A stretch of 64,000 nt of DNA from assembly GCA_036389275.1 (NCBI GenBank), contig DASVQE010000106.1:10178-74177 (forward strand), written 5' to 3'. The position numbers and the translations under genes are program-made. The notes below the pieces were generated by a model, which saw nothing but the letters and a program-made list of their open reading frames with translations, ran no database searches and was not told where the DNA came from. Source of the stretch: Thermoanaerobaculia bacterium (GTDB lineage Bacteria; Acidobacteriota; Thermoanaerobaculia; Gp7-AA8). Below are positions 1 through 64,000 of the stretch, in pieces (within the stretch, counting starts at the first letter, position 1; each line of letters opens with the position of its first letter).

Positions 1-174
1 CGCGATCTGAACCGCCGGAACGCCGGCCTTCAATGCCGCTTCGGCCGCCTGATGTGCCGCCGTCACGATCGCCGCCGGCACGACCGCCGGTGGCGCGTGC
101 ACGGGCCGCGTGCGCGTCGCCGCGGTGAGAGAAAACTGTACGAAGATCAGAAGGGCAAGGAGTGTTCGTCTCAT
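1..174 (-). CDS. secreted protein, N-terminal part (gene continues beyond window start)
   Basis: Minus-strand ATG at 172-174 followed by signal-peptide-like MRRTLLALLIFVQFSLTAA; frame open to position 1; supersedes overlapping + ORF 110..415. Confidence 0.4.
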   Translation of the reverse strand, partial: MRRTLLALLIFVQFSLTAATRTRPVHAPPAVVPAAIVTAAHQAAEAALKAGVPAVQIA

Positions 175-317
175 TGGAGGCCGCATGAATTGTCAAGGCG
201 GCCTGCCGTTCGTCGAGCGACTTTGTGACGGCATTGTGATCAGGTGGACGCGGCGGCACTCGAATGTCGCACGAGGTGCCTTGAAGCATCACGATCCATG
301 CACCACAATCACTCCCG

Positions 318-1064
318 ATGCAGATCACCGCGCTCATCGTCGACGACGAGCCGCTCGCGCGGAAGCGCATTCGCAGGCTCCTGCGCGCCGCGCCCGACGT
401 GACGGTCGTCGGTGACGCGGCCGATGGCGAAGAAGCGTTGCGCCTCGTCGAGGAACAGGCCCCTCAAGTGATGTTTCTCGACGTGCAGATGCCGCGGATG
501 GACGGCTTCGAGGTGGTACGGCGCATCCCGCCGGAGTCGCGACCGCTGATCGTCTTCGTCACGGCGTATCAGCAGTACGCGCTCGAGGCGTTCCGCGCGT
601 CAGCCGTGCAGTACCTTCTGAAGCCGGTCGAGCGAGAGCCGCTCCGGCTGGCGCTGACGCGCGTGCGCGAACTGGTGGCGGCGCGATCGAGCCCGTCGCT
701 GACGGCGTTTCTCGAGCGCGTCAAGCAGAGACCTGCGTTCATGCAGCACGTCGCGGTGAAGTCGAAAGAGCGCGTGCGGCTCGTCCCGGTCGAGCAGATC
801 GACTGGTTCGAATCTGCCGGCAACTACGTGCGCCTCCACGTCGGCGGCGAGCGCTTTCTGCTGCGACAGACGATGAATGGGCTCGAGGAGAAGCTCGACC
901 CGACTCAATTCGTGCGGATCCATCGCACCACGATCGTCAACCTGCAACGCATCGGAGACACCCGGCCGGCGTCTCACGGGGACCACGTCGTCGTGCTGCA
1001 CGACGGGACGCAACTGCAGATGTCGCGCGCCTACCGCGAGCGCCTGGACGGCGCGCCGCAGTGA
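318..1064 (+). CDS. LytTR-family two-component response regulator (receiver + LytTR DNA-binding domain)
   Basis: N-terminal receiver (IVDDEPLARKRI...FLDVQMPRMDGFEV...KPV) and C-terminal LytTR-like region (VKSKERVRLVPVEQIDWFESAGNYVRLHV...FVRIHRTTIVNLQRI). Confidence 0.85.
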   Translation: MQITALIVDDEPLARKRIRRLLRAAPDVTVVGDAADGEEALRLVEEQAPQVMFLDVQMPRMDGFEVVRRIPPESRPLIVFVTAYQQYALEAFRASAVQYLLKPVEREPLRLALTRVRELVAARSSPSLTAFLERVKQRPAFMQHVAVKSKERVRLVPVEQIDWFESAGNYVRLHVGGERFLLRQTMNGLEEKLDPTQFVRIHRTTIVNLQRIGDTRPASHGDHVVVLHDGTQLQMSRAYRERLDGAPQ

Positions 1065-2761
1065 GGTACGTAGCCGTCATCGCCGGCATCTCGCTGCTTC
1101 TGCAAGAGGTGCTGGTGCGACTTGCATTCGGTCTCGGATTGCCGTCGGGCATCGGCTGGCTCGCGTTGGGCTGGGCGGAGTGGATCGTCCTCACTCCGCT
1201 GGTGATTCGCGTGGCCACCGCCGTCCCGTATCGCCGCCGCCAGACGTGGCGATTCCTCGGCATCCATCTGGTCGCCGCTCTCGTCTTCCATGCGGTTCAC
1301 CTGGCCGTCTACACGGCCATATTCGTGGCCGTTTGCGGGCCGCCACCTTCGCCGGGACCATCGCTGTGGCAGATTCTGCTGTGGTGGATCCCCGTCCACA
1401 TGCTGATGGATTTCCTTGTCTATGGCGTGACGGTGGTGGCCACGCAGATGTCGCTCTATCTGCGAGCGTCGGCACGGCGGGAACAGGAACGGCTCGCGCT
1501 GGAGCGGTCGCTGGCGCAGGCCGCCCTCGATCGGCTCCATCTCGAATTACCAGTCCACGTCGTCAGCGAGCGGCTCCTGCAGATCGAACGAACCATCGCC
1601 GTCGACGCCGACCGCGCCGAACTGATGATCGAGGAGTTCGCCGCGTCACTGCGTGAGTCGCTGAACGTCGCCACTGTGCATGCAGCGATCGAGGAAGTGG
1701 CGCAGGACGAAGCGGAATGGGAAGAGGAGCTCGCGCCAGCCGGGCGGCAATGGTCGCTTCCACTCCGCCTCCTGCTGTTGTTCAGCATCCTTCCCGCGTA
1801 CGAGTTCCTCTGGAGCGTGCTTCAGGCGGTGTTTGCGATCTGGAGAAACCAACCGCTGTCGTGGGCGCCGGTGCTTTGGGCGGCCACGCTGGCAGTCGAG
1901 TTCTTCCCCGTAACGCTGGCCATGGTATGGCTGGGCAGGCGCGTGCAACGCGTCTGGCCGCTGATCCTGATCGCAACCTTCGCCCCATGGTTGTGGGGCG
2001 CAACACTCGCGAGCCTGTGGCAAGCCGTCGGGTTTCCGCGCGACCCCGACCGTGCGCTCTTCGGTCCCTTCGATCCGGTCTTCTTCCTCGGCGTCGGGCT
2101 GGCGACCCTGGCGCACTCGCGCTACCGCGAGGCCGCCGCCGCGGCCGCGAAGGTCGCGGAGTTGGAAACGTCGATGCTGCGTACGCGCGGGACCCTTCTT
2201 CGATTGCAACTGAACCCTCACTTCCTCTTCAACTCGCTCAACTCCGTCGCCGCGCTGCTCGAGGACGACGCCTCCACCGCCCAGCGCATGGCCGCGGAGC
2301 TGCGGCACTTCGTCGTGCGCGTGCTCGAGCGCTCGGATCGGGAGGAAGTGCCGCTCCGCGAGGAGCTCGACTCGCTCGCCGCGTACCTCGCCATCGAGAA
2401 CATCCGCTTCGACGGACGCGCGGAGCTCGCCATCGACGCGAGCGACGCCGCCGAAGGTGCGCTCGTGCCCAGCTTCCTCCTGCAGCCGCTCGTGGAAAAC
2501 GCCCTGCGCCACGGCCTCCCACCCGAGACCGGCGGCTGCGTGTCCGTGCAGGCGACGGTCCGTCACGACCGAGTGCACATCGCCGTCGAAGACGACGGCC
2601 GCGGAAACGGCAGCGACCTACCAGCCCGCGAAGGCCTCGGCCTCTCGAACACGCGAGCGCGCCTGGAGCAAATGTACGGCGGCGAGTTCTCCCTCGACAT
2701 CTCCGCGCGCCGGGACGGATTCGCACTCGCGATCGCGCTTCCGTACCGCATCGCGTCGTGA
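1061..2761 (+). CDS. membrane sensor histidine kinase (LytS/YehU-type His_kinase + HATPase_c)
   Basis: ATGA start/stop overlap with upstream regulator; multiple TM helices; His-kinase region LQLNPHFLFNSLNSVAALL; HATPase_c motifs (LLQPLVENALRHG ... DDGRGNG ... GLGLSNTRARL). Confidence 0.8.
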   Translation: MRYVAVIAGISLLLQEVLVRLAFGLGLPSGIGWLALGWAEWIVLTPLVIRVATAVPYRRRQTWRFLGIHLVAALVFHAVHLAVYTAIFVAVCGPPPSPGPSLWQILLWWIPVHMLMDFLVYGVTVVATQMSLYLRASARREQERLALERSLAQAALDRLHLELPVHVVSERLLQIERTIAVDADRAELMIEEFAASLRESLNVATVHAAIEEVAQDEAEWEEELAPAGRQWSLPLRLLLLFSILPAYEFLWSVLQAVFAIWRNQPLSWAPVLWAATLAVEFFPVTLAMVWLGRRVQRVWPLILIATFAPWLWGATLASLWQAVGFPRDPDRALFGPFDPVFFLGVGLATLAHSRYREAAAAAAKVAELETSMLRTRGTLLRLQLNPHFLFNSLNSVAALLEDDASTAQRMAAELRHFVVRVLERSDREEVPLREELDSLAAYLAIENIRFDGRAELAIDASDAAEGALVPSFLLQPLVENALRHGLPPETGGCVSVQATVRHDRVHIAVEDDGRGNGSDLPAREGLGLSNTRARLEQMYGGEFSLDISARRDGFALAIALPYRIAS

Positions 2762-2925
2762 AAGAGCACACGCGCCGGTTCGCACGAACTCCGTAACTCT
2801 GCATTCCAGCGCCGCAGCCCGTCCCCAGCAGCCCCAACCGGATGTCATTCTCGTTCGGGCCGCTTTCTTTTTATTGCGGTGGGTGTGGAAAACCTGACGG
2901 CCGTCACTCCTACGGTATACCCCCA

Positions 2926-4083
2926 ATGGATCTCCTTACCTATTTGAACGAATGCCGTGGGCTCGTGACGGAGGAGATCTGCAAGATCATCCCTGCCGAT
3001 GAGCGGTACCAGTCGATCCTCTACGACCTGATGCTCGATTACCCGTTGCGCGAGGGAAAAGCGCTGCGGCCGGCCCTATGCATCGCCGTGTGCCGCGCCC
3101 TCGGCGGGAAGCTCGACTCGGTGCTGCGGTCCGCGGCGGTGCTCGAGCTCTACCACAACGCGTTCCTCATTCATGACGACATCGAAGACGAGTCGCTGAT
3201 GCGTCGCGGGTCGCCGACGCTACAGCGGCAGCACGGCGTTCCCATCGCCGTGAATGTGGGCGACGCCATGCTCGCACTCACGCTGAAGCCGTTGCTCGAC
3301 AACATCGCCCTGCTCGGACTCGGGCCGGCGCTGCGCATCCTCGAAGCGGTTTCGCACATGGTGCAGGAGTCCGTTCACGGACAGGCCCTGGAGCTCGACT
3401 GGGTGCGCCGCTCGGAGTGGGACATCGACGAAGACGACTACGTGCGCATGGTCGTCCTCAAGACCGGCTGGTACAGCTTCATCACGCCCGTGCTCATCGG
3501 CGGCATTGCCGGAAAGCTCGACGCGGAGCGCCTCGGCGAGCTCGCAGAGTTCGCGCGGCTGCTCAGCGTTGCCTTTCAGATCCAGGACGACATCCTCAAC
3601 CTCGACGGCGATCTGGCCGGCTACGGAAAAGAGATCGGCGGCGACTTGTGGGAAGGCAAGCGCACGGTCGTTCTGCTTCATCTCATGAGATGTGCGGACG
3701 AGGAAGCGCGCGCGGAGGTGCGGCGCATCCTGGAGTTGCCGCGGCCGGCCGATCCGCGGTCGAACGGCAACGGTCACGACGCGATCTCCGAGGCGTTGCT
3801 CAGCGAGCTCGTTGACGACGGCCAGCTCACCGAACAGGGGAGCGCGCGTCTTCGCGAGGCGATCGATCGCAATCGTCCGCGCCACAAGACCGAAGAGGAG
3901 ATCGAGCGGCTGATGGCGCTCATCCGCCGTCACGGCAGCATCGAGTACGCGCGCGGCGTCGCGCGCCGCTGGACCGAGGAAGCGCGCGCCCAGCTCGAGA
4001 AATGCAGCGCATGGATGATTCCGTCGGTTCACCGCAGTGTCCTCGAGGAGCTCGTGGCCTATGTCTACTCTCGGATACGTTGA
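2926..4083 (+). CDS. polyprenyl diphosphate synthase (GGPP synthase-like, trans-IPPS family)
   Basis: First aspartate-rich motif LIHDDIEDES and second FQIQDDILNL; ORF track starts at 2842 but conserved region begins near M at 2926; ~40-aa insertion before C-terminus. Confidence 0.8.
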   Translation: MDLLTYLNECRGLVTEEICKIIPADERYQSILYDLMLDYPLREGKALRPALCIAVCRALGGKLDSVLRSAAVLELYHNAFLIHDDIEDESLMRRGSPTLQRQHGVPIAVNVGDAMLALTLKPLLDNIALLGLGPALRILEAVSHMVQESVHGQALELDWVRRSEWDIDEDDYVRMVVLKTGWYSFITPVLIGGIAGKLDAERLGELAEFARLLSVAFQIQDDILNLDGDLAGYGKEIGGDLWEGKRTVVLLHLMRCADEEARAEVRRILELPRPADPRSNGNGHDAISEALLSELVDDGQLTEQGSARLREAIDRNRPRHKTEEEIERLMALIRRHGSIEYARGVARRWTEEARAQLEKCSAWMIPSVHRSVLEELVAYVYSRIR

Positions 4084-4702
4084 CGTCCTGCGGCTGCTCG
4101 ACGAAGTCAACCGCATCGGTCAAACGCAGACGCTGAAGATCGTTCTCGACTCGATCGCCGGCGCATCGCCGCGCGTCGAAACGGAAACGGCGGCCGCAGG
4201 TGCGCCGGTCAATGCGGCCACGCCGACGTTCGACGTCATCCGCACGCAGAGTCTTCTGTATGAGGAGACGCAGCGCTTGCGGAACGTTCTGCTGCAACGT
4301 CTTCACGAGATCCATCGGGGCGCGGCTCCTGCGCCTCCGCCGCCACCCGTCGCGCCCGAACCGGGCGAATGGACCGACGCCGACATCCTCGAGCTTCTCA
4401 ATGACGCGCAGATGGCGCTGCTCAAACATCCCACCGCCGCACAAGCCGCGTTCGCGGCGCTCGTGCGCGAGGGACGTCGCTACGCGGAGACCGAGAGCGG
4501 AAAAAAGTGGCTGGAAGTGCTCGGCGCGTCCGACCTCATGCGCCGCGCGCGATGGGTGTGGGAGACCACATCGCTGAACATGCTCGAAGAGGATGCTGAA
4601 ACGATCGTGCCGTCGACATACCTCGAAGCACTTCTCCGCGCAGCCGACGCGCTGAGCATGGAGGATCTCCTCGGCAAAGTGAAGGGGATGGGACATGAGT
4701 GA
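4061..4702 (+). CDS. hypothetical protein (Pro-rich linker), translationally coupled in the isoprenoid operon
   Basis: ORF 4037..4702; ATG at 4061 overlaps upstream stop; no recognisable motifs. Confidence 0.35.
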   Translation: MSTLGYVDVLRLLDEVNRIGQTQTLKIVLDSIAGASPRVETETAAAGAPVNAATPTFDVIRTQSLLYEETQRLRNVLLQRLHEIHRGAAPAPPPPPVAPEPGEWTDADILELLNDAQMALLKHPTAAQAAFAALVREGRRYAETESGKKWLEVLGASDLMRRARWVWETTSLNMLEEDAETIVPSTYLEALLRAADALSMEDLLGKVKGMGHE

Positions 4703-4994
4703 CGCGCCTGCCGGCATCGGCGAGCTGCGTTACGACTTCGTCGAGCGCAACACCGCGTTGTTCCTGCTTCTCGGCATTCTGTCGGTGGGGGAGCGTCTCG
4801 AGAGAACCGTTCTGTCCGGCGGCGTGCGAGACGGACGACCGGCAGCCGCCAACACCAGGCTCGATTACTTCACTCTCGGCCTGATCGCGCTCACCGAGCG
4901 CATCTCCGCGATGGCCGCGCATTTCGCGCAAGCGGTGCCTGAGCGTGAAGCGAGCGACGAGGTCCCGCGCGTGGATGGGGATCTGATGCGATGA
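4695..4994 (+). CDS. hypothetical small protein (99 aa) with hydrophobic segment
   Basis: ORF overlaps neighbours at both ends (4695 vs 4702; ATGA with 4991 gene), suggesting coupling; no motif. Confidence 0.3.
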   Translation: MSDAPAGIGELRYDFVERNTALFLLLGILSVGERLERTVLSGGVRDGRPAAANTRLDYFTLGLIALTERISAMAAHFAQAVPEREASDEVPRVDGDLMR

Positions 4995-6031
4995 CCGCCC
5001 GCATTTCCAACATGCTCACCAGGAGCGACTACTTCCGCCGCTCTCCCTCGCGGCTGGCCGGGCCGGCCGAGCATAAGGAGTGGCAGCACTTCATCCTCCA
5101 TACGCAGGACGTGCACCTGCTCATCAACTTCAGTCTCGTCGACGACCGCTACGCGCCCGACCGCAGGCGCGGCGAGATCGCCCGCCTGATCGTTCTGGCG
5201 CGCGGGACGGAGTGGGATGGCGACGTCGACACGTTCCAGGCCGCCGAGGTGGCCGTGCCGGCGGGACGGATCGAGGCGCGATTCGGTGAGAGCTGGATGC
5301 GCTTCGAAGACGGTCGCTATCACCTCAAGGTCGTCCTGCGCGACCGGCCCATTACGGCGGAGCTGGAGATGGAGCCGACCATCGTGCCGACCATGTCCAG
5401 CAATCAGCCGCTCTCGCGCACACGAAACATCTCGTGGCTCTTCGTGCCGCGGCTCGTGTGCCGCGGCCGCGTCACGGTCGGCGACCGCACCATCGAAGTC
5501 GACAACGCGCCCGGCTATCACGATCACAACTGGGGTCACTTCCGCTGGGACGACGACTTCTCCTGGGAGTGGGGCTCCGCACTGCCGCTCGATCCCGCCA
5601 ATCCCTGGAGCGTGGTCTACATGCGCATGTGCGATCGCGGCCGCTCGCTCTGCCGTTCGCAGGCGCTCTACATCGGATACGGCGAAGAGCAGTTCCGCTT
5701 CTTCCGCGATCAGGATCTGCGCGTGACCCTGATCGGCCGGCTCGAGCAGGAGCGTTGCCTCAAGGTCCCGCGGGTGATGGCGATGCTTTCTCCCGGCACG
5801 GCGAAGGATCTGCCGGCGGAGCTGATCGTCACCGCGCGCGCCGGAGGTGATCACGTGGAGATGCACTTCCGTCTCGAGGATGTCTCGCAACTGGTCCTGC
5901 CGAGTGAGATGCGTCTCGACGGCGTAACCACGATCAACGAAGTGAGCGGCAACGTAACGATGCGCGGAACCATCAAAGGCCGGACGGTCGAGATGGATGG
6001 TCCCGGCGTCTTCGAGTTCATCCGTGACTGA
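4991..6031 (+). CDS. CrtC/AttH-like lipocalin-fold protein (hydroxyneurosporene synthase / carotenoid 1,2-hydratase family-like)
   Basis: 346-aa ORF with YHDHNWGHFRWDDDFSWEWG region resembling the His-x-Trp core reported for CrtC-type hydratases; sits between polyprenyl synthase and FAD oxidoreductase; family assignment from memory, not searched. Confidence 0.45.
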   Translation: MTARISNMLTRSDYFRRSPSRLAGPAEHKEWQHFILHTQDVHLLINFSLVDDRYAPDRRRGEIARLIVLARGTEWDGDVDTFQAAEVAVPAGRIEARFGESWMRFEDGRYHLKVVLRDRPITAELEMEPTIVPTMSSNQPLSRTRNISWLFVPRLVCRGRVTVGDRTIEVDNAPGYHDHNWGHFRWDDDFSWEWGSALPLDPANPWSVVYMRMCDRGRSLCRSQALYIGYGEEQFRFFRDQDLRVTLIGRLEQERCLKVPRVMAMLSPGTAKDLPAELIVTARAGGDHVEMHFRLEDVSQLVLPSEMRLDGVTTINEVSGNVTMRGTIKGRTVEMDGPGVFEFIRD

Positions 6032-6443
6032 GCCGAGCGTACAGGGTCTTCTCGCCGAATCGTTCGCCGTGCTGGCGGCCGAGACGCCGCCGGCGTGGCG
6101 GCGCTTCGTCGCGTCTCTCGACGGACGCGTGGTCGAGTTGCACGTCGATGACGAGCGCTTCGCGGTGGTCTTTGCGCGCGGCGACGCGGTGATCGAGGCT
6201 GCCGGCCGCGTCGCGGACGCGCGCATCGCCACGTCGCGCCAGACGATCCTCGACGTCCTCGACGCGCGCCTCAGTCTGCGCGACGCCGTGCTCGGCGACC
6301 GCCTCGAGGTCATCGCCCCGATGTCGATGATGGAGCCGTTGCACGAGGGCATCCTCGCCTACGTCCACGGCGGAGTGCGTTCGCCGTCGTTTCCCTCGCT
6401 GCTGATGCGCTTTCGCGGTTTGACCGAATGGAGGACAGCATGA
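6024..6443 (+). CDS. SCP2 (sterol carrier)-like domain protein
   Basis: IATSRQTILDVLDARLSLRDAVLGDRLEVIAPMSMM resembles the SCP2 motif D-x-L-x-G-K-L-x-x-A-F-x-G-K-L-K-I; GTG start at 6024 is a guess (ORF track ATG at 5997 lies inside upstream gene). Confidence 0.35.
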   Translation: MTEPSVQGLLAESFAVLAAETPPAWRRFVASLDGRVVELHVDDERFAVVFARGDAVIEAAGRVADARIATSRQTILDVLDARLSLRDAVLGDRLEVIAPMSMMEPLHEGILAYVHGGVRSPSFPSLLMRFRGLTEWRTA

Positions 6444-8977
6444 CTGCAATCGATCCCGGTCCCGCCGAAGGCAATCGGCGATTTCTCGCCAGCGTGAATG
6501 TGTACGGCGCCGGCATCGCCGGCCTCTCGGCCGCGCACGAGCTGATCGAGCGCGGCTTCCGCGTCCGCATCATCGAATACGACCGGGCGATCGGGCCGGA
6601 CGGAGACGAAGGACCGGCCATCGGCGGCCTCGCCCGCAATCAATACGTTCGCGCGCCGAAGCTCCTCTCGCCGCGATGGTGGGAGATCGACGCCGACGCG
6701 ATCTGGACGGCTGAAGAATCGGACGATGCGCTGCTGCCGATCTACTTCGACCGCCAGAGCGCCGAGTTGACCGACGAGGCCAGGACATCGCTGCAGCGCG
6801 CCGCTACGGCGATCCAACGGAAGTTCGGAATGGTGGGCGTGCAGATCAGTAGCTCCGCCCGCGACGCCAAGAGCCCGAAACAGAATCGCACGCTCGGCGC
6901 GGCGCGCGCCGAAGCCATCAAAGCGACGTTGCGCGACGCGCTTCCCGGCATGACCGACGAACACTTCGCCGTCATCGAGGACGAGGCGCTGTACGAGACG
7001 TCCGACGAGCGCGGCGTGGCCATGGTCGGCATCGTCAAAGTGATCCTGCCGGGCGAGCACGGCTTTCACTTCTTTCCCGGGTACTACCGGCATCTCTTCG
7101 ACACCATGCGCCGCACGCCGATCCTCGACGATCACGGACGCGAGACCACCCGCACGGTCTACGACAACCTGACCGTGGCGCCCGACCAGAGCTTCGCCGT
7201 CGAGTCTCCGCAGCCGACCTCGCCCGACGAATCGCAGGACTACCTGCAGGTGGCGATGCGCCTGCAGCGCTACCTCGTGACCTCTCCGGCGCGGCGCGCA
7301 GCCGAGCTCGAAGACATCTCCTGGTGGCAGTACCTGCAGGGCTGGAATCCGGCCACGGGCGTGCCGCTGTACATCTACTCGCCTGCGTTCGCGCAGAACG
7401 TGAAGTTCTCCGGGCGCGTCCTGGCGGCGTTCGACGCGGAATGGGGCGACGCGCGCACGAACGGCGATACGTACATCCAGTTGCAGATGAACACATGGAC
7501 GGGCGGGAAGACGTTCGACGGCATTCTCAACGGCGGCGAGACCGACGCCTGGTTTCTGCCGTGGAGGCGCTATCTCGAGTCGCGCGGCGTGACGTTCGTC
7601 AACGCCCGCCTTCAGGGTTTCGAGGTGGAAGGCGGCGTGTTGCGGGCGATGGTCACTCCCTGGGGCGCGGACACCGCAGTCGCTGATGACGACGCGGACT
7701 ATTTCATCTCCGCGACCGACGTCGCCAGCGCGGAGACGGTGACCTCGAAGCTTCCGGCGATCGGAGTGCCGGGAAGTCTGCGCGGCTACACGACCATCGT
7801 CGCGCCGTTTCCGCCGCTGATGGGCGAGGCCGATCCGGCGTGGGCGCGGGAAAAGATCGTCCGCGATCCGCTCACCCAACCCGGTCTGCGCTACTGGGAT
7901 CGCCTGCAGACGCTCTCGGGCATTCAGTATTTCTTTGCCAACGAGTTCAAGCTCGTGAGCGGCTACATGTACTTCACCGACGCGCCGTGGGCGCTGTCGT
8001 CGATCAATCCGCAACAATTCTGGACGCACCGTCCGACGCTCGAAACGGACGGATACGTTTCCGTGATGAGCGTTGACATCGGCGACTGGCGCGCGCCGTC
8101 CAGAACGCCCACACTGCTCGGGCGAACGGCATGGAATTGCACGGAAGAAGAGATCGCGCGCGAAGTGTGGCGGCAGGTCACCACATCGTTGCTACGAAAC
8201 ACGCCCGACCTCATCCTCCCGCAGCCGGTCTGGTACAACGTCGATCAGAACATCGTCTTTGGCAAACCACCCTCCGGAACGCCCCGGAAAAACCTCACGC
8301 CTTATCAGATCCCGATCGTGGGCGACTGGAAGCGCCGTCCTGTCGGCGATCCGTGGGATCCGACTCCGACTCTGACGAATCTCAACGGTCCGATCGCCAA
8401 ACTTCCTTCGGGCGTCACGCAAGCAAAGCACGGCGGCTACCTCGTGCATTGGGACAAGCTCGTCTTCGCCGGAACGTACATGCGCACGTTCACGCGCATG
8501 ACCACCATGGAATCGGCCAATGAGTCCGCGCGCCATGCGGTGAACGCGGTCATCGATCATCTGGTCGACAAGCGCTATTGGACCGAGGTCGTCGCACGCG
8601 TCGCCCCTGCGACGGCGAATGCCGGCGAGCCGAACCTCAATAGCAATTTCACGCGCGAGTTCCCGCGGCCCAGTCCCGTCGGCGACTACTGCCGCATCTG
8701 GAATCCGGAGGAGAACGAGCTGCCGAGCGCAAGCGCGGCCCGCGACGAGGACGCGATTCGATTCGCGTGCGGACTTCCGCACATCTGGGACGTCCTTGGT
8801 ATCGAGCTGCCGGCTTCGACGGCGAGTTATCAACGCGCCATTCTCAAAGGCTGGTGGCCTCCGCCGTTCGATCCCGACGCCGCCGCCCGCGTGGCGGCGG
8901 CAATGCCGACGACCGAGTCGCTTTTCGAATCACTGGCGCGCATCCGACAAACTCTCGAGGACTCTTCCCATGAATGA
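6440..8977 (+). CDS. FAD-dependent oxidoreductase (amine oxidase / carotenoid desaturase-like) with inserted OmpA-like segment
   Basis: N-terminal dinucleotide-binding fold VNVYGAGIAGLSAAHELIERGFRVRIIE; ~130-aa insertion containing OmpA-C-like signature IYFDRQSAELTDEARTSLQRAA...NRTLGAARAEAIKATLRDAL before the fold resumes (GEHGFHFFPGYYRH); 845 aa from the ATGA-coupled ATG at 6440 (849-aa ORF in track), unusually long. Confidence 0.7.
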   Translation: MTAIDPGPAEGNRRFLASVNVYGAGIAGLSAAHELIERGFRVRIIEYDRAIGPDGDEGPAIGGLARNQYVRAPKLLSPRWWEIDADAIWTAEESDDALLPIYFDRQSAELTDEARTSLQRAATAIQRKFGMVGVQISSSARDAKSPKQNRTLGAARAEAIKATLRDALPGMTDEHFAVIEDEALYETSDERGVAMVGIVKVILPGEHGFHFFPGYYRHLFDTMRRTPILDDHGRETTRTVYDNLTVAPDQSFAVESPQPTSPDESQDYLQVAMRLQRYLVTSPARRAAELEDISWWQYLQGWNPATGVPLYIYSPAFAQNVKFSGRVLAAFDAEWGDARTNGDTYIQLQMNTWTGGKTFDGILNGGETDAWFLPWRRYLESRGVTFVNARLQGFEVEGGVLRAMVTPWGADTAVADDDADYFISATDVASAETVTSKLPAIGVPGSLRGYTTIVAPFPPLMGEADPAWAREKIVRDPLTQPGLRYWDRLQTLSGIQYFFANEFKLVSGYMYFTDAPWALSSINPQQFWTHRPTLETDGYVSVMSVDIGDWRAPSRTPTLLGRTAWNCTEEEIAREVWRQVTTSLLRNTPDLILPQPVWYNVDQNIVFGKPPSGTPRKNLTPYQIPIVGDWKRRPVGDPWDPTPTLTNLNGPIAKLPSGVTQAKHGGYLVHWDKLVFAGTYMRTFTRMTTMESANESARHAVNAVIDHLVDKRYWTEVVARVAPATANAGEPNLNSNFTREFPRPSPVGDYCRIWNPEENELPSASAARDEDAIRFACGLPHIWDVLGIELPASTASYQRAILKGWWPPPFDPDAAARVAAAMPTTESLFESLARIRQTLEDSSHE

Positions 8978-9569
8978 CGACCGCCGCGTTTCTTTCGACG
9001 ACGAGCCGCTGATCGTCGTGGACGAGCACGACTCCGTTCTCGGCTTCCGCTCGAAGGCGGAGGTGCACAAAGGCGACGGCATTCTCCACCGCGCCTTTTC
9101 CGTGTTTCTCTTCAACGAGCGCGGAGAAATCCTCATGCAACAGCGCAGCGAGGGAAAGCCGCTCTGGCCGAATTACTGGTCGAACAGTTGTTGCAGTCAT
9201 CCGCGCCGCGGCGAGGCCATGGCGGAGGCGATCCAGCGCCGGGTGGTTGAGGAGCTGGGCGTATCGGCCGAGGTCGAGTTTCTCTTTCGCTTTCAGTACC
9301 ACGCGCCGTTCGGCGAGCGCGGCAGCGAGCGTGAGTTGTGCTCTGTCTTTTTCGGGCGCTGCGATGATGAGCTGGCGGTGAACGCGAACGAAATCGGGGA
9401 GTGGGAGTGGACCTCGGTCCGCCAGTTCGAATCGTGTCTCGCGCGCTGGCCGCACCTGTACACGCCGTGGCTGAAGCTGGAATGGGCCCAAATCCGCCAG
9501 TCGCATTGGAATTTTGTCGAACGCTATGCGATGTATGTCGAGAAGGAATGCCACCCGTCCCGAGCGTAG
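8970..9569 (+). CDS. idi: isopentenyl-diphosphate delta-isomerase, type 1 (Nudix)
   Basis: HRAFSVFLFNERGEILMQQRSEGKPLWPNYWSNSCCSHP matches type-1 IDI signature (…WTNSCCSHP…E…E); start overlaps upstream stop by 8 nt. Confidence 0.85.
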   Translation: MNDDRRVSFDDEPLIVVDEHDSVLGFRSKAEVHKGDGILHRAFSVFLFNERGEILMQQRSEGKPLWPNYWSNSCCSHPRRGEAMAEAIQRRVVEELGVSAEVEFLFRFQYHAPFGERGSERELCSVFFGRCDDELAVNANEIGEWEWTSVRQFESCLARWPHLYTPWLKLEWAQIRQSHWNFVERYAMYVEKECHPSRA

Positions 9570-10333
9570 CGAAGCTGATCGTCGGATTTGTTGTGATGGC
9601 GCTCGTCTTCATGACTCTGGAGCGCTTCGCGGCCGCGACGCCGCGCAAGCCGCTCTTTCGCCGTGAGCGCGCGGTCGACTTCGCCTGGTGGTTCTTCACA
9701 CCGTGGGTGACGAAGACCGCATCGACCCTCGCGGCGATCTTTGCCATCATCGTCGCAACGCTGTTCGTCCGTCTGATCAGCGGCGCCGATCCGTCGGCGC
9801 GTTGGATCGAGGCCCAGCCGCGGGCGTTGCAGATCGTGGAGATGCTCGTCCTCGCCGACCTCCTCGGATACGGCGCCCATCGACTGTTTCACGGACGGAG
9901 CTTGTGGCGGTTCCACGCCATCCATCACAGCGCCGAGGATCTGGATTGGCTGGCTGCGACTCGGATGCATCCGGTGAACGATGTGGTGATGACGGTGCTG
10001 CAGTTCGTTCCGCTCTATCTCATCGGATTCCGCGGCGAGACCCTCACGGCACTCGTTCCGCTGCTCAGCGTCTACGCGCTCCTGCTGCATGCGAACCTGC
10101 GCTGGGACTTTGGTCCGCTGCGATATGTCATCGCCAGCCCCGCTTATCACCGCTGGCATCACACGAGCGAGGCGGAAGGTCTTCAACGCAACTTTGCCGG
10201 GCTCTTTCCGTGGATCGACATGCTCTTCGGAACGCTCTACCTTCCGCGCGATCGCCACGCGCAGCGTTTCGGACTCGAAGGCGATCAGGTCCCGCGCTCG
10301 CTCCTCGCGCAGCTCGCCTATCCGTTCCGCTGA
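9548..10333 (+). CDS. fatty acid hydroxylase superfamily protein (sterol desaturase / carotenoid hydroxylase-like di-iron membrane enzyme)
   Basis: TM helices plus three histidine boxes HRLFH, HAIHH, HRWHH in canonical spacing; start overlaps idi end. Confidence 0.75.
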   Translation: MPPVPSVAKLIVGFVVMALVFMTLERFAAATPRKPLFRRERAVDFAWWFFTPWVTKTASTLAAIFAIIVATLFVRLISGADPSARWIEAQPRALQIVEMLVLADLLGYGAHRLFHGRSLWRFHAIHHSAEDLDWLAATRMHPVNDVVMTVLQFVPLYLIGFRGETLTALVPLLSVYALLLHANLRWDFGPLRYVIASPAYHRWHHTSEAEGLQRNFAGLFPWIDMLFGTLYLPRDRHAQRFGLEGDQVPRSLLAQLAYPFR

Positions 10334-11520
10334 GGCTCAGGATTCTCGAGCACGCGCCTGACTTCCTCGATCACTCCGGGCGTGCGCGGATCGTCGGCTC
10401 CGCCAGGCATCTCCACCACTGACTGTCCGATGACGAGCACGCGCGCGCCGGTCGTCGCTGTGGTCACCTTCGAGGCGTGAGGAGGAGGAGGCGGAATCGC
10501 GAGTGGCGCGGCCGGAATCGCCACCGACGGAAGGCCGAAGGCGATGTAGTAGGCCGTCGTGTGCTGGTAGCCCATCTGAGCCAACCAGTTCGCTTCCGCG
10601 GTTGCGGCAGGATTGATGAGCGAGGAGTTCACGGTTCCGATGATCGGCTGCACGTCCGGCATGATCGGCGCGTAATTTCCCTTCGCTGCGACGGCGGTGG
10701 CGAGCTCCACCAGCGAATCGATGCCGCGGCTCTCTGGGATCGCCGGCGCAAAGAGTGTCGGCAGCGCGGCCATCGTCTGCAGAGCCCACCAGTGTTGAAC
10801 CGGGTCGAGCGTGTTGATGAAACGCCGCGTCGTGCCGCCGAGGCGCGAAGCATAATAGTTCGCGAACTCCAGGTTGCCGGGCGTGGCGCCGGCGGTGGGC
10901 ATCGTCGACACCGTGGCGACGCGGTTCGGGTCCCAGCCCATCGCCGTTCCCTGCTGGTCGGCAAGCCAGAGCGCGAGCGCCGGCGCGAGCGCGCCGCCGA
11001 GGCTGTGTCCAGTGGTCTCGACCTGCACGCGGTTGGAGGAGCGGGTTACCTGCTCCAGGAATTGCGGCAACGTCAGGCCTGCGCCTTGAAGTCCTGCGGA
11101 CGGCGTCATCGTCAGCAGAATCGACACGCCGCTGGCGGTGGCCATGGAAATGGCGGCACCTTCCGCCGCCTGCGCGGGCCACGGCACCTGCACGGCGACA
11201 TTGAAGTCTTCGAGGAACCAGTCCATGGGTGAAGGGATGTTGGTGCCGGCCATGGCCACGACGAAGCGCGTCGGCTGTCCGATCGGGCTGGCCACATACA
11301 TCGCATTGAGCGCATACCCGTCGGCCGGGTACTGCATCACCGCAGGTCCCCAAACCACCTGCCACGGCGTATTCGTCTTCGCCAGACCCTCCGCCACGGA
11401 GTACGCGAGGCGATAGTCCAGACCGGGCCCGGTCAGAAACGAAACGAGGTTGGAGAGATAAGAAAGAAGAAAAACAACCTTGTCGTCCGGAGTGATCGTC
11501 GAGCCCTTCGCTATCGCCAT
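10318..11520 (-). CDS. class 3 lipase (alpha/beta hydrolase)
   Basis: Nucleophile elbow TGHSLGGALAPALALWLA typical of Lipase_3 family; start chosen at internal ATG (MAIAKG...) ~80 nt downstream of terminator copy A. Confidence 0.7.
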   Translation of the reverse strand: MAIAKGSTITPDDKVVFLLSYLSNLVSFLTGPGLDYRLAYSVAEGLAKTNTPWQVVWGPAVMQYPADGYALNAMYVASPIGQPTRFVVAMAGTNIPSPMDWFLEDFNVAVQVPWPAQAAEGAAISMATASGVSILLTMTPSAGLQGAGLTLPQFLEQVTRSSNRVQVETTGHSLGGALAPALALWLADQQGTAMGWDPNRVATVSTMPTAGATPGNLEFANYYASRLGGTTRRFINTLDPVQHWWALQTMAALPTLFAPAIPESRGIDSLVELATAVAAKGNYAPIMPDVQPIIGTVNSSLINPAATAEANWLAQMGYQHTTAYYIAFGLPSVAIPAAPLAIPPPPPHASKVTTATTGARVLVIGQSVVEMPGGADDPRTPGVIEEVRRVLENPEPQRNG

Positions 11521-11602
11521 TCGGCCATCATGACATAAAGACGCAATTCCGTATATGCCGCAAGACAGCGTTTGTGGAATGGCGTTACGGCGAGTCTGCT
11601 CT

Positions 11603-11631
11603 GAAAACACGAAAGCCGCCCAAGTGGCGGC
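11603..11631 (-). terminator. rho-independent terminator-like hairpin (copy A of repeated tRNA-Asp trailer)
   Basis: On minus strand: GCCGCCACTTGGGCGGC hairpin followed by TTTCGTGTTTTCAG; near-identical to element downstream of intact tRNA-Asp at 25180-25208. Confidence 0.5.
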
Positions 11632-11650
11632 TGATCAGCGCAACGAAATT

Positions 11651-11687
11651 TGGCGGGCCGACGGGGCTCGAACGCGCGACCTCGAGG
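11651..11687 (-). repeat. degenerate copy of tRNA-Asp 3' end (T-arm + acceptor 3' strand + CCA), copy A
   Basis: Minus strand reads GAGGTCGCGCGTTCGAGCCCCGTCGGCCCGCCA vs genuine GGAGGTCGCGGGTTCGAGCCCCGTCGGCCCCGCCA; no matching 5' half, so not a functional tRNA. Confidence 0.5.
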
Positions 11688-11950
11688 TCTAACGGATCAG
11701 GCACGCTCGCAGGCGCGACTTTGGCTGAGCCGCGGAACCGCATAACCAACTCGCTACCAATTCGGCATCGGCTAAGTAGCGCCACGGCTCGCGCGAGGCC
11801 GTCCGCCGGCCATCGCGCTCTAGCAGTAGATCGCCGCAGAGCTCATGGCCGCAGACGTAGCGGCAATCATGGGGCCACCTCCTGATGTTGCGTTCTTGGG
11901 GGTCGGGGATAGGAGCGAAGAAGGGAGAATTGGGAGCGAGAAGTCCATTC

Positions 11951-14900
11951 TCAATTCTCAGCAGCCTGCAGCCACCAGGATAGCGCCGCCGCGACGTCGC
12001 TCACGGGCGAGCCACGGAAACGCTGGCGGATCGCTTCGACGAGCTGGCGGTAGTGATCGGCGCGATGCATGCGCGCCCGAATGACGGACGATTGCGTGCG
12101 CCGGCGAATCGCGCGGCCGCCGGCGCCCGGAATCAACAGCGCGGCGCGAATGAGTGCGAACGCGGCATAGCTACGCTCGAGAAGCGCCCGGTCGAGCCGG
12201 AGCAATGTCTCGTTTCCCGACAGAGCCGCGAGATCGCCGAGGTATGCGGTCATGAGCGCATGGCGCCCGGTCCAGCCGGCGGCATCGGGCGGCAATAACC
12301 CCTGGTCTTCCAGGAGCTGGGCAACCTCGTAAAAAATCGGAAAACGCGCCGACTCGCTCGCTTCGAGGTCGAGCATCACAACGGATTGATCGCGCGTCAC
12401 GAGCCAGTTTTCGGCGTGCGCGTCCTTCTTGGCCACGGTCGGCAGCTCGGCATGGAGAGCGGCGCGAAGCATCTCCGCGACGCGCAACCTCTCCTCGCGA
12501 GGAACGTTGCAGAGCGACGCCAGCTCCTTAAGGCTATCGCGGATCACATCCGACAATGACGCCGCGGCCATGAGACCGCTTCCGACGCTGCGCCATGCGT
12601 GGAAACGCGCGAGAAACTGCACGGCGCGATCCAGCAGCACGCTCATTGCCGCCGCCGGATCGGAGCGGCGGAGGACGGCGATTCCGAGCTCGATGCCCGA
12701 TTCGCGGCGCATCACGTATGCAGTATTGCGCGCGGATTCGATCGTGGTGAGAGGTTCCGGCAGACGCATCCACGCCGGAGCTTGCGTCGCGGAGAGATAG
12801 TCGCGAAAAGCGCGGATCGTCGTGACCTCCCTCTCCGCGTTGTCTTTCGGGGTCTCTTTGACGATGAGTGTCGTGCTCAACAGCCGGTGCGGATCGTCGA
12901 TCGTATAGACCTTCGAGCGCCCGCTGTAATTGAAGTCGCGGCGGAAGCCGACCCGATTCTCCACGGCGATGCGACAAGCCTCGTGCAGGAGCTTGCCTGC
13001 CTCGCCGTTCACAGTCATTGCGACCAGCGGTTCCATTGCCGTCTCGCCCAAATGTTGTCGTGCAATCCCGCGCTCTCGCTCGGGCGCGCGCGACGCTTCG
13101 GCGAGCTGCATGACCGGCCACGCCCACGTGGGATCGGTCTGCGCCGCATCGGCCGCGGCACGAATGGCGGTGGTGAGGTCGGCGGCGGAATGCGTAATGG
13201 ACCAGATCTGTAATGCGGCATTGGCCGTGACGCTGAGATTCTCGCGCCAGCTCACGGCGTCGCCGGCGCCTGCCGAAGCACGCGCCCGATTCTTCCACTG
13301 CACCGCGGCCCGCAGATCTTCGACGTCGCGCCGCGCCCTCCCGCGCCGGAAATAGACGTCGCCCACGAGTCCGAACAACTCGGGGGTAGTATTTCCAAGC
13401 TCGTGCGCCTTCTCCAGATGGCGGATCGCCTCCGCCGCGTCGGGATCGTCACCGGTCAGGCCGTGAAGACGCGCATAAGCCTCGCCAGCGCGGCTATGCA
13501 CCGCCTTGACCGGGATTTTCTCCGAGAACGCGACGCCGGAAGAGTGGCGCGCAAATGCGTGCTCCATGAAATCGGCCGCGTCACGCAACAGAAGAACGGC
13601 GGCGGCGTCATGACCTTCCGCGAGCTCATTTCTGGCGAGCCGCAACGCCACCTCGCCGGCATGGCCATAAAGCTCCGGCGCGGCGGGCTCCTCGGTGGCA
13701 TCGATTGCCTCCATATACAACGCGTACGCCTCCCGATAGAGCGCGACGTCCTTTCGCGCCTTCGCGAGGAGCAGGGTCAGGCTGGCCGCGTGTCCTAGTG
13801 CAAAGCGGCGCGCCGGTCCCGAATGTGCTGGCTGCGCGGCGACACGCGTAAATATTGCCACGACGGGATGGACATACTCACGCCATTTCGGGTGGTCGCG
13901 CCTGACGAGAAACCGCAATGCATTGCTGAGCACCGGAACCAAGACGACGGTCTCGGGCGCTCGCTCGCGGATCCACCATTCGAGTTGCCGTGCGGTTTCT
14001 TCGAGATCCTCCGCGGCCATGCTGATCGCGAGCTCCGTATTGGCGACGCCGTACTTCGCTCGCTCCCTCAACCCCTCGGCGCCCTGAACCTCCTCGGCCG
14101 CGACCGCGCGATCCAGCGCCTCGCGCGCGTCCACGAGTGATCCCTGCAGCTCATTGCGTTTGTGCCGCAACTCCGCGCGGGCAACGAGGGCGGCCGGCAG
14201 CCACAGGTTCCTGAAGCTGGCGTTGTTCTCCCGTTCCACGTGCCGTAGGTCGTCGATGGCCCGCTCGAGCACGGCTTCTTCACGCGCGGGGTCGTCAATC
14301 ATGTACGTCCATCGCACAGCGGCGGCGGCGCGATTGAGGCGAAGGTACGGCTCCGCATGCGCGTGATGCGGCGGAAGCTCGAGCCCTTCCGTAAATGCAG
14401 CCATGGAGGATTCGAGTAGCGCAATCGCCTTCTCCGAATCTCCCTGCTCGGAGAGTCGATCCGCAAGTGCGGACGCAACAGTGCCGCGCAGACTGGAGAG
14501 CGCGCGCGTGCGCAATCCGCGTCCTCGCGCTTCGTCCAGCACCGCGGATGCGGCATGCAATTCGGTTATGTCGCGTGAGGTCTCATAGTGGTATAGCCAG
14601 GCTTCCACGAGATACTCCGAACGCTGCGGCGAGGAATCGCCAAGCAATCCGCTTTCCTGCAGATCCGCGATGGCGCGGACGAACAGTTCCGGCTGCGCTT
14701 GCGACCTGCCGAGAAAAACGGAAGTGACGCCGCGCATCCCGAGATAGCGGCGCCGCACGTGAGGATTCATCCGCGCTGCGTCCGCGGTCAGAAGGAAATC
14801 GAAATCGCGCAGGCACGCCTGCAGAGCCGCGACCTTTTCCGGGGTAATCGTCCCGCGGCGCCCGTAATGAAATTCGCGAGACGCCATGCTGCGCCTCGAT

Positions 14901-15277
14901 TCGAAATAGCATCCGGAAAGCGACATCGGACGGCCGGAGTTTGTCGCGGTACTCGTGGCGAGAAACCGGTGCAGGGTGCGCTCCCAAGGCATTCCGCGCT
15001 CGAACGCGCTCCGGAAGACTCCGAGCAGCAGCAGCACCGGGCGGTCCCACATTTCTTCGTCCGGCACTCGACGGTTGTCCAAAAACGTTTTCCATGCGCG
15101 GCCGAACACCACGCCGTCCGCTGGCGGACTCAATAAATCTGCAATGGTGACCGGGGCGATCAGCTCATTCGCGCGCGCGACGAGCTCCGCGTCGTCAAGA
15201 GCAATGCCGAGGGAGCGAAACGTCTCTTGTACGTCAGCATGAATGAAGGATGAGCTTACTTCTCTTACAGTATACAT
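11951..15277 (-). CDS. giant helical-repeat (TPR-like) protein with C-terminal APH/choline-kinase-like phosphotransferase domain
   Basis: 1108 aa; C-terminal ~300 aa carries kinase-fold landmarks: Gly-rich stretch then lysine (NYSGRSKVYTI...TLIVKETP), catalytic-loop-like DAHAENWLVTRD, and LDLE (cf. APH HGDxxxxN and IDxE); N-terminal ~750 aa alpha-helical repeats; no P-loop. Confidence 0.7.
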   Translation of the reverse strand: MYTVREVSSSFIHADVQETFRSLGIALDDAELVARANELIAPVTIADLLSPPADGVVFGRAWKTFLDNRRVPDEEMWDRPVLLLLGVFRSAFERGMPWERTLHRFLATSTATNSGRPMSLSGCYFESRRSMASREFHYGRRGTITPEKVAALQACLRDFDFLLTADAARMNPHVRRRYLGMRGVTSVFLGRSQAQPELFVRAIADLQESGLLGDSSPQRSEYLVEAWLYHYETSRDITELHAASAVLDEARGRGLRTRALSSLRGTVASALADRLSEQGDSEKAIALLESSMAAFTEGLELPPHHAHAEPYLRLNRAAAAVRWTYMIDDPAREEAVLERAIDDLRHVERENNASFRNLWLPAALVARAELRHKRNELQGSLVDAREALDRAVAAEEVQGAEGLRERAKYGVANTELAISMAAEDLEETARQLEWWIRERAPETVVLVPVLSNALRFLVRRDHPKWREYVHPVVAIFTRVAAQPAHSGPARRFALGHAASLTLLLAKARKDVALYREAYALYMEAIDATEEPAAPELYGHAGEVALRLARNELAEGHDAAAVLLLRDAADFMEHAFARHSSGVAFSEKIPVKAVHSRAGEAYARLHGLTGDDPDAAEAIRHLEKAHELGNTTPELFGLVGDVYFRRGRARRDVEDLRAAVQWKNRARASAGAGDAVSWRENLSVTANAALQIWSITHSAADLTTAIRAAADAAQTDPTWAWPVMQLAEASRAPERERGIARQHLGETAMEPLVAMTVNGEAGKLLHEACRIAVENRVGFRRDFNYSGRSKVYTIDDPHRLLSTTLIVKETPKDNAEREVTTIRAFRDYLSATQAPAWMRLPEPLTTIESARNTAYVMRRESGIELGIAVLRRSDPAAAMSVLLDRAVQFLARFHAWRSVGSGLMAAASLSDVIRDSLKELASLCNVPREERLRVAEMLRAALHAELPTVAKKDAHAENWLVTRDQSVVMLDLEASESARFPIFYEVAQLLEDQGLLPPDAAGWTGRHALMTAYLGDLAALSGNETLLRLDRALLERSYAAFALIRAALLIPGAGGRAIRRRTQSSVIRARMHRADHYRQLVEAIRQRFRGSPVSDVAAALSWWLQAAEN

Positions 15278-15610
15278 ACCGCCGGATTATAGAAGCTCGT
15301 GCCCCGGATCGATGTGGGTCATCTCGGCGATGACCATGCATTCGGGTGCGCCTCGCCGCTCCTGCCGCCGGGAAGAGGCAACACCGAGGCCGCAGACGAT
15401 GGCGCAGGTCCAAAAGATGTCGCGCAGGGTGCCTTCGAGGCGCCCTGCAACTGCGCGAGCTCGGCGCGAGCGATGTGCGATCGCACCAATGACCTCGTTC
15501 GCGTGGAACATTCGCGATTTGCACCGTTATTCAGTGCTTTCCGCAGCCTCTCGAAACGCCTACCTTGTGCGGAACGTTGTGCAGCTCGTTCGTCGCTTTT
15601 TCGTGTATGC

Positions 15611-15636
15611 AAACGAAAACGCCGCCAAGTGGCGGC
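15611..15636 (-). terminator. terminator-like hairpin (copy B of tRNA-Asp trailer), 3' of TPR-CHAT gene
   Basis: GCCGCCAAGTGGCGGC palindrome preceded on + strand by aaacgaaaac (U-run on minus strand). Confidence 0.5.
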
Positions 15637-15653
15637 GAGTGAATCACTTAGAT

Positions 15654-15713
15654 TGGCGGGGGCGACGGGGCTCGAACCCGCGACCTCCGGCGTGACAGGC
15701 CGGAGGGCTAACG
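15654..15713 (-). repeat. partial tRNA-Asp copy B (anticodon arm through CCA), pseudo-tRNA
   Basis: Minus strand CCGGCCTGTCACGCCGGAGGTCGCGGGTTCGAGCCCCGTCGCCCCCGCCA matches 3' ~50 nt of tRNA-Asp at 25228-25304 incl. GTC anticodon loop; D-arm and 5' acceptor absent. Confidence 0.6.
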
Positions 15714-15893
15714 ATTTGTGCATGCCGGGACCATCCGTATACGGCCGCGCAATGCCCCTCGATGTGTCCCGTTCATACAATCAATTGCCCAATGCGCGCA
15801 CCTCAGCCGTATTCGCTCGACATAGCCACCCCTTGGTCGCGATCTCCGAGGACCCAACGTGAAGAGATTCAAATCGAGGGCTGGCGTGCGACC

Positions 15894-18800
15894 TCACGAA
15901 GAGGTAACGAAGGCGTTGGGGGGCAGCTCGTTCGGATCGCCGATACAAATGAAACCCGCCCACAAATAGGGCGCTTCGTAGTCCTTCGCGACGGTGCGTT
16001 GCGCCAGCCGGAGCGCCTCCACGCGCCGGGCGCCGCGTTTCAGATGGACGTAGAAATGCTCCATCAGCTCGCGTGTCGCGTCGTCCGGTACGGGCCACAG
16101 GCTGACGATCAGCGTCCGTGCCCCGGCGAGTAGGAAGACGCGGCGGAGTCCGAAGACGCCTTCGCCAATCTGGTACTCACCGAGTCCCGTTTCGCAGGCC
16201 GAGAGCACGACCAATTCGGTGCTGGTGAGGTCCATCGAAAGCACATCTTCGGCGAACAGCACGCCGTCATCGAGGTCGTCGACGGCCGACATCCCTTCTA
16301 GCCACGTATTCGCGCCGGCGAGGACCACGCCGGAGCGAAGCAGCGCGTCTTTGCCGCCCAGCGGCCGGGGAGTGCTGCGGGCGTTTCGCAGAAGCGACTC
16401 CGCGGCGGCGGACTGGTCTTCCACGAAGAAACCATGCGTCGCGAGGTGGAGGATGAGAGGAGAGCGCCGTGATTTCACGGCCCGCTCCGTTGCCTCGGCG
16501 CCGAGAAGCGGCCGCACGTTGAGGAGTGTGGCCACGGCTTCTCCTTCCGCGCGCGTTCCGGCGAGCGGAAGGAAGACCGGAGACGTGATCTCGCGGTTCG
16601 CTCCGGCGTCGTAGTCCGGATCCGCTATTACCAGCGGGGCTGATGCGGGAGCGCCGGAAGCGTGCTGCACTCGCAGCAGATCGCGTGCTGTGGGGAGATA
16701 GCTGATCTCGAATAGGTCTCCGATGGAATCGCCGGTCTCCGTCTGCAGAATCCCGAACGGTAAGCGATGCAGCGCGCCGTCCGGAACGATGAACAGACGG
16801 TCGCGGCCGGCCAGCGCGGGCGCGAACGAATTCCACAGATGCTGCCACAGGTTCGCGCTCAGTCGGGTCCATTGGGCGCGGATCGGAATCGCCAGGTGGG
16901 GGAGGGCCGATTCCGCCTCGAGATCCTTCCGGATCTGTTCGATCAGCGGATCGATGTTCTCGGCTGAGCCGAGCACACACATTGTCACGCGCTCCGGCGC
17001 GCCGTTCGGCAGGATGAAGCCGAAATAGGCGCGCACCCGTCGGTCGGTGCCGGCCGCAAACATGTCGAGGGTGAGGAATTCGAGCAACGCGGCACCGAGA
17101 GGAAGCGCGGCAGCGAGCGAGGCGCGGTCGGCGCGCCGCAAACGCTCGGCCAGAGCGATTTCCGGGACGACGCGTGCGAGATCGAGTTCCAGCTTGCGCC
17201 GCTGCGATTTCAGCTCCCCGATCTGGTCTGCCGCGCCGTCCGCGGCATCCAGCGTCAGCCGGGCGATCTTGGCGCGCACCGCGAGCAGCTCGTCGAACTT
17301 CGGCCGCAGCTCCGAGCGGGTGTTGAGCGCGAGCAGCTCGCGCTCCGACGCGATCGTCTCCGCGAGGATGGCCTTCCGCTGCACGGCCATGTCGAACATC
17401 ACCATGGCGATGGCGGGATGCTCGTCGATGTGCGGCAGCAGCATCATGCCCGCGGTTGCGACACGCTCGAGGATCTCGCGCAGAAACGCAGCGCGCTCCT
17501 CTTCCGACGTCGCACCGAACGCGGCATCGATGGCCAGGTTTTCTTCGCGAAGGCTCTCCGACAGCATGACCACGGCATCGTCGACCCGCCCCGCGTCGAT
17601 GAGAGCCATCGCCAGGTTGAAGGCTGACTGGGCGCGGAACGGATGACCCTCTGGAAGAACGCGTTTGCGGATCGACAGCGCCTCGGTCTGCAGATCGATG
17701 GCGTCCTGCCCGCGCCCGGTTCGCGCATACGCGTTCGAAAGGTTATTCGCATTCGCCGTCCACTGGATGTCGCGCTCCTTCTTGAGCGCAAGCGCTTCTT
17801 CGAGATGCTCGATGGCTCGCCTGTCGTCGCCGCAATTGAGAAAGAAAAGTCCCGCGTTGTTGAGCGCGGCGGACAACTCCAGCGGCTCCTCGGCCGCTGT
17901 GCGAAGAATCGCCAAGGCCTCCTTGAACAGAGCCTCGGCCGCATCGCGCCGTTTCTCGAACTCATGCACGCTCGCTTGGTGCATCAGCGCCATGGCATAC
18001 CAGCGCGATCTCTTTCCTTCCTTCTCCGCGCGCGCACGGAACTGTGCAACGAGCGGCTTCATGGCCTCGATGTTGCCCATACGGTGATAGACATCGATGA
18101 GCTGATTGAGCGGAGTCCCGATGCGGTCGAAGGGCTGATCGTCGGGGTTCTCGATGCGCATGAGCCGTTCGAGGGCGCGCTTTGCTTCCGGGTCGTTGTG
18201 CTCCGCGAGCTCGAGACCGGAAAGGTGCTCGATCGTGTTGCGCAGATCGGAGTCCGTTGCGTCCTCCCGGCTCTCCTTCGCGGCAACCGACCGGCGGTAG
18301 TGTTCGCGGGCCTGTGTGGCATCGCCGGAGATGTTATGTAGCGCGCCGAGGTTGTGCAGTGTTCCGGCGATCTCCCGATGATCGGGTGGAAGAACCTGTT
18401 GCTGGATCTGCAACGCCTCGCGGAGCAGCTCGCCGGCTCTCGGAAGGTCGGTCCGCAGGGTGATCAGCGCGTAAGCCACATTCCCCAGCATTCGCGCCAA
18501 GCCCGCATCGGGGGCCGCCGTCTCGCGATGGATGCGAACGGCGTGCTCGAAGAGCGTGCGCGCGCCGTGGAGATCTCCACGCTCGCGGAAGGCGATCCCG
18601 GTGTTGTTCAGCTCCGCCGAGAGTTGCGGTGCCCATTCGCGGATCGCCGCGGGATCGCCCATCTTGAGGCAAGCTACGACGTTGTCGACGCTTACGGGCT
18701 CTTCGCGTTCGGTTGCACCGCGCAGCCTCGTGAGCAGAGCCAGGACGGAGACACGCTGGCCCTTCGCGGCGACCGCCGGATCGACTGCGCCGGGATCCTC

Positions 18801-19448
18801 ACCGGCGGCACCGCGGATGAGGATGATGTTCTCCGCATAGATTCGCTCTCCTTCGGCATCGCCGAAGCGGCGGCAATGTTCGTACGCCGCCGTAGTCGCC
18901 TCGAGCGCGCCGCGATGATCGTCCGCCGCCAAGCGGCATTCGCCGATACGGCCGAGAACCATTGATCGCAGGTGATCGACGGCCGGACCGTCGGCGGCGT
19001 CCATCTCGCGCAGCACGGAAGCAAGCATCCGCTCCGCGCGCTGGCCGTCGCCGTTCTCGAGTATGGAGGATGCCTCCTCCATCATGTGCTGCCAGCGCTC
19101 GGTAGGGTCGTCGTCTTCTTCGCCCTCCTCCTCGTCATCGCCGGGCTGCGACATCAGCAGCTCGCGCGGGCCGGTGTCCCCCAGGTAATCGGCGAAGAAC
19201 TTCGCGATCGTGCCGAGGACCATGCCGTGGAGCTGGACCTCGGATCCATCGGTGCCTTCCTTGATCTCGATGACCCGCCATTGTGGTAGCTCGCGTTTGA
19301 TCAGCTCGCGATGCTTGCGGCAGAGATCGAGGAACGCCTGTGCGTCACCCCGCGCGGCGGCCTTGCGCAGTTCTTTCCACACTTTTTCGGGCGACGCGGC
19401 GCGGAAGAAATCAAACACGGGGCCTCCTGATGACGGACTCCACGTCAT
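15894..19448 (-). CDS. giant TPR-repeat protein with C-terminal CHAT (caspase-like) peptidase domain
   Basis: 1184 aa; C-terminal CHAT signature with catalytic dyad context PLILHLATHGFF (His) and ELVVLSACETGLGE (Cys); long TPR-like repeats upstream; acidic Glu/Asp run near N-terminus. Confidence 0.8.
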   Translation of the reverse strand: MTWSPSSGGPVFDFFRAASPEKVWKELRKAAARGDAQAFLDLCRKHRELIKRELPQWRVIEIKEGTDGSEVQLHGMVLGTIAKFFADYLGDTGPRELLMSQPGDDEEEGEEDDDPTERWQHMMEEASSILENGDGQRAERMLASVLREMDAADGPAVDHLRSMVLGRIGECRLAADDHRGALEATTAAYEHCRRFGDAEGERIYAENIILIRGAAGEDPGAVDPAVAAKGQRVSVLALLTRLRGATEREEPVSVDNVVACLKMGDPAAIREWAPQLSAELNNTGIAFRERGDLHGARTLFEHAVRIHRETAAPDAGLARMLGNVAYALITLRTDLPRAGELLREALQIQQQVLPPDHREIAGTLHNLGALHNISGDATQAREHYRRSVAAKESREDATDSDLRNTIEHLSGLELAEHNDPEAKRALERLMRIENPDDQPFDRIGTPLNQLIDVYHRMGNIEAMKPLVAQFRARAEKEGKRSRWYAMALMHQASVHEFEKRRDAAEALFKEALAILRTAAEEPLELSAALNNAGLFFLNCGDDRRAIEHLEEALALKKERDIQWTANANNLSNAYARTGRGQDAIDLQTEALSIRKRVLPEGHPFRAQSAFNLAMALIDAGRVDDAVVMLSESLREENLAIDAAFGATSEEERAAFLREILERVATAGMMLLPHIDEHPAIAMVMFDMAVQRKAILAETIASERELLALNTRSELRPKFDELLAVRAKIARLTLDAADGAADQIGELKSQRRKLELDLARVVPEIALAERLRRADRASLAAALPLGAALLEFLTLDMFAAGTDRRVRAYFGFILPNGAPERVTMCVLGSAENIDPLIEQIRKDLEAESALPHLAIPIRAQWTRLSANLWQHLWNSFAPALAGRDRLFIVPDGALHRLPFGILQTETGDSIGDLFEISYLPTARDLLRVQHASGAPASAPLVIADPDYDAGANREITSPVFLPLAGTRAEGEAVATLLNVRPLLGAEATERAVKSRRSPLILHLATHGFFVEDQSAAAESLLRNARSTPRPLGGKDALLRSGVVLAGANTWLEGMSAVDDLDDGVLFAEDVLSMDLTSTELVVLSACETGLGEYQIGEGVFGLRRVFLLAGARTLIVSLWPVPDDATRELMEHFYVHLKRGARRVEALRLAQRTVAKDYEAPYLWAGFICIGDPNELPPNAFVTSS

Positions 19449-19504
19449 TGATGGAACGACGTACTCACCTCGTGGAGCCTCGATATTAAGTGCCTGGACA
19501 GTGA

Positions 19505-19693
19505 CCGTACAGGGGTTTCACCGACGCCACGCTCTGCATCGGCTGCAAGGCGTGCGAAGTGCCGTGTAAGGAGTGGAATGACGTGCCGGCGGTGGGTATG
19601 CGCTTCCGGCAGCTCGTACGACGGCCGGTTCGGCAGACCGGGCGAGTGACCCTCTGGTGCGGATGCTCTTGCATCAATTCGGCGCACCCTTGA
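19505..19693 (+). pseudogene. remnant of 4Fe-4S ferredoxin-type oxidoreductase subunit (FdnH/DmsB/HybA-family N-terminus)
   Basis: Startless 62-codon open frame encoding TDATLCIGCKACEVPCKEWNDV, resembling conserved N-terminal first-cluster motif of formate dehydrogenase-N beta-type subunits; remainder of frame unrelated. Confidence 0.3.
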
Positions 19694-19990
19694 ATCTTCT
19701 GGTTGTGTTGCGACACCGCCACTGGATCTTGATCCGGGACGGGACTTCCGTTGGCAGCAAGCGAAGTGTGTACGATTATCGGACGCGCGTCCTTCATATC
19801 AAGGGAGTTCCGCGGAAACGCCAAACCCTACCCACGGATCGGCGCCTGCCCCGGCGATATTTTCCGTGGAGCATCCGTGCGAAAGCTTGAAACATGCAGT
19901 TTTTGGTCGCGGGCCCGCGGGCGACGTTCGCTCGCCAAATTGGCGACCTTGCGAGTCACTTTGCGAGTCTCCAGTTTTAAGTTACCCGCT

Positions 19991-20090
19991 GAAACACGAA
20001 GCGCCGAAGTGGCGTCTGCTGAGTGCTTTAGATTGGCGAGGCCGACGGGCTCGAACCCGCGACATCCGGCATCAGGCCGGCGGTCTTGGC
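19991..20090 (-). repeat. degenerate tRNA-Asp 3' fragment + degenerate terminator hairpin (copy C)
   Basis: Minus strand CCGGCCTGATGCCGGATGTCGCGGGTTCGAGCCCGTCGGCCTCGCCA plus GCGCCGAAGTGGCGTC hairpin; ~230 nt toward lower coordinates also resemble region 25070-25180 next to genuine tRNA. Confidence 0.5.
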
Positions 20091-20142
20091 ATAGAGCGAG
20101 GCAGTCAAGACGATCCTGTAACTCGTCGCACCGCTCCTATTC

Positions 20143-23100
20143 TTGTACCCTCTGAGAATGCTTTCTTTCGTGTCTGACAACGCAATTCCGTGTGGGATGT
20201 GTGGCTTTCCGCTACCGCGCACCACGGTCTATCGCGTCGTCCGTGACGACTCGGATCCTGTGGCCGTCGCGTCGGTGATGGATGGCAACGTCAATTGCAT
20301 TGTCTGTCCGAACTGTGAATACAAGGGCTGGATCACGATCCCGCTGCTGTGGGTTGATCGCGCCCACAAACGCGCCGTTTTCGTAGAGAACGCTGCGTCA
20401 CATCCCGGTCAAAGCGAAACTGTATTCAACGAGCTTGCAGAGATCGCATTCGGTGGCGTGGATCCCGAGGATCGCGAGGCGATTCTCGGCCGGTTGCAAC
20501 AAGTGAAATGGCCGACGGAGATTCGGGCGGCGCTGAAACTCTCACCTGAGCAGGCAGAAGCGGAACGGAAGGCTTACGACGCGTTCCTGCGCCGCGACAT
20601 TCTCCCGCTGCCGGAGCGGCTCGAGCAGGCGATCCGCGACATGATTCAATCCGGCGCGTTTTACGCCGAGGGCCGAGAGCTGTCGCGGGAATTCCTCGCG
20701 CTCGCCGAAGGCGAACTTGCAAAGATCGCCGAGAACGACATGAGCTCGCGCGCGCAGTCGCTGCGGCAGTTGGTGCCGAATCTTGCGGAACGGATCAAGA
20801 CGACCTCCCCACAGGAGACGCCTCCTGTCCCCGCCGCGGATTGGGAGGCGGAGGGTGGCCCGAAGTTCGAGGGCTTCACCGCATGGATAAACGTTGCGTC
20901 GCGCGACTCCGGCGAACAGGGTACGACTGGGAAACGGGGAAGCGCCGAGGCCGCACCAGTCGTCGATTTCGCAGGTCTCGCCGGTCGCGCTGCATCGGAG
21001 AATGACGCCTCGGAGCGTGTTGCCGTGCTACGTGAACTCACGTCCGGTTACCTGAACGCCGGACTACCGCACGAAGCCGCCGCCGCGGCGCGCGAGTTCC
21101 TCAAGGCAGCGGGGGCGGCAAACGATCAGGCGGCGGGCGTGGATGCACTCGTCTTCGCCGCGGCCGCTGCAGCACGCTCCGGCGACGGCCAAGCGGCGAT
21201 CAACTATCTTGCGCATGCCGAGGCGGAGATCCACAAGATGTCCTCTGTCTCGATTCAGACTCTGGCTTACGGAGCGGAGATAGGCGGCGATGCATACATG
21301 CTCGTTCGCCGTTTTCCCGACGCTTGCCGGCAGTACCAGCGTGCCCTCGAGTTGTACGAGCGCGACGGTCGAGCGGATGGCATACGCGTGGCTCTGGGAC
21401 GCTTGGCCAACGCGTGCATGCGTGCCGGCGATCTCGATCAGGCGATCGCCGCCGACCGGCGGCTCGTCGATGAATTGGGCGATACGGCCGACGGCATCAG
21501 GACCCGCCTCAATCTAGGGGGCGCGCTCGCTACCGCCAGTCCGCCACCCGAGCTAACCGTGGACATCGGATTCACCGTCGCTCCCAAATCGAGCCCGGAG
21601 ACGCAAACGGCCGAGAGACTCGATGCACCGGCCCCCGCGGCGCCGCCGGGACTGCGATGTCGCATCGAAGCGAAGCTGCGGACGGAGGTTGGGCGGGAGC
21701 GAGTGCTTTTCGAAACCATCGTGGGCGACGAGGCCATCGATCAGATGACCCGCGCGCGTAACGATGCAATCCGCATCGGCGCCGACGACCTAGAGCTCAG
21801 TGCGTACGACTTCATGGTGAACGCCTTTCTCGGCTATCACATGCGCAGGGCCGCGCGAGACGTTCTTCAACTCTCGATCAAGCGGCACGAAGAGCTCGGA
21901 CGTTCCGTTCGCCCGTACACCGTGGCGCTCCTCGGGGCGGTGTGGGAAGCGACGGCGCAGGATGCGGGAGTCGCCGGTGATCAGGACGAAGCGCGAAATG
22001 CGTGGACGCGGGCACTGGGCGTCTTCGAGCGCGCGGAGCGCGAGTCCGCCGCGCGGGGAGAGCTCGACGCCGCGGATGAGATCCGATCGATGTCGAAGGC
22101 CGGTCAGTCGATCTGTCTCGAAGCGCTCGGCCGACATGCCGAAGCCCGCGACGGATATCGCCGGGCGATGGGGATGTTCGAAGGCGCGCGGCAATATCTG
22201 ATCGAGCGCGACCAGAAGGAGTTCGTGCAGGGACGCTCGATGATCCTGTTTTCGCGTGCGCAGCGGAACAATCTCGCGCTCTACGCCTCCACCGGTGACG
22301 CTGCGCTGCTCGAGGAATCCTTCTATTTCGCCGACGCGGGACGTTCCCGAATTCTCCTCGATGAAATCGGCGCCGCCGGAATCGCGCGGCCGGTCACGGT
22401 CGAGGACATCGCCGGCGGCCTTCCGCACGGCGCGGCGCTTGTGCAGTACTCACTGATGCCAACCTACCCGAACTGCGCCGGAAGCTGGGCGATCTACACC
22501 ATCGTTCCCCGAACGGGACTGGCGCCGTTCGTCATTCAGCAGAATCTCGATCAGGTGCTGAAGGCGCGCGACGCACTCTACTCCGCAATCGACACTTTCC
22601 AGGCCGGGCAATGGCACGATTTCGGGAGTTTCAATGCCGCGTTGGAGGATCTCGGATCTCTTCTGCTTCCTCCGCAACTCGTCGAATTCCTCCGCAGAAG
22701 CGGCGTCACCCGGATCATCTTTGCTCCGGAGGCGTATTTGATGGATGTGCCGTTCGCGGCGCTGCGCGTTCGGTGGAACGGAACGTTGGACGATCTGAGC
22801 CGCGGCGGTATCGAGACGATCGTCGTTCCCAGCGCGAGCGTCTATGTCTCGGCAGGCGAGCGCCGGGCGAAAGAGAGTGCCGCGCACTCGCTGCTCTGCA
22901 TCAGCGATCCGAACGAAGATCTCCCCGGAGTGACGGAGTGGATCGACCAGAACGTACGCTCCACCTGGCCAGGAAAATCGGAGCATCTCTCGAAAACGAA
23001 TGCGGTGCGAAGCGGTGTCTTCGGCGCGCTTCCGCAGGCGCGGGTGGTCTTTTATTTCGGCCATGGGGATTATGAACAGAACGACATCGACAGTTCCGGG

Positions 23101-23469
23101 CTGCTGCTGCACGACGATCCACTGACGTTCAACGATCTTTTGGACACCGAGCTGAAGCTCGACTGCGACCTCTTTCTCGCGCTCGCATGTTTCGGGGCGC
23201 GTGTGGATGCCGACTGGCATTCGCGCGAGACCGTCGGTTTTTCCAGCGCGCTGCTGCAATCGGGCGTGCGCAATGTGGTCGCAGGACTGTGGCCGATGAC
23301 GGTGGGCTTCGCAACGGCGTTCGGGGCCGCGATCATGCGGCACCTCGCCGCTCGAGTGCCGATCGCCGACGCCTGCCGGCGTGCACTGATCGAGACGCGC
23401 GACGCCGATCCGCGCTGGGCCCATCCGTGGTCGTGGGCCGGTGTGAGGCTGACCGGCACCGGCTCCTGA
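20143..23469 (+). CDS. giant zinc-ribbon + TPR-like protein with C-terminal CHAT peptidase domain
   Basis: 1108 aa; N-terminal Cys4 ribbon (CGMCG ... CIVCPNC); helical repeats; C-terminal CHAT context VVFYFGHGDY (His) and LFLALACFGARVD (Cys). Confidence 0.75.
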   Translation: MYPLRMLSFVSDNAIPCGMCGFPLPRTTVYRVVRDDSDPVAVASVMDGNVNCIVCPNCEYKGWITIPLLWVDRAHKRAVFVENAASHPGQSETVFNELAEIAFGGVDPEDREAILGRLQQVKWPTEIRAALKLSPEQAEAERKAYDAFLRRDILPLPERLEQAIRDMIQSGAFYAEGRELSREFLALAEGELAKIAENDMSSRAQSLRQLVPNLAERIKTTSPQETPPVPAADWEAEGGPKFEGFTAWINVASRDSGEQGTTGKRGSAEAAPVVDFAGLAGRAASENDASERVAVLRELTSGYLNAGLPHEAAAAAREFLKAAGAANDQAAGVDALVFAAAAAARSGDGQAAINYLAHAEAEIHKMSSVSIQTLAYGAEIGGDAYMLVRRFPDACRQYQRALELYERDGRADGIRVALGRLANACMRAGDLDQAIAADRRLVDELGDTADGIRTRLNLGGALATASPPPELTVDIGFTVAPKSSPETQTAERLDAPAPAAPPGLRCRIEAKLRTEVGRERVLFETIVGDEAIDQMTRARNDAIRIGADDLELSAYDFMVNAFLGYHMRRAARDVLQLSIKRHEELGRSVRPYTVALLGAVWEATAQDAGVAGDQDEARNAWTRALGVFERAERESAARGELDAADEIRSMSKAGQSICLEALGRHAEARDGYRRAMGMFEGARQYLIERDQKEFVQGRSMILFSRAQRNNLALYASTGDAALLEESFYFADAGRSRILLDEIGAAGIARPVTVEDIAGGLPHGAALVQYSLMPTYPNCAGSWAIYTIVPRTGLAPFVIQQNLDQVLKARDALYSAIDTFQAGQWHDFGSFNAALEDLGSLLLPPQLVEFLRRSGVTRIIFAPEAYLMDVPFAALRVRWNGTLDDLSRGGIETIVVPSASVYVSAGERRAKESAAHSLLCISDPNEDLPGVTEWIDQNVRSTWPGKSEHLSKTNAVRSGVFGALPQARVVFYFGHGDYEQNDIDSSGLLLHDDPLTFNDLLDTELKLDCDLFLALACFGARVDADWHSRETVGFSSALLQSGVRNVVAGLWPMTVGFATAFGAAIMRHLAARVPIADACRRALIETRDADPRWAHPWSWAGVRLTGTGS

Positions 23470-23482
23470 CCGGGCCTGCCTG

Positions 23483-24922
23483 TCATCCTCCGATCAGCCA
23501 GTACTGCTCGTCGGTCTCGGTCCTCGCCTCGCGGAGACCGAACCGATCCTGCGGCGGATGGCCGTGCCGAATCAGCGCGTGCATGTCGGTGAGCACGTCG
23601 CGCGCCGCCGCGACATACCCGTGCCCGAGCATGGTCAGGTCGGCGTTGGTCACGTTGATCGTGTCGATCTCCGGCAGGACCAGCACCGGCGGGATGAGAC
23701 CGGCCCGCGGAAAGTGGTGGAGCCAGCGCGAAGCTTCGACCGCGCGGTCGCGCTCCGAAACGTACAACGTTGTCCGCTGCGCGAGCCGCGTATAGGCGGT
23801 GCTGAGCGAACGGAACGTGTCGGCGTCCACATCGGCCGCCGCGAGGATGAACTGCCCGAAGCGAATGCCGGATCGTTTGTGGGCCGCCGCGGCGATCCGG
23901 TTCACCGCCCGGAGCACTGCGCGATTGCCCATGCTGTGGGCGATCACGTGGACCATGCGTGCGCCGCTCTGCATCGCGAAGTCGGAGAGATAGTCCGCGA
24001 TCGCTCCTTCGCTGGCCTCGATCGTCGCGGCGTCGGCCAGGTAGCCGTCGAGCGTTCCCTGCGAGGGCCAGCTGAAGAACGCCATCGCGCCTTTGACCTG
24101 GAGGTCGAAGCCGATCTGCGCGGCGCGAAGCGCTGCCTCCTCGAAGGAAACGTTGTAGCCGTGCACGAACACCAGCGCGTCCCGTTCCTCAGCGGCGAAC
24201 GCCGCCAAGCGATCACGAATCTGTTTCCAGTGATCCTCCGCCGATGTTGCCGAGATGCCGAGGAGCCGCAGGCGGTCGTCGGACATCGTCAGGAGCCGCT
24301 TCCACCAGCGCGAGCCAATCGAGCCAATCTTGTGGGACTTCGGAATGAACACGCGGCAGGAGCCGTAGTCGACACTGCTTGCGCGCTCGGACGAATACCC
24401 TTTGCTGACATCCTCCGGATAGATCCGCTTGCGGTTCGTGGCGTACGAGACGACGTATTCCGCGCGGTCTCCGGCGGCCGCGGAGCGCGATCTCGTCTCG
24501 CGGCGGCGAGCGAGAAGGGCTTCGTCCGATGGCTCCGGCTGTCCAGACGTAGGAGCGGGTCCAGCGCGTGCCACCGGCTCGCTCGGCACCTCGATTGCCA
24601 TATGGTCCGTGACGGACATCGTGCCCGATGAAGGAAGCGTTCCCACGAAGACCATGGAGGCGAGCTTCGACCCGCGCTGCAACACATCTAGCCGACCGGA
24701 GTACCCCGTTCCAGGCTGGCCTTCTGCCCGCCAATCGATGTGTATGTCCATCGTGTCGCCGCCCGCGAGCGTCAACAGCACCATTCCGGGCGAGTCGAAC
24801 CGGTACATACCCATCTGCGCGTCCGGTCGGTGAACGGATACAGTTGCTGTTACGCTCGCCGGAGGCTCGGCCGTGAACGTCACCTCCAGCGGGAGATTCC
24901 GATCTGCAAGGACACGCATCAT
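23483..24922 (-). CDS. alpha/beta hydrolase (DUF900/PF05990-like) with ~220-aa N-terminal domain of unknown function
   Basis: ALVFVHGYNVSFEEAALRAAQ and VIAHSMGNRAVL (nucleophile elbow) typical of DUF900 hydrolases; N-terminal region without recognisable motifs; lies just after tRNA-Asp terminator on same strand. Confidence 0.65.
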   Translation of the reverse strand: MMRVLADRNLPLEVTFTAEPPASVTATVSVHRPDAQMGMYRFDSPGMVLLTLAGGDTMDIHIDWRAEGQPGTGYSGRLDVLQRGSKLASMVFVGTLPSSGTMSVTDHMAIEVPSEPVARAGPAPTSGQPEPSDEALLARRRETRSRSAAAGDRAEYVVSYATNRKRIYPEDVSKGYSSERASSVDYGSCRVFIPKSHKIGSIGSRWWKRLLTMSDDRLRLLGISATSAEDHWKQIRDRLAAFAAEERDALVFVHGYNVSFEEAALRAAQIGFDLQVKGAMAFFSWPSQGTLDGYLADAATIEASEGAIADYLSDFAMQSGARMVHVIAHSMGNRAVLRAVNRIAAAAHKRSGIRFGQFILAAADVDADTFRSLSTAYTRLAQRTTLYVSERDRAVEASRWLHHFPRAGLIPPVLVLPEIDTINVTNADLTMLGHGYVAAARDVLTDMHALIRHGHPPQDRFGLREARTETDEQYWLIGG

Positions 24923-25179
24923 TCAAGGGTAGCGGGTCCGGCCAGTCGCTGGAAGTCCTGAGCGCCGTCGTGCTAGGACCGGGTATGGTCGTAGGCAGCC
25001 GTGGCGCCGTTCAGCGAGCGGAGGGAGCTCGGCGTTGTAACAGGTTTTCCCGTGGAACATCGACGCAGAAGCGCGCAACATTTTGCAATTCTGGTCGCGG
25101 GTCTGCGGCAAAATTCGCTCGCGGAAATCGCGACCTTGCGAGTGAGCTTGCGAGACACAACTTTCTAAGCCAACCCACT

Positions 25180-25208
25180 GAAAACACGAAAGCCGCCGAA
25201 GTGGCGGC
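25180..25208 (-). terminator. rho-independent terminator of tRNA-Asp
   Basis: Minus strand GCCGCCACTTCGGCGGC hairpin followed by TTTCGTGTTTTC immediately 3' of tRNA. Confidence 0.55.
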
Positions 25209-25227
25209 TGATCAGCGCAACGAAATT

Positions 25228-25304
<77 letters not shown>

Positions 25305-25322
25305 GCGTCGTAGGGACTTTCG

Positions 25323-25925
25323 CTAACCGCGGGAGGGGGTGGGGCATTCCCTTGGCGGCGGCGCATGGTACTCGAAGGTCTCGGCTTCGCGCAACGGGGT
25401 ACCGGCGGCGTCTTTCGCGGAGATGATGGCGTCCGCGCCGACGCGCCAGTCGATGGCGAGGTCGGGGTCGTTCCAGAGGATGGTGCGGTCGCTGGGCTGG
25501 TGCCACGGCGTCGTGCATTTGTAGATGACTTCCGCCTCTTCCAGGACCGAGAAGCCGTGGGCGAAGCCGGGGGGGATCCAGAGCATGCGGCGGTTGTCGG
25601 CGGTGAGCTCGGCGAAGGCAGTCTTCCCGAACGTCGGCGAGCCGCGGCGGATGTCGACGGCGACGTCGAGGATCGCGCCGCGCGCGCAGCGGACGAGTTT
25701 TCCCTGCGGCTGGATGAGTTGATAGTGCAGGCCTCGCACGACGTTGCGCGCGGAGGCGGAGTGGTTGTCCTGGGCGAAATCGATCGGCAGGCCGAGGCGG
25801 GCGAAGAGCGTGGCGTTGAACGTCTCCATGAACCAGCCGCGCGAGTCGCGGAACACGCGCGGCTCGAGAATCAGCACGCCGGGAAGAGAAGTCTCGACGA
25901 TCTCCAAGCGGCGCGGATGATACAC
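25323..25925 (-). CDS. rmlC: dTDP-4-dehydrorhamnose 3,5-epimerase
   Basis: 200 aa; RmlC cupin signature (PGVLILEPRVFRDSRGWFMETF ... HYQ ... KLVRC ... GFAHGF). Confidence 0.85.
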   Translation of the reverse strand: MYHPRRLEIVETSLPGVLILEPRVFRDSRGWFMETFNATLFARLGLPIDFAQDNHSASARNVVRGLHYQLIQPQGKLVRCARGAILDVAVDIRRGSPTFGKTAFAELTADNRRMLWIPPGFAHGFSVLEEAEVIYKCTTPWHQPSDRTILWNDPDLAIDWRVGADAIISAKDAAGTPLREAETFEYHAPPPRECPTPSRG

Positions 25926-25950
25926 GCTTACACTGAGGCGGGAGGCGCGT

Positions 25951-27078
25951 GTGATCGATCAACCTGCAGAGAGCGATCTGGAGCGGCGGCCGCAGTGGCG
26001 GCTGGCCGGCATCATCTTCTTCGGCATCCTGGCGCTGCTGCTGTTGTACGCGGCGTTCCTGATCATCCGTCCGTTCCTGACGGCCATCCTGATCGCGGCC
26101 ATTCTGGTCACGCTCACGTTCAAGCACTTCCGCCGGCTGCGCGCGCGCATGCACGGCAGCTCGACCCGCGCGGCGTTGACCATGCTGCTGGCCATCACGC
26201 TGCTGATCGTGGTGCCCGCGGTCGTGCTCGGCGTGCTGCTCGTACAGCAGGCGAACGTCGTCGTGGAGAAACTGCAATCGGGCGAGGCGCAGGCGATGAT
26301 CCAGCGCATCGACCTCACGCACTCGCTGCAATGGGTCAAGCGGATCGCGCCGCAGTTCGATCCGGCCACGCTCCGGCCCGACCGCATGCTCCTGCCGGCC
26401 ATGCGGCAGATTCCCGGCTGGGTGGCGCGCAACGGCGGCGCGGTGCTCGGCGGGCTGGCCGGCGTCGTGATCGGCTTCGCGCTGGTGCTGCTCTCGATGT
26501 TCTTCTTCTATGTCGAAGGAGAATCGATCGTGCGGCAGCTCACGATCCTCTCGCCGCTGCCGCGCCGATACGACATCGAGTTCTTCACCCGCTTCAAAGA
26601 CGTCATCGATGCGACGTTCCGAGGACAGCTCTTCACCGGCATCGCCCAAGGCATCGTCACCGGCATCGGACTGGCGATCGCGCGCGTGCCGGGCGCCGGA
26701 TTCTGGGGCGCGGTCGCGGCGCTGCTCGCGCTCGTGCCGATGGTCGGCGCGGCGGCGGTGTGGGTGCCGGCGGCGATCTATCTCTGCATCGCCGCATCGA
26801 TGGGGCAGCGGCCGTGGTGGCAGGCCATCTTCCTCATCATCTGGGGCGCGCTGCCGGTGTCGCTGGTCGACAACATCGTGCGGCCGTGGGCGATGAAAGG
26901 CAAAGCGCAACTGCCGGCCATTCCACTGCTCTTCGCCGTCCTCGGCGGATTGCAGGCGTTCGGATTCGTCGGCCTCGTCATCGGACCGCTGGTCTTCTCG
27001 CTGCTGATGTCGATCATCGACATCTATAAACATTCGTTTCCAATGGCCACGCCGGCCGTCGTCACGACCGACGTCTAG
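25951..27078 (+). CDS. AI-2E family transporter (PerM/UPF0118)
   Basis: 375 aa, ~8 TM segments, conserved C-terminal block (ALLALVPMVGAAAVWVP...LPVSLVDNIVRP) typical of AI-2E family. Confidence 0.8.
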   Translation: MIDQPAESDLERRPQWRLAGIIFFGILALLLLYAAFLIIRPFLTAILIAAILVTLTFKHFRRLRARMHGSSTRAALTMLLAITLLIVVPAVVLGVLLVQQANVVVEKLQSGEAQAMIQRIDLTHSLQWVKRIAPQFDPATLRPDRMLLPAMRQIPGWVARNGGAVLGGLAGVVIGFALVLLSMFFFYVEGESIVRQLTILSPLPRRYDIEFFTRFKDVIDATFRGQLFTGIAQGIVTGIGLAIARVPGAGFWGAVAALLALVPMVGAAAVWVPAAIYLCIAASMGQRPWWQAIFLIIWGALPVSLVDNIVRPWAMKGKAQLPAIPLLFAVLGGLQAFGFVGLVIGPLVFSLLMSIIDIYKHSFPMATPAVVTTDV

Positions 27079-27575
27079 ACCTTCTTCTCGTAAAACTCCT
27101 GAATGTGCTCGTAGACCTGCTCGGGAAATTTGAGGTCGCGATAGACATTGCAGGCGCCGGGATCGTCTGTCGGGCAGATCGGGAACGACTGCTCGCGCTG
27201 CCATTCGAGGATGCGCTCGCGGCGCGGCGGATTGTAGTCGCGCCCTTCGACCTGGCGGCAGAGCAGGCGCGCGTCGTGGTCGCTGACGCCGGGATTGCGG
27301 CAGAGCCAGGCGCAAAGCTCATCCTCGGAGAGGAAGTGCCGCGCCACCATGGCGAACGTCAGCCGGCCGTAGTGACCGATGTCTTCGCCCCGTTCCAGGG
27401 CGTCGAGCAGGTGGAACATCATCGCGTTGTTGCGGAGGTCTTCGATTGCCATGCCTCGGACGATTTGCGGGATATGTTCCATGCCGTCTACGACTTGTGG
27501 AGTATGACGGAAGGATGGAAATGCGCCCACTTTCACGCTCGTTTGACACATCTTTGGCAGATTATTTGTAACCAC
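27075..27575 (-). CDS. hypothetical protein (lower-GC than neighbours)
   Basis: 166-aa ORF, start uncertain (MVTNN / MCQTSV / MEHIPQ alternatives); no motif; visibly AT-richer codons. Confidence 0.35.
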   Translation of the reverse strand: MVTNNLPKMCQTSVKVGAFPSFRHTPQVVDGMEHIPQIVRGMAIEDLRNNAMMFHLLDALERGEDIGHYGRLTFAMVARHFLSEDELCAWLCRNPGVSDHDARLLCRQVEGRDYNPPRRERILEWQREQSFPICPTDDPGACNVYRDLKFPEQVYEHIQEFYEKKV

Positions 27576-27583
27576 ATCTACCG

Positions 27584-28006
27584 ATGGAAGGCGAGCTCGG
27601 ACCGCGCGTGCTCATCGCCGATGGCGACGCGACCCTGCGCCAGCGGCTCTACGGGGCGTTGCTGGAGCGGGACATCTTCTCCGACTGCTCCGCGAGCGTC
27701 GACGACAGCGTCGAGAAGCTCGACGGCACCGTCTACGCCGTGGTGGTGCTCGACATCGCGCTCGCCGGCGAGCTGCATCGCGTCCTCGACCGCATCGGCG
27801 CGATCACGCACGCCGAGCGGCCGGTGGTGCTGGTGCTCGCGCCGAACGTCGAAGCGGCGCGCGCGCTCGACGTCGAGATCGTGCAGATCGTGTTGCGCAA
27901 GCCGGTGCTCCTGCCGCAGCTCGTCGATCTGATCCGCAGTTGCATCCGCAGCGCCACGCGCCGCGCGCTCGCGGCCGTGCCGCGCGATCAGCACGCGTCG
28001 TCTTGA
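27584..28006 (+). CDS. receiver (CheY-like) domain protein, possibly atypical
   Basis: VLIADGD acidic pocket, VVVLDI phosphoacceptor-like Asp, LRKPV lysine; conserved Thr/Ser position appears replaced. Confidence 0.45.
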   Translation: MEGELGPRVLIADGDATLRQRLYGALLERDIFSDCSASVDDSVEKLDGTVYAVVVLDIALAGELHRVLDRIGAITHAERPVVLVLAPNVEAARALDVEIVQIVLRKPVLLPQLVDLIRSCIRSATRRALAAVPRDQHASS

Positions 28007-28371
28007 ACGTCGTGGCCGGCGCCGCGCAGCGCCTGCACGCTTTCCTCGAGCCGCTGCACCAGCAGGTAATCGGTGTCGAACGTGGCGATGAGGAAGACGC
28101 TGATGCGTGCCGCGGCGAGCGGTGCGACGAGCGCGGCGGCGACGCCGGTGGTCTCGAACGGAATCGGCCCATGCACGCGCAGCGCGCGCCAGCCGTGCTC
28201 CGACTGCACGTTCGCCGGCACGGCCGCGCTGTCGCAGACGACGGAGAGCTCGTCGGGCGTGCGCGTGATCGAGACGAACGGACCTTGCGGCCAGTCGGGC
28301 AGCGGCGCATCGGCGGCGAGTCGGCAGACGGAGAGCAGTTGCGGAAGGATGGAGATGCGGAGCTGCATCAC
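27988..28371 (-). CDS. ACT-like small-ligand-binding domain protein
   Basis: 127-aa ORF translationally coupled (ATGA) to upstream receiver gene; pattern (SVVCDS...RALRVHGPIPF...GVAAALVAPLAAARISVFLIATFDTDYLLV) resembles ACT_7-type domains. Confidence 0.45.
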   Translation of the reverse strand: MMQLRISILPQLLSVCRLAADAPLPDWPQGPFVSITRTPDELSVVCDSAAVPANVQSEHGWRALRVHGPIPFETTGVAAALVAPLAAARISVFLIATFDTDYLLVQRLEESVQALRGAGHDVQDDAC

Positions 28372-28748
28372 TCGGCGAGGAGACGGTCGATGGTGTCGAC
28401 CAGCTCGTGCGCGTCGAACGGTTTTCGGACGACGGCGTAGACCTCGCCGGCGATGTTCTTGAGGATCGAATCGGGCGAGGCGGTGACGAGCACGACGCGC
28501 TTGAGCAGCGCCGGCTGCGCCTCGCGCAGATGGCGGATCACGGTCATGCCGCCCTGGGTCGGCGTCATCAGATCGAGCAGCAATCCGTCGTACTCGGTCT
28601 GGCTGATCTTCTCGATCGCGGTGAGCCCGTCGGCTACGACGTCGGCGCGGTGGCCCTGACGCTTGAGGAGCGTTGCCACCAGGCGCTGCATCGACGGATC
28701 GTCGTCGAGCACGAGCAGGCGCGCCTTCTTTCGGAGTAACGGGAGCAT
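28368..28748 (-). CDS. single-domain response regulator (receiver)
   Basis: LLVLDDDPSM..., LLLDLMTPTQGG, VVRKPF: canonical receiver landmarks (DD pocket, phospho-Asp, Thr, Lys). Confidence 0.75.
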   Translation of the reverse strand: MLPLLRKKARLLVLDDDPSMQRLVATLLKRQGHRADVVADGLTAIEKISQTEYDGLLLDLMTPTQGGMTVIRHLREAQPALLKRVVLVTASPDSILKNIAGEVYAVVRKPFDAHELVDTIDRLLAE

Positions 28749-28777
28749 TGGCGCGCGAGTCTATAACGGGGCGGGAG

Positions 28778-28852
28778 TGGTGCGGAGTAAGGGATTCGAA
28801 CCCCTGACTTCCTCGGTGTAAGCGAGATGCTCTACCGCTGAGCTAACTCCGC
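28778..28852 (-). tRNA. tRNA-Val (anticodon TAC), 75 nt with encoded CCA
   Basis: Minus strand GCGGAGTTAGCTCAGCGGTAGAGCATCTCGCTTACACCGAGGAAGTCAGGGGTTCGAATCCCTTACTCCGCACCA; 7-bp acceptor, D-arm GCTC/GAGC, anticodon loop CTTACAC, T-loop TTCGAAT. Confidence 0.85.
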
Positions 28853-28877
28853 AACCGGACGACGAGAATACCACGCG

Positions 28878-29369
28878 CTATGGAGCGGCCAGGGCGGTGA
28901 GCGCGTCGCCGGTGACGCGGAAGATCGTCCACTCGTCGACGCTGCGCGCGCCGACGGAGCGATAGAAGCGGATGGCCGGCTCGTTCCAGTCGAGCACCGC
29001 CCATTCGAGGCGTCCGCAGCGGCGCTCGACGGCGAGCTGCGCGAGGTGGCGCAGCAGCGCGCGTCCGTATCCGCGGCCGCGCAGCTCGGGACGGACGTAG
29101 AGGTCTTCGAGGTAAATCCCGGGGCGGCCGAGGAACGTTGAGTAGTTGTGAAAGAAAAGGGCGAAGCCGGCGGGCTCGGAGTCTTCCTCGGCGATCACTA
29201 CCTCGGCGTACGGCGCGTCGCCGAACAGCGTCTCGGTCAGCGACTCGGTCGTGGCGACGACCTCGTGCGCGAGACGCTCGTAGTCGGCGAGCTCGCGGAT
29301 GAAGCGGAGGATCAGCGGGACATCGCCGGAAGTCGCGGCGCGGATGCGGAGCTGCGGCATGGCCGGCAT
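28878..29369 (-). CDS. GNAT family N-acetyltransferase
   Basis: Acetyl-CoA-binding pattern (RGRGYGRALL) and GNAT fold in C-terminal 164 aa of ORF 28878..29819; upstream Arg-rich extension judged non-coding, start at internal ATG. Confidence 0.75.
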   Translation of the reverse strand: MPAMPQLRIRAATSGDVPLILRFIRELADYERLAHEVVATTESLTETLFGDAPYAEVVIAEEDSEPAGFALFFHNYSTFLGRPGIYLEDLYVRPELRGRGYGRALLRHLAQLAVERRCGRLEWAVLDWNEPAIRFYRSVGARSVDEWTIFRVTGDALTALAAP

Positions 29370-29423
29370 CGTAACTCGGCGCCGCAACTCCGCTACAATC
29401 GCGGGCGGTCCGTTCCCAACGCG

Positions 29424-32204
29424 ATGAAAACGAAGCCTCTGGTGATCCTCTGCTGGATTCAGGTCGCCGTGGCGTCGCTGCTGGTGCTGCTCAACTTCCA
29501 CAACATGGTCACGCGCCCGGCGCTCGGCCTGTCGTGGGCGCCGGACGGACGGGTGCGAAGCGTGGTGCCGGAGAGCCCGGCCGCGCGCGCCGGAATCGTC
29601 ACCGGCGATCGTCTGCTGCGCGTCGGCGGACACGACATCGCGCCGGACGTGGTGCCGCTCTACTTTGCGAAAGCGGGCGAGCGCGTGACGGTGCAGCTCG
29701 CGCGCGGCGCGGTGGACGTGGTCACGGTGACGAACGAAACGTCGCGCCGCGAGGCGTTGCGCGCCGGCGGCGAGCGCGCGGTCGGCGCGATCAGCAACTA
29801 CCTCGCGTTTCCGCTGCACGTCTGGATGATGGGACTCGGCATCGCGCTACTCCTGCTGCGGCCGGGAAACAAGGATGCGCGTTTGTCGGCGCTGTCGTTC
29901 GTCTACTGGGCGGGCAGCTCGTTCATCTATCGCGCGCCGGGCATGGGCGCGGTGCTCGCGCGAATGCCCGACGGGCTGCACCTCGCGCTGCTGAGCGTCG
30001 ACGCGATTTTCGCGGCGGCGTTCTTTGCCGTCTGCGTGCAGTTCGCGCTCGTCTTTCCGAGCGATCGCACGCGCGGGCTGCGCGGCGAGTGGCAGCTCGT
30101 GCCGTGGATCGTGGCCACGCCGATTTTCATCGAGACGCTGGCGAACAATCTGCGGCGGCTGCATGGCGACGTCACGCCGGCGCCGCTGCCGTTCCGCGAT
30201 GCGTATTCGACGGTGGGCACGCTGCTGCTGGCCAGCTCGCTGGTAATTCTGGGCGTGCGCTTCGCGCGCATGCGCGACTCGAATGCGCGGCGGCGGCTGC
30301 AACTGATTTTTCTGGCGCTGCTGCCTGGCAGCGCGGCGTTCATCGCCGGCTATCTGGTGAACGTGCTCGACCTCGGCTACGCGTGGGACACGGCCGCGCA
30401 TCTGCTGCACACGCCGGCGACGATGCTGGGGTCGGGCATCTTCGCGTACGCGGTGGTGCGCCATCGCATCTTCAACATCCGCGTGCTGCTGCGGCGCAGC
30501 CTGCAGTACGCGCTGGCGCGGCGCACGCTGCTCGTGCTGATGTCGCTGCCGGTGATCGGCCTCGCCGCGTTTCTGTACGCGCACCGCCGCGACACGCTGG
30601 CGGCGCTGCTCACCGGAACGCCGGCGGTGTACGTGCTGGTGATCCTGCCGCTGGTGCTGGTGATCCGCTATCGCAAGCGGCTGCTCGAGTCGCTCGATCG
30701 TCGGTTCTTCCGCGAGCAGTACGATCAGCGGCGGCTGCTGCTGCACGTCGTGTCGATCGTGCGCGGCGGCTCGGACATGCTCACGCTCTCGCGCGCGGCG
30801 CTCGAGGAGATCGACAAGGCGCTCCATCCGAAGCACATCTCGCTCTGGCAGACGGACCTCGAGGGCGGCGAGATCCATCGCGGCTTCGCGCGCGGCGAAG
30901 GGATCTCCTCGGATGCGGCGGCGCTGAGCGCGTCGGGCACGCTGGCCACGCTGCTGTCGGCGGACGAGGAGCCGCTCGACGTGTACAGCCGTCACTCGCG
31001 CGCATTGCTGCAACGGCTGCCGGAGCAGGAGCGCGACTGGTTGCGTCAAACGGGCGCGCATTTGATCGTGCCGCTGCTGATCGAGAAGCGTCTCGCCGGA
31101 CTGATGCTCCTCGGCGAACGGAAATCGGAAGAGCCGTACAGCCGCGAGGATCGCGAGCTGCTGCGGATGCTCGGCGCGCAACTGGCCATGACTCTCGACT
31201 ACTCGCGGCTCAAGCAGTCGCCGTCGCTGGTGTGGGCGCCGTCGTCGGGCGTGCATCTGCATCTGAGCGACGTGGTGCAGCTCTGTCCGCGCTGCGGCCG
31301 CTGTTACGCGCCCGATGCGACGACGTGCGAGAACGACGCGCAGGCGCTCGTGCCGGAGTCGGGCGTGCCGCGGATGATCGAGGACAAGTATGTGATCACG
31401 CGGCTCCTCGGGCGCGGCGGCATGGGCTCGGTCTATCTGGCGACGCAGAAGCGGCTCAACCGGCCGGTGGCGATCAAGGTGCTGCTCGCACATCTGGTCG
31501 GCAGCTCGTCGATGCGCACGCGGTTCGAGCGCGAGGCGCGGATCGTGGCGCGGCTGCGGCATCCGGCCATCGTCACGGTGCACGACTTCGGCGTGCTGCC
31601 GTCGGGCCACGCGTATCTGGTGATGGAGTATCTCGACGGCGAGACGCTGCGGCGGACGATCGAGTCGGGTCCGCAATCGCTGCCGGCGGCGCTGCAGATT
31701 CTCGCGCCGGTCGGGCAGGCCATCGATGCGGCGCATCGTGCGGGCGTCGTGCATCGCGACTTGAAGCCGGAGAACATCATGATCGTGCGCGAGCAGCATT
31801 CGGCGCCGGCGCCGCGCGTGCTCGACTTCGGCCTGGCGAAGATGGCCGTGCCGCTCGGCGAGGATGAGGCGACGATGGTGCAGTCGGGCCACAGTGCCGG
31901 CGTGGTTGGGACGCTGATGTACATGGCGCCCGAGGTGCTGAGCGGCCATGTGGCGGACGCGCGCGCGGATCAGTACAGCCTGGCGCTGATCGCGTACGAG
32001 CTGCTGGCCGGCGAGCATCCGTTCGGCACCGCGACCGATCTCGCTTCGGTGGTGCGCGGCCACACGGAAACGCCGGTGATTCCGATCCGGGAGCGCGTCA
32101 ACGTGCCGCGGTCGGTGTCGGATGCCATCGGCCGCGCGCTGTCGAAGAAAGCGGAGGAGCGTTTCGCGACGGTGGCCGAATTCGTCGAGGCGCTCGGCGT
32201 CTGA
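29424..32204 (+). CDS. membrane-anchored Ser/Thr protein kinase with PDZ, multi-TM sensor, GAF-like and Zn-ribbon modules
   Basis: C-terminal Hanks kinase (LGRGGMGSVYLA...VAIKVL, HRDLKPENIM, DFGLAK, APE); upstream CPRCGRC ribbon; GAF-like block; >=8 TM helices; N-terminal PDZ-like segment (GIVTGDRLLRVGGHDI). Confidence 0.8.
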   Translation: MKTKPLVILCWIQVAVASLLVLLNFHNMVTRPALGLSWAPDGRVRSVVPESPAARAGIVTGDRLLRVGGHDIAPDVVPLYFAKAGERVTVQLARGAVDVVTVTNETSRREALRAGGERAVGAISNYLAFPLHVWMMGLGIALLLLRPGNKDARLSALSFVYWAGSSFIYRAPGMGAVLARMPDGLHLALLSVDAIFAAAFFAVCVQFALVFPSDRTRGLRGEWQLVPWIVATPIFIETLANNLRRLHGDVTPAPLPFRDAYSTVGTLLLASSLVILGVRFARMRDSNARRRLQLIFLALLPGSAAFIAGYLVNVLDLGYAWDTAAHLLHTPATMLGSGIFAYAVVRHRIFNIRVLLRRSLQYALARRTLLVLMSLPVIGLAAFLYAHRRDTLAALLTGTPAVYVLVILPLVLVIRYRKRLLESLDRRFFREQYDQRRLLLHVVSIVRGGSDMLTLSRAALEEIDKALHPKHISLWQTDLEGGEIHRGFARGEGISSDAAALSASGTLATLLSADEEPLDVYSRHSRALLQRLPEQERDWLRQTGAHLIVPLLIEKRLAGLMLLGERKSEEPYSREDRELLRMLGAQLAMTLDYSRLKQSPSLVWAPSSGVHLHLSDVVQLCPRCGRCYAPDATTCENDAQALVPESGVPRMIEDKYVITRLLGRGGMGSVYLATQKRLNRPVAIKVLLAHLVGSSSMRTRFEREARIVARLRHPAIVTVHDFGVLPSGHAYLVMEYLDGETLRRTIESGPQSLPAALQILAPVGQAIDAAHRAGVVHRDLKPENIMIVREQHSAPAPRVLDFGLAKMAVPLGEDEATMVQSGHSAGVVGTLMYMAPEVLSGHVADARADQYSLALIAYELLAGEHPFGTATDLASVVRGHTETPVIPIRERVNVPRSVSDAIGRALSKKAEERFATVAEFVEALGV

Positions 32205-32231
32205 AGAACGGCGCTGTGCGATGATCGCGAC

Positions 32232-32639
32232 ATGGCAAACTCAGAGCCTCTAGCCGGTATCGCGCTCTCCGCTTCGCTCACCGTGAACGATCTCGAGAAA
32301 AGCGTGGCGTGGTATCGCGACGTTCTCGGTTTCGGGATCGACCGGCAGCACGAGCGCGATGGGAAATTGATGGCCGTGTCACTCATGGCCGGGAACGTGC
32401 GCATCCTGCTCGCTCAGGACGACGGTGCAAAGGGATCGGACCGTGCGAAAGGCGCCGGCTTCTCGCTGATGATCACCACCCCGCAGAATATCGACGCGGT
32501 GGCGAATCGGATCAAAACCCACGGCGGAACGCTGGCCAGCGAACCTGCGGATATGCCGTGGGGTATGAGGATGTTTCGGGTGGTCGATCCGGATGGGTTC
32601 AAGCTGACGATTTCTTCGGAGGTTCGTCGGGAGGCGTGA
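32232..32639 (+). CDS. VOC (glyoxalase/bleomycin-resistance) family protein
   Basis: 135 aa with paired beta-alpha-beta-beta-beta modules (VNDLEKSVAWYRDVLGF ... FRVVDPDGFKL). Confidence 0.75.
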   Translation: MANSEPLAGIALSASLTVNDLEKSVAWYRDVLGFGIDRQHERDGKLMAVSLMAGNVRILLAQDDGAKGSDRAKGAGFSLMITTPQNIDAVANRIKTHGGTLASEPADMPWGMRMFRVVDPDGFKLTISSEVRREA

Positions 32640-32713
32640 GGGCGGCCATTCCTGCGGCGGGATAAACTACTGCCACGAAAACCGCGAAGGAGCAGGTTCA
32701 GGAGATTCTCGGA

Positions 32714-32863
32714 ATGCTCCCGGAGGACGCCTCGCTCGAGGACATCCAGTACCACATCTACGTCCGCCAGAAAATCGAGCAAGGGGTGGCGGATGCAGAG
32801 GCGGGACGCGTGCTGACGCACGCGGAAGTGCAGCAACGACTGGCTAAATGGCTTACCAAGTAG
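32714..32863 (+). CDS. small antitoxin-like addiction-module component
   Basis: 49-aa ORF MLPEDASLEDIQYHIYVRQKIEQGVADAEAGRVLTHAEVQQRLAKW; conserved-looking frame continues 16 codons upstream to an in-frame TAA at 32663-32665, so possibly N-terminally truncated; followed by ParE-like remnant. Confidence 0.45.
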   Translation: MLPEDASLEDIQYHIYVRQKIEQGVADAEAGRVLTHAEVQQRLAKWLTK

Positions 32864-33080
32864 ACTGGACGGAATCGGCTTTCACCAGTCTGGTCGCAAT
32901 CGAGTACATCGCGCGGGACTCTCCCAGTTATGCGGCGTCCCGGAGTTCAACGACCCCGCGGTACGTGAGATCGCCGTCGGTAGTCATCGTCTGATCTATC
33001 GCGTCGCACAGGACAGAGTGCTCCTGCTTGCGTTCGTTTATCGAGCCCGAGATCTCGCGAACCTGCTCGAAGACGGGCGA
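32848..33080 (+). pseudogene. frameshifted/internally deleted ParE/RelE-family toxin remnant
   Basis: ATG at 32848 overlapping antitoxin end gives ParE-like N-terminus MAYQVDWTESAFTSLVAIEYIARDSPSYAA, stops at 32994; C-terminal ParE-like block (PEFNDPAVREIAVGSHRLIYRVAQDRVLLLAFVYRARDL) lies in different frame to 33080; total span not a multiple of 3. Confidence 0.4.
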
Positions 33081-33102
33081 TCGTCTTAAGCGGCACCACT
33101 CC

Positions 33103-33882
33103 CTACGGCACGATCATCACCGGCACCGGTGCGTGCCGGATGATGTCGAGCTTGCGTTCGCTCGGGTCGCGGTGGGCGTTGAGGAAGATGGCGTCGGCTT
33201 CGGCGGCGGTGGCGTAGCGGACGATTTCTTTTTCGGCGTCGCTGCCGCGCACGATTTTCGTCGTTGCGCCGGGGATGGTGGCGGCTAACGCGCGCAGGTG
33301 TTGCTCGGCGCGGGATTGGTTGGCTTCGTCGCAGACCGTTAGCAGATGCACCTCGGCGCCGAGGCGGGCGGCGAGGTCAAGGGCGGCGCGGCCGTGCTGT
33401 TCGGGATGGGCGGGCACGACCACGCGCTGGAGCGCCTCGCGGCGGCGGATGCCGTAGCGGATGGCGAGCACCGGCGCGGGCGGCTCGATGAGGACCGAGA
33501 GGGTGGTCGAGCCGACGAAGAGGTGCGCCACGTGATGGCGTGCGTGCGTGGCGATCACGATCAGGTCGGCGCCTTCCTCTTTCGCGGTGCGGCAGATCTC
33601 GTCGCCGGCGCTCGGCGCCTGGCGCACGATGAGGCGCGTGTTCAGCGATGCATTGGCGTTGCGCACGCGCGCGCGCAGCCGCTCGAGCTCCTGCTGTTCC
33701 GCATATTCGTAGAGCGCCGGATCCGCGGGAAAGCGCAGCTCGCCGGGATGCGAGGCCCAGGTCATGCGCACGTGGAGGATGACCAGCTCGGCGCCGCTGC
33801 CGCCGGCGATGCGCACGGCATCATCGAAGACCCACTCGGAGGCGGTCGAGAAGTCGGTCGGAATCAGGATCCGCTGAAACAT
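33103..33882 (-). CDS. universal stress protein (tandem UspA domains)
   Basis: Two USP-like halves each beginning with ILIPTDFS / VVVPAHP-type motifs and G-x2-G-x9-G-S ATP-binding-like patterns. Confidence 0.8.
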   Translation of the reverse strand: MFQRILIPTDFSTASEWVFDDAVRIAGGSGAELVILHVRMTWASHPGELRFPADPALYEYAEQQELERLRARVRNANASLNTRLIVRQAPSAGDEICRTAKEEGADLIVIATHARHHVAHLFVGSTTLSVLIEPPAPVLAIRYGIRRREALQRVVVPAHPEQHGRAALDLAARLGAEVHLLTVCDEANQSRAEQHLRALAATIPGATTKIVRGSDAEKEIVRYATAAEADAIFLNAHRDPSERKLDIIRHAPVPVMIVP

Positions 33883-33903
33883 GCGCTGCCTGCTGCAGCA
33901 ACT

Positions 33904-34548
33904 CTAGCGCGCTACGGGCGTGGCCGGTGCAGGATTTGCGGCCGTCGCGGCCGGCGCGGCCGTCGTCACCGGCGCGCCCGCCGGAGGCGGCGGCGTGACG
34001 ATGTAGCGGATGACCGTGCTCGGCTCCGCTTCCGTCTCCGCGATCTGCAGCGTCACCTGTTGCCCGTGCGGGTCGAGCGCCTCACCGGGGATGAAGGGGT
34101 CCTGCATGGCCTGGTTGAGCTGCACTTCCAGCGTGCGCCAGTTCTGCTGCTCCGGCGGATAGGTGTCCTGCGCCGGGAAGGCGCGGAACTGGGCCAGGTA
34201 CGTGGTGTAGTAGTGATAGACCTGCGGGAACGAGTCGTCGGTGGCGAGGGTGTAGACCTTCGCGCCGGCGCCGTACTTGTTGCGGATCATCACCTCGTCG
34301 CGGCCGGTGAGGTCACTGCGGAATGCCGCACCTTCATAAATCGGGATGGCCGGATTGATGGAGGTGAGGAGTTGCGTCGCGTCGACCTGCTGCCCGGCCG
34401 CCTGCGCCGCCGGGGCTTCTTTCGACGGCCGCTGCTCCTCGGCCGCACTCGACTCCGTCCCGCCCGTGCAGGCGGTGGTCACGAGGGCAGCGAAGAGGAT
34501 CGCCGCGGCGGCTCCGGTGCGAGTCGTCATCAGCGTCCGATACAGCAA
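33904..34548 (-). CDS. lipoprotein, hypothetical
   Basis: Signal peptide with lipobox-like LVTTAC; low-complexity Ala/Pro-rich linker; no catalytic motif. Confidence 0.5.
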   Translation of the reverse strand: MLYRTLMTTRTGAAAAILFAALVTTACTGGTESSAAEEQRPSKEAPAAQAAGQQVDATQLLTSINPAIPIYEGAAFRSDLTGRDEVMIRNKYGAGAKVYTLATDDSFPQVYHYYTTYLAQFRAFPAQDTYPPEQQNWRTLEVQLNQAMQDPFIPGEALDPHGQQVTLQIAETEAEPSTVIRYIVTPPPPAGAPVTTAAPAATAANPAPATPVAR

Positions 34549-34559
34549 TCGATATGCCT

Positions 34560-35063
34560 TCAGTTGTTTTCCGCGTGCGTGACCACGACGCGGCGCCGCT
34601 TGGCGTTGCTCCGGAGGCGCTCGAGCGCGGTCTGGCCGCCGTAGCGGGCCACCAGCTTCTCATCGTAGAGGTCGGAGATGCTGGCCACGCTGTCGAGCGA
34701 GGCGATCAGTTGCTCGGGCCGCAGGCGGCGGCCGAGGAACGAGTGCGAGTAGTAGATGTCACCTTCGACCATGCTGAAGGCGCCGAGCGGCACTTCGGCG
34801 TTGAGGCGCAGCAGCTCCTGCATCAGCTCGAACGACGTTTCGACGCCTTGCACGCAGAAGGCGAGGATCTCGATGACCGCGTCGTCTTCCTCGTACGCGT
34901 CGATGGAGATCTCCAGCACCGTGGAGCCATATTTCAGATAGAAGTCGCAATGGTCGGCGTCATCGAAGTGCTCGTCGACCAGTTCGTCGAGGTACGACTT
35001 CACCTGACGATAGACTTCCTCCTGGCAGTGGCTGTGGAACTCCCGCTTGCGTACCGGTGACAT
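34560..35063 (-). CDS. YbjN-like putative sensory transduction regulator
   Basis: C-terminal 167 aa of long spurious ORF 34560..36164; pattern resembles YbjN (PF10722-like); start ATG 35061-35063. Confidence 0.55.
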   Translation of the reverse strand: MSPVRKREFHSHCQEEVYRQVKSYLDELVDEHFDDADHCDFYLKYGSTVLEISIDAYEEDDAVIEILAFCVQGVETSFELMQELLRLNAEVPLGAFSMVEGDIYYSHSFLGRRLRPEQLIASLDSVASISDLYDEKLVARYGGQTALERLRSNAKRRRVVVTHAENN

Positions 35064-35081
35064 TGGAGGCGGATTATAGCG

Positions 35082-36227
35082 ATGAACAGGATGCTCACGC
35101 TGAAACGTGGCAAGGAGCGGATGGCGGCGCACCGGCACCCGTGGATTTTCGCCGGCGCGATTCACGCCGAGCGCGGTCCGGAAGAGGCGCCGTTCGGCGA
35201 GCTGCTCGATGCGGACGGCACGCGCATCGCCTCCGGGTTCTACTCGAAGCCGTCGCAGATCCGGCTGCGCGCGCTGACGTTCGGCAGCGAGCCGGTGACG
35301 GAGGAGCTGATCGCCGAGCGATTGCGCGCCGCGATCCGCCGCCGCGCGCCGATCTTCGACGACGATACGAACGCCGCGCGGGTCGTGCACGCCGAAGGCG
35401 ACGAGTTGAGCAGCATCGTGGTCGATCGCTACAACGATCTGGCCGTCGTGGAGATCTCCAATCGCGGCGCCGAGCAGCTCAAGCCGCTCATCACCGAAGT
35501 GCTGCAGCAGGAGCTCGCGCCGCGGGCGATCTTCTTCAAGAACGATCTGCCGGCGCGCAAGCTGGAAGGCCTGCCGACGGCCGAGGAGCCGGTCGAAGGG
35601 ACGATCATCCGCGAGTCGGGGCTGCAGTTCCGCGTGAATCCATCGGAAGGGCAGAAGACCGGCTTCTTTCTCGATCAGCGCGAGAACCGGCGCCTCACGC
35701 GCACACTCGGCGCAGGCAAACGCGTGCTGAATCTCTTCTCGTACAGCGGCGCGTTCGGCGTCTATGCCGCGGCCGGCGGCGCAACCAGCGTCACCAACGT
35801 CGACGTCTCCGACAAAGCGATCGCGCTGGCGCGCGAGAACCACGCGCTCAACGATTCGGCGGCGGAGTTTCTCGTGGCGGACGCGTTTCAGTACGTGCGG
35901 CAGACGCGCGAGCGCTTCGAGCTTTTGATCTGCGATCCGCCGGCGTTCGCGAAGAGCCGCGGCGACGTCGATCGCGCGGCGCGCGGCTACAAGGACATCA
36001 ACCTGCACGCCATGCGCATGGTCGAAGCGGGCGGACATCTGATGACGTTCTCCTGCTCCGGCCACATGTCGCTCGACCTCTTCCAGAAGGTGATCTTCGC
36101 CGCCGCCCTCGATGCGGGACGGCGCGTGTCGTTCGTGCGGCGCCTCACCGCCGGACCCGATCACCCGGTGTCGATCTACTGTCCCGAAGGGGAGTATTTG
36201 AAGGGGTTTCTACTGGAAGTGCGCTAG
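35082..36227 (+). CDS. rlmI: 23S rRNA m5C1962 methyltransferase RlmI (class I SAM-dependent, PUA-like N-terminus)
   Basis: N-terminus MNRMLTLKRGKERMAAHRHPWIFAGAI typical of RlmI; SAM-binding VLNLFSYSGAFGV and catalytic DPPAFAKS. Confidence 0.85.
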   Translation: MNRMLTLKRGKERMAAHRHPWIFAGAIHAERGPEEAPFGELLDADGTRIASGFYSKPSQIRLRALTFGSEPVTEELIAERLRAAIRRRAPIFDDDTNAARVVHAEGDELSSIVVDRYNDLAVVEISNRGAEQLKPLITEVLQQELAPRAIFFKNDLPARKLEGLPTAEEPVEGTIIRESGLQFRVNPSEGQKTGFFLDQRENRRLTRTLGAGKRVLNLFSYSGAFGVYAAAGGATSVTNVDVSDKAIALARENHALNDSAAEFLVADAFQYVRQTRERFELLICDPPAFAKSRGDVDRAARGYKDINLHAMRMVEAGGHLMTFSCSGHMSLDLFQKVIFAAALDAGRRVSFVRRLTAGPDHPVSIYCPEGEYLKGFLLEVR

Positions 36228-36848
36228 CACGCGGCGGGCGGCATCGGCGGTCGGCGTCCAGCGCAGCCGCAACGCGCGCAGTTTCGCGAGCGCCTCGATG
36301 ATCGGCATCACCGCGCGCCACAAGGCGGGATGCGGCGGCACGACGGCGACGGCGACGAGCGCGCGCATGGCCTCGCGCGCATTGAGAGGCTCGAGCGCGA
36401 CGTCGTCGCCGCGCCCGAGCTCGACGAGCGCGTGCAGCGGAAAGGAGCCCGCCGTCGCCGCGCGCGATTCGAGCTCGCCCCAGAAGCCGCTGGCGCGCGC
36501 GACGAACGCGTCGCCGCGCCGCTCGATGGCGATCAACTCGTCCGACAGCAGCGGCGCGTCGACGAGTGAGGCGAAGGTGCTTTTGCCGGCGCCGGAGCGG
36601 CCGTAGAAGGCGACGGCGCGCCCGCCGATCACGACGCCGGCGCTGTGCAGCAGCAGTCCGCCTGCGAGCGGAAGAAAGCAGGACAGGGCCGTGCGCTCGA
36701 CGATGGCGTCGGCGAACGGACGATCGTCGTCGGAGCAGTCGACGGAGATCGCGCGCGTGAATGGATCGATCGAGGCGTCGAAGCGGGCGTGCTGCACGAC
36801 GACGCGGTCGCCGTCGACGCGGATCTGCGCCGGCTCGCCGTCGTTCAT
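36210..36848 (-). CDS. HprK-related kinase (HPr kinase C-terminal-domain-like P-loop protein) of RiPP-like operon
   Basis: GRSGAGKSTFASL Walker-A in HprK-like context; start (ATGA) coupled to stop of upstream radical SAM gene; ORF track places start at 37100 inside rSAM gene, judged too far upstream. Confidence 0.6.
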   Translation of the reverse strand: MNDGEPAQIRVDGDRVVVQHARFDASIDPFTRAISVDCSDDDRPFADAIVERTALSCFLPLAGGLLLHSAGVVIGGRAVAFYGRSGAGKSTFASLVDAPLLSDELIAIERRGDAFVARASGFWGELESRAATAGSFPLHALVELGRGDDVALEPLNAREAMRALVAVAVVPPHPALWRAVMPIIEALAKLRALRLRWTPTADAARRVLAHFQ

Positions 36849-37849
36849 CCGCGCAGCTCCGCCGCGAGCGTGGCGCGGGCGACGAAGCCGGCGTCGGGCA
36901 GGAGCGGATCGCCGGTCTCCTGCATGGCCAGGGCCGGGCAGTAGGGGAACTGCGCGAGCGGACCGCCGGTGGCGACGAAGTGATCGTTGACGGCGGTCGA
37001 CATCGCGGCCGCTTCGGCGCGGACCTCCGAGGTGTGCCACAGCTCGCGCAGCGGCCGCTCGCGCACGTTGCCGAGGGCGCGATGGCGCCATTGCATGCAC
37101 GGAAAAACGTTGCCTTCGGGATCGATGGCCAGCGTGATGCGGCCGAGGCCGCAGTTCGCGCCGCCGGAGACGCGCTCCATCGGTTCGACGCCGCCGATGA
37201 GAAGCGCGCGGCGCACGGCCTCGCGCGACGGCGCGTAGGTGAGCGGCGAGAGGTCGCCGTCGTCGCGCGGCGTGAGATGGGGATCGATCTGCAGCGGCAG
37301 CTCGCGCGCCGCGGCGAGTGCGACGACGTCATCGAACTGCGTTTCGTTGAGGCGCGTGAGCGGCATCTTCAGCACCACCGGAACCTGGCGCGCGCGGAGC
37401 CGTGCGACGCCGGCGAGCATGGCCTCGAATGATCCCCGGCGCGCCGTCGCCGCCTCATGCACCTCGGCCGTCGCCCCGTGGATGCTCACTTCGACGGCGA
37501 GCACGCGCAGCGCTGCGATGGTGTCGGCGGCGGCGTCGTCGACGAGCGTGGCGTTCGTGAAGATGCGCAGCGCGAAGGCCTGCTCGCGCGCCGCGGCGGC
37601 GATGCGGAAAAACTCCGGATGGGCGAGCGGCTCGCCGCCGGTGAGGACGACGTTGAGCGTGCCGAGCGCGCGCAGCTCGCCGAGGACGGCGATCCACTCG
37701 TCGCCGCAAAGCGCGGCGCGGTCGAAGTGGCGCGGGTTGTAGCAGAAGACGCAGCGCCAGTTGCAGCGATACGTCAGCTCGAGCTGCACGTTCAGCGGCT
37801 GCGCCGCGGCGAGCGCTTTCTGTTTGAGGCGGACGAAGGGATCGCTCAT
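36845..37849 (-). CDS. radical SAM / SPASM-domain peptide-modifying enzyme
   Basis: CNWRCVFC (Cx3Cx2C cluster motif), glycine-rich VLTGGEPL SAM motif, C-terminal SPASM-like CGLGRITLAIDPEGNVFPC ... YCPA; coupled to PqqD-like gene upstream. Confidence 0.8.
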   Translation of the reverse strand: MSDPFVRLKQKALAAAQPLNVQLELTYRCNWRCVFCYNPRHFDRAALCGDEWIAVLGELRALGTLNVVLTGGEPLAHPEFFRIAAAAREQAFALRIFTNATLVDDAAADTIAALRVLAVEVSIHGATAEVHEAATARRGSFEAMLAGVARLRARQVPVVLKMPLTRLNETQFDDVVALAAARELPLQIDPHLTPRDDGDLSPLTYAPSREAVRRALLIGGVEPMERVSGGANCGLGRITLAIDPEGNVFPCMQWRHRALGNVRERPLRELWHTSEVRAEAAAMSTAVNDHFVATGGPLAQFPYCPALAMQETGDPLLPDAGFVARATLAAELRG

Positions 37850-38097
37850 GACTCGGTGAGCAGCCGGCGCTCGCGCAGGAGCGAGAGAAACTCGCGCACG
37901 TCGCGCGAGGCCGATTCCTGGTCGACGTCGAACTTTGCGGCGAGCGCGGCGGCGAGCTCGTGCTCGTCGCGGCCGTCGAGCTGCGTCCAGAGGTACGTGC
38001 CGGTTGGATTGAGACCAATGGTTTTGCCGCTGGCGAGATCGACGATGATCGCCTCACCGTCGACGACCTGCCAGGCGATCTCTTTGGCGACGTGCAT
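37846..38097 (-). CDS. PqqD-family RiPP recognition element (peptide chaperone)
   Basis: IAWQVVDGEAIIVDLASGKTIGLNPTGTYLWTQLDGRDEHELAAALAAKFDV...VREFLSLLRERRLL fits PqqD pattern; start at internal ATG (MHVAKE). Confidence 0.65.
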   Translation of the reverse strand: MHVAKEIAWQVVDGEAIIVDLASGKTIGLNPTGTYLWTQLDGRDEHELAAALAAKFDVDQESASRDVREFLSLLRERRLLTES

Positions 38098-38119
38098 CTT
38101 CACCGCTCGATCCGCCGCG

Positions 38120-38290
38120 TCAACTCGTCGGCGCCGCGTTGCAGATGCCGGCGCGGCCGGCGGTCTTGCCGCAGGCGACCGCAAGCGTCTTGCGCACGTC
38201 GAGCTCCTCTTCCCAGAGGATGGACGGCTTCTCGTATTCGGCTCGCGTCACGTCGCCCGCTGGTGCGGGTTTGTTGTCCTGCTCCGCCAT
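38120..38290 (-). CDS. candidate RiPP precursor peptide (56 aa)
   Basis: MAEQDNKPAPAGDVTRAEYEKPSILWEEELDVRKTLAVACGKTAGRAGICNAAPTS; AGGAA Shine-Dalgarno 5 nt upstream; first gene of operon directly 5' of PqqD/rSAM/kinase; Cys-containing C-terminal core ending in Ser. Confidence 0.45.
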   Translation of the reverse strand: MAEQDNKPAPAGDVTRAEYEKPSILWEEELDVRKTLAVACGKTAGRAGICNAAPTS

Positions 38291-38304
38291 GATTCCTGCC
38301 TCGC

Positions 38305-38329
38305 CCGGCCGGTGCAAAAAACCGGCCGG
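38305..38329 (-). promoter_or_regulatory. perfect 8-bp GC hairpin with oligo-U loop just upstream of precursor gene
   Basis: CCGGCCGG-TTTTTTGCA-CCGGCCGG on minus strand, 7 nt after stop of preceding gene and 15 nt before precursor ATG. Confidence 0.3.
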
Positions 38330-38336
38330 AGCATCC

Positions 38337-38852
38337 TTACTCCGTCACCCGGAAGGTCGCCGGCTTGCTGCAGGCGATCGGCGCGTCGTCGACGTACGCC
38401 TGGGCGCTCCAGGTGCCGTAGATCGAGCTCGTCACGATCGGCGTGCCGGCGACCGGCAGCCGCACGAAGGCGCGGAGCTGCTTGCCGCTCGCGGTGGTCA
38501 CTTCCTCGAGCAGTTGCGTCTCGAGCGTCTGCGGATAGCCTTCGATCGCGACGTGCGAGCCTTTGCGCGACGCGTCGGCGGTGAACGGCACGGTCATCGA
38601 CTGATACAGATGGCCGCGCGGTGTGTAGATCCGCACTTCCACCTTGTGGTTGCCGGCGTACTGCTTGACGGTGCCGGGATGGAAGAGCACGGAGAGATCG
38701 ACGTCGATGACCTGCGTGGCCGAGAAGACGGCGTCGAATTTTCCTTTGTTCTTCTGCTCGGAGCCGAAGGCGACCCCGACGCAGCCGCCCGACTGCGCGA
38801 AGAGCGGTGCGGCGAGGGCGAACGTTGCGAGTGCGAGCGCTAGCTTCTTCAT
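38337..38852 (-). CDS. secreted hypothetical protein
   Basis: Signal peptide MKKLALALATFALAAPLFAQ; 171 aa, no motif. Confidence 0.5.
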   Translation of the reverse strand: MKKLALALATFALAAPLFAQSGGCVGVAFGSEQKNKGKFDAVFSATQVIDVDLSVLFHPGTVKQYAGNHKVEVRIYTPRGHLYQSMTVPFTADASRKGSHVAIEGYPQTLETQLLEEVTTASGKQLRAFVRLPVAGTPIVTSSIYGTWSAQAYVDDAPIACSKPATFRVTE

Positions 38853-38861
38853 GACGGCTCC

Positions 38862-41800
38862 TTACGGCAGCGGCGCGACGACGGCGTAAATCCGTCCCGC
38901 ATCGGTGCCGACGTAAACCTGATTGGTGGAGTAATCGAAGGACGGACTGCCGACGGCGGCGTCGCCCGTGCCGAGGGTGAGCGACTTGATGGTCGGCGCC
39001 GCGGCGGTGAGATTCGTGAGCTGATAGAGCTTGCCGTCGGCGGAGCCGGTGAAGAGGTGACCGCTGCCGGTCAGCAGCGGAATCGACGGGAACGCAATCG
39101 TGCCGACCACCCAATGCTGCGCGGCCGAAGAACCGTTGTTCGTGATCGCCCAGACCTTGTTGGTCGTGGCGACATAGAGATCGTTCGAGCCGTTCGCGAA
39201 ATCGGGATTGACGAAGCCTTTGATCGGACCGTCAGCGGTATCGAAGACCCAATTCTGCGCGCCGGTGGTGGCATTGAACGAATAGACCTTGCCGCTGTTG
39301 TTGCCGACCAGAATGCTGCCGTTGTAGAGCGTGATGCTGGCGTCGGAGTCGCCGGCGCTGATCGGGAAGCCGGTGCATTTCGCGGCGCTGTTGGCGGTGT
39401 AATCGAGGCACCAGATCGTGCCACTGCTGCCGCCGCTCTTGCTGCGGCTGGTGAAATAGAGCTTGTGCGTCGTGCCGCCGAATTCGACCCACGGATCGCC
39501 GCTGATGATGCCGATGCCATTGACGCCGCCGCCGTTATTGAACGACCAGGCCGCCGCACCGGTGGCGGCATTGAGCGCGTAGACCATATTGTCGGCGGTG
39601 GCGTTGCGCGTGGCGGCGAAAATCAGATTGTAGGTGCCGCCGTAGGAGGTGAATTCGCCGACGGGAGCCGCCTGAATCATGCTGCTCGCCGGCTGCGACG
39701 GGTGATTGGCCTTCCAGATCTGCGCGCCGGTATCGCCGTTGACGCAATAGACGAAGCCGTCCTGCGAGCCGAGGTAGAGCACCTTGCGGAGCGTGCCGCT
39801 GATGTCCACCGTCGGCACGGCCGGACGCCCTTGCGAGGCGCCGCCCATGAGGAACGGCAGCCACGTCGACGGCGAGGTCGGCCAGGTGCCGCTGGCCGCG
39901 TTCATCGAATGCAGGAAGCGGTCATTGGCTACTGAATAGACCGACCCGACGCCGGGAGGCGTCATCGACGCGGCGGTGGTGTTGTAGATCCACTTCACCT
40001 GCCCATTCACCGTGTCCTGCGGCCGCGCGGCAATCATGCGGCCATTGGAGACGGCCGTGCCGGCGCCGGTGTCGGTGTAGGCGGAGTAGTAGTAGGTCGT
40101 GCCGTTCTGCAGGCCGGTGACCGTGGTCGAGCTTTTGCCGCCCGGCGTGATGGCGAACGGCGAGCCGGCGACGGCGGTGCCGTCATTGATGCCGTTGGGG
40201 AACTGATCGGTGCGATAGCGGACGTGCAGACGCGAGCCGCTCGCGCCGGCCACCCACTCGATGGTGTTCTGATTGTTGCCCGAGGTCACGGTCATGATTT
40301 GCGAGGTGGCCGCCGGCGCATTACAGGTATTCGACGTGCTCGTGAGCACCTGCAGGTCGTCGATGAACCAGCCGAGATCGTTCGTGGCCGTGCAATTGGA
40401 GAGGCCGGTGAAATAGAACTTCACGCTCTTGCCGGCGCACGTGCCGCCGCACACCTGATCGAGATCGACCAGCGTGTTCTTCATCGTGTTCTGCTGGCCG
40501 CCCCAGATGCCGAGGTTCGCGTAGGGAAGTGCGGTGCCGCAGCCGTCGCCGTTGTCGGCCAGGCGAGTGCCCGTATAGCCGCCGTTGAGGAACGCGGCCG
40601 TCGGGATTTCGATCGCCGCGGCGCCGTTGACGGAGACGCGCAGATGCAGGCCGTCGCGCACGGTGCCGGCCATGTTCCAGCGGTGCCACATCGAGAAGCG
40701 GGCCCGCGTGGTGCCGGCCGGAATGTTGATGGTCGGCGAGGTGAGGTCGTCGTTCGCGCTGGCGCTGTACTGGCCGCCGCAGGTATTGGCGCCCCAGTGC
40801 AGGACGTTGCTGCCGCTGTAGGCAGGCGCGCAGTTCATCGCGCCGCGCCACTGTCCGGCGGCAGTCCAGCCGCTCGGCAGCGAGCCGGCGGTCGTCGTGT
40901 CGAAATTCTCGTAATAGACCGAGGAGAAATTGCCCGGCGACGCGCTCTGCACGACGGTGTTCTTATCTTCATTACCGCCGTTGCAGAGACCGCCGTTGCC
41001 GGTGGTGGAGTCTTCCGCGCGCACCTTGTAGTAGTAGGTCGTGCCGCCGGTGAGGGTGCTGTTGTCGTCGAAGGTGAGCGTCGAAAGGCACTTGGCGATG
41101 TTGTTCGCCGCGGCCGGTGTGAACGTCGAGGTCGTGCCGCGATAGACGTTGTAGACCACCGCCGGCTGGTCGGGGCAGTTGCTGAGACCTTCGCTCCACT
41201 CGAGGTGAATGCTGCAGCTATTGTTGGCGATGACGCCGCCCGGCAGGATCGAGTATTCGGAGGCGCTCTCGATGCCGGCGAACGACGGCACCTGCGCGCA
41301 ACTGCCGGTCGTGCCGGAGACACAGGTCGAACGGATCGACTCGCAATTGCCGGTGGCGGAGTCGATGGCGCTGACCGAATACCAGTAGCTCGTGCCGGAG
41401 ACGGCGCTCGAGTCGGTATAGGAGAGATTGTTCGCCGCGCAGCCGGCGGTGCCGGGGCAGGTGGCGATTTTCACCGGCGTGCCCTGCGGGCAGGCGGCGG
41501 TATTGCGATAGACGCTGTAGCTGCCGGCGCCGGTCGATGCGGCCCAGCCCACCGTGTAGGAGGTATTGGAATTCTTCGTGGCCGTGACGCCGGTCGGCGT
41601 GGCCGGGGCGGTACACGTCAGACAGTCGGGGAAGCGGAATGCCGCGAAGGCGGTGCTCCAATTGAAATTGCCGTCGCTGGCGATGTGCTCGTTGGTATGC
41701 CAGAACGTGCAGTCGTCCATCGGATCGATCGACGTCTGCGAATAATCGCCCCAGCGTGCATTGCCGGCGCTGCCGTCGGGATTGGTGGCCGGCTTGATGC

Positions 41801-43469
41801 CGCCGCCCGGCTGCACGATGGTCTCACCCTTGAGCAGCGGCGCGGTGGTGTTGTCGCCCACCTGCCGTCCATTGACGGCCATGCCCGGTTTCACAGTGCC
41901 GGCGATGCTGTAGCCGATGCCGATGTTCTGGCGCTTGTCCATGGCGATGGAGCCGAGCCAGCGCGCTTTATTGTCGGGCGCGTAGGTTTCCTGCAGCACG
42001 ATGCGCGGCAGGAGGTTCGTGCCGGTGCCGAGGGTCGCTTTCGGAGTGGTATTGGACGGATTGTCGAACAGATACCAGCGGATGCCGGCCGCGGAGCCGC
42101 TGTTGGTCGTGGTTGTGTCGGTGACGGTGTGATTGACCACCAGTCGATCATTGGGCGCGGCCGGCGTGCCGTAATTGCGATAGGCGAGGCGATACATCAG
42201 ATTGTTCGCCAGCGTATCGAGCCTCTGGGTCGTGCCGGGCTGCGGCACGTTCGCGGGCACGGAGTATTGCGTCACGGTGACGTCCTGCGCCGCGCTCACA
42301 GTGAGCGTCGGCGAGGCCGGCCAGGAGCCGTCCGCGTTCGAATTGATCTTGAGCCAGTAGAAGCGGAGGAACCAGCCGCTGTAGCAACAGCCGGAGACGC
42401 TCCGATAGTACGCGGCCGCCGCGCCGGGCATGGCTTGCGGAGGCGCGGTGAAGCCGTCGAGGCTCATCGGGGTGAAGCCGTCGACGGGCGTGGTGGCGTT
42501 CTTGCCGTTGCCGCCGCAGGGCGCCACAGTGGTGGCTTCCTCGCAGAGATAGCCGCTGTCGAGCTGCGTGGCGTCGGGCGCGCCGATGAGGAGCTTGGCG
42601 CGGTCGAAGATCAGCACCTTCGCGCCTTGGAATGCGCCCGCGGTGGTGAAGGCGCGGATGGTCATGTAATAGCCGTCCGGCCAGAGACCGATTTTCTCGT
42701 AATCGCCCATCATCCCGCCGGGAATGGCGTAATCCCAGCGGTAGTAGGTTCCGAGCGGATCGCCGGAGGTGGAGACGGCCAGACATTGATAATCGCTGGT
42801 GGCGCCGGTCGGGCGGCTGACGTCGAACTGGCTCAGGACCCAGCGGTCGGCGAGCTGGTCGTAATAGACGATCGGATCGCCGTCATTATTTTTCGCGCAA
42901 CGGTTGCCGTCAGTAGTCGGAAATCCGTCGAAGAGCGTATTGATGTCGACCGGTCCGTACAGCACGTTTCCCGTCTTGTCGAACACGGTCATCGACGAAT
43001 TCACGAGCTGCACGAAGTGGTTTTTCCCGACCGCACCTTCGGTGTCGGGCGGCTCGCCGGTGATCACATAGCCGCCGCCGGGGAAGGTCGCTCCCTGTCC
43101 CTGATACGTGGTGTTGTTGAGCCAGGTCGGGCCGGAGTCGGTGGTGATGCCGCCGAATCTCCGCGGGCCGCTCTGCGGCGCCTTGATCTCGCGCTCCGAG
43201 GAATCGGTCGTCGGCTGCTGCGGCGTCTGCGTCGCGCGCTCGGTCGCATGGACGCTCGCCAGCGGACCGTAGATGCGCTGGATGGTGACGTGCCCGCTGC
43301 TCTTCATCTCACGCAGCGGCTTCGAGACGTCGTGAACGCCGGGATAGTGCCGCAGTTGCGACACGAACTCCGGCGGCCCGGGCGTCTGCGAGTTGCCTTG
43401 CGCCCACAGCGGCAGCGCGGCCATCGCCGCAACCGCCACTACGCACCACTGCTTTGCACGTCGTTTCAT
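38862..43469 (-). CDS. very large secreted repeat protein (Fn3/Ig-like modules + C-terminal PQQ-type beta-propeller repeats)
   Basis: Signal peptide MKRRAKQWCVVAVAAMAALPLWAQG; Thr/Ser/Gly-rich repetitive modules; C-terminal repeated (A/N)ATGAxxWxF motifs typical of PQQ/BamB-like propellers; start at internal ATG 43467-43469. Confidence 0.7.
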   Translation of the reverse strand: MKRRAKQWCVVAVAAMAALPLWAQGNSQTPGPPEFVSQLRHYPGVHDVSKPLREMKSSGHVTIQRIYGPLASVHATERATQTPQQPTTDSSEREIKAPQSGPRRFGGITTDSGPTWLNNTTYQGQGATFPGGGYVITGEPPDTEGAVGKNHFVQLVNSSMTVFDKTGNVLYGPVDINTLFDGFPTTDGNRCAKNNDGDPIVYYDQLADRWVLSQFDVSRPTGATSDYQCLAVSTSGDPLGTYYRWDYAIPGGMMGDYEKIGLWPDGYYMTIRAFTTAGAFQGAKVLIFDRAKLLIGAPDATQLDSGYLCEEATTVAPCGGNGKNATTPVDGFTPMSLDGFTAPPQAMPGAAAAYYRSVSGCCYSGWFLRFYWLKINSNADGSWPASPTLTVSAAQDVTVTQYSVPANVPQPGTTQRLDTLANNLMYRLAYRNYGTPAAPNDRLVVNHTVTDTTTTNSGSAAGIRWYLFDNPSNTTPKATLGTGTNLLPRIVLQETYAPDNKARWLGSIAMDKRQNIGIGYSIAGTVKPGMAVNGRQVGDNTTAPLLKGETIVQPGGGIKPATNPDGSAGNARWGDYSQTSIDPMDDCTFWHTNEHIASDGNFNWSTAFAAFRFPDCLTCTAPATPTGVTATKNSNTSYTVGWAASTGAGSYSVYRNTAACPQGTPVKIATCPGTAGCAANNLSYTDSSAVSGTSYWYSVSAIDSATGNCESIRSTCVSGTTGSCAQVPSFAGIESASEYSILPGGVIANNSCSIHLEWSEGLSNCPDQPAVVYNVYRGTTSTFTPAAANNIAKCLSTLTFDDNSTLTGGTTYYYKVRAEDSTTGNGGLCNGGNEDKNTVVQSASPGNFSSVYYENFDTTTAGSLPSGWTAAGQWRGAMNCAPAYSGSNVLHWGANTCGGQYSASANDDLTSPTINIPAGTTRARFSMWHRWNMAGTVRDGLHLRVSVNGAAAIEIPTAAFLNGGYTGTRLADNGDGCGTALPYANLGIWGGQQNTMKNTLVDLDQVCGGTCAGKSVKFYFTGLSNCTATNDLGWFIDDLQVLTSTSNTCNAPAATSQIMTVTSGNNQNTIEWVAGASGSRLHVRYRTDQFPNGINDGTAVAGSPFAITPGGKSSTTVTGLQNGTTYYYSAYTDTGAGTAVSNGRMIAARPQDTVNGQVKWIYNTTAASMTPPGVGSVYSVANDRFLHSMNAASGTWPTSPSTWLPFLMGGASQGRPAVPTVDISGTLRKVLYLGSQDGFVYCVNGDTGAQIWKANHPSQPASSMIQAAPVGEFTSYGGTYNLIFAATRNATADNMVYALNAATGAAAWSFNNGGGVNGIGIISGDPWVEFGGTTHKLYFTSRSKSGGSSGTIWCLDYTANSAAKCTGFPISAGDSDASITLYNGSILVGNNSGKVYSFNATTGAQNWVFDTADGPIKGFVNPDFANGSNDLYVATTNKVWAITNNGSSAAQHWVVGTIAFPSIPLLTGSGHLFTGSADGKLYQLTNLTAAAPTIKSLTLGTGDAAVGSPSFDYSTNQVYVGTDAGRIYAVVAPLP

Positions 43470-43489
43470 CTCTCTCTCCGGTGTCGGGA

Positions 43490-43942
43490 TCAATCGTTCT
43501 CGCGGAAGCCTTCCGGGGCAAAGGACTGCATGGTCACGCGCCACTCACCGCGCTCGCGTTTCCAGACGGCGAAGTAGCCGCCGTCTTCTTCGCGGAAATC
43601 GCCCGGTCCGGCCAGCACACGCAGTTTCCAGCGGCCCATCTGCACATACAGGTCGCCGGACTCCTCGGATTTTTCGGTGGTCAGCTCGAAGGTGCCGCGC
43701 TCGAGCATGGCGCGCCATTTGTCGCGCGCCTCTTCGCGGCTGCGGGTGATGCCCTGGCCGGCGAAGGCGATGATCGGCTCGGCGGCGTAGAAGCGGCGCA
43801 CGAGCGTCTCGACGTCGCCTTTGTTGGCGGTCGCGACCAGCGCTTCGCTTTTCTCGTCGAGCTCGCGGCACGGAGTCGTGGCGCAAGCCGCTCCGGCAAG
43901 CGTCGTCACGACGGCGAAGACCGCTACGAACCTCGAGGGCAT
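43490..43942 (-). CDS. SnoaL/NTF2-like (DUF4440-type) lipoprotein
   Basis: Signal/lipobox-like N-terminus (LAGAAC); NTF2-fold-like pattern (RRFYAAEPIIAFAG...YFAVWKRERGEWRV). Confidence 0.5.
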   Translation of the reverse strand: MPSRFVAVFAVVTTLAGAACATTPCRELDEKSEALVATANKGDVETLVRRFYAAEPIIAFAGQGITRSREEARDKWRAMLERGTFELTTEKSEESGDLYVQMGRWKLRVLAGPGDFREEDGGYFAVWKRERGEWRVTMQSFAPEGFREND

Positions 43943-44014
43943 CTAGCTCTCCAAATGGCAGCCGAACCATCCACGTGCACGATGCACGGGGACTTCATGC
44001 TTTGCGTCCCTGCC

Positions 44015-45040
44015 TCACGACAGGTTTGCTCTTTTCATCGGGGCGAACTGCGCTCGATGATGGACCTTGGCTGCGGATTGTACTGAATAACCAACCGGCG
44101 CGCGGAAAAGTCCCATCGCCCGGCGGCAATAGAGAAAGGGCAATAGCAGACGCGACGTTGCGCCGTATTTGTGCAGCACGTGCTCGGCCGGCGGCAAGGC
44201 GTGCTCGCGCACGAAACGGACGCGGTCGGCGACTCCGGAGAGCTCGCGAAAATCGGCCGCGAACTGGCGCATGGCCGAGGGACGTCCGGTGGCGCGCGTC
44301 TCCATGGCGGTGGCGGCGGCGAGGCCGCGGGCCAGCTCGCGCAGTACGCGTTTCTCGCGCGCGGTGCGCATCACTTCGGGCCAGTCGACGATGCCGGCCA
44401 AGAGGTGAATGTCGTGCAGCCAGATCAGCCGCTCTTCGCCGCAGTGATGCCCGGCCAGATGCACGGCCGCGAGCAGCAGCGCGTCGACGGCGCTCGGCAC
44501 GCGCACGCGCTGCGAATCGCGGAAGCGCTCGCCGCGCGCGCGCAGCGCGTCGAAGTCGAAGGCGCGGGCGAAGCGCGGGCGATTGGAAATCTCGAGATGC
44601 AGATCGACGCTGTGGCGCAGGCCGAGGGCGTCGACGCGCGTGAAGATCCGCTGGGCGTTGACGATCGTGCCGCTGTTGCCGCTCTCGGCCGTGTAGCCGA
44701 GGGCGGTCAGGATCTGTGCGGCCGCGCGGCCGTCGCCGCGACGCACGACCAGATCGGTGTCGCAGCGCGGGCGCAGCGACGGATGGTCGTAGAGCGTGTA
44801 GGCGAGGGCGGTTCCTTTGATGATGAGCGCGTCGACGGCGGCGCGATCGAACGCAGCGAGGAGCGCGTCGAGCTCGCGCTCGCGCAGCACCTCGACCGTG
44901 ACGAGCTGCCGCGACTCGGCGGCGAGCGCTTCCGGCACCGCCGCGCCGCGGCGGCGCAGCTCGCGCGCGACGAGCGGTCCGACGCCTTCGCGCGTGGCCA
45001 CGGCGGGATCGAGCGCGGCGTAAAAGTCGCCCGGATTCAT
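44015..45040 (-). CDS. uncharacterised nucleotidyltransferase-family protein (PF14907-like), RiPP-associated type
   Basis: RCDTDLVV (Asp pair after Gly/Ser stretch) and overall size/pattern similar to nucleotidyltransferases seen beside lasso-peptide-type machinery; ATGA-coupled to B2-like gene upstream. Confidence 0.5.
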   Translation of the reverse strand: MNPGDFYAALDPAVATREGVGPLVARELRRRGAAVPEALAAESRQLVTVEVLRERELDALLAAFDRAAVDALIIKGTALAYTLYDHPSLRPRCDTDLVVRRGDGRAAAQILTALGYTAESGNSGTIVNAQRIFTRVDALGLRHSVDLHLEISNRPRFARAFDFDALRARGERFRDSQRVRVPSAVDALLLAAVHLAGHHCGEERLIWLHDIHLLAGIVDWPEVMRTAREKRVLRELARGLAAATAMETRATGRPSAMRQFAADFRELSGVADRVRFVREHALPPAEHVLHKYGATSRLLLPFLYCRRAMGLFRAPVGYSVQSAAKVHHRAQFAPMKRANLS

Positions 45041-45483
45041 CGGCGGTACGCCAGCGCCAGGCCCTGCTCGGCGATGTGGATGGGTTGATAGCGGGAGACG
45101 AGCTCGGCGGAGTCGTTGACGACGGCGCCGTTCACTTCGAGCCAGGCGTGGCCCGGCAGCAGCGACGGCTTCGCGCCGAGGCCGATGCGCAGTCGGGCGC
45201 GCACACCGCGCCGCGCCAGCACCCGCTGCAGGGCGAGGCTGCGATGCATGCAGTTGTGCGCGAACGGCGCGCGCGCGGCGGCTCTCGCGAATGCCGCGAC
45301 CACGCGCGGATCGGCCGGCGCGGCGCTGGCTTCACCGTCGAGCGCGCCGCGCAGCGCGCGTTGCGGCGCGAGGCGAAGCGCGATGCGCGCGCAGGCGAGC
45401 GCCAGCAGGCACTCGGCCGCGAGGCCGGTCGTTCTGGGAATGGACACGATTGTGCGGAAGAACTTTCCTCCGCCTCTGTTCAT
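45037..45483 (-). CDS. transglutaminase-like Cys protease of lasso-peptide B2 type (PF13471-like)
   Basis: CMHRSLALQRVLARRGVRARLRIGLG...LLPGHAWLEVNGAVVND: Cys...His-Ala-Trp...Asp arrangement characteristic of lasso B2 leader peptidases; start taken at internal ATG to avoid overlap with divergent gspE start. Confidence 0.55.
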   Translation of the reverse strand: MNRGGGKFFRTIVSIPRTTGLAAECLLALACARIALRLAPQRALRGALDGEASAAPADPRVVAAFARAAARAPFAHNCMHRSLALQRVLARRGVRARLRIGLGAKPSLLPGHAWLEVNGAVVNDSAELVSRYQPIHIAEQGLALAYRR

Positions 45484-45509
45484 TTCCTGCGAGTACCATT
45501 CTTTCGGCC

Positions 45510-47315
45510 ATGACCACCGCTCCGACATCACCGCTGCAGAAGGCGCACGACCTCACCGTCGCCTACCTCGGCGAGCTGTTGTTCAACGCCGGCTTCATCG
45601 ACGAGCGGCAGCGCGCCGACGTCGAGGCCGCCGACCGGCAGTTCCGGCTCGCGCAGCGCGGCTCGCGCGGCCGCGGCGAAGAAGACGCGAGCCCGTTCCG
45701 CGTGATCGCCTCGATGAACCTCGTCGACGCCAGCGGCAACGCCACGCGCATCGACGACTTCCTGCTGGCGCGCCTGATCGCCGAGGACGCGCGCCTGCCG
45801 TTCCACAAAATTGACGCGCTCAAGCTCGACGTGCAGCTCGTCGAATCGAAGATCTCGCGTCCGTTCGCGCGCAAGCACAAGATGGTTCCGGTGGCCGTGC
45901 GCGACGGCAAGCTCGTCGTGGCCATGGTCAATCCGTTCGACCGCGTCGCGCTCGACTCCTACCGCCCGATGGCGAAGCAGGAGCTCGAGGTCGTCGTCGC
46001 CGCGGAGTCGGACGTGATGGGTGTGATCAACGAGCAGTACGGATTCCGCGCCTCGGTCACGAAGGCGGAGCGCGACCTGACGCGCGGCGCGATCGATCTC
46101 TCCAACCTCGAGCAGTACGTCAAGCTCAAGTCGGGCGCGGAGATCGAGACCAGCGACGCGCACATCGTCAACGCCGTCGATTTTCTTCTGCAGCACGCCT
46201 ACGACTCGCGCGCCTCCGACATCCACATCGAGCCGAAGCGCGAGCACGCCAACATCCGCTTCCGCATCGACGGCGTGCTGCACGAGATCCAGCGCGTGCC
46301 GAAGCTGGTGAATCTCGCCATCACCTCGCGCCTCAAGACGATGTGCCGGATGGACATCGCCGAGAAGCGCCGGCCGCAGGACGGCCGCATCAAGACCGAG
46401 CGCGAAGGAAAAGAGATCGAGCTGCGCGTCTCGACGCTGCCGACCGCGTTCGGCGAGAAAGTGGTGATGCGCATCTTCGATCCCGAGGTGATGATTCGCG
46501 ACCTCGGCGGCCTCGGGTTTTATGAGGACGAGCTGCGAGTCTTCGCCGACTGGATCAAGCGTCCGCACGGCATCATCCTCGTCACCGGACCGACCGGCTC
46601 CGGCAAGACCGTCACGCTCTACTCCGCGCTCAAGTCGCTGGCCTCGCCCGAGATCAACATCACCACCATCGAAGATCCGATCGAGATGGTGCACGACGAC
46701 TTCAACCAGACCTCGGTGCAGAACAAGATCGGGATCACCTTCGCGTCGGCGCTGCGCACCATCCTGCGGCAGGACCCCGACATCATCATGGTCGGCGAGA
46801 TCCGCGATCAGGAGACTGCACAGAATGCAGTGCAGGCCGCGCTGACCGGACATCTGGTCTTCTCGACGCTGCACACCAACGACGCCTCGACCTCGATCAC
46901 GCGCCTGGTCGATCTCGGCATCCAGCCCTTCCTGATCTCCTCGACGCTGATCGGCGCGATGGCGCAGCGGCTGGTGCGGAAGATCTGCGCCGACTGCCGC
47001 ACCAATCGTCCGCTGACGGTGGAAGAGGCGGCCATGCTCAACCTGCAGGCGCCGGCCGGCAAGCGGATCATCGTGAAGGAAGGCGCCGGCTGCATCCGCT
47101 GCCGCAACACCGGCTACTTCGGCCGCACCGGCATCTTCGAGATCCTGCCGGTCGACAACGCCATCCGCGATCTGGTCGACCGCGGCGAGGACTTTCTGAA
47201 GATCAAGGAGATGGCCATCAAGCGCGGCATGCGCACGCTGCGTCAGAGCGCGCTGCGGAAGCTCGCCGAAGGGCTGACCAGCTTCGAGGAAGTGGTGCGG
47301 GTGACCGGGATTTAA
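45510..47315 (+). CDS. type II secretion / type IV pilus assembly ATPase (GspE/PilB family)
   Basis: Walker A VTGPTGSGKTVTLYS, Asp box, Walker B IIMVGEIRD, His box, tetracysteine CADC...CIRC; N-terminal GspII_E_N-like region. Confidence 0.85.
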   Translation: MTTAPTSPLQKAHDLTVAYLGELLFNAGFIDERQRADVEAADRQFRLAQRGSRGRGEEDASPFRVIASMNLVDASGNATRIDDFLLARLIAEDARLPFHKIDALKLDVQLVESKISRPFARKHKMVPVAVRDGKLVVAMVNPFDRVALDSYRPMAKQELEVVVAAESDVMGVINEQYGFRASVTKAERDLTRGAIDLSNLEQYVKLKSGAEIETSDAHIVNAVDFLLQHAYDSRASDIHIEPKREHANIRFRIDGVLHEIQRVPKLVNLAITSRLKTMCRMDIAEKRRPQDGRIKTEREGKEIELRVSTLPTAFGEKVVMRIFDPEVMIRDLGGLGFYEDELRVFADWIKRPHGIILVTGPTGSGKTVTLYSALKSLASPEINITTIEDPIEMVHDDFNQTSVQNKIGITFASALRTILRQDPDIIMVGEIRDQETAQNAVQAALTGHLVFSTLHTNDASTSITRLVDLGIQPFLISSTLIGAMAQRLVRKICADCRTNRPLTVEEAAMLNLQAPAGKRIIVKEGAGCIRCRNTGYFGRTGIFEILPVDNAIRDLVDRGEDFLKIKEMAIKRGMRTLRQSALRKLAEGLTSFEEVVRVTGI

Positions 47316-47677
47316 ACGCGCCGCTGCTCGCGGACGACCTCACCGATGCCGCGGCGTGGCTCGGCACGCTGCCGACGCCGATCGCCTTCGACTACACCAA
47401 CGCCTGCAGCCCGCTGGTCGTGTCGAGCAGCCAAAAGTACGGATGCCGCCTGGCCGACTTCCCGCAGGCGGGCCTGCTGATCTGCAAGGATCGCTCGTGC
47501 AATCCGACCATCACCAGCGAGCTGACCGCGCTGCAGGCGCCGTGCTGAAGCTGCCGGAGCCGCAGCAACAGCTGACGAGCTTTCCGAAGCGGCCGTCGCT
47601 GGCGGACAAGGGAGCGCTCAAGCGTGTCTCCACCGCGATCTGCAAGAAGGAATGGGGGCGCTGCGAATGAGCGATCG

Positions 47678-50332
47678 CTAACGCTTCCAGTCGGTCACCA
47701 GCGTGATCGAGCGCAGATAGTCGTTGCGATCCTTGAGCAGGTAGACGAAGTGTTTGCCGTCGATGGTGGCGACGTTCTCGAGGTCAGGCGGATGGTTCAC
47801 GATCCGCTGCGGGTCGCCGACACGCACGGTGTTGCCGTCGAAGGTGAGGCGTACCAGGTCGAAGCCGTCCTTCTTGAGCAGCAGCAGCGCGTCGTTGCCG
47901 ATCCATTGCGCGCGATAAGCGGTGTCGAAAGTGATCTGCGTGCGCGCGGCGCCGTTCGGGTAGCGCGAGATGTAGACCTCCGGCTGGCCGGAGTCGTACG
48001 CGCGGTAGGCGAGCCAGCGGTCGTCGGGTGAGAGCACCGGCACGCTTGGTTCGGCGGCGCCCGTCACCAGCGCCTCGGGCTTCGCGCCGGGATGCAGCGC
48101 CAGACGGTCGATCTCCGCGTTGCCGTCGCGCTGCGTATCGTGCTTGACCACGATCGCGTAGGTGGCGTCGTGCGTGACGTCGGCGGTGTTGTACGAGTAC
48201 GGCATCTCGGCGCCGCGATAGAGCACTTCCTCCGGCGCGTCGGTATCGAGCGAGCGCAGCACGATCTGCTGCTCGTCGACGCCGAAGCCGTGGCTGCGCG
48301 TCAACACGATGCGCCGCGAGTCATGCAGCCACGCGGCGTCCCATTCGTTCACGTCCGCCGTCGAGGTGAGCCGCTTCGCGCCGCTGCGGTTCATGTCGAA
48401 GAGCCAGAGATCGCCGTAGCCGCTCTGCGCGTCGACGGCGCGCACGAGCATCTTCTGCCCGTCCGGCGAGAGCAGAAAGGCCTCGACGTCGAGCTGCGGG
48501 CGGAAGAGCTCCTTCTGCACGCCGCCGGCTTCGACCGAAACGAAGTGCAGCGATTCCGGACCGCCGCGCTGGTGATAGACGAGCGTGCCGTCGCCGGCCA
48601 CCGCGAACGCGGAGCGGAAGAGCGCGGTGTTGACCTCGACCGCCGCGCCGACGCGATACGGATCGCCGGTGAAGCGGAGTTCGCCGGCATCGAACGGCCG
48701 CGCCAGCAGCACGCCGTCCTTCTCGTACAGCAGATGTCCGCTCGCGTAGGCGACGTTCGATCGCGCGCGCAGCAGCAGCTTGCGCGACTTCGGCTCGTCG
48801 AGCGAGCTGACGTAGACGGCGTCGAGCTCGCGGTTCGTCGCCTCGCGATGCGAGCCGGCCAGGTAGAGGAAATGCTTTCCGTCGGGGAGGAACGTGGCCC
48901 AGCGATGGGTGGTCTCGTCCTTCGACGCGTCGAGTTGCGTCAGCGCCACCGGCTCGCCGCCGTCCTGCGACACGCGCGACAGACCGCTGACGGCGGTCGG
49001 CGCGAAGATGATCGTCCCGTCCGCGTTCCACCCGCCGCTGCGTCCTTTCGGCGCGTCGCAGAGCGTGACCGGCGGCGCGCCGTTGAGCGTCACTTTCTTC
49101 AGCTTGCCGCCGGCGAAGAAGGCGATCGACTTGCTGTCGGGCGACCAGAACGGCAGCGACGCATCTTCCGTCCCGTCGACCTGCCGCGCCTCGCCGCTGG
49201 CGATGTCGCGCACCCACAGCCGCCGGTCGCTCGTTGCGCGGTACGTCACCAGCCGGCCGTCGGGCGAGATCGAGAGCGCCGTCATCGGATCGTTGAGCTC
49301 TTTGCCCGCGGGCGCGAGGATCTGCGCCGTGACCGCGGTGCGCGCGATGTCGCGATGCGCGTTGCGCCACGCATACGCGCCGGCGATCGCCGCCAGCACC
49401 AGAGCGCAGGCGGCGGCGATCCACGGCAGCAGCGACGACCGCGGGCGCTGCGCCTCGACGCGCGCGTCGGCGTTCTTCGCCACCCATTCCAGCTCGAGCC
49501 GCACGTCGTGCGCCGACTGCCAGCGCGCCTCCTGATCTTTCTCGAGGCAGCGCTGCACGATGTGCTCGAGTCCCGCCGGCGTGACCGGCTGCAGCTCCGA
49601 CATCGGCCGCGGCGAGCCGGCCACGATCGCGGCGATGAGGCTCGTCTTGGTCTTGCCGGAGAAGGCGCGCCTTCCGGTGACCATCTCGTAGATCACCGCG
49701 CCGAGCGCGAACAGGTCGGTGCGCGGATCGACGTCGGCCGACTCGAGCTGCTCCGGCGCCATGTATTGAAAGGTCCCGACGATCGATCCCTCGGCGGTGA
49801 GCGGCGCTTTCTGCGCCACCGTCGGCGCGTCGACCGAGATCGCCGGCTGCGCCTCCGCCGCCGCTTTGGCCAGTCCGAAGTCGAGCAGCTTCGCGCCGCC
49901 GCGGGTGAGCATGACGTTGCCCGGCTTCAGATCGCGGTGCACCACGCCGTCGCGATGCGCGCGCTCGAGTGCCGCGGCGATGTCGATGGCGTAGCGCAGC
50001 GCCTCCTTGAGCGGCAGCGCGCCGCGCTCGAGCCGCTCGGCCAGCGTCTCTCCTTCGAGAAACTCCATCACCAGGAAATCGACGCCGTCCTGTTCGCCGA
50101 CGTCGTAGAGCGCGCAGATGTTCGGGTGGCTGAGCGCGGAGATCGCCTTCGCCTCGCGCTGGAACCGCAGCCGCAGTTGCGCGTCGCGCGCGAGCTCGGC
50201 CGGCAGCGTCTTCACCGCCACGGTGCGGTCGAGGCGCGTGTCGCGCGCGCGAAACACTTCACCCATGCCGCCCGCGCCGACGCGCGTCACGATCTCGTAC
50301 GGTCCCAAACGCGAGCCCGGCTGGATGGACAT
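47678..50332 (-). CDS. Ser/Thr protein kinase with TM segment and C-terminal TolB-like (PD40) beta-propeller
   Basis: N-terminal Hanks kinase (GAGGMGEVFRA, VAVKTL, HRDLKPGNVM, DFGLAK, APEQ); single TM (LLPWIAAACALVLAAIAGAY); repeated xDGxxxVY / SPDG propeller blades. Confidence 0.8.
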   Translation of the reverse strand: MSIQPGSRLGPYEIVTRVGAGGMGEVFRARDTRLDRTVAVKTLPAELARDAQLRLRFQREAKAISALSHPNICALYDVGEQDGVDFLVMEFLEGETLAERLERGALPLKEALRYAIDIAAALERAHRDGVVHRDLKPGNVMLTRGGAKLLDFGLAKAAAEAQPAISVDAPTVAQKAPLTAEGSIVGTFQYMAPEQLESADVDPRTDLFALGAVIYEMVTGRRAFSGKTKTSLIAAIVAGSPRPMSELQPVTPAGLEHIVQRCLEKDQEARWQSAHDVRLELEWVAKNADARVEAQRPRSSLLPWIAAACALVLAAIAGAYAWRNAHRDIARTAVTAQILAPAGKELNDPMTALSISPDGRLVTYRATSDRRLWVRDIASGEARQVDGTEDASLPFWSPDSKSIAFFAGGKLKKVTLNGAPPVTLCDAPKGRSGGWNADGTIIFAPTAVSGLSRVSQDGGEPVALTQLDASKDETTHRWATFLPDGKHFLYLAGSHREATNRELDAVYVSSLDEPKSRKLLLRARSNVAYASGHLLYEKDGVLLARPFDAGELRFTGDPYRVGAAVEVNTALFRSAFAVAGDGTLVYHQRGGPESLHFVSVEAGGVQKELFRPQLDVEAFLLSPDGQKMLVRAVDAQSGYGDLWLFDMNRSGAKRLTSTADVNEWDAAWLHDSRRIVLTRSHGFGVDEQQIVLRSLDTDAPEEVLYRGAEMPYSYNTADVTHDATYAIVVKHDTQRDGNAEIDRLALHPGAKPEALVTGAAEPSVPVLSPDDRWLAYRAYDSGQPEVYISRYPNGAARTQITFDTAYRAQWIGNDALLLLKKDGFDLVRLTFDGNTVRVGDPQRIVNHPPDLENVATIDGKHFVYLLKDRNDYLRSITLVTDWKR

Positions 50333-50352
50333 GGAGCCTCGATGATACGACG

Positions 50353-50817
50353 ATGGAAGCGATGCTTCGTTACGCGCCGGAGACGATCATGCGCGATGCC
50401 CGCGCGCAATACTTCCGCCGATCGGGATTTGCGGAAGACGGCGGTTATGGAGATCGGTGGGTCCGTCTGAAAAGCGGCTCGCGCACCGTCTTCGTTTTCC
50501 CGAACACTGAGCGCCGCGTCCGCGCGGTGCGGCTGCACGATCTGCATCACGTGCTCACCGAGTACGACACCACCTGGGTGGGCGAGGCGGAGATCGGCGC
50601 ATGGGAGCTCGGCGCCGGCTGCGGACGTCACTGGCCGGCCTGGGTGCTCAACTTCGGCGCGGTCGCCGTCGGCCTGCTGCTCGCGCCGCGACGCGTGGTG
50701 CGCGCGTTCGTGCGCGGCCGCCGCAGCGGCACGCTGTACGCCGGCGAGTTCGCCGAGGAGCTGCTCGATCGCACGGTGGGCGAGCTGCGCGCGTCGCTCC
50801 CCATCGCGCCGGGCTGA
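50353..50817 (+). CDS. hypothetical protein with Coq4-like HDxxH...E metal-binding motif
   Basis: HDLHHVLTEYDTTWVGEAE resembles Coq4-family HDxxH-x11-E zinc motif; two C-terminal hydrophobic helices; weak assignment. Confidence 0.3.
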   Translation: MEAMLRYAPETIMRDARAQYFRRSGFAEDGGYGDRWVRLKSGSRTVFVFPNTERRVRAVRLHDLHHVLTEYDTTWVGEAEIGAWELGAGCGRHWPAWVLNFGAVAVGLLLAPRRVVRAFVRGRRSGTLYAGEFAEELLDRTVGELRASLPIAPG

Positions 50818-50842
50818 GCGGCGGTGCTACTCTTTTCGGACT

Positions 50843-53149
50843 ATGACCGTCCAGGCCTCGCCGTCGTCCCTCGAGCGTGAGCTCGAGTACCGGAAGAAGC
50901 TCACCGCCATCGCCAATCAGATCAACTCCGCGGAGTCGATTCCGCACATCCTGATGACGCTCAAGGACCGCATCCTCGAGCTGCTCGATGCGGAACGGCT
51001 GACCATCTACGCCATTGACACGAAGAACCAGGAGCTCTACTCGCTCCAGAAGCTCGGCGAGGTGCCGAAGGAGATCCGCGTTCCGAAGTCGTTCGCCTCG
51101 ATCGCCGGCTTCACCGCGCTGGCGCGCAAGACCATCAACATCAAGGATGCGTACGACAACGCGGAGCTGCAGAAGTTCCACGCGAACCTCCGCTTCGACC
51201 AGCGCTGGGACAAGCAGACCGGCTTCCGCACGCGGGCCGTGCTCGCGGTGCCGATCCTGTTCGAGAAGTATCTGCTCGGCGTGGTGCAGTTGATCAACAA
51301 GCGCCACGGCGTGGCTTTCACCGCGCAGGACGAGGATGCCGCCGAGGAGATCGCGCGCATCCTCGGCATCGCCTTCTACAACCAGCATCGCGTGGCGCGG
51401 CAGGCCAAGCCGTCGAAGTTCGGCACGCTGATCGACAAGGGCGTGATCTCGGAGAAGGATCTCGAGCAGGCCGCCGGCAGCGCGCGCGTCAACAACACCA
51501 ACGTCGAGCGCGTGCTCATCGACGACTTCAACGTGCCGCGCGAGGAGATCGGCCGCTCGCTGGCCGCGTACTACTCGTCATCATGGTTCGACTACGACGG
51601 CACACAGACCATCGCCGCCGACCTGCGCGAGCGCGTCACCTCCGACATCTGGCGTAAGCATGGCGCCGCGCCGATCGACCGCAAGCCGGGGCTGCTCGTG
51701 ATCGCCGTCGAAGATCCGCACGACCTGACGCGCCTCGACGGCATCCGGGCCATGAACCTCGCGCCGCGGTACGAGTTCTGGGTCGGCATGAAGCACGACA
51801 TCCTCGCGTACATCGCCGCGTCGTACGGCGAAAAGCCGGAAGGCGGCGGCACCGAGGGCGTCGATCTGGCGAAGATCATCGACATGCTCGGCGACGGTGA
51901 GGCGGAGATCGAGGAAGAAGCGAAGAGCACCGAGCCGGAGATCGACGAGACCGACTCCGGCATCGTGCGGCTCGCCAATCAGCTCATCATCGAGGCCTTC
52001 AACCGCGGCGCGTCCGACATTCACGTCGAGCCCGACGGCGCGAAGAATCCGTGCCTGGTGCGGCTGCGCGTCGACGGCGAGTGCATGAAGTTCATGGAAG
52101 TCCCCGGCGCGCATCGCAACGCGCTCGTGCAGCGCCTCAAGATCATGTCGAAGCTCGACATCTCCGAGCGCCGCAAGCCGCAGGACGGCAAGATCCGATT
52201 CAAGTACGCCAAGGGCACCATCGAGCTGCGCGTGGCCACCATCCCGACCGCGAACGGGAACGAGGATGTGGTCATGCGTATCCTCGCCGCGTCGAAGCCG
52301 CTGCCGCTCGACAAGATGGGCTTCAGCGAGCGCAATCTGACGCGGTTCAAGGAGATTCTCGCCAAGCCTTACGGCATCTGCCTGGTGGTCGGTCCGACCG
52401 GTTCGGGCAAGACCACCACGCTGCACTCGGCCCTCGGATTCATCAACACCGAGGACATGAAAATCTGGACCGCGGAAGACCCGGTCGAGATCACGCAGAA
52501 AGGCTTGCGGCAGGTGCAGGTGCAGCCGAAGATCGACTTCACCTTCGCCGCGGCCATGCGCTCGTTCCTGCGCGCCGATCCCGACGTGATCATGGTCGGC
52601 GAGATGCGCGATCACGAGACCGCGGCCATCGGCATCGAGGCGTCGCTGACCGGCCACCTCGTCTTTTCGACGCTGCACACGAACTCGGCGCCGGAGACGA
52701 TCACGCGTCTGCTCGACATGAACATCGATCCCTTCAACTTCGCCGACGCGCTCCTCGGCATCATGGCCCAGCGCCTCGTGCGCACGCTCTGCCCGAAGTG
52801 CAAGGAAGGCTACAACCCGACGCCGGAAGAGTTCGAGGAGATCATCGAAGCCTACGGCTACGACTACTGGCCGGGCACCGGCATCACCTACTCGCCGCAG
52901 CTCACGCTCTATCGCCCGAAAGGCTGCAACCACTGCAGCGGCACCGGCTACAAGGGCCGCATGGGCGTCCACGAACTGCTGGTCGGCACGGACGAACTCA
53001 AGAAAGCGATCCAGCACCGCGCACCCATCGACGACCTCCGCCGCATGGCCATGGAGCAAGGCATGCGCACGCTCTTGCAGGACGCCGTGGAAAAAGCCTT
53101 CAGCGGCGTAACCGACATGAAGCAAGCCCGCGCCATCGCGGTCAAGTAA
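50843..53149 (+). CDS. GAF-domain-fused GspE/PilB-family secretion ATPase
   Basis: N-terminal GAF-like region; C-terminal ATPase: Walker A VVGPTGSGKTTTLHS, Walker B VIMVGEMRD, tetracysteine CPKC...CNHC. Confidence 0.8.
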   Translation: MTVQASPSSLERELEYRKKLTAIANQINSAESIPHILMTLKDRILELLDAERLTIYAIDTKNQELYSLQKLGEVPKEIRVPKSFASIAGFTALARKTINIKDAYDNAELQKFHANLRFDQRWDKQTGFRTRAVLAVPILFEKYLLGVVQLINKRHGVAFTAQDEDAAEEIARILGIAFYNQHRVARQAKPSKFGTLIDKGVISEKDLEQAAGSARVNNTNVERVLIDDFNVPREEIGRSLAAYYSSSWFDYDGTQTIAADLRERVTSDIWRKHGAAPIDRKPGLLVIAVEDPHDLTRLDGIRAMNLAPRYEFWVGMKHDILAYIAASYGEKPEGGGTEGVDLAKIIDMLGDGEAEIEEEAKSTEPEIDETDSGIVRLANQLIIEAFNRGASDIHVEPDGAKNPCLVRLRVDGECMKFMEVPGAHRNALVQRLKIMSKLDISERRKPQDGKIRFKYAKGTIELRVATIPTANGNEDVVMRILAASKPLPLDKMGFSERNLTRFKEILAKPYGICLVVGPTGSGKTTTLHSALGFINTEDMKIWTAEDPVEITQKGLRQVQVQPKIDFTFAAAMRSFLRADPDVIMVGEMRDHETAAIGIEASLTGHLVFSTLHTNSAPETITRLLDMNIDPFNFADALLGIMAQRLVRTLCPKCKEGYNPTPEEFEEIIEAYGYDYWPGTGITYSPQLTLYRPKGCNHCSGTGYKGRMGVHELLVGTDELKKAIQHRAPIDDLRRMAMEQGMRTLLQDAVEKAFSGVTDMKQARAIAVK

Positions 53150-53150
53150 C

Positions 53151-53175
53151 GTCATCCCGAGCGTAGCGAGGGACC
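53151..53175 (+). repeat. left 25-bp terminal inverted repeat flanking GIY-YIG gene
   Basis: GTCATCCCGAGCGTAGCGAGGGACC, 1 nt after gspE-like stop; exact reverse complement at 53532-53556. Confidence 0.8.
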
Positions 53176-53234
53176 CGGGCGGGCGGCGCGGCAGGGCCTG
53201 AGATTTTCTCACCGCCCGAGGTACCCTCGGCCCA

Positions 53235-53555
53235 ATGAAGCTGTACTACGTCTACATCCTAGCCAGCATCAAACGCGTCCTCTACATCGGCATCACGAGC
53301 AACCTCGATCAACGCCTGAACGAGCATCGCGCCCACAAGTACCCAGACTCATTCACCGCGCGCTACAACGTGACGCGGCTCGTTCACTGCGAGGAGTACA
53401 CGCGCGTCGAGGATGCGATTGCGCGAGAAAAGCAGCTCAAGGGGTGGCGGCGGTCGAAGAAGGTGGCGTTGATCGAGAGCGGGAATCCCGCGTGGGTCGA
53501 TCTGGCGGACGCGGCGCGCGCCGCCCACCCAGGTCCCTCGCTACGCTCGGGATGA
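53235..53555 (+). CDS. GIY-YIG nuclease superfamily protein (UPF0213/YhbQ-like)
   Basis: YYVYIL ... LYIGIT ... NEHR ... arrangement of GIY-YIG catalytic core in 106 aa; stop codon lies inside right inverted repeat. Confidence 0.75.
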   Translation: MKLYYVYILASIKRVLYIGITSNLDQRLNEHRAHKYPDSFTARYNVTRLVHCEEYTRVEDAIAREKQLKGWRRSKKVALIESGNPAWVDLADAARAAHPGPSLRSG

Positions 53556-53556
53556 C
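53532..53556 (+). repeat. right 25-bp terminal inverted repeat flanking GIY-YIG gene
   Basis: GGTCCCTCGCTACGCTCGGGATGAC = perfect reverse complement of 53151-53175. Confidence 0.8.
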
Positions 53557-53565
53557 ATGCGCGAG

Positions 53566-54597
53566 CTATTGTAGGCCGCGCTTCGTGACCAGGTACGTGG
53601 CGAAACTTCCGAGCCAGTGCCCGCCCTCGTAATGCTCGCCGGTGACGGAGGCGAGGCCCGCTTTGGTGTGCGCACGCGATGCGGCGAGAAGCGCCTTCAC
53701 GCGTGGGTCGCTTGGCGGCAGGCCGGAGGCGATGCCTTCCAGCATCCAGGCGCGGCTGAGATTGAGGCCGTCGAGGTGCGCGAGCTTCGGGTCGCTCGGA
53801 TCGGTGACGATCTCCGGCTTCAGCGTGAGCTCGCGCATGAAGCTGGTCAGCCACTTCGCGTACTCCTTCGGCGGCATCACGCGCCGCATCAGGTCGGCCT
53901 CGGCCAGACACGGTGAAAGAAAATCTTCGCCCGACGGCTCGTACGACAGCGGGCAGCGCACGTCCGATCCGTAGAAGGCGCGCGCCTTCTCGCGGATCAG
54001 CGGCGCGAGCTCGGGACTCGAGTCGAGCATCAGGCCGAGGGCGAACGCGGTCTGGCTGTGCTCACCGCTGCGGATCGGGTGGGAGAGCTTCGGCAGCCAG
54101 GCTTTGATGCGCGTCACCGCGGCGCGCTCGAGCGGCTGGATGACCGGGTAGAGCGGATCGCTCGACTCGCGCAGCTCGGCCGAGAGCTGCAGCAGCCACG
54201 CGAGCCCGTACGGACGCTCGAAGCTCGCGTTGCCGCTGCGCTCCATGTACTTCACTTCCTGCGCGATGTTCGCCGGCGTGATGCTCTCCGCGAGCGCCGT
54301 GCGCGCCGCCTTCGCGTACGGCGCATCGGGCGCGAGCCGCGCCAGCCGCGCCAGCAGCCAGTGCCCGTGCACCGACGAATGCCAGTCGTAGCAGCCGTAG
54401 AACGCCGGCGTCAGCACGTGCGGCACGGCCGCGTCGGCGTCGGAGCTCATCACGTGCGCGATCTTGTTCGGATACTCCTTGTGCACGCAGGCGAGAGCGA
54501 GATTCGCGAAGCGCTCGGCGGCATGCGGATCGAGCGAGAGCGTCGCGGCGAGAAGCAGCGAGGAGATCATCGCCGAAGGGTACACTGAGCGCCGCAT
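53566..54597 (-). CDS. DUF2891-like protein (six-hairpin glycosidase-like), probably exported
   Basis: Start at internal ATG giving signal-like [22 protein letters not shown]; conserved Trp/His-rich helical pattern ([17 protein letters not shown]). Confidence 0.5.
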
Positions 54598-57370
54598 GAC
54601 GGAGCGCGCCCGGATTTCCGGCGACCCGCACGAGGTCGCCCGCTGGCGCAAATGGGGTCCCTACCTCGCCGATCGCGCCTGGGGCACGGTGCGCGAGGAC
54701 TACAGCGCGAACGGCGATGCGTGGGCGTACTTTCCGCACGACCTCGCGCGCTCGAAAGCGTATCGCTGGGGCGAAGACGGCATCGCCGGCTTCTGCGATC
54801 GCTACCAGATTCTCTGCTGGTCGCTGGCGTTGTGGAACGAGCGCGACGCGATTCTGAAGGAGCGGCTGTTCGGGCTCGTGCCGTCCGAGGCCAACCACGG
54901 CGAGGACGTGAAGGAATGCTACTTCTACGTCGACGCGGTGCCGAGCCACGCGTATCAGCGGATGCTCTACAAGTATCCGCAGCGCGCCTTTCCGTACGCG
55001 CAGCTCATCGACGAAAACCGGCGCCGCGGCGCGCGCGATCCGGAGTTCGAGCTGATCGACACCGGCATCTTCGACGACCGCCGCTACTTCGACGTCGAGA
55101 TCGAGATCGCCAAGGAAGACGACGAGTCGCTGCTGTTCCGCATCACCGCGCACAACCGCGGGCCGGAGCGCGCGCCGCTGCATCTCGTGCCGCAGCTCTG
55201 GTTCCGCAACACCTGGAGCTGGAGCGGCGCCGAGGGGCCGCGGCCGTCGATCGTCGAGCGCGACGGCGATCTCGTCGCCGACGACACGCACGCGCAGCCG
55301 CTGGCCGGCCTGCTCGTCTCGGCGCGGCTCGGTCCGCGCGTGCTCGAGCTGCCGCGCGGCGCGCGCACGCTCTTCACCGAGAACGAGACCAACTGCGAGC
55401 GCCTCTACGGCACGCCGTCGCGCAGCCGCTTCGTGAAAGACGCCTTTCATCGACACATCATCGACGGCGAGCAGCAGGCGGTGAACGAGCGCCGCGGCAC
55501 GAAGGCGTGCGGTTGGGAGCGCGTCGAGATCGACGCCGGAGCCTCACACGTGATGCGCATGCGCTTCGCGCCGGCCGATCGCGCGCGCATGAGCGACGCC
55601 GAGATCGACGCGCTCGTCGACGCGCGGCGCGGCGAAGCGGACGAGTTCTACGCGTCGCTGCATCCGGCGCGTGCGACCGCCGAGGAGCGCAACGTCCAGC
55701 GGCAGGCCTTCGCCGGAATGATCTGGTCGAAGCAGAGCTACCTTTACGACGTCGACATCTGGCTCGACGGCGACGACGCGCGCACGCCGCCGCCGCAGTC
55801 GCGCGAGCGCGGCCGCAACTCCCGCTGGCGCCACCTCAACTCCATGCGGGTGATGTCGATGCCCGACAAATGGGAGTACCCCTGGTTCGCCGCCTGGGAT
55901 CTCGCCTTTCACGCGATCGTCTTCGCGCTGATCGATCCGCATTTCGCGAAAGAGCAGCTCTGGCTGATGCTCTTCGAGCAATTCCAGCATCCGAACGGGC
56001 AGATACCCGCCTACGAATGGGAGTTCTCCGATCTCAATCCGCCGGTGCACGCCTGGGCGGTCTGGCGCGTCTACAACATGGACCGCATCCGCGAGGGTCG
56101 CGCCGATCGCGACTTTCTCGAAAAATGCTTTCATAAATTACTGCTGAATTTCACCTGGTGGGTGAACAAGGTCGATCGCGAAGGGAACAACGTCTTCGAA
56201 GGCGGTTTCCTCGGCCTCGACAACATCACCGTCTTCGATCGCAGCGACCGCCTGCCCGGCGGCGCGACGCTCGAGCAGAGCGACGCCACCGGCTGGATGG
56301 GCATGTTCTCGCTCGTGATGATGCGCATGGCCCTCGAGCTGGCCAAGCAGGATCCGGTCTACGAAGGCCTGGCCACGAAGTTCTTCGAGCACTATGTCTA
56401 CATCGGCGCGGCCATGAAGATGGTGCGCGTCGACCGCACCTTGTGGGACGAAGAGGATCACTTCTTCTACGACCTGCTGCGCTTTCCCGACGGCGGCGCC
56501 GTGCCGTTCCGCGTCCGCTCGCTGGTCGGGCTGATTCCGCTCTACGCCATCGAACGGCTGGAGCGCTCGTGGGTCGAGCCGTTCCACGTGTTCCACGAAA
56601 ACCTTGAATGGTTCATCAAGCACCGCAGCGATCTGGTGCAAAGCTGCGTCACCACCGTGCACGACGGCCAGGACTACACGCACGTCCTCGCGGTCGTCGA
56701 TCAGAATCAGTTGCAGCATCTGCTCGCGCGCGTGGTCGATCCCGACGAGTTCCTCTCGCCGGCCGGCATCCGCAGCATGAGCAAGTTTCATCAGACGCAC
56801 CCATTCACGTTCGGCAACGCCTCGGTGTCCTACGAGCCGGCCGAGCCGGTCGAGAAGTTGAAAGGCGGCAACAGCAACTGGCGCGGGCCGGTCTGGTTCC
56901 CGACGGCGTTCCTCACCATCGAGTCGCTGCGCAAACTGGAGAAGGCGTTTCGCGGCAACGTGCGCGTGACGCTGGCCGACGACGAGACCACGCACGAGCG
57001 GATGCGCAGCACCGCCGACGCGCGCATGACCGAGGGCATCGGAGGCGGGACGGACGTGCGGGCGCGCGGCCGGACCATCGCCGCGACGCCGGCCGCGCCG
57101 CCGGAGGAGACAGTGTCCCTCGGCGGCGTGGCGGCGACGATCGCCGACCGGATGATCGGCATCTTCCTTCCCGACGAAGACGGCTACCGTCCGGTGTACG
57201 GCCCGCGCGGCACGCGCAAGGCGGAGCTCTTCGCGCATGACCCGCACTGGCGCGGGCTGGTGCTGTTCCACGAGTACTTCAACGGCGACAGCGGCGAAGG
57301 CCTCGGCGCGTCGCACCAGACCGGCTGGACGGGTCTGGTGGCGAACCTCATCGACGAGTGGCGGCGCTGA
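54596..57370 (+). CDS. glycoside hydrolase family 63-like enzyme (glucosylglycerate/mannosylglycerate hydrolase-type)
   Basis: N-terminus [34 protein letters not shown] matches GH63 bacterial hydrolases from memory; (alpha/alpha)6-barrel-like C-terminal half; start codon overlaps divergent DUF2891 start by 2 nt. Confidence 0.7.
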
Positions 57371-57933
57371 CGGCAGAAAATCTGCACAAGCAGCGCTCCA
57401 TGATCACTGCGCTCGTTCTCTCATCGGTCCTCGCGGCGACGCCGTCGTCGAGCGGTGTCGTCACGCTCGCGGCGAGCACGCGCAAGAACATCCTCGAGCT
57501 GCGCGTCGGCGGCAAGACCATCAAGCGTTACGACGTCTCGGTCGGCACGAAGGCGCATCCGACGCCGAACGGCACCTATCGCATCAATCACATCGTCTGG
57601 AATCCCGCCTGGAATCCTCCGAAGGAGAAGTGGGCGAAAGGGAAGAAGCCGACCGCGCCGGGCGATCCGAAGAATCCGATGAAGGTCGTGAAGATCTTCT
57701 TCAAGGAGCCCGACTACTACATTCACGGCACGGGCGACGAGGAGTCCCTCGGCGGCGCGGCGTCGCACGGCTGCATCCGGATGTCGCAGCGCGATGCCTT
57801 CGCGCTCGGCCGCTATCTGATGGATCACGGCGGCGCGCAGCACGACGACGCCTGGTACGACCGCGTCTTCACGCGCGGGACTTCCGCAGATGTGCATCTG
57901 CCGAAGTACGTCACGATCGTGATCGGACCGTGA
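57358..57933 (+). CDS. L,D-transpeptidase (YkuD domain), exported
   Basis: Catalytic [26 protein letters not shown]; signal peptide; GTG start at 57358 overlaps upstream stop (alternative ATG 57400). Confidence 0.65.
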
Positions 57934-58090
57934 TCGCTACTTCATCTGCATCACGACCCAGACGATGAGCGCGATGGCGAGAATGGCGATGATGGCGATC
58001 GTCACTCCGCTCTGTCTCGTCGAGCTGACGCTCACCGATTCGTGAACGACGCGGCGCTCGACGACATCGTCGTTGCTGTCGACTGGATCA

Positions 58091-59275
58091 TCAATTGGTT
58101 CCGGCATGCTCCGGGTCGCGAGCAACAGGAGTGCCACGCGCGAGCCGGCGCGAGGTGGTGACGAAGATCGGGATCGAGAGGCAGCCGATGGCCGCGGCGA
58201 AGAGGAACGCGTCGCGCAGTCCGTAGCGCTGGCCGATCGCGCCGATGGTCAGCGAGCCGAGGCCGATGCCGGTGTCGACGGCCCAGATCACGCTGCCGAA
58301 GGTGCGCCCGCGCGAGCGCGCCTCGGTGTTGGTGACGACGAAGGTCATGAAGGCCGGGAACGACGCGCCGATGCCGAGGCCGAAGAGGATGGCCGCGGCG
58401 ATCAGTTGCGTGCGCGTCTGGGCGAAGGCGAGCAGCGCGAAGGAGAGCGGCGTGGCGATGAAGGATGGGTAGAGGAGGACTTTCGGACCGAAGCGGTCGC
58501 CGAGGCGCGAGGTGAAGACGCGCACGACCACGATGGCGCCGGCGAAGACGGTGAAGAAAAGCGACTCCGGCGTGATGTGGCGCTCGCGCGCCAGAATGGC
58601 CACGTAGCTGGTGATGCCGCCGTAGCCGATGTTCAGGACCGCGAGCGCGAGCGTCGCCTTGACCACGGTCCAGTCCCAAAGCTCGGAGAGCGGCGGGAAT
58701 CCGCGGACCTGCTGCGGCTCGCTGATCACCGGAATGCGCACCGCCCAGAGCGCGGTGAGCGCGGACATCAGCGCGAGCTCCGCGCAGAGCACGAACCAGC
58801 CGTAGTGATGGACGAGCAGGCCGACGGCCGGAGCGATGCTGATGGCGCTGGTCGTGGCCAGACCCCAGTAGGCGAGTCCTTCGTTGCGCCGCGAGGCCGG
58901 GATGAAGTCGGTCATGATCGCGCTCGCCGACGCGAGGATCGACGACCAGATCGCGCCATGAATGACGGCGATCAGCAGCAACAGCGGCAGCCACGGGACC
59001 ACGCCGTAAGCGAGAGAGAAGAAGACGAAGAGGATGGAAGCGAGGATGAGCATGCGCTTCCGCCCGAAGTGGTCGGCGATCGTCCCCATCACCGGCGCCG
59101 CCGTCGCACTGGCCAGCGTGTACACGAACAGAAACGACCCCGCCGCCGCCTTCGACCCGCCCAGCTCCATGATCCGCAACGGAATCACCGGAAAGAGCTG
59201 AAACGCCGAGAAAAACGTCGCGAACTGAAACAACCAGAGCGTGACGAAACGGCGCGTAAAGAGCGGCTCGCGCAT
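58091..59275 (-). CDS. MFS transporter
   Basis: 12 predicted TM helices from internal ATG (MREPLFTRRFVTLWLFQFATFF); upstream part of ORF 58091..59497 derives from intergenic repeats and is rejected. Confidence 0.75.
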   Translation of the reverse strand: MREPLFTRRFVTLWLFQFATFFSAFQLFPVIPLRIMELGGSKAAAGSFLFVYTLASATAAPVMGTIADHFGRKRMLILASILFVFFSLAYGVVPWLPLLLLIAVIHGAIWSSILASASAIMTDFIPASRRNEGLAYWGLATTSAISIAPAVGLLVHHYGWFVLCAELALMSALTALWAVRIPVISEPQQVRGFPPLSELWDWTVVKATLALAVLNIGYGGITSYVAILARERHITPESLFFTVFAGAIVVVRVFTSRLGDRFGPKVLLYPSFIATPLSFALLAFAQTRTQLIAAAILFGLGIGASFPAFMTFVVTNTEARSRGRTFGSVIWAVDTGIGLGSLTIGAIGQRYGLRDAFLFAAAIGCLSIPIFVTTSRRLARGTPVARDPEHAGTN

Positions 59276-59304
59276 CGGCGCGGCATCATACGATGTGCCG
59301 ATGT

Positions 59305-59726
59305 CGCGCTGCGTGGCACGGGCACACCGTGAGGCCTCCGGCGGGCCGGCACGGCCGGCGGCGTCGGTCATGCAGCAAACGCGTTCGTGCCGAGACGCAT
59401 CCGTCCTGCCGGTGGCACGCGACGGTGCCGGCCATCCCGGCCCGCCGCAGACCTCGTGCGTCGAGTGCGCGAAGGCGGACAACGCAGCACGTGCCAATGA
59501 CGGCTGGCATCACGCGCCGAAAGGTCGCGGGCACGCAAACACTCTCGCCGAGCGCTGCGTCGCACACGCGCACCGAAAGACCTCCGGCGGACCGACACGG
59601 CCGGCAGCGTCACGTGCCACAGGCAGGACGGCTGCGTCTCGGATCGAGCGCATTCGCTGCATGACCGACGCCGCCGGCCGTGCCGGCCCGCCGGAGGCCT
59701 CACGGTGTGCACGTGCCACGCAGCGC
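59305..59726. repeat. cluster of four ~60-70-bp GC-rich intergenic repeats (R1 59305-59376 direct, R2 ~59413-59470 inverted/degenerate, R3 ~59553-59620 direct/degenerate, R4 59656-59726 inverted, near-identical to R1)
   Basis: R1 CGCGCTGCGTGGCACGGGCACACCGTGAGGCCTCCGGCGGGCCGGCACGGCCGGCGGCGTCGGTCATGCAGC; R4 is its reverse complement with 1-2 mismatches; each contains internal palindrome CCGGCGGGCCGG. Confidence 0.55.
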
Positions 59727-59770
59727 ACACGCAAGAATGTTGCGCCGCGCGCGAGCGTTTCGGGGACGGT

Positions 59771-60613
59771 ATGAAAGTCAAACGGGCGGCAAAGTATGGG
59801 TTCTGCTCGGGCGTGCGGATCGCCGATCTGAAGGTCAAGCGCTTCGCTGCCAAGGGTGGGCGTGGGGCCATCCTCGGGCAGGTCGTGCACAACGAGCGCG
59901 TGGTCGAGGAGATGGAGCGCCTCGGCGTGCGCACGGTGAACGAGATCACCGCGGTCGAGGAGCCGACCATCGTCTTCTCCGCGCACGGCGTGCCGCCGTC
60001 CTTTCACGAACGCGCCAAAGAGCGCGGCCTCGACGTCCTCGACACCACCTGCAAGTTCGTCTACGACATCCATCGCGAGTCGAAGCAGGCGCTCGCCGCC
60101 GGCGATCACCTCGTCTTCATCGGCGACCCGAAACATCGCGAGGTCATCGGCTACACCAACGATCTCGATCCGGCGAGCTATCACATCGTCTCGACGATGC
60201 AGGAGGCGGAGTCGATCGACTGGAGCGCCTATCCGTCGATCAAGATCTTCTACCAGACGACCCTCAACGCCGACGACTTCGAAGACGTGGTGCGCACCAT
60301 CGAGCGGCGCGCGGCGCGCGTCGAGCGCGGCGACACCATCTGCTACGCCACCAAAGAAAACCAGGACGCGGCCCGCGTACTCGCCCACGACCCCGAAATC
60401 GACCTCATCCTGGTGATCGGCGGCACGAAGAGCGCAAATACAAAACACCTGTGGGAGATCTGTCGCGAAACGAAGCCGGCCTATCTGGTTCAGGGTGCGG
60501 CCGACATCAACCCGGAGTGGCTGCGCGGCGCCGGGACGATCGGCCTCACGGCCGGCTCCTCGACGCCCGACTACGTCATCGACGAGGTCGAGCAGGCGCT
60601 CGCCACGCTGTGA
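59771..60613 (+). CDS. ispH: 4-hydroxy-3-methylbut-2-enyl diphosphate reductase
   Basis: N-terminal YGFCSGV cysteine motif, HNERVV, and conserved IspH/LytB blocks through C-terminal SSTPD. Confidence 0.85.
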   Translation: MKVKRAAKYGFCSGVRIADLKVKRFAAKGGRGAILGQVVHNERVVEEMERLGVRTVNEITAVEEPTIVFSAHGVPPSFHERAKERGLDVLDTTCKFVYDIHRESKQALAAGDHLVFIGDPKHREVIGYTNDLDPASYHIVSTMQEAESIDWSAYPSIKIFYQTTLNADDFEDVVRTIERRAARVERGDTICYATKENQDAARVLAHDPEIDLILVIGGTKSANTKHLWEICRETKPAYLVQGAADINPEWLRGAGTIGLTAGSSTPDYVIDEVEQALATL

Positions 60614-60650
60614 ATAACTATCCATCGTTCGTTGTTGATAGGCGACGACC

Positions 60651-61451
60651 ATGACCCTTTTCCGCAGAATCGCGACAGCCCTGCTGCTCACGCTCGTGAC
60701 CGCCTCCGGTTTCGCGACGGAGCTCAACTGCAGAGGCGCGAGCAATGTCGAGGAGTTCCGCTACTCCTGGCGGCTCCGCGGCGGGATCCGCTTTCTGGCC
60801 GGGATGATGTTCCCGACCTCGGGCGTCGGCAATCTGCGCACGGTCTATCCGAAAGCGGGTGAGGGCACGATCAACAGCGAGCTCCTCATTACCGCGCCGA
60901 CCGGCAAGAGCGGCGGGTTCTACGCGTACGAGTCGCAGATGGATCACGACGCCAGCCGCACGCTGATGACGTATCACGGCTACGCGTGGGGCGAGAAGGC
61001 GCGCAACGAGCGCACGGTGTTCGATTACGTGAAGGGTCTCGCGCGCATTCACAAGGTGACGACGGAGGAGACGGAGAATCGCGTCAAGAAGCTGCCGAGC
61101 GAGGATCAGCTCCGCGACGTGCTGACCGCGATTCAGTTCCTCCGGCAGAACGCGCAGACGATCCGCGGCCCGGTGACGACGAGCATCTACTCGGACGGCA
61201 AAGAGTACCCGGTCATCTTCCGGCCGGGCGAGCAGAAGGTGTTCGAGATGTCGGGCAAGCGCATCGCCGCGACGTCGTATCAGATCGTCGACGCGCCGGG
61301 CGGCAAGAAGTGGCCGGGCGGCGTGAAGGTGTGGCTCTCGAACGACGACCGCCGCATCCCGTTCCGCATCGAGATCCAACAGAGCGTCGCCACCATGCAG
61401 CTCGACCTCCAGTCGGTCGAAGCCTGCGCGTTCCTCGTCGCGACGAAGTAG
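60651..61451 (+). CDS. exported DUF3108-like protein
   Basis: Signal peptide MTLFRRIATALLLTLVTASGFA; beta-rich composition; family call from memory, low certainty. Confidence 0.45.
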   Translation: MTLFRRIATALLLTLVTASGFATELNCRGASNVEEFRYSWRLRGGIRFLAGMMFPTSGVGNLRTVYPKAGEGTINSELLITAPTGKSGGFYAYESQMDHDASRTLMTYHGYAWGEKARNERTVFDYVKGLARIHKVTTEETENRVKKLPSEDQLRDVLTAIQFLRQNAQTIRGPVTTSIYSDGKEYPVIFRPGEQKVFEMSGKRIAATSYQIVDAPGGKKWPGGVKVWLSNDDRRIPFRIEIQQSVATMQLDLQSVEACAFLVATK

Positions 61452-61469
61452 CGCTCTCGCGCGAAGGAG

Positions 61470-61886
61470 CTACGTCGCCATGTCGCGCGCCTCGGCCGGT
61501 GTGCCGAGGCCGCAGAAGAGGCCGACGATGTCGAGCAGTTCGGCGACGTGGAACGGCTTTTCGAGCACGACCGACGGATTGAGCTCCGCGTCGCTCGGCT
61601 CGAGCTTGTAGCCGGTGATGATCACCACCGGCGACTCCTTGCTCTTCGTGCGGAACCAGCGCAGCCATTGCCGGCCGTCCATGCGCGGCATGGAGAGGTC
61701 GAGGATCACGAGCTGGATGTCGGGATTCATCTCGACCAGTGGGATGGCCTGCTCGCCGTCGGCGGCGATCAGCACCTCGAACCCGTACGGAGTGAGGAGC
61801 TCTCGGTAGTAGCCCACGAGCCGTTCGTCGTCGTCGATCACGAGCAGCTTGCGGAGCTTGTACGGCGTCTTTCGGGCTCGAATCAC
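61470..61886 (-). CDS. single-domain response regulator (receiver), probable GTG start
   Basis: LLVIDDDERL, VILDLSMPRMDG, VIITG..., LEKPF; Arg-rich upstream portion of ORF 61470..62159 judged non-coding; GTG with GGGAG SD 8 nt upstream. Confidence 0.6.
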   Translation of the reverse strand: MIRARKTPYKLRKLLVIDDDERLVGYYRELLTPYGFEVLIAADGEQAIPLVEMNPDIQLVILDLSMPRMDGRQWLRWFRTKSKESPVVIITGYKLEPSDAELNPSVVLEKPFHVAELLDIVGLFCGLGTPAEARDMAT

Positions 61887-61950
61887 ATCACCACTCCCAC
61901 GTCGCGTATCCCGGCGTTCCGGTGCAAAGCGCGCACCATTGGCGTACCCG

Positions 61951-63036
61951 TCAGCGCGACTCGCGGAGCGGCGGCACGACGTCCGTCGGCACCGTCGCCT
62001 GGAGCGGCGCATTCTCGCGCGGCAGCAGCGTGAAACGGCTCGGGTCGTAACGCAGCGCGAGCAGTCGTCCCTTGTGGAGATTCGCCTCCGGCGGCAGTGC
62101 CACGCGCAGCGCCACGCCGCCGGTGAGGATGCCGCGCGCGATCCAGCGGCCGTCGGCAAAGCCCGCCTCTTCGACCCCGAACACGAAATCGGAATCTTCG
62201 CCCGGCGGCGTGATCGTGAAATCGGTGGGACGCACCAGCGCGATGCCGCTGCCCTGAAACGGCGGCGCGTCGAGCTCCCACGCGCCGATCACTGATTCGA
62301 CGAGCTTGCCGCGAATGGTGATCGGGACGACGTCGACGTCGCCGACTGCCGCCGCGGCCGCGTCGCTGGCCGGACGGGTGAAGAGCTCCGCCGCGCTGCC
62401 GCTCTGCACGATCGCGCCATCCTCGAGCACGACCACGCGGTCGGTGAACGGCAGCTCTTCGCGCGACGACAACGCGGAGATCACCGTCGCGCCGACCACG
62501 CGCAGCATGCGGTAGAGCGCGTCGGCGAGACGGGTGCGCTCCGACGCGGCCACGCGCTCGAGCAGGCGGTCGGCGACGACGATGCCGGGGCGCAGCAGCT
62601 CGATGCGCGCGATCTGCAGGCGCGCCTGTTCGGTCGACGACAGCGTGTCGATGCGGCGCTCGAGCAACGCGCCGAGGTCCCACTGCTCGATGGCCAGCGC
62701 ATACTCGCGATGGCGGTCTTCGCGGTCGAGCGTGCGCGCGCGCACCGCCGCCACGAGCGCGTGCTGCACGCTCCAGCGTCCCGATACTTCGAGCGCCGAA
62801 TTGATTGACAGCAATGGTCTGCGCGAAGGCTTGAGATCGTTGATCAGCCGCGCCCCGGCGATCACTTCGCCGCTGGCAGGACGGAGCGTGCCGTCGATGA
62901 GCCGCAGCAAGGTGGTCGTCCCGAGTCCGCTGACCGCGGTATGCGTGCTGCGCGCAAAGGTCACGTTCAACCCGCGCAGCGCAAACCCGCCGCGCGGATA
63001 GCGGAACGACACCTCACGCAGCGCGACATCGAGCAC
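61951..63036 (-). CDS. ABC-transporter ATPase-like protein with degenerate Walker A/signature motifs and C-terminal TOBE-like domain
   Basis: P-loop position reads SGLGTTTLL (no Lys), signature reads LSSTEQ (vs LSGGQ), Walker-B-like IVVADRLLE retained; C-terminal beta-rich TOBE-like region. Confidence 0.5.
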   Translation of the reverse strand: MLDVALREVSFRYPRGGFALRGLNVTFARSTHTAVSGLGTTTLLRLIDGTLRPASGEVIAGARLINDLKPSRRPLLSINSALEVSGRWSVQHALVAAVRARTLDREDRHREYALAIEQWDLGALLERRIDTLSSTEQARLQIARIELLRPGIVVADRLLERVAASERTRLADALYRMLRVVGATVISALSSREELPFTDRVVVLEDGAIVQSGSAAELFTRPASDAAAAAVGDVDVVPITIRGKLVESVIGAWELDAPPFQGSGIALVRPTDFTITPPGEDSDFVFGVEEAGFADGRWIARGILTGGVALRVALPPEANLHKGRLLALRYDPSRFTLLPRENAPLQATVPTDVVPPLRESR

Positions 63037-63077
63037 GCCGCGGATTGTAGCGGTCGTTCCGAGTTACGTCGCGACCG

Positions 63078-63542
63078 CTACGGCCGCGGCTTGCGACGCG
63101 GTGGCGGGCCGCCTCGCGGCGGGCCGGGGCGTCCGCGGTCGTGCTCGCGCATCTGCTCGAGGCGATCCCGCATCTGATTCCACTGCTGATTCGTCAGCAC
63201 GCCGCGCATGTCCACCAGCATCATCAACTCGCGCTCGAACAGCGTCGCGCGCGCATCGGAGAGCCGCGTGGCGATCCGTTGAATCTCCTGACGCCGCAGT
63301 TGGGAGCGGTCGATCTCGCCGCGCAGCGCCACCTGCAGCTTCTCGACCTCGGCCTTCGCGTCGATCAGCTCGTCCGCGGCGGCGCGGAACACCTCGTCGA
63401 GCCGCTCCTGCTGCTCGCCCGTGATCGCCAGCTCCTGCACGATCTCCGGACGCCGCCACCACTTGCCCGGCGGCAGCTCCTGCGCGTGTGCGATGACACT
63501 CGCGGCCAGCAGCGCTGCCGCGACGATGAGACGATTCCTCAA
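63078..63542 (-). CDS. periplasmic LTXXQ-motif protein (Spy/CpxP/ZraP-like stress chaperone), TTG start
   Basis: Signal peptide RNRLIVAAALLAASVIAHA; two LTXXQ-type motifs (ITGEQQ, LTNQQ); TTG with AAGGGAGA SD; stop/start coupling with upstream anti-sigma-like gene. Confidence 0.55.
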   Translation of the reverse strand: MRNRLIVAAALLAASVIAHAQELPPGKWWRRPEIVQELAITGEQQERLDEVFRAAADELIDAKAEVEKLQVALRGEIDRSQLRRQEIQRIATRLSDARATLFERELMMLVDMRGVLTNQQWNQMRDRLEQMREHDRGRPGPPRGGPPPRRKPRP

Positions 63543-64000
63543 GAGCGGTCTCCCTTGTTCTGCGTCGTGTCGACCCACGTTTCCCAGGCCACCATCGACT
63601 CGTAATCCTTCAGCTCCTCCGACTTCCACGGATCGGCCGGAACCGTTTCCTCGGACGACGTCGTCTTCGCCGGCGCGGCCGCCGTCTGCGTTACCGCGAC
63701 GCTCTGCGTCTTCGGCGCCTCGTCGATCTTCCACATCGTCACGCCGCCGACCACCACCGCGAAACAGGCCGCCGCGGCCATGCGATAGACGCGCGAGCCG
63801 GCGCGCTTCGCGTCGATCTTCCGCATCACGCCGATGCGTTGCCGCGACCAGAACGTCTCCGGCTTCTCATCGGAATGACAGGCGCTCATGCCGCGCAGCT
63901 TCCGCTCCAGCCGTTCGTAACGCGCTGCGCACTCGCTGCAATCGGCGAGATGCATCATCACCGGCAGCGACTCGCCCGGCTGCGTGTAGTACGTCTCGAG
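63539..64000 (-). CDS. zf-HC2 anti-sigma factor-like membrane protein (5' end probably beyond window)
   Basis: HLADCSEC (H-x3-C-x2-C), single TM MAAAACFAVVVGGVTMW, periplasmic Thr/Ala-rich tail; frame open to window end. Confidence 0.5.
   Translation of the reverse strand, partial: LETYYTQPGESLPVMMHLADCSECAARYERLERKLRGMSACHSDEKPETFWSRQRIGVMRKIDAKRAGSRVYRMAAAACFAVVVGGVTMWKIDEAPKTQSVAVTQTAAAPAKTTSSEETVPADPWKSEELKDYESMVAWETWVDTTQNKGDRS

Follow-up and report, generated by a model that had tools for sequence, protein, structure and literature searches.

A lasso-type B2 protease and a PF14907 enzyme as probable accessory enzymes of a radical SAM/SPASM peptide cluster

The window, a stretch of DNA of 64 kb which was analysed over its full length, encodes a small B2-type protease and, coupled to it, a PF14907 nucleotidyltransferase-fold enzyme (NTase). 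These two most probably (a probability of about 0.7) assist peptide maturation, as accessory enzymes, in the RiPP cluster next to them, which is made up of precursor, PqqD, radical SAM (rSAM)/SPASM and ScmC/HprK-like genes. Judged from its gene content, this cluster is a lasso-type B1/B2/K/N toolkit with an rSAM/SPASM protein in place of the Asn-synthetase cyclase. The family identities and the genomic linkage behind this reading were observed directly. A role for the pair in maturation of the same precursor had been put forward in a first-pass annotation of this DNA, and that overall interpretation is supported here by comparative inference.

Composition of the array

Nine genes, all on one strand and tightly packed, run from 45.5 to 36.2 kb in the order B2, NTase, DUF4440, giant secreted protein, 171-aa secreted protein, precursor, PqqD, rSAM/SPASM and ScmC/HprK-like protein (Table 1). 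ATGA overlaps join B2 to NTase, PqqD to rSAM and rSAM to ScmC, with 5.7 kb lying between the B2-NTase pair and the precursor. Action of the pair in trans, as proposed in the first-pass annotation, may be unnecessary because the nine genes are co-directional and closely packed. A promoter and terminator scan of 35.9–45.9 kb gave signal counts at chance level, from which one and several transcription units cannot be told apart; the terminator-like and promoter-like signals in this region were weak. Excluding the secreted proteins, the cluster measures approximately 3.5 kb.

Table 1. Features of the nine-gene array, in order from B2 to the ScmC/HprK-like gene
Feature	Coordinates	Strand	Basis
Putative leader peptidase, a B2-type Cys protease with transglutaminase core	45037..45483	−	PF13471 and NF033537 matches
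PF14907 nucleotidyltransferase-fold enzyme, coupled to B2	44015..45040	−	PF14907 match, ATGA overlap
DUF4440 (NTF2-like) small protein with N-terminal hydrophobic signal-like segment	43490..43942	−	PF14534, 40.3 bits
Giant secreted protein, 1,535–1,560 aa, fn3 and C-terminal PQQ-like beta-propeller	38862..43544	−	PF13360, PF13570, fn3
171-aa secreted protein, two near-invariant Cys	38337..38852	−	Family alignment
Precursor peptide, 56 aa from ATG 38290 (65 aa from TTG 38317)	38120..38290	−	Conserved family
PqqD-family RRE, 83 aa from ATG 38097	37846..38097	−	PF05402, 71.3 bits
rSAM/SPASM peptide maturase (CNWRCVFC), sharing 4 bp with PqqD	36845..37849	−	PF04055, PF13186
Putative peptide kinase of 212 aa (ScmC-like P-loop protein, HprK/PEPCK fold)	36210..36848	−	PF27840 (precomputed), fold

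The B2 ORF (45037–45531, minus strand) was matched above cut-off by both PF13471 (Transglut_core3; 76.1 bits against 26) and NF033537 (lasso_biosyn_B2; 61.1 bits against 33). Its start is ambiguous between GTG 45531, ATG 45483, which was the choice of the first-pass annotation, and GTG 45447, the last of which gives a protein of 136 aa corresponding to NCBI call P0001 (99% identity). The Cys (NCMHRSLAL) and His (GHAW) residues show no variation among 23 homologs, and the Asp at His+12 is kept in most of these. B2 homologs numbered 44; the closest comes from a Thermoanaerobaculia MAG and is named "lasso peptide biosynthesis B2 protein" by NCBI.

The adjoining ORF was assigned to PF14907 (NTP_transf_5) with 123.9 bits against a cut-off of 31.2. 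Its catalytic motif G-x-DxD-D is intact and the family pattern hG[GS] ... DxD ... D is present, with K75-G76, D94-x-D96 and D146 invariant in 28 homologs; the DxD lies in the RCDTDLVV motif that the first-pass annotation had picked out. An AF2 model (pLDDT 88.8) was placed in the NTase fold (AF2/Foldseek). The two ORFs share 4 bp (cgATGAat, as read from the sequence), an overlap called identically in loci L001–L004, and the NTase is predicted to be translationally coupled to B2. Fusions of B2 and NTase of 506 aa also occur (P0176, P0190), and in L172 such a fusion follows a PqqD gene. Neither sequence gave a meaningful match to PDB chains. The pair was thus located, coupled and assigned to families as first annotated, with both ORFs verified and the catalytic residues of both proteins intact.

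The candidate precursor named in that annotation proved to be a real and conserved ORF, with a leader containing YEKPSI and a core ending in AVACGKTAGRAGICNAAPTS, Ser being the C-terminal residue. It is conserved in L004 and belongs to a family with 73 ORF matches in several phyla. Among 66 unique complete precursors, YxxPx[IVL] was found in 64, exactly two Cys in 63 and a C-terminal Ser in all 66. A conserved Leu lies 17 residues after the leader Tyr; in lasso leaders YxxPxL occupies positions −17 to −12 (PMC10368454), and if the cut follows the Leu the spacing is one residue off this rule. Thr at −2 (RKTL), as is typical of lasso leaders, is restricted to the window's own clade and was dropped as a general B2 signature. 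The precursor HMM gave a single copy in the window and none beside the pair, in line with the first-pass annotation, which had seen no second precursor. A second precursor adjoining B2-NTase was dropped as a candidate given this single match and the short gaps on either side of the pair (approximately 62 and 72 bp).

The PqqD gene is the only one in the window; its best NCBIfam match was the lasso PqqD chaperone NF033530 (41.6 bits, under the cut-off of 70). The rSAM protein scored 86 bits with PF04055 and 36.9 bits with PF13186, and its best NCBIfam matches (MftC at the top, NirJ, PqqE and ScmE) were all under cut-off. For the ScmC-like protein, a Pfam scan of the 296-aa version of the ORF returned no family; the identical protein P0045, most homologs (approximately 200 were found) and the L004 protein carry a precomputed PF27840 ScmC match. 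Its Walker A motif (GRSGAGKST) and SDE are invariant. BLASTP against the HprK-like kinase of the lasso cluster L006 gave an E value of 7e-6, and the AF2 model (pLDDT 95.3) had only PEPCK or HPr kinase/phosphatase among its best 50 PDB folds.

Between the pair and the operon lie the giant secreted and NTF2-like genes that had been noted in the first-pass annotation and the 171-aa secreted protein, which it had not singled out. The DUF4440 gene is at the equivalent position only in the colinear arrays L004, L005 and L092. The giant protein probably starts at MKRRAKQW (43469), and in most of the Acidobacteriota loci a homolog of it lies next to the precursor operon. No match to the 171-aa protein was found in Pfam or NCBIfam. 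In its family alignment A2, C23 is invariant and C160 almost so; the collection was scanned with a narrower alignment (A3), as the diverse A2 was too variable. This protein always accompanies the giant protein and also co-occurs with the operon.

Linkage across genomes and alternative roles for the pair

The first-pass annotation had linked the pair to the operon at 36–38 kb, and this linkage was tested in seven B2-NTase lineages. The operon was found within 14 kb of the pair in all six that were testable, the seventh (L002) being cut by a contig end. This outcome favours the linkage, the absence of which the first-pass annotation had named as refuting. Two gene orders with differing flanks were seen. 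In L004, L005 and L092 the nine-gene array is identical in order, with B2 identity of 54% and other flanks. In L001+L009, L100 (the same contig as L003), L096 and L101 the giant-gene block is inverted with B2-NTase and the operon on either side of it, the pair forming a separate transcription unit approximately 11 kb from the precursor. As the seven lineages are related Thermoanaerobaculia-like genomes, shared ancestry could account for some of this synteny.

In genomes further removed, B2 or the NTase was found directly beside the precursor or ScmC. Among other Acidobacteriota, the B2 gene immediately precedes the precursor in L016, L017 and L153; in L022 it is again upstream, with about 80 bp between the two, and in L024 and L029 it adjoins or is near ScmC. 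A PF14907 gene directly adjoins ScmC in the same orientation in L039, L046, L051, L071, L073, L085 and L090 (Chloroflexota, Competibacteraceae and other lineages), and L171 combines NTase, precursor, ScmC, PqqD and rSAM. Across 80 species-representative loci centred on ScmC, an NTase was present within 10 kb in 15 and B2 in 7. As most of these operons carry no NTase (65/80) or no B2 (73/80), both are dispensable accessories rather than core components, and where B2 is absent the removal of the leader must fall to a different protease.

It is unlikely that the pair acts instead on the giant fn3/beta-propeller protein, the 171-aa secreted protein or both, for example by trimming or nucleotidylation, rather than on a small peptide. 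The pair abuts the giant/171-aa block in every close B2-NTase lineage, and within the Acidobacteriota this block is tied to the operon more constantly than B2 or the NTase is. However, B2 and the NTase occur with ScmC, PqqD and rSAM in phyla in which no homolog of either secreted protein is near (L039, L046, L051, L062, L088, L090), whereas the giant/171-aa pairs that have no operon (L164–L170) have neither B2 nor NTase. B2 and the NTase also carry no signal peptide, unlike the giant and 171-aa proteins, which are secreted, and all B2 proteins studied to date cleave RRE-bound leader peptides (PMC10368454).

Service of the pair in a conventional lasso pathway, with the cyclase and precursor elsewhere in the genome and the rSAM proximity due to inherited synteny, is quite improbable. 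The name given by NF033537 is that of lasso B2, and the region of the genome examined was 64 kb. Distant relatives (32% identity) do occur in true lasso-type clusters, where L006 and the context of P0202 hold Asn synthase, HprK, PqqD, B2 and NTase, without rSAM in the P0202 type; these contexts and L172 bear out the earlier statement that the two families accompany PqqD proteins and HprK-like kinases. Against this, no PF00733 Asn_synthase was found in any ORF of the window scanned with Pfam or within 10 kb in the 80 ScmC-centred loci, and none was present in any locus of the same type. A phmmer search of the window's six-frame ORFs with a lasso-cluster Asn synthetase was likewise negative, and the same query found an unrelated Asn synthase as positive control (7.6e-13). 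The absence of a lasso cyclase reported in the first-pass annotation was thereby confirmed for the 64-kb window. Lasso genes are usually clustered. Among the features of lasso clusters, the B2 leader peptidase with its Cys-His-Asp triad is present, and a PqqD-like RRE (B1) is represented by the array's PqqD, which does not adjoin B2, scores below the lasso-PqqD NCBIfam cut-offs and is the only PqqD partner available to B2. YEKPSI and RKTL are both found in the precursor, but its core has no acidic residue, in contrast to the Asp or Glu at position 7–9 of a lasso core; on sequence grounds the leader is lasso-like and the core is not, and as Asp and Glu are missing from the core no macrolactam or lasso ring can form. 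The linkage to the rSAM operon, moreover, outlasts the inversion and changes of flank and recurs in unrelated arrangements and phyla.

That the pair is an independent non-peptide module, such as a MenT/TglT-like toxin NTase with a protease partner, or a decaying remnant, is very improbable: the top PDB folds of the NTase model are MenT1, TglT, ANT(2'')-Ia and LnuA and the weak terminator- and promoter-like signals leave room for separate transcription, but these fold matches are weak (TM 0.33–0.39 normalised to query length, 15–16% identity) and common to antibiotic nucleotidyltransferases, PADLOC defence models gave trivial P-loop matches only and no defence family, catalytic residues and 4-bp coupling are kept across lineages at B2 identities of 54–66%, and the steady RiPP context and PqqD-B2-NTase fusions indicate peptide maturation. 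An orphan or degenerate lasso remnant was dropped as a candidate on the same conservation of catalytic residues and gene coupling.

Possible maturation route and its significance

If the pair belongs to the RiPP cluster, leader cleavage, Ser phosphorylation, phosphate decoration and Cys cross-linking are the predicted steps of maturation. Like a lasso B1 protein, the single PqqD would bind the leader at its YxxPx[IVL] motif and present the peptide to the rSAM/SPASM enzyme for cross-linking or other modification of the two conserved Cys. The ScmC/HprK-fold protein would phosphorylate the invariant C-terminal Ser, and the PF14907 enzyme would attach a hexose or nucleotide to the Ser phosphate. 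B2, which has no PqqD of its own, would use that of the operon to remove the leader near the conserved Leu at Tyr+17, with the cut in the window's precursor expected after RKT or RKTL. Nucleotidylation, the role suggested in the first-pass annotation, is not the only reading of the NTase; hexose transfer may be the alternative, given that the sole studied homolog, the N protein of pseudomycoidin, attaches hexoses to phospho-Ser (PMC8498205). The invariant Ser could also be a target of the rSAM enzyme rather than of the kinase, given that MftC, the best if sub-threshold NCBIfam match of this enzyme, works at a C-terminal residue.

Tentatively, and with somewhat less than an even chance, the cluster can be taken as part of an undescribed RiPP class that is spread widely among the Acidobacteriota, Chloroflexota and some Proteobacteria. 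Its products would be two-Cys, C-terminal-Ser peptides with YxxPx[IVL] leaders, cross-linked by rSAM/SPASM and phosphorylated at this Ser by a ScmC/HprK-fold kinase; in some lineages they would be glycosylated or nucleotidylated by PF14907 enzymes and released by B2 via the shared single PqqD. In the Acidobacteriota the giant secreted beta-propeller protein, which is conserved alongside, may be a functional partner of the product.

To our knowledge, the K/N tailoring pair and B2 proteases of lasso clusters are considered specific to lasso pathways. If the reading is correct, the cluster would be the first instance in which lasso B1/B2/K/N machinery works on a scaffold other than a lasso. RRE-dependent leader peptidases and phospho-decoration of a C-terminal Ser would then be portable modules swapped between RiPP classes. 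Annotation pipelines call the B2 gene "lasso peptide biosynthesis B2 protein"; should B2 and K/N serve an rSAM/SPASM pathway, a whole group of clusters would be wrongly labelled by such annotations and by lasso-mining rules. For the ScmC-type cassettes, which have long been uncharacterised, a concrete precursor family and testable chemistry would also become available, namely mass shifts for phosphate, hexose or NMP and 2 Da lost for each cross-link. The size of the cluster suits direct heterologous reconstitution.

Comparison with known systems

No published description of a cluster type combining rSAM, PqqD and an HprK-like protein with B2 and NTase was found in the literature searched. The pairing of an HprK-related P-loop protein with a PqqD-family chaperone is shared with the HPr-rel-A system (TIGR04352 HprK_rel_A and TIGR04353 PqqD_rel_X), and the P0202 context of this type has PF13471 and PF14907 neighbours, but with Asn synthase and no rSAM. 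Of the profile searches suggested in the first-pass annotation, those with PF13471 and PF14907 gave matches above cut-off; the HPr-rel-A families did not (16.7 bits against 200 and 28.5 against 35), and the window proteins are not members of them.

The SynChlorMet (SCM) cassette consists of ScmC, ScmD (PqqD) and ScmE/ScmF (rSAM/SPASM). The window cluster resembles it in bringing together a probable ScmC-family protein (PF27840 by precomputed match), PqqD and rSAM/SPASM, with ScmD and ScmE among the weak best matches. However, the equivalog scores fall far short of the cut-offs (ScmD 33.6 against 100; ScmE/F 100.2 and 65.5 against 400), there is one rSAM rather than two, and a clear precursor family, B2, NTase and giant secreted proteins are added.

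Sactipeptide/ranthipeptide and mycofactocin systems likewise have rSAM/SPASM with a PqqD RRE and a short Cys-containing core, and the rSAM/SPASM protein and two conserved Cys of the present family appear compatible with a thioether of the sactipeptide/ranthipeptide type. MftC, the mycofactocin maturase, acts on the C-terminal residue of its peptide. In contrast to these systems, the rSAM matches of the window are all under family cut-offs. We know of no HprK-fold protein, PF14907 enzyme or lasso-type B2 in sactipeptide, ranthipeptide or mycofactocin systems, and none was found in the literature searched.

The closest comparison is with lasso clusters carrying a kinase and NTase (paeninodin, pseudomycoidin and Bradymonas bsf, with A, B1, B2, C, D, K and N). 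In these, HprK homologs place a phosphate on the C-terminal Ser of the precursor, and in pseudomycoidin an adjacent NTase, sometimes fused to B2, puts hexoses on that phosphate (PMC8498205); the B1 RRE is needed for kinase and B2 cleavage alike (PMC10368454). The window cluster differs from them in having neither an Asn-synthetase cyclase nor an ABC exporter, in a core lacking Asp and Glu with rSAM/SPASM and two conserved Cys instead, in a kinase-like protein of the probable ScmC family which scores far under the HprK_rel_A/B cut-offs, and in the distance between B2-NTase and the precursor. It shares with them a split PqqD RRE, a PF13471 B2 adjoining or fused to a PF14907 protein and a YxxPx[L/I/V] leader, and the whole gene set for lasso-type K/N tailoring (HprK fold, PF14907 and a precursor ending in Ser) is present, with the corresponding chemistry predicted.

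The coupled protease and nucleotidyltransferase genes

The window belongs to a metagenome-assembled genome of the Thermoanaerobaculia (Acidobacteriota) with high GC content. All genes between 45.5 and 36.2 kb lie on the minus strand with short gaps; starting at 45.5 kb, their order is B2 protease, nucleotidyltransferase (NTase), DUF4440, giant secreted protein, 171-aa secreted protein, precursor, PqqD, radical SAM/SPASM enzyme (rSAM) and P-loop protein, with the last three genes linked by 4-bp overlaps. A terminator-like hairpin with a T-run (38344–38327, −) separates the stop codon of the 171-aa gene from the precursor start; the regional count of such structures is at chance level.

Genes of the minus-strand array in the window
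Feature	Position	Strand	Properties
B2 ORF	45037–45531	−	PF13471 Transglut_core3, 76.1 bits (cut-off 26); NF033537 lasso_biosyn_B2, 61.1 bits (cut-off 33)
NTase ORF	44015–45040	−	PF14907, 123.9 bits
DUF4440	43490–43942	−	
Giant secreted protein	38862–43544	−	1,535–1,560 aa; fn3 domains and PQQ-like beta-propeller
171-aa secreted protein	38337–38852	−	two conserved Cys
Precursor	38120–38290	−	56 aa
PqqD	37846–38097	−	
Radical SAM/SPASM enzyme	36845–37849	−	
P-loop protein	36210–36848	−	212 aa

The first-pass annotation had described a B2 transglutaminase-type protease coupled to a PF14907-like nucleotidyltransferase with the motif RCDTDLVV, in the absence of an asparagine-synthetase-like cyclase, and all three points were upheld. 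The top database match of B2 (99% identity) is named ‘lasso peptide biosynthesis B2 protein [Thermoanaerobaculia bacterium]’ by NCBI. Its start is ambiguous among GTG 45531, ATG 45483 and GTG 45447, the last yielding the 136-aa protein called by NCBI. As the Cys in NCMHRSLAL and the His in GHAW are invariant and the Asp at His+12 is mostly conserved in an alignment of 23 homologs, B2 looks like an active Cys/His/Asp protease. In the NTase, K75-G76, D94-x-D96 (within RCDTDLVV) and D146 are invariant among 28 homologs, and the only matches to its AlphaFold model (pLDDT 88.8) were nucleotidyltransferase-fold proteins, such as MenT1, TglT, ANT(2'')-Ia and LnuA. The two genes are joined by an ATGA stop/start overlap, a 4-bp overlap also called in the related loci L001–L004. 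Two database proteins are B2-NTase fusions, and L172 has a PqqD gene ahead of such a fusion. L001 also has a second PF14907 gene (211–1296, −), unpaired and approximately 9 kb upstream of the pair on a 1.08 Mb contig.

None of the sizeable ORFs across the 64 kb window has an Asn_synthase domain, and a phmmer search of its six-frame ORFs with a lasso-cluster Asn synthetase gave no match. This result is meaningful because the same query picks up an unrelated Asn synthase (7.6e-13) as positive control.

The P-loop protein scores marginally on HprK_rel_A/B. Several lines place it in the HprK/PEPCK superfamily: a precomputed search assigns an identical database protein to PF27840 ‘ScmC’, the profile of the window protein hits the P-loop of PEPCK in the PDB, the protein aligns with an HprK-like kinase from a true lasso cluster (30% identity, 89 residues, E=7e-6), and the top 50 PDB folds for its model (pLDDT 95.3) are all PEP carboxykinases or HPr kinase/phosphatases.

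Linkage of the pair to the ScmC operon

Seven distinct lineages with a coupled B2-NTase pair (54–66% B2 identity) were compared. L004, L005 and L092 carry the same nine-gene colinear array, with CHAT on the upstream side and a TonB receptor on the downstream side, where the window has a type IV pilus ATPase and a PUA methyltransferase. L001, L003, L008 and L101 have the giant-gene block, consisting of two giants and a ~185-aa protein, in inverted orientation and converging on NTase, and the pair is transcribed separately; the precursor-PqqD-rSAM-ScmC operon was located just past this block in L009 (the 1.08 Mb contig of L001), L100 (the contig of L003), L096 and L101. Co-occurrence with an rSAM/PqqD/HprK-like operon, the check named in the first-pass annotation, was found in all six lineages with enough sequence, at a distance of at most ~14 kb; the sequence of L002 breaks off within the giant.

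From the operon side, a ScmC alignment scan of species-representative genomes gave 80 loci, for which neighbours were sought with iterated HMMs. A PF14907-type gene lies within 10 kb of ScmC in 15 of these, always on its strand, and immediately adjoins it in seven (L039, L046, L051, L071, L073, L085 and L090, from Burkholderiales, Anaerolineae, Competibacteraceae and Chloroflexia). Seven of the 80 have B2-type genes, either directly upstream of the precursor (L016, L017), ~80 bp upstream of it (L022), beside or near ScmC (L024, L029) or with a PqqD-NTase unit (L062, L088). The majority of sampled operons have neither gene within 10 kb, and Asn synthase was present in none of the 80 loci. Elsewhere, B2 immediately precedes the precursor in L153, and NTase, precursor, ScmC, PqqD and rSAM genes occur together in L171. 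Remoter relatives (L006 and the context of protein P0202) are true lasso-type sets of Asn synthase, HprK-like kinase, PqqD, B2 and NTase. Both surveys and these further loci establish that the association is real, with B2 and NTase being accessory to the ScmC operon. It should also be noted that two Acidobacteriota loci, L016 (1830–3938) and L022 (6370–8100), have a second HprK-like gene and B2 upstream of the precursor, giving two kinase-like proteins each; L016 additionally has a second PqqD and hence two RREs.

The two secreted proteins, the giant and the 171-aa one, are unlikely to be what the pair acts on, as B2/NTase co-occur with ScmC where these proteins are absent and giant-only loci occur without the pair. 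Service to a lasso pathway encoded at another place in the genome is improbable, given that the linkage to the operon is repeated and survives rearrangement and that no cyclase was found in the window or the 80 ScmC loci. An unrelated toxin-like or decaying module is very improbable, as the active sites are conserved and there is no PADLOC match.

In most Acidobacteriota loci the giant and the two-Cys 171-aa protein accompany the operon, and they do so more regularly than B2/NTase. One giant in L010 has a Peptidase_S8 domain, and a 1,574-aa Peptidase_C25 protein takes the giant's place in L171. These proteins may be the leader protease of B2-less clusters, or the peptide may partner with or target them.

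Two MshEN/T2SSE secretion ATPases are encoded at ~45510–47315 (+) and 50471–53149 (+), the second with a GAF domain. The first, which is TfpB-like and diverges from B2 with ~62 bp between, is syntenic with B2 in L001–L003; as this synteny is missing in L004 and L008, it is probably not part of the cluster. Two large CHAT-domain/TPR proteins (one with N-terminal CpXC) lie beside a DUF900 alpha/beta hydrolase (15894–19517, −; 20122–23469, +; 23483–24922, −), and in L004 and L001 a CHAT protein is found at the flank of B2. Two large Ser/Thr protein kinases were also detected (29142–32204, +; 47678–50386, −), one with PDZ and GAF domains and the other with PD40/TolB-like beta-propeller repeats.

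Precursor family and proposed pathway

The precursor ORF is conserved in L004, with 73 ORF hits across phyla. Among 66 unique complete precursors, 64 contain Y-x-x-P-x-[I/V/L] (YEKPSI in the window), 63 have exactly two Cys and all end in Ser; hits without a terminal Ser are limited to one poor/frameshifted and one contig-truncated sequence. The first Cys lies 21 or 18 residues past the Tyr and the last 5–8 residues from the end. Tandem precursors of this YEKP...C...C...S family, two each, were seen in some distant ScmC-PqqD-rSAM loci (L036, 3761–3913 and 3937–4059; L040, 4273–4488 and 4607–4729).

In lasso peptides, YxxPxL at −17 to −12 is the leader recognition motif, and in Bradymonas the B1 RRE is needed for both the HprK-type kinase and B2 cleavage (PMC10368454). 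The C-terminal Ser of lasso precursors is phosphorylated by HprK homologs, and in pseudomycoidin a neighbouring nucleotidyltransferase, at times fused to B2, puts one or two hexoses on the phosphate (PMC8498205). If the cut follows RKTL, the window core, AVACGKTAGRAGICNAAPTS, contains neither Asp nor Glu; a lasso macrolactam is therefore impossible, which fits the missing cyclase.

Alongside the observed family identities, intact catalytic motifs, gene coupling, recurrent linkage and conserved precursor features, these precedents suggest a pathway. The YxxPx[IVL] leader would be bound by PqqD, the rSAM/SPASM enzyme may modify the two Cys, ScmC would phosphorylate the C-terminal Ser and the PF14907 enzyme could attach a hexose or NMP to its phosphate. 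In this lineage B2 lacks a dedicated PqqD; it would borrow that of the operon and cut off the leader close to the Leu conserved at Tyr+17. This scheme has weak points: the Thr at −2 is limited to the window's clade, the spacing departs from the lasso rule by one residue if cleavage follows Leu, and separate transcription of the pair where the giant-gene block is inverted also speaks against it. The best NCBIfam match of the rSAM enzyme is MftC, below cut-off, and the invariant C-terminal Ser might be the target of the rSAM enzyme instead.

Relation to known systems

No description of an rSAM/SPASM, HprK-fold and B2/PF14907 cluster or of this precursor family was found in a literature search of incomplete coverage, so that an earlier description is possible. 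The cluster is a well-supported genome-mining lead, open to direct testing, and indicates that pathways other than lasso biosynthesis fall under ‘lasso B2’ annotations. Its equivalog scores for the SynChlorMet cassette and the HPr-rel-A system are far under the cut-offs, although it resembles both in combining a ScmC/HprK-like protein with PqqD. It differs from the K/N-containing lasso clusters in having neither a cyclase nor an acidic residue for a core ring, two features that define lasso systems, but shares with them B1, B2, K, N, the YxxPxL leader and the C-terminal Ser.

Follow-up and report, generated by a model that had tools for sequence, protein, structure and literature searches.

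A small GIY-YIG nuclease gene enclosed by inverted hairpin repeats in a Thermoanaerobaculia genome is probably an Ssn/SRM system

What is a gene for a small GIY-YIG protein doing between two perfect inverted repeats that fill, almost to the last nucleotide, the gap between two convergent genes? We addressed this question for a locus in a metagenome-assembled genome (MAG) of Thermoanaerobaculia (Acidobacteriota), using the 64-kb stretch of DNA around it, hereafter the window, and comparisons with related loci. An initial annotation had described perfect 25-nt inverted repeats bracketing a 106-aa GIY-YIG open reading frame with its stop codon inside the right repeat, in a unit that fills the intergenic gap, and this description was borne out in every detail: the left arm, GTCATCCCGAGCGTAGCGAGGGACC, returns as its exact reverse complement at the other end, and the 406-nt unit takes up all but 10 nt of a 416-nt gap between the convergent neighbors (Table 1). 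Judging from sequence comparison with a system described in 2025 (Chenal et al., Nat Commun 2025, PMC11893778), we assign a probability of about 85% to the locus being an Ssn/SRM system, that is, an ssn nuclease gene with two inverted copies of its cognate hairpin repeat. The cognate repeat is then SRM, the wider class that includes the NTS repeat of Neisseria, and the locus is a new example of the 2025 system.

Table 1 Features of the locus, with positions counted from the first nucleotide of the window
Feature	Position	Strand	Description
ssn gene	53235-53555	+	106-aa single-domain GIY-YIG nuclease, putative Ssn family; catalytic-type residues Y7, Y17, E65
Left SRM-type hairpin repeat	53150-53178	+	cGTCAT head, hairpin T53155-A53173 = TCCC-GA-GC-GTA-GC-GA-GGGA, CC tail; includes perfect 25-nt arm 53151-53175
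Right SRM-type hairpin repeat	53529-53557	-	tGTCAT head at 53557-53552; includes perfect 25-nt arm 53532-53556
Extended left arm	53151-53190	+	40 nt, 95% complementary to 53517-53556
Extended right arm	53517-53556	-	40 nt, inverted-repeat partner of 53151-53190
5'-UTR hairpin CCGAGG-TAC-CCTCGG	53216-53230	+	4 nt upstream of ssn ATG; includes GAGG
Left neighbor: GAF-MshEN-T2SSE (GspE/PilB-like) ATPase	50843-53149	+	stop codon 1 nt before left arm
Right neighbor: DUF2891 protein	53566-54651	-	convergent; stop codon 9 nt beyond right arm

Within the window, the 25-nt arm has no further copies at up to three mismatches, and it had no matches in 100 dinucleotide-preserving shuffles. The inverted repeat continues inward past the perfect arms to 40 nt. 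A separate inverted repeat with 167-nt arms lies at 59306-59726; setting this one aside, the arms around the nuclease gene form the strongest inverted repeat of the window. The right arm is also coding sequence, supplying the last ~16 residues of the protein (to ...PGPSLRSG*) and the TGA stop codon (53553-53555), which on the opposite strand reads as part of the GTCAT head. The hairpin in the 5'-UTR is kept in the closest relatives (L219, L220, L221, L228, L141, L143, L145 and L148). Among relatives, the DUF2891 gene is not a conserved neighbor of ssn. A sigma-70 promoter scan gave no match.

The reference system is well characterized in Neisseria. The SsnA protein of N. meningitidis, with 94 aa and a single GIY-YIG domain (CDD cd10448), binds the hairpin repeat NTS (CGTCATTCCCGCGMAVGCGGGAATCYRG) solely as single-stranded DNA, on one strand, and cuts a few nucleotides upstream of it; the GTC before the palindrome matters most for cutting and the C after the palindrome most for binding, while mutation of Y6, Y17 or E64 abolishes cleavage (PMC11893778). 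Four Ssn enzymes cut single-stranded DNA only, each beside its own repeat, and the characterised family members spare double-stranded DNA (PMC11893778). The meningococcal system reduces transformation by NTS-carrying DNA, and among ssnA homologues across bacteria an SRM was found nearby in 71% and on both sides in 42% (PMC11893778).

We compared the window protein with this family using a reference locus of N. gonorrhoeae (L227), drawn from two chromosomes mislabelled as plasmids in the plasmid collection, which encodes a 94-aa protein with nine exact copies of the NTS around it in a stretch of 3.2 kb. The window protein is homologous to this SsnA orthologue (53% identity over 86 aa, pairwise E = 7e-27), aligning to residues 5-89 and so covering 85 of its 94 residues, and a tblastn search against the N. 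gonorrhoeae chromosome gave E = 8e-15 in a 7.3-Gb database. Y6, Y17 and E64 of the gonococcal protein, which are the positions mutated in PMC11893778, align with Y7, Y17 and E65 of the window protein, such that the catalytic residues are conserved. Its E-value and coverage place the window protein inside the working threshold used by Chenal et al. (E < 1e-10, more than 75% of SsnA), and its 53% identity places it below their stricter 60% criterion. A Pfam search of the locus returned GIY-YIG-type matches alone, with no recognised transposase; family PF01541 covers residues 4-76 of 106 (E = 5.7e-16), with no second domain. We found no NCBIfam model for the Ssn family.

The GIY-YIG assignment of the initial annotation thus stands, while its further label, "UPF0213-like", is not the best one, since the solved UPF0213 proteins match only marginally (1zg2, E = 8e-4; 1ywl, E = 0.13) and the Neisseria SsnA orthologue is far closer. 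UPF0213 proteins (YazA/YhbQ type) are small stand-alone GIY-YIG proteins like that of the window, and we know of no association between them and repeats.

The same annotation had considered the unit homing-like, and a free-standing GIY-YIG homing endonuclease, which would cut a double-stranded target and copy itself by repair, does offer an account of the GIY-YIG domain, of presence and absence at one site (see below) and of a weak NCBIfam match to a group I intron endonuclease (E = 0.028, well short of the cutoff). The protein is, however, a single domain of 106 aa with no DNA-binding module, and it lies outside any intron, intein or phage, with no homologues in a collection of 50,697 phage records. 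I-TevI-type homing endonucleases share its catalytic fold but have a separate DNA-binding domain, reach ~250 aa, cut double-stranded DNA and occur in an intron or phage setting. Moreover, empty and filled sites share no recognisable target beyond the stop codon of the gspE-like gene, and the characterised members of the protein's own family do not cut double-stranded DNA. We regard homing as extremely unlikely.

We picked 80 metagenomic loci by alignment of the protein alone (50-70% identity), 74 of which had enough flanking sequence, and found that nearly all matches to a 23-nt arm motif (at most four mismatches) in the 80 loci lay within ~300 nt of the gene. Typically, one copy lay on the plus strand 54-96 nt before the start codon and another on the minus strand, overlapping the stop codon or just after it, and in 12 of the 80 loci the stop fell at the same arm offset as in the window. 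Among the 74 loci, a 10-nt head motif was present upstream in 60 and downstream in 59, with 49 carrying it on both sides, against a background of 0.34 per kb, and a flanking inverted repeat sought de novo was significant in 39, compared to none with shuffled flanks. The association of such arms with ssn homologues is strong and unbiased. Many homologues at 62-85% identity end in ...PG-PSLRSG*, the translated right arm, while the residues just before this tail vary, which pointed to conservation at the DNA level.

We next compared the arms with the published SRM pattern, HGTCWYN(0-2)YYVSBRHN(0-5)WNVSBRGN(0-2)RNCYNB (PMC11893778). The arms have the SRM head (HGTCWY; here cGTCAT), a hairpin and the tail (RNCYNB; here A-C/T-C), and the hairpin is oriented in the SRM manner, with GTCAT preceding its stem and a C following the palindrome (cGTCAT-[TCCC..GGGA]-yC). 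The strict pattern had no matches in the window and one among the 74 homologue loci. Both arms fit it with one substitution, the A of the 5' G-A standing against code B, although the pattern is unspecific at one mismatch (16 matches vs. 8-20 in shuffles). The source of the misfit is the stem. The arm folds as TCCC-GA-GC-GNA-GC-GA-GGGA, where four Watson-Crick pairs are followed inward by two tandem G.A mismatches, two further pairs and a GNA triloop. This differs from the published stem, ATTCCCGC-GMAV-GCGGGAAT, and for this reason the pattern misses the arms. On their sequence, the arms are best classed as a G.A-type variant of the SRM/NTS repeat that the published search pattern does not detect.

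The sequence GCGNAGC at the center of the arm is a classic, very stable DNA mini-hairpin, and all four bases occur at its loop N. Because only one of the two strands can form the G.A pairs and the GNA loop, the structure is strand-specific. Covariation supports the fold. Among 66 distinct stem variants, gathered by likeness to the consensus (at most five mismatches), six of the seven stem pairs had changes on both sides, and the commonest variants were compensatory (TTCC...GGAA, TCCT...AGGA, TTCT...AGAA, CCCC...GGGG and GAAC..GTGA). Doubly changed cells numbered 35, compared to 8.5 +/- 2.4 in column shuffles, none of 500 of which reached 35, and 91% of cells were paired vs. 11-53% when the partner was slid by 1-3 columns. 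In other lineages, long inserted hairpins take the place of the GNA loop (e.g. L206, L214, L185 and L205), and their sequence differs between the two arms of one element while the fold is kept. A hammerhead or kink-turn was considered for longer arm variants (CCTGAGCG...AGTCGAAGG) and rejected, as comparison by eye showed a core that misfits the hammerhead and Rfam had no match at these loci.

The repeat extends well beyond ssn genes. The initial annotation had allowed that the repeat might occur only here, with relatives carrying the same gene without repeats; instead, relatives carry repeats, and the core motif, CATCCCGAGCGNAGCGAGGGA, occurs in at least 120 GTDB genome stretches from many phyla and in 18 IMG/VR contigs. 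The matches listed include Acidobacteriota, Gemmatimonadota, Verrucomicrobiota, Bacteroidota, Nitrospirales, Anaerolineales and Myxococcales, as well as Alpha- and Gammaproteobacteria (Reyranella, Lysobacterales, Legionella). A GIY-YIG gene ends just before the motif in three of the 120 stretches listed (L038, L042 and L098), and most copies have no adjoining GIY-YIG gene. The motif usually forms part of a short palindromic element, tGTCATCCCGAGCGNAGCGAGGGAyCT-[variable]-AGrTCCCTCGCTNCGCTCGGGATGACa; a heads-out partner lies within 300 nt for 84 of 137 copies, giving elements of 56-317 nt (mostly 56-125, median 80).

The two arms are the only SRM-type copies in the 64-kb window, and related Thermoanaerobaculia MAGs have at least two to three motif-bearing stretches each among the matches listed. 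The inner extension of the left arm, CCGGGCGGGCGGCGCG, resembles that of short doublets in other Thermoanaerobaculia MAGs, and the extension GGGAyCTGGGCGGGnGGGGC is common to the 40-nt arms of the window and the doublets L043, L054 and L055. Since these doublets share both layout and extension with the window pair, that pair is an ordinary doublet with a gene in its spacer, and ssn would occupy what is normally a spacer of 10-70 nt.

This spread bears on whether the inverted repeat might instead serve the local genes as an RNA or DNA structure, for instance a terminator acting in both directions or a stem pairing the ends of the mRNA, with no repeat family behind it. The 40-nt arms would indeed pair the 5' and 3' ends of the ssn transcript, the unit sits between convergent genes, where terminators are expected, and two of the empty sites described below (L223 and L224) carry ordinary hairpins. 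The arms nevertheless lie 326 nt apart with no T-run, a scan for terminator-like sites found none at the arms and a single one inside the gspE-like gene, and Rfam searches of the locus, 16 related loci and the whole window returned no family for them. Since no fewer than 120 unrelated genome stretches contain the 21-nt motif, which also flanks ssn homologues in many lineages, we consider a purely local feature very unlikely, though the arms could have a secondary role in transcript stability.

Whether the unit is mobile was assessed from its occurrence in other genomes. The closest Ssn found with usable context (L219, 83.5% protein identity) lies between unrelated genes, Band_7 and Amidohydro_3. 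Nucleotide homology between the two loci starts and stops exactly at the outer arm ends (39 of 40 positions match in the left 40-nt arm; the coding region is ~85% identical), while flanks and neighbors are unrelated, and a tblastx comparison of L219 with the window revealed no synteny. Conversely, the four closest orthologues of the gspE-like gene (L223-L226, 86-88% identity) have a plain spacer of 39-389 nt behind their stop codons, free of both ssn and the repeat, and it is among these empty sites that the window is nested in a neighbor-joining tree of the gspE-like protein calculated without support values. The idea that ssn was inserted into a doublet already present at the window site was dropped, as the empty sites have no repeat of any kind. 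Target-site duplications were absent at both loci (window flanks, with the slash marking the unit, ...AAGTAAC / ATGCGCGAG...; L219 flanks ...CCTCCCCT / ACGTCAGC...).

These patterns are compatible with the arm-ssn-arm unit being an autonomous, insertion sequence-like element, with the short doublets as its gene-less, MITE-like derivatives; such an element would have moved via single-stranded DNA, the nuclease cutting outside both arms on opposite strands. Terminal inverted repeats bound the unit, its homology with L219 ends at them in unrelated contexts, the closest orthologous sites are empty, the window Ssn is closer to that of L219 than to Ssn at the orthologous position, and the short doublets of Thermoanaerobaculia share the extended 40-nt arms. 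The insertion sequence-like appearance of NTS-ssnA-NTS, and the analogy with RAYT/REP, were already raised by the 2025 authors (PMC11893778), and a literature search for later work on Ssn mobility found none.

Several observations weigh against an autonomous element. There is one unit only in 64 kb, target-site duplications are lacking in both contexts, and GIY-YIG nucleases have no known strand-transfer or joining activity, with no transposition reported. Furthermore, the same gspE-like gene is immediately followed by ssn in L220, L221/L222 and L228 (Ssn identity 72-77%), which include the outgroups of the tree and with the window make four genomes. Their right-hand neighbors differ and so do their arm layouts: L220 combines a single arm with a 3' doublet, L221 has two 3' doublets and lacks the left arm, and in L228 the gene lies between doublets. 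A shared position with varied arms fits an old vertical residence with losses, as for RAYTs. The same unit at unlike loci and empty sites are both seen between genomes and not within one, and the tree that nests the window among empty sites lacks support values. The autonomous reading, which overlaps with our preferred one, is plausible but unproven, and we hold it to be possible rather than likely. Of the transposable element proposed in the initial annotation, the abnormal gene arrangement is confirmed, with arms that are copies of a dispersed repeat in an insertion sequence-like layout, and so are the empty sites it had suggested looking for; recurrence of the module in an unrelated context supports the mobile part of that proposal, while the missing target-site duplications, the single unit and the position common to four genomes do not.

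As an Ssn/SRM system, the locus can be given a provisional mechanism by analogy with the Neisseria and Wolbachia enzymes. The Ssn protein would bind an arm that is single-stranded and folded, on the strand reading GTCAT..., so that when either strand is single-stranded the arm on its 5' side of the gene would fold and be bound. Cleavage would be expected a few nucleotides 5' of the motif, which would place the cuts immediately beyond the two ends of the unit, at ~53145-53149 (plus strand) and ~53558-53562 (minus strand). The single-strand specificity, the cut positions and the biological role proposed here are all carried over from the Neisseria work.

The resemblance to the published system extends from the ~100-aa single-domain protein with its conserved Y/Y/E residues to the organization of the locus, where copies of a hairpin repeat, recognisable by its cGTCAT head and the C that follows its palindrome, lie on either side of the gene; elsewhere in genomes this repeat is dispersed as heads-out doublets. 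In addition to the different stem, the window gene lies inside one doublet and takes its stop codon from the arm, whereas the N. gonorrhoeae gene lies between doublets, and the window comes from a Thermoanaerobaculia MAG. RAYT/REP (REPIN) systems are alike in layout only. In these, too, a nuclease gene, usually single-copy, is enclosed by a short palindromic repeat in inverted orientation, further copies of which, often paired as inverted doublets, are spread over intergenic regions, and the gene position is conserved among relatives, but a RAYT is an HUH/Y1 transposase with a GTAG/CGTC tag, unlike the GIY-YIG protein of the window, which has no tag and no sign of rejoining DNA. Elements of the IS200/IS605 group (TnpA) similarly involve strand-specific recognition of imperfect hairpins in single-stranded DNA without target-site duplication, although their ends are two different subterminal hairpins and not inverted repeats, and the enzyme family and chemistry differ.

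The role of the system is probably to control the fate of repeat-bearing single-stranded DNA, such as incoming or recombining DNA. It may restrict such DNA during uptake or recombination, as suggested by the effect on transformation in Neisseria, and, by analogy with RAYT/REP, it may also take part in the upkeep or spread of the repeat population. The recurrent position of ssn beside a PilB/MshE-type ATPase hints, speculatively, at a link with pilus-dependent DNA uptake.

What the locus adds is limited to the host lineage, a repeat variant outside the published pattern, a gene inside one doublet with its stop codon in an arm, and the filled and empty sites, and it leaves the current picture of the Ssn family unchanged. 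Within these bounds, the Ssn/SRM system, so far studied only in Neisseria and Wolbachia, would be extended to a soil lineage of Acidobacteriota. The published pattern misses a whole class of Ssn-associated repeats that have tandem G.A pairs and a GNA triloop, in some cases with long inserted hairpins, so the reported 71% association is probably an underestimate. The question of mobility gains a module sharply bounded from arm to arm in two contexts, together with filled vs. empty orthologous sites, and an autonomous element, if true, would stand beside IS200/IS605 and RAYT/REPIN as their GIY-YIG counterpart. Each new pair of Ssn and repeat is also a candidate enzyme with new specificity for use as a tool on single-stranded DNA.

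The reach of the published search pattern for the Ssn-related motif (SRM; PMC11893778) was compared with that of a simple head motif on the 74 loci with sufficient flank among the metagenomic ssn homologue loci L139-L218. The published pattern gave one match in these 74 loci, whereas the head motif placed repeat arms on both sides of the gene in 49 of them. For repeats of the Acidobacteriota type, the published rates of SRM association are therefore probably too low. The Neisseria ssnA locus with NTS repeats (L227) was taken from the PLSDB entries NZ_CP119140.1 and NZ_CP119142.1, which are misfiled: both are 2.17-Mb Neisseria gonorrhoeae chromosomes listed there as plasmids.

Arm structure varied among loci. 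Around the ssn homologues of L206, L214, L185, L205 and L211, which belong to other lineages, long inserted hairpins replace the GNA loop, differing in sequence between the two arms of one element and folding identically. These inserts stand on a conserved base, CCTGAGCG...AGTCGAAGG, in which the 3' strand has an additional U/T. The left arm of ssn is missing in the related locus L221, where two doublets (heads-out repeat pairs) lie downstream of the gene. The segment between them resembles the ssn 3' end together with the spacer that follows it, which suggests that the end of the gene and a doublet were duplicated in tandem.

A short hairpin immediately precedes the ssn start codon in the window and is kept in the nearest relatives (L219, L220, L221, L228, L141, L143, L145 and L148), with a stem that in L221 and L228 is extended by differing flanking bases. 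This hairpin may serve to control translation, or to bring a distant Shine-Dalgarno sequence nearer to the start codon.

Other RNA features of the window were a c-di-GMP-I riboswitch and two tRNA genes. Within what appears to be non-coding sequence, the window also contains an imperfect palindrome of great length, with a predicted RNA fold of -360 kcal/mol compared to -220 ± 6 for shuffled sequences (z = -23); searches of it for tRNAs and Rfam families found none.

Coordinates of features in the window and in loci related to ssn.
Feature	Location	Strand	Detail
GAF-MshEN-T2SSE ATPase	window 50843-53149		upstream of ssn
GAF-MshEN-T2SSE ATPase	L220 1050-3377		upstream of ssn
GAF-MshEN-T2SSE ATPase	L221 1127-3490		upstream of ssn
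GAF-MshEN-T2SSE ATPase	L228 516-2834		upstream of ssn
Hairpin CCGAGG-TAC-CCTCGG	window 53216-53230		4 nt upstream of ssn start codon; includes GAGG
Repeat doublet	L221 3844-3947		downstream of ssn
Repeat doublet	L221 4129-4230		downstream of ssn
Palindrome	window 59306-59472 / 59560-59726		arms 167 nt, 85% complementary; spacer 87 nt
c-di-GMP-I riboswitch	window 43954-44040	-	54.3 bits, above Rfam gathering score
tRNA gene	window 25231-25304	-	
tRNA gene	window 28781-28852	-	

In four genomes (the window, L220, L221 and L228), the gene directly upstream of ssn, on the same strand, encodes a PilB/MshE-like ATPase of GAF-MshEN-T2SSE architecture; the right-hand neighbours of ssn are not the same across the four. 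Since SsnA, the characterised Neisseria nuclease, acts in transformation, a functional tie of ssn to pilus-dependent DNA uptake is conceivable.
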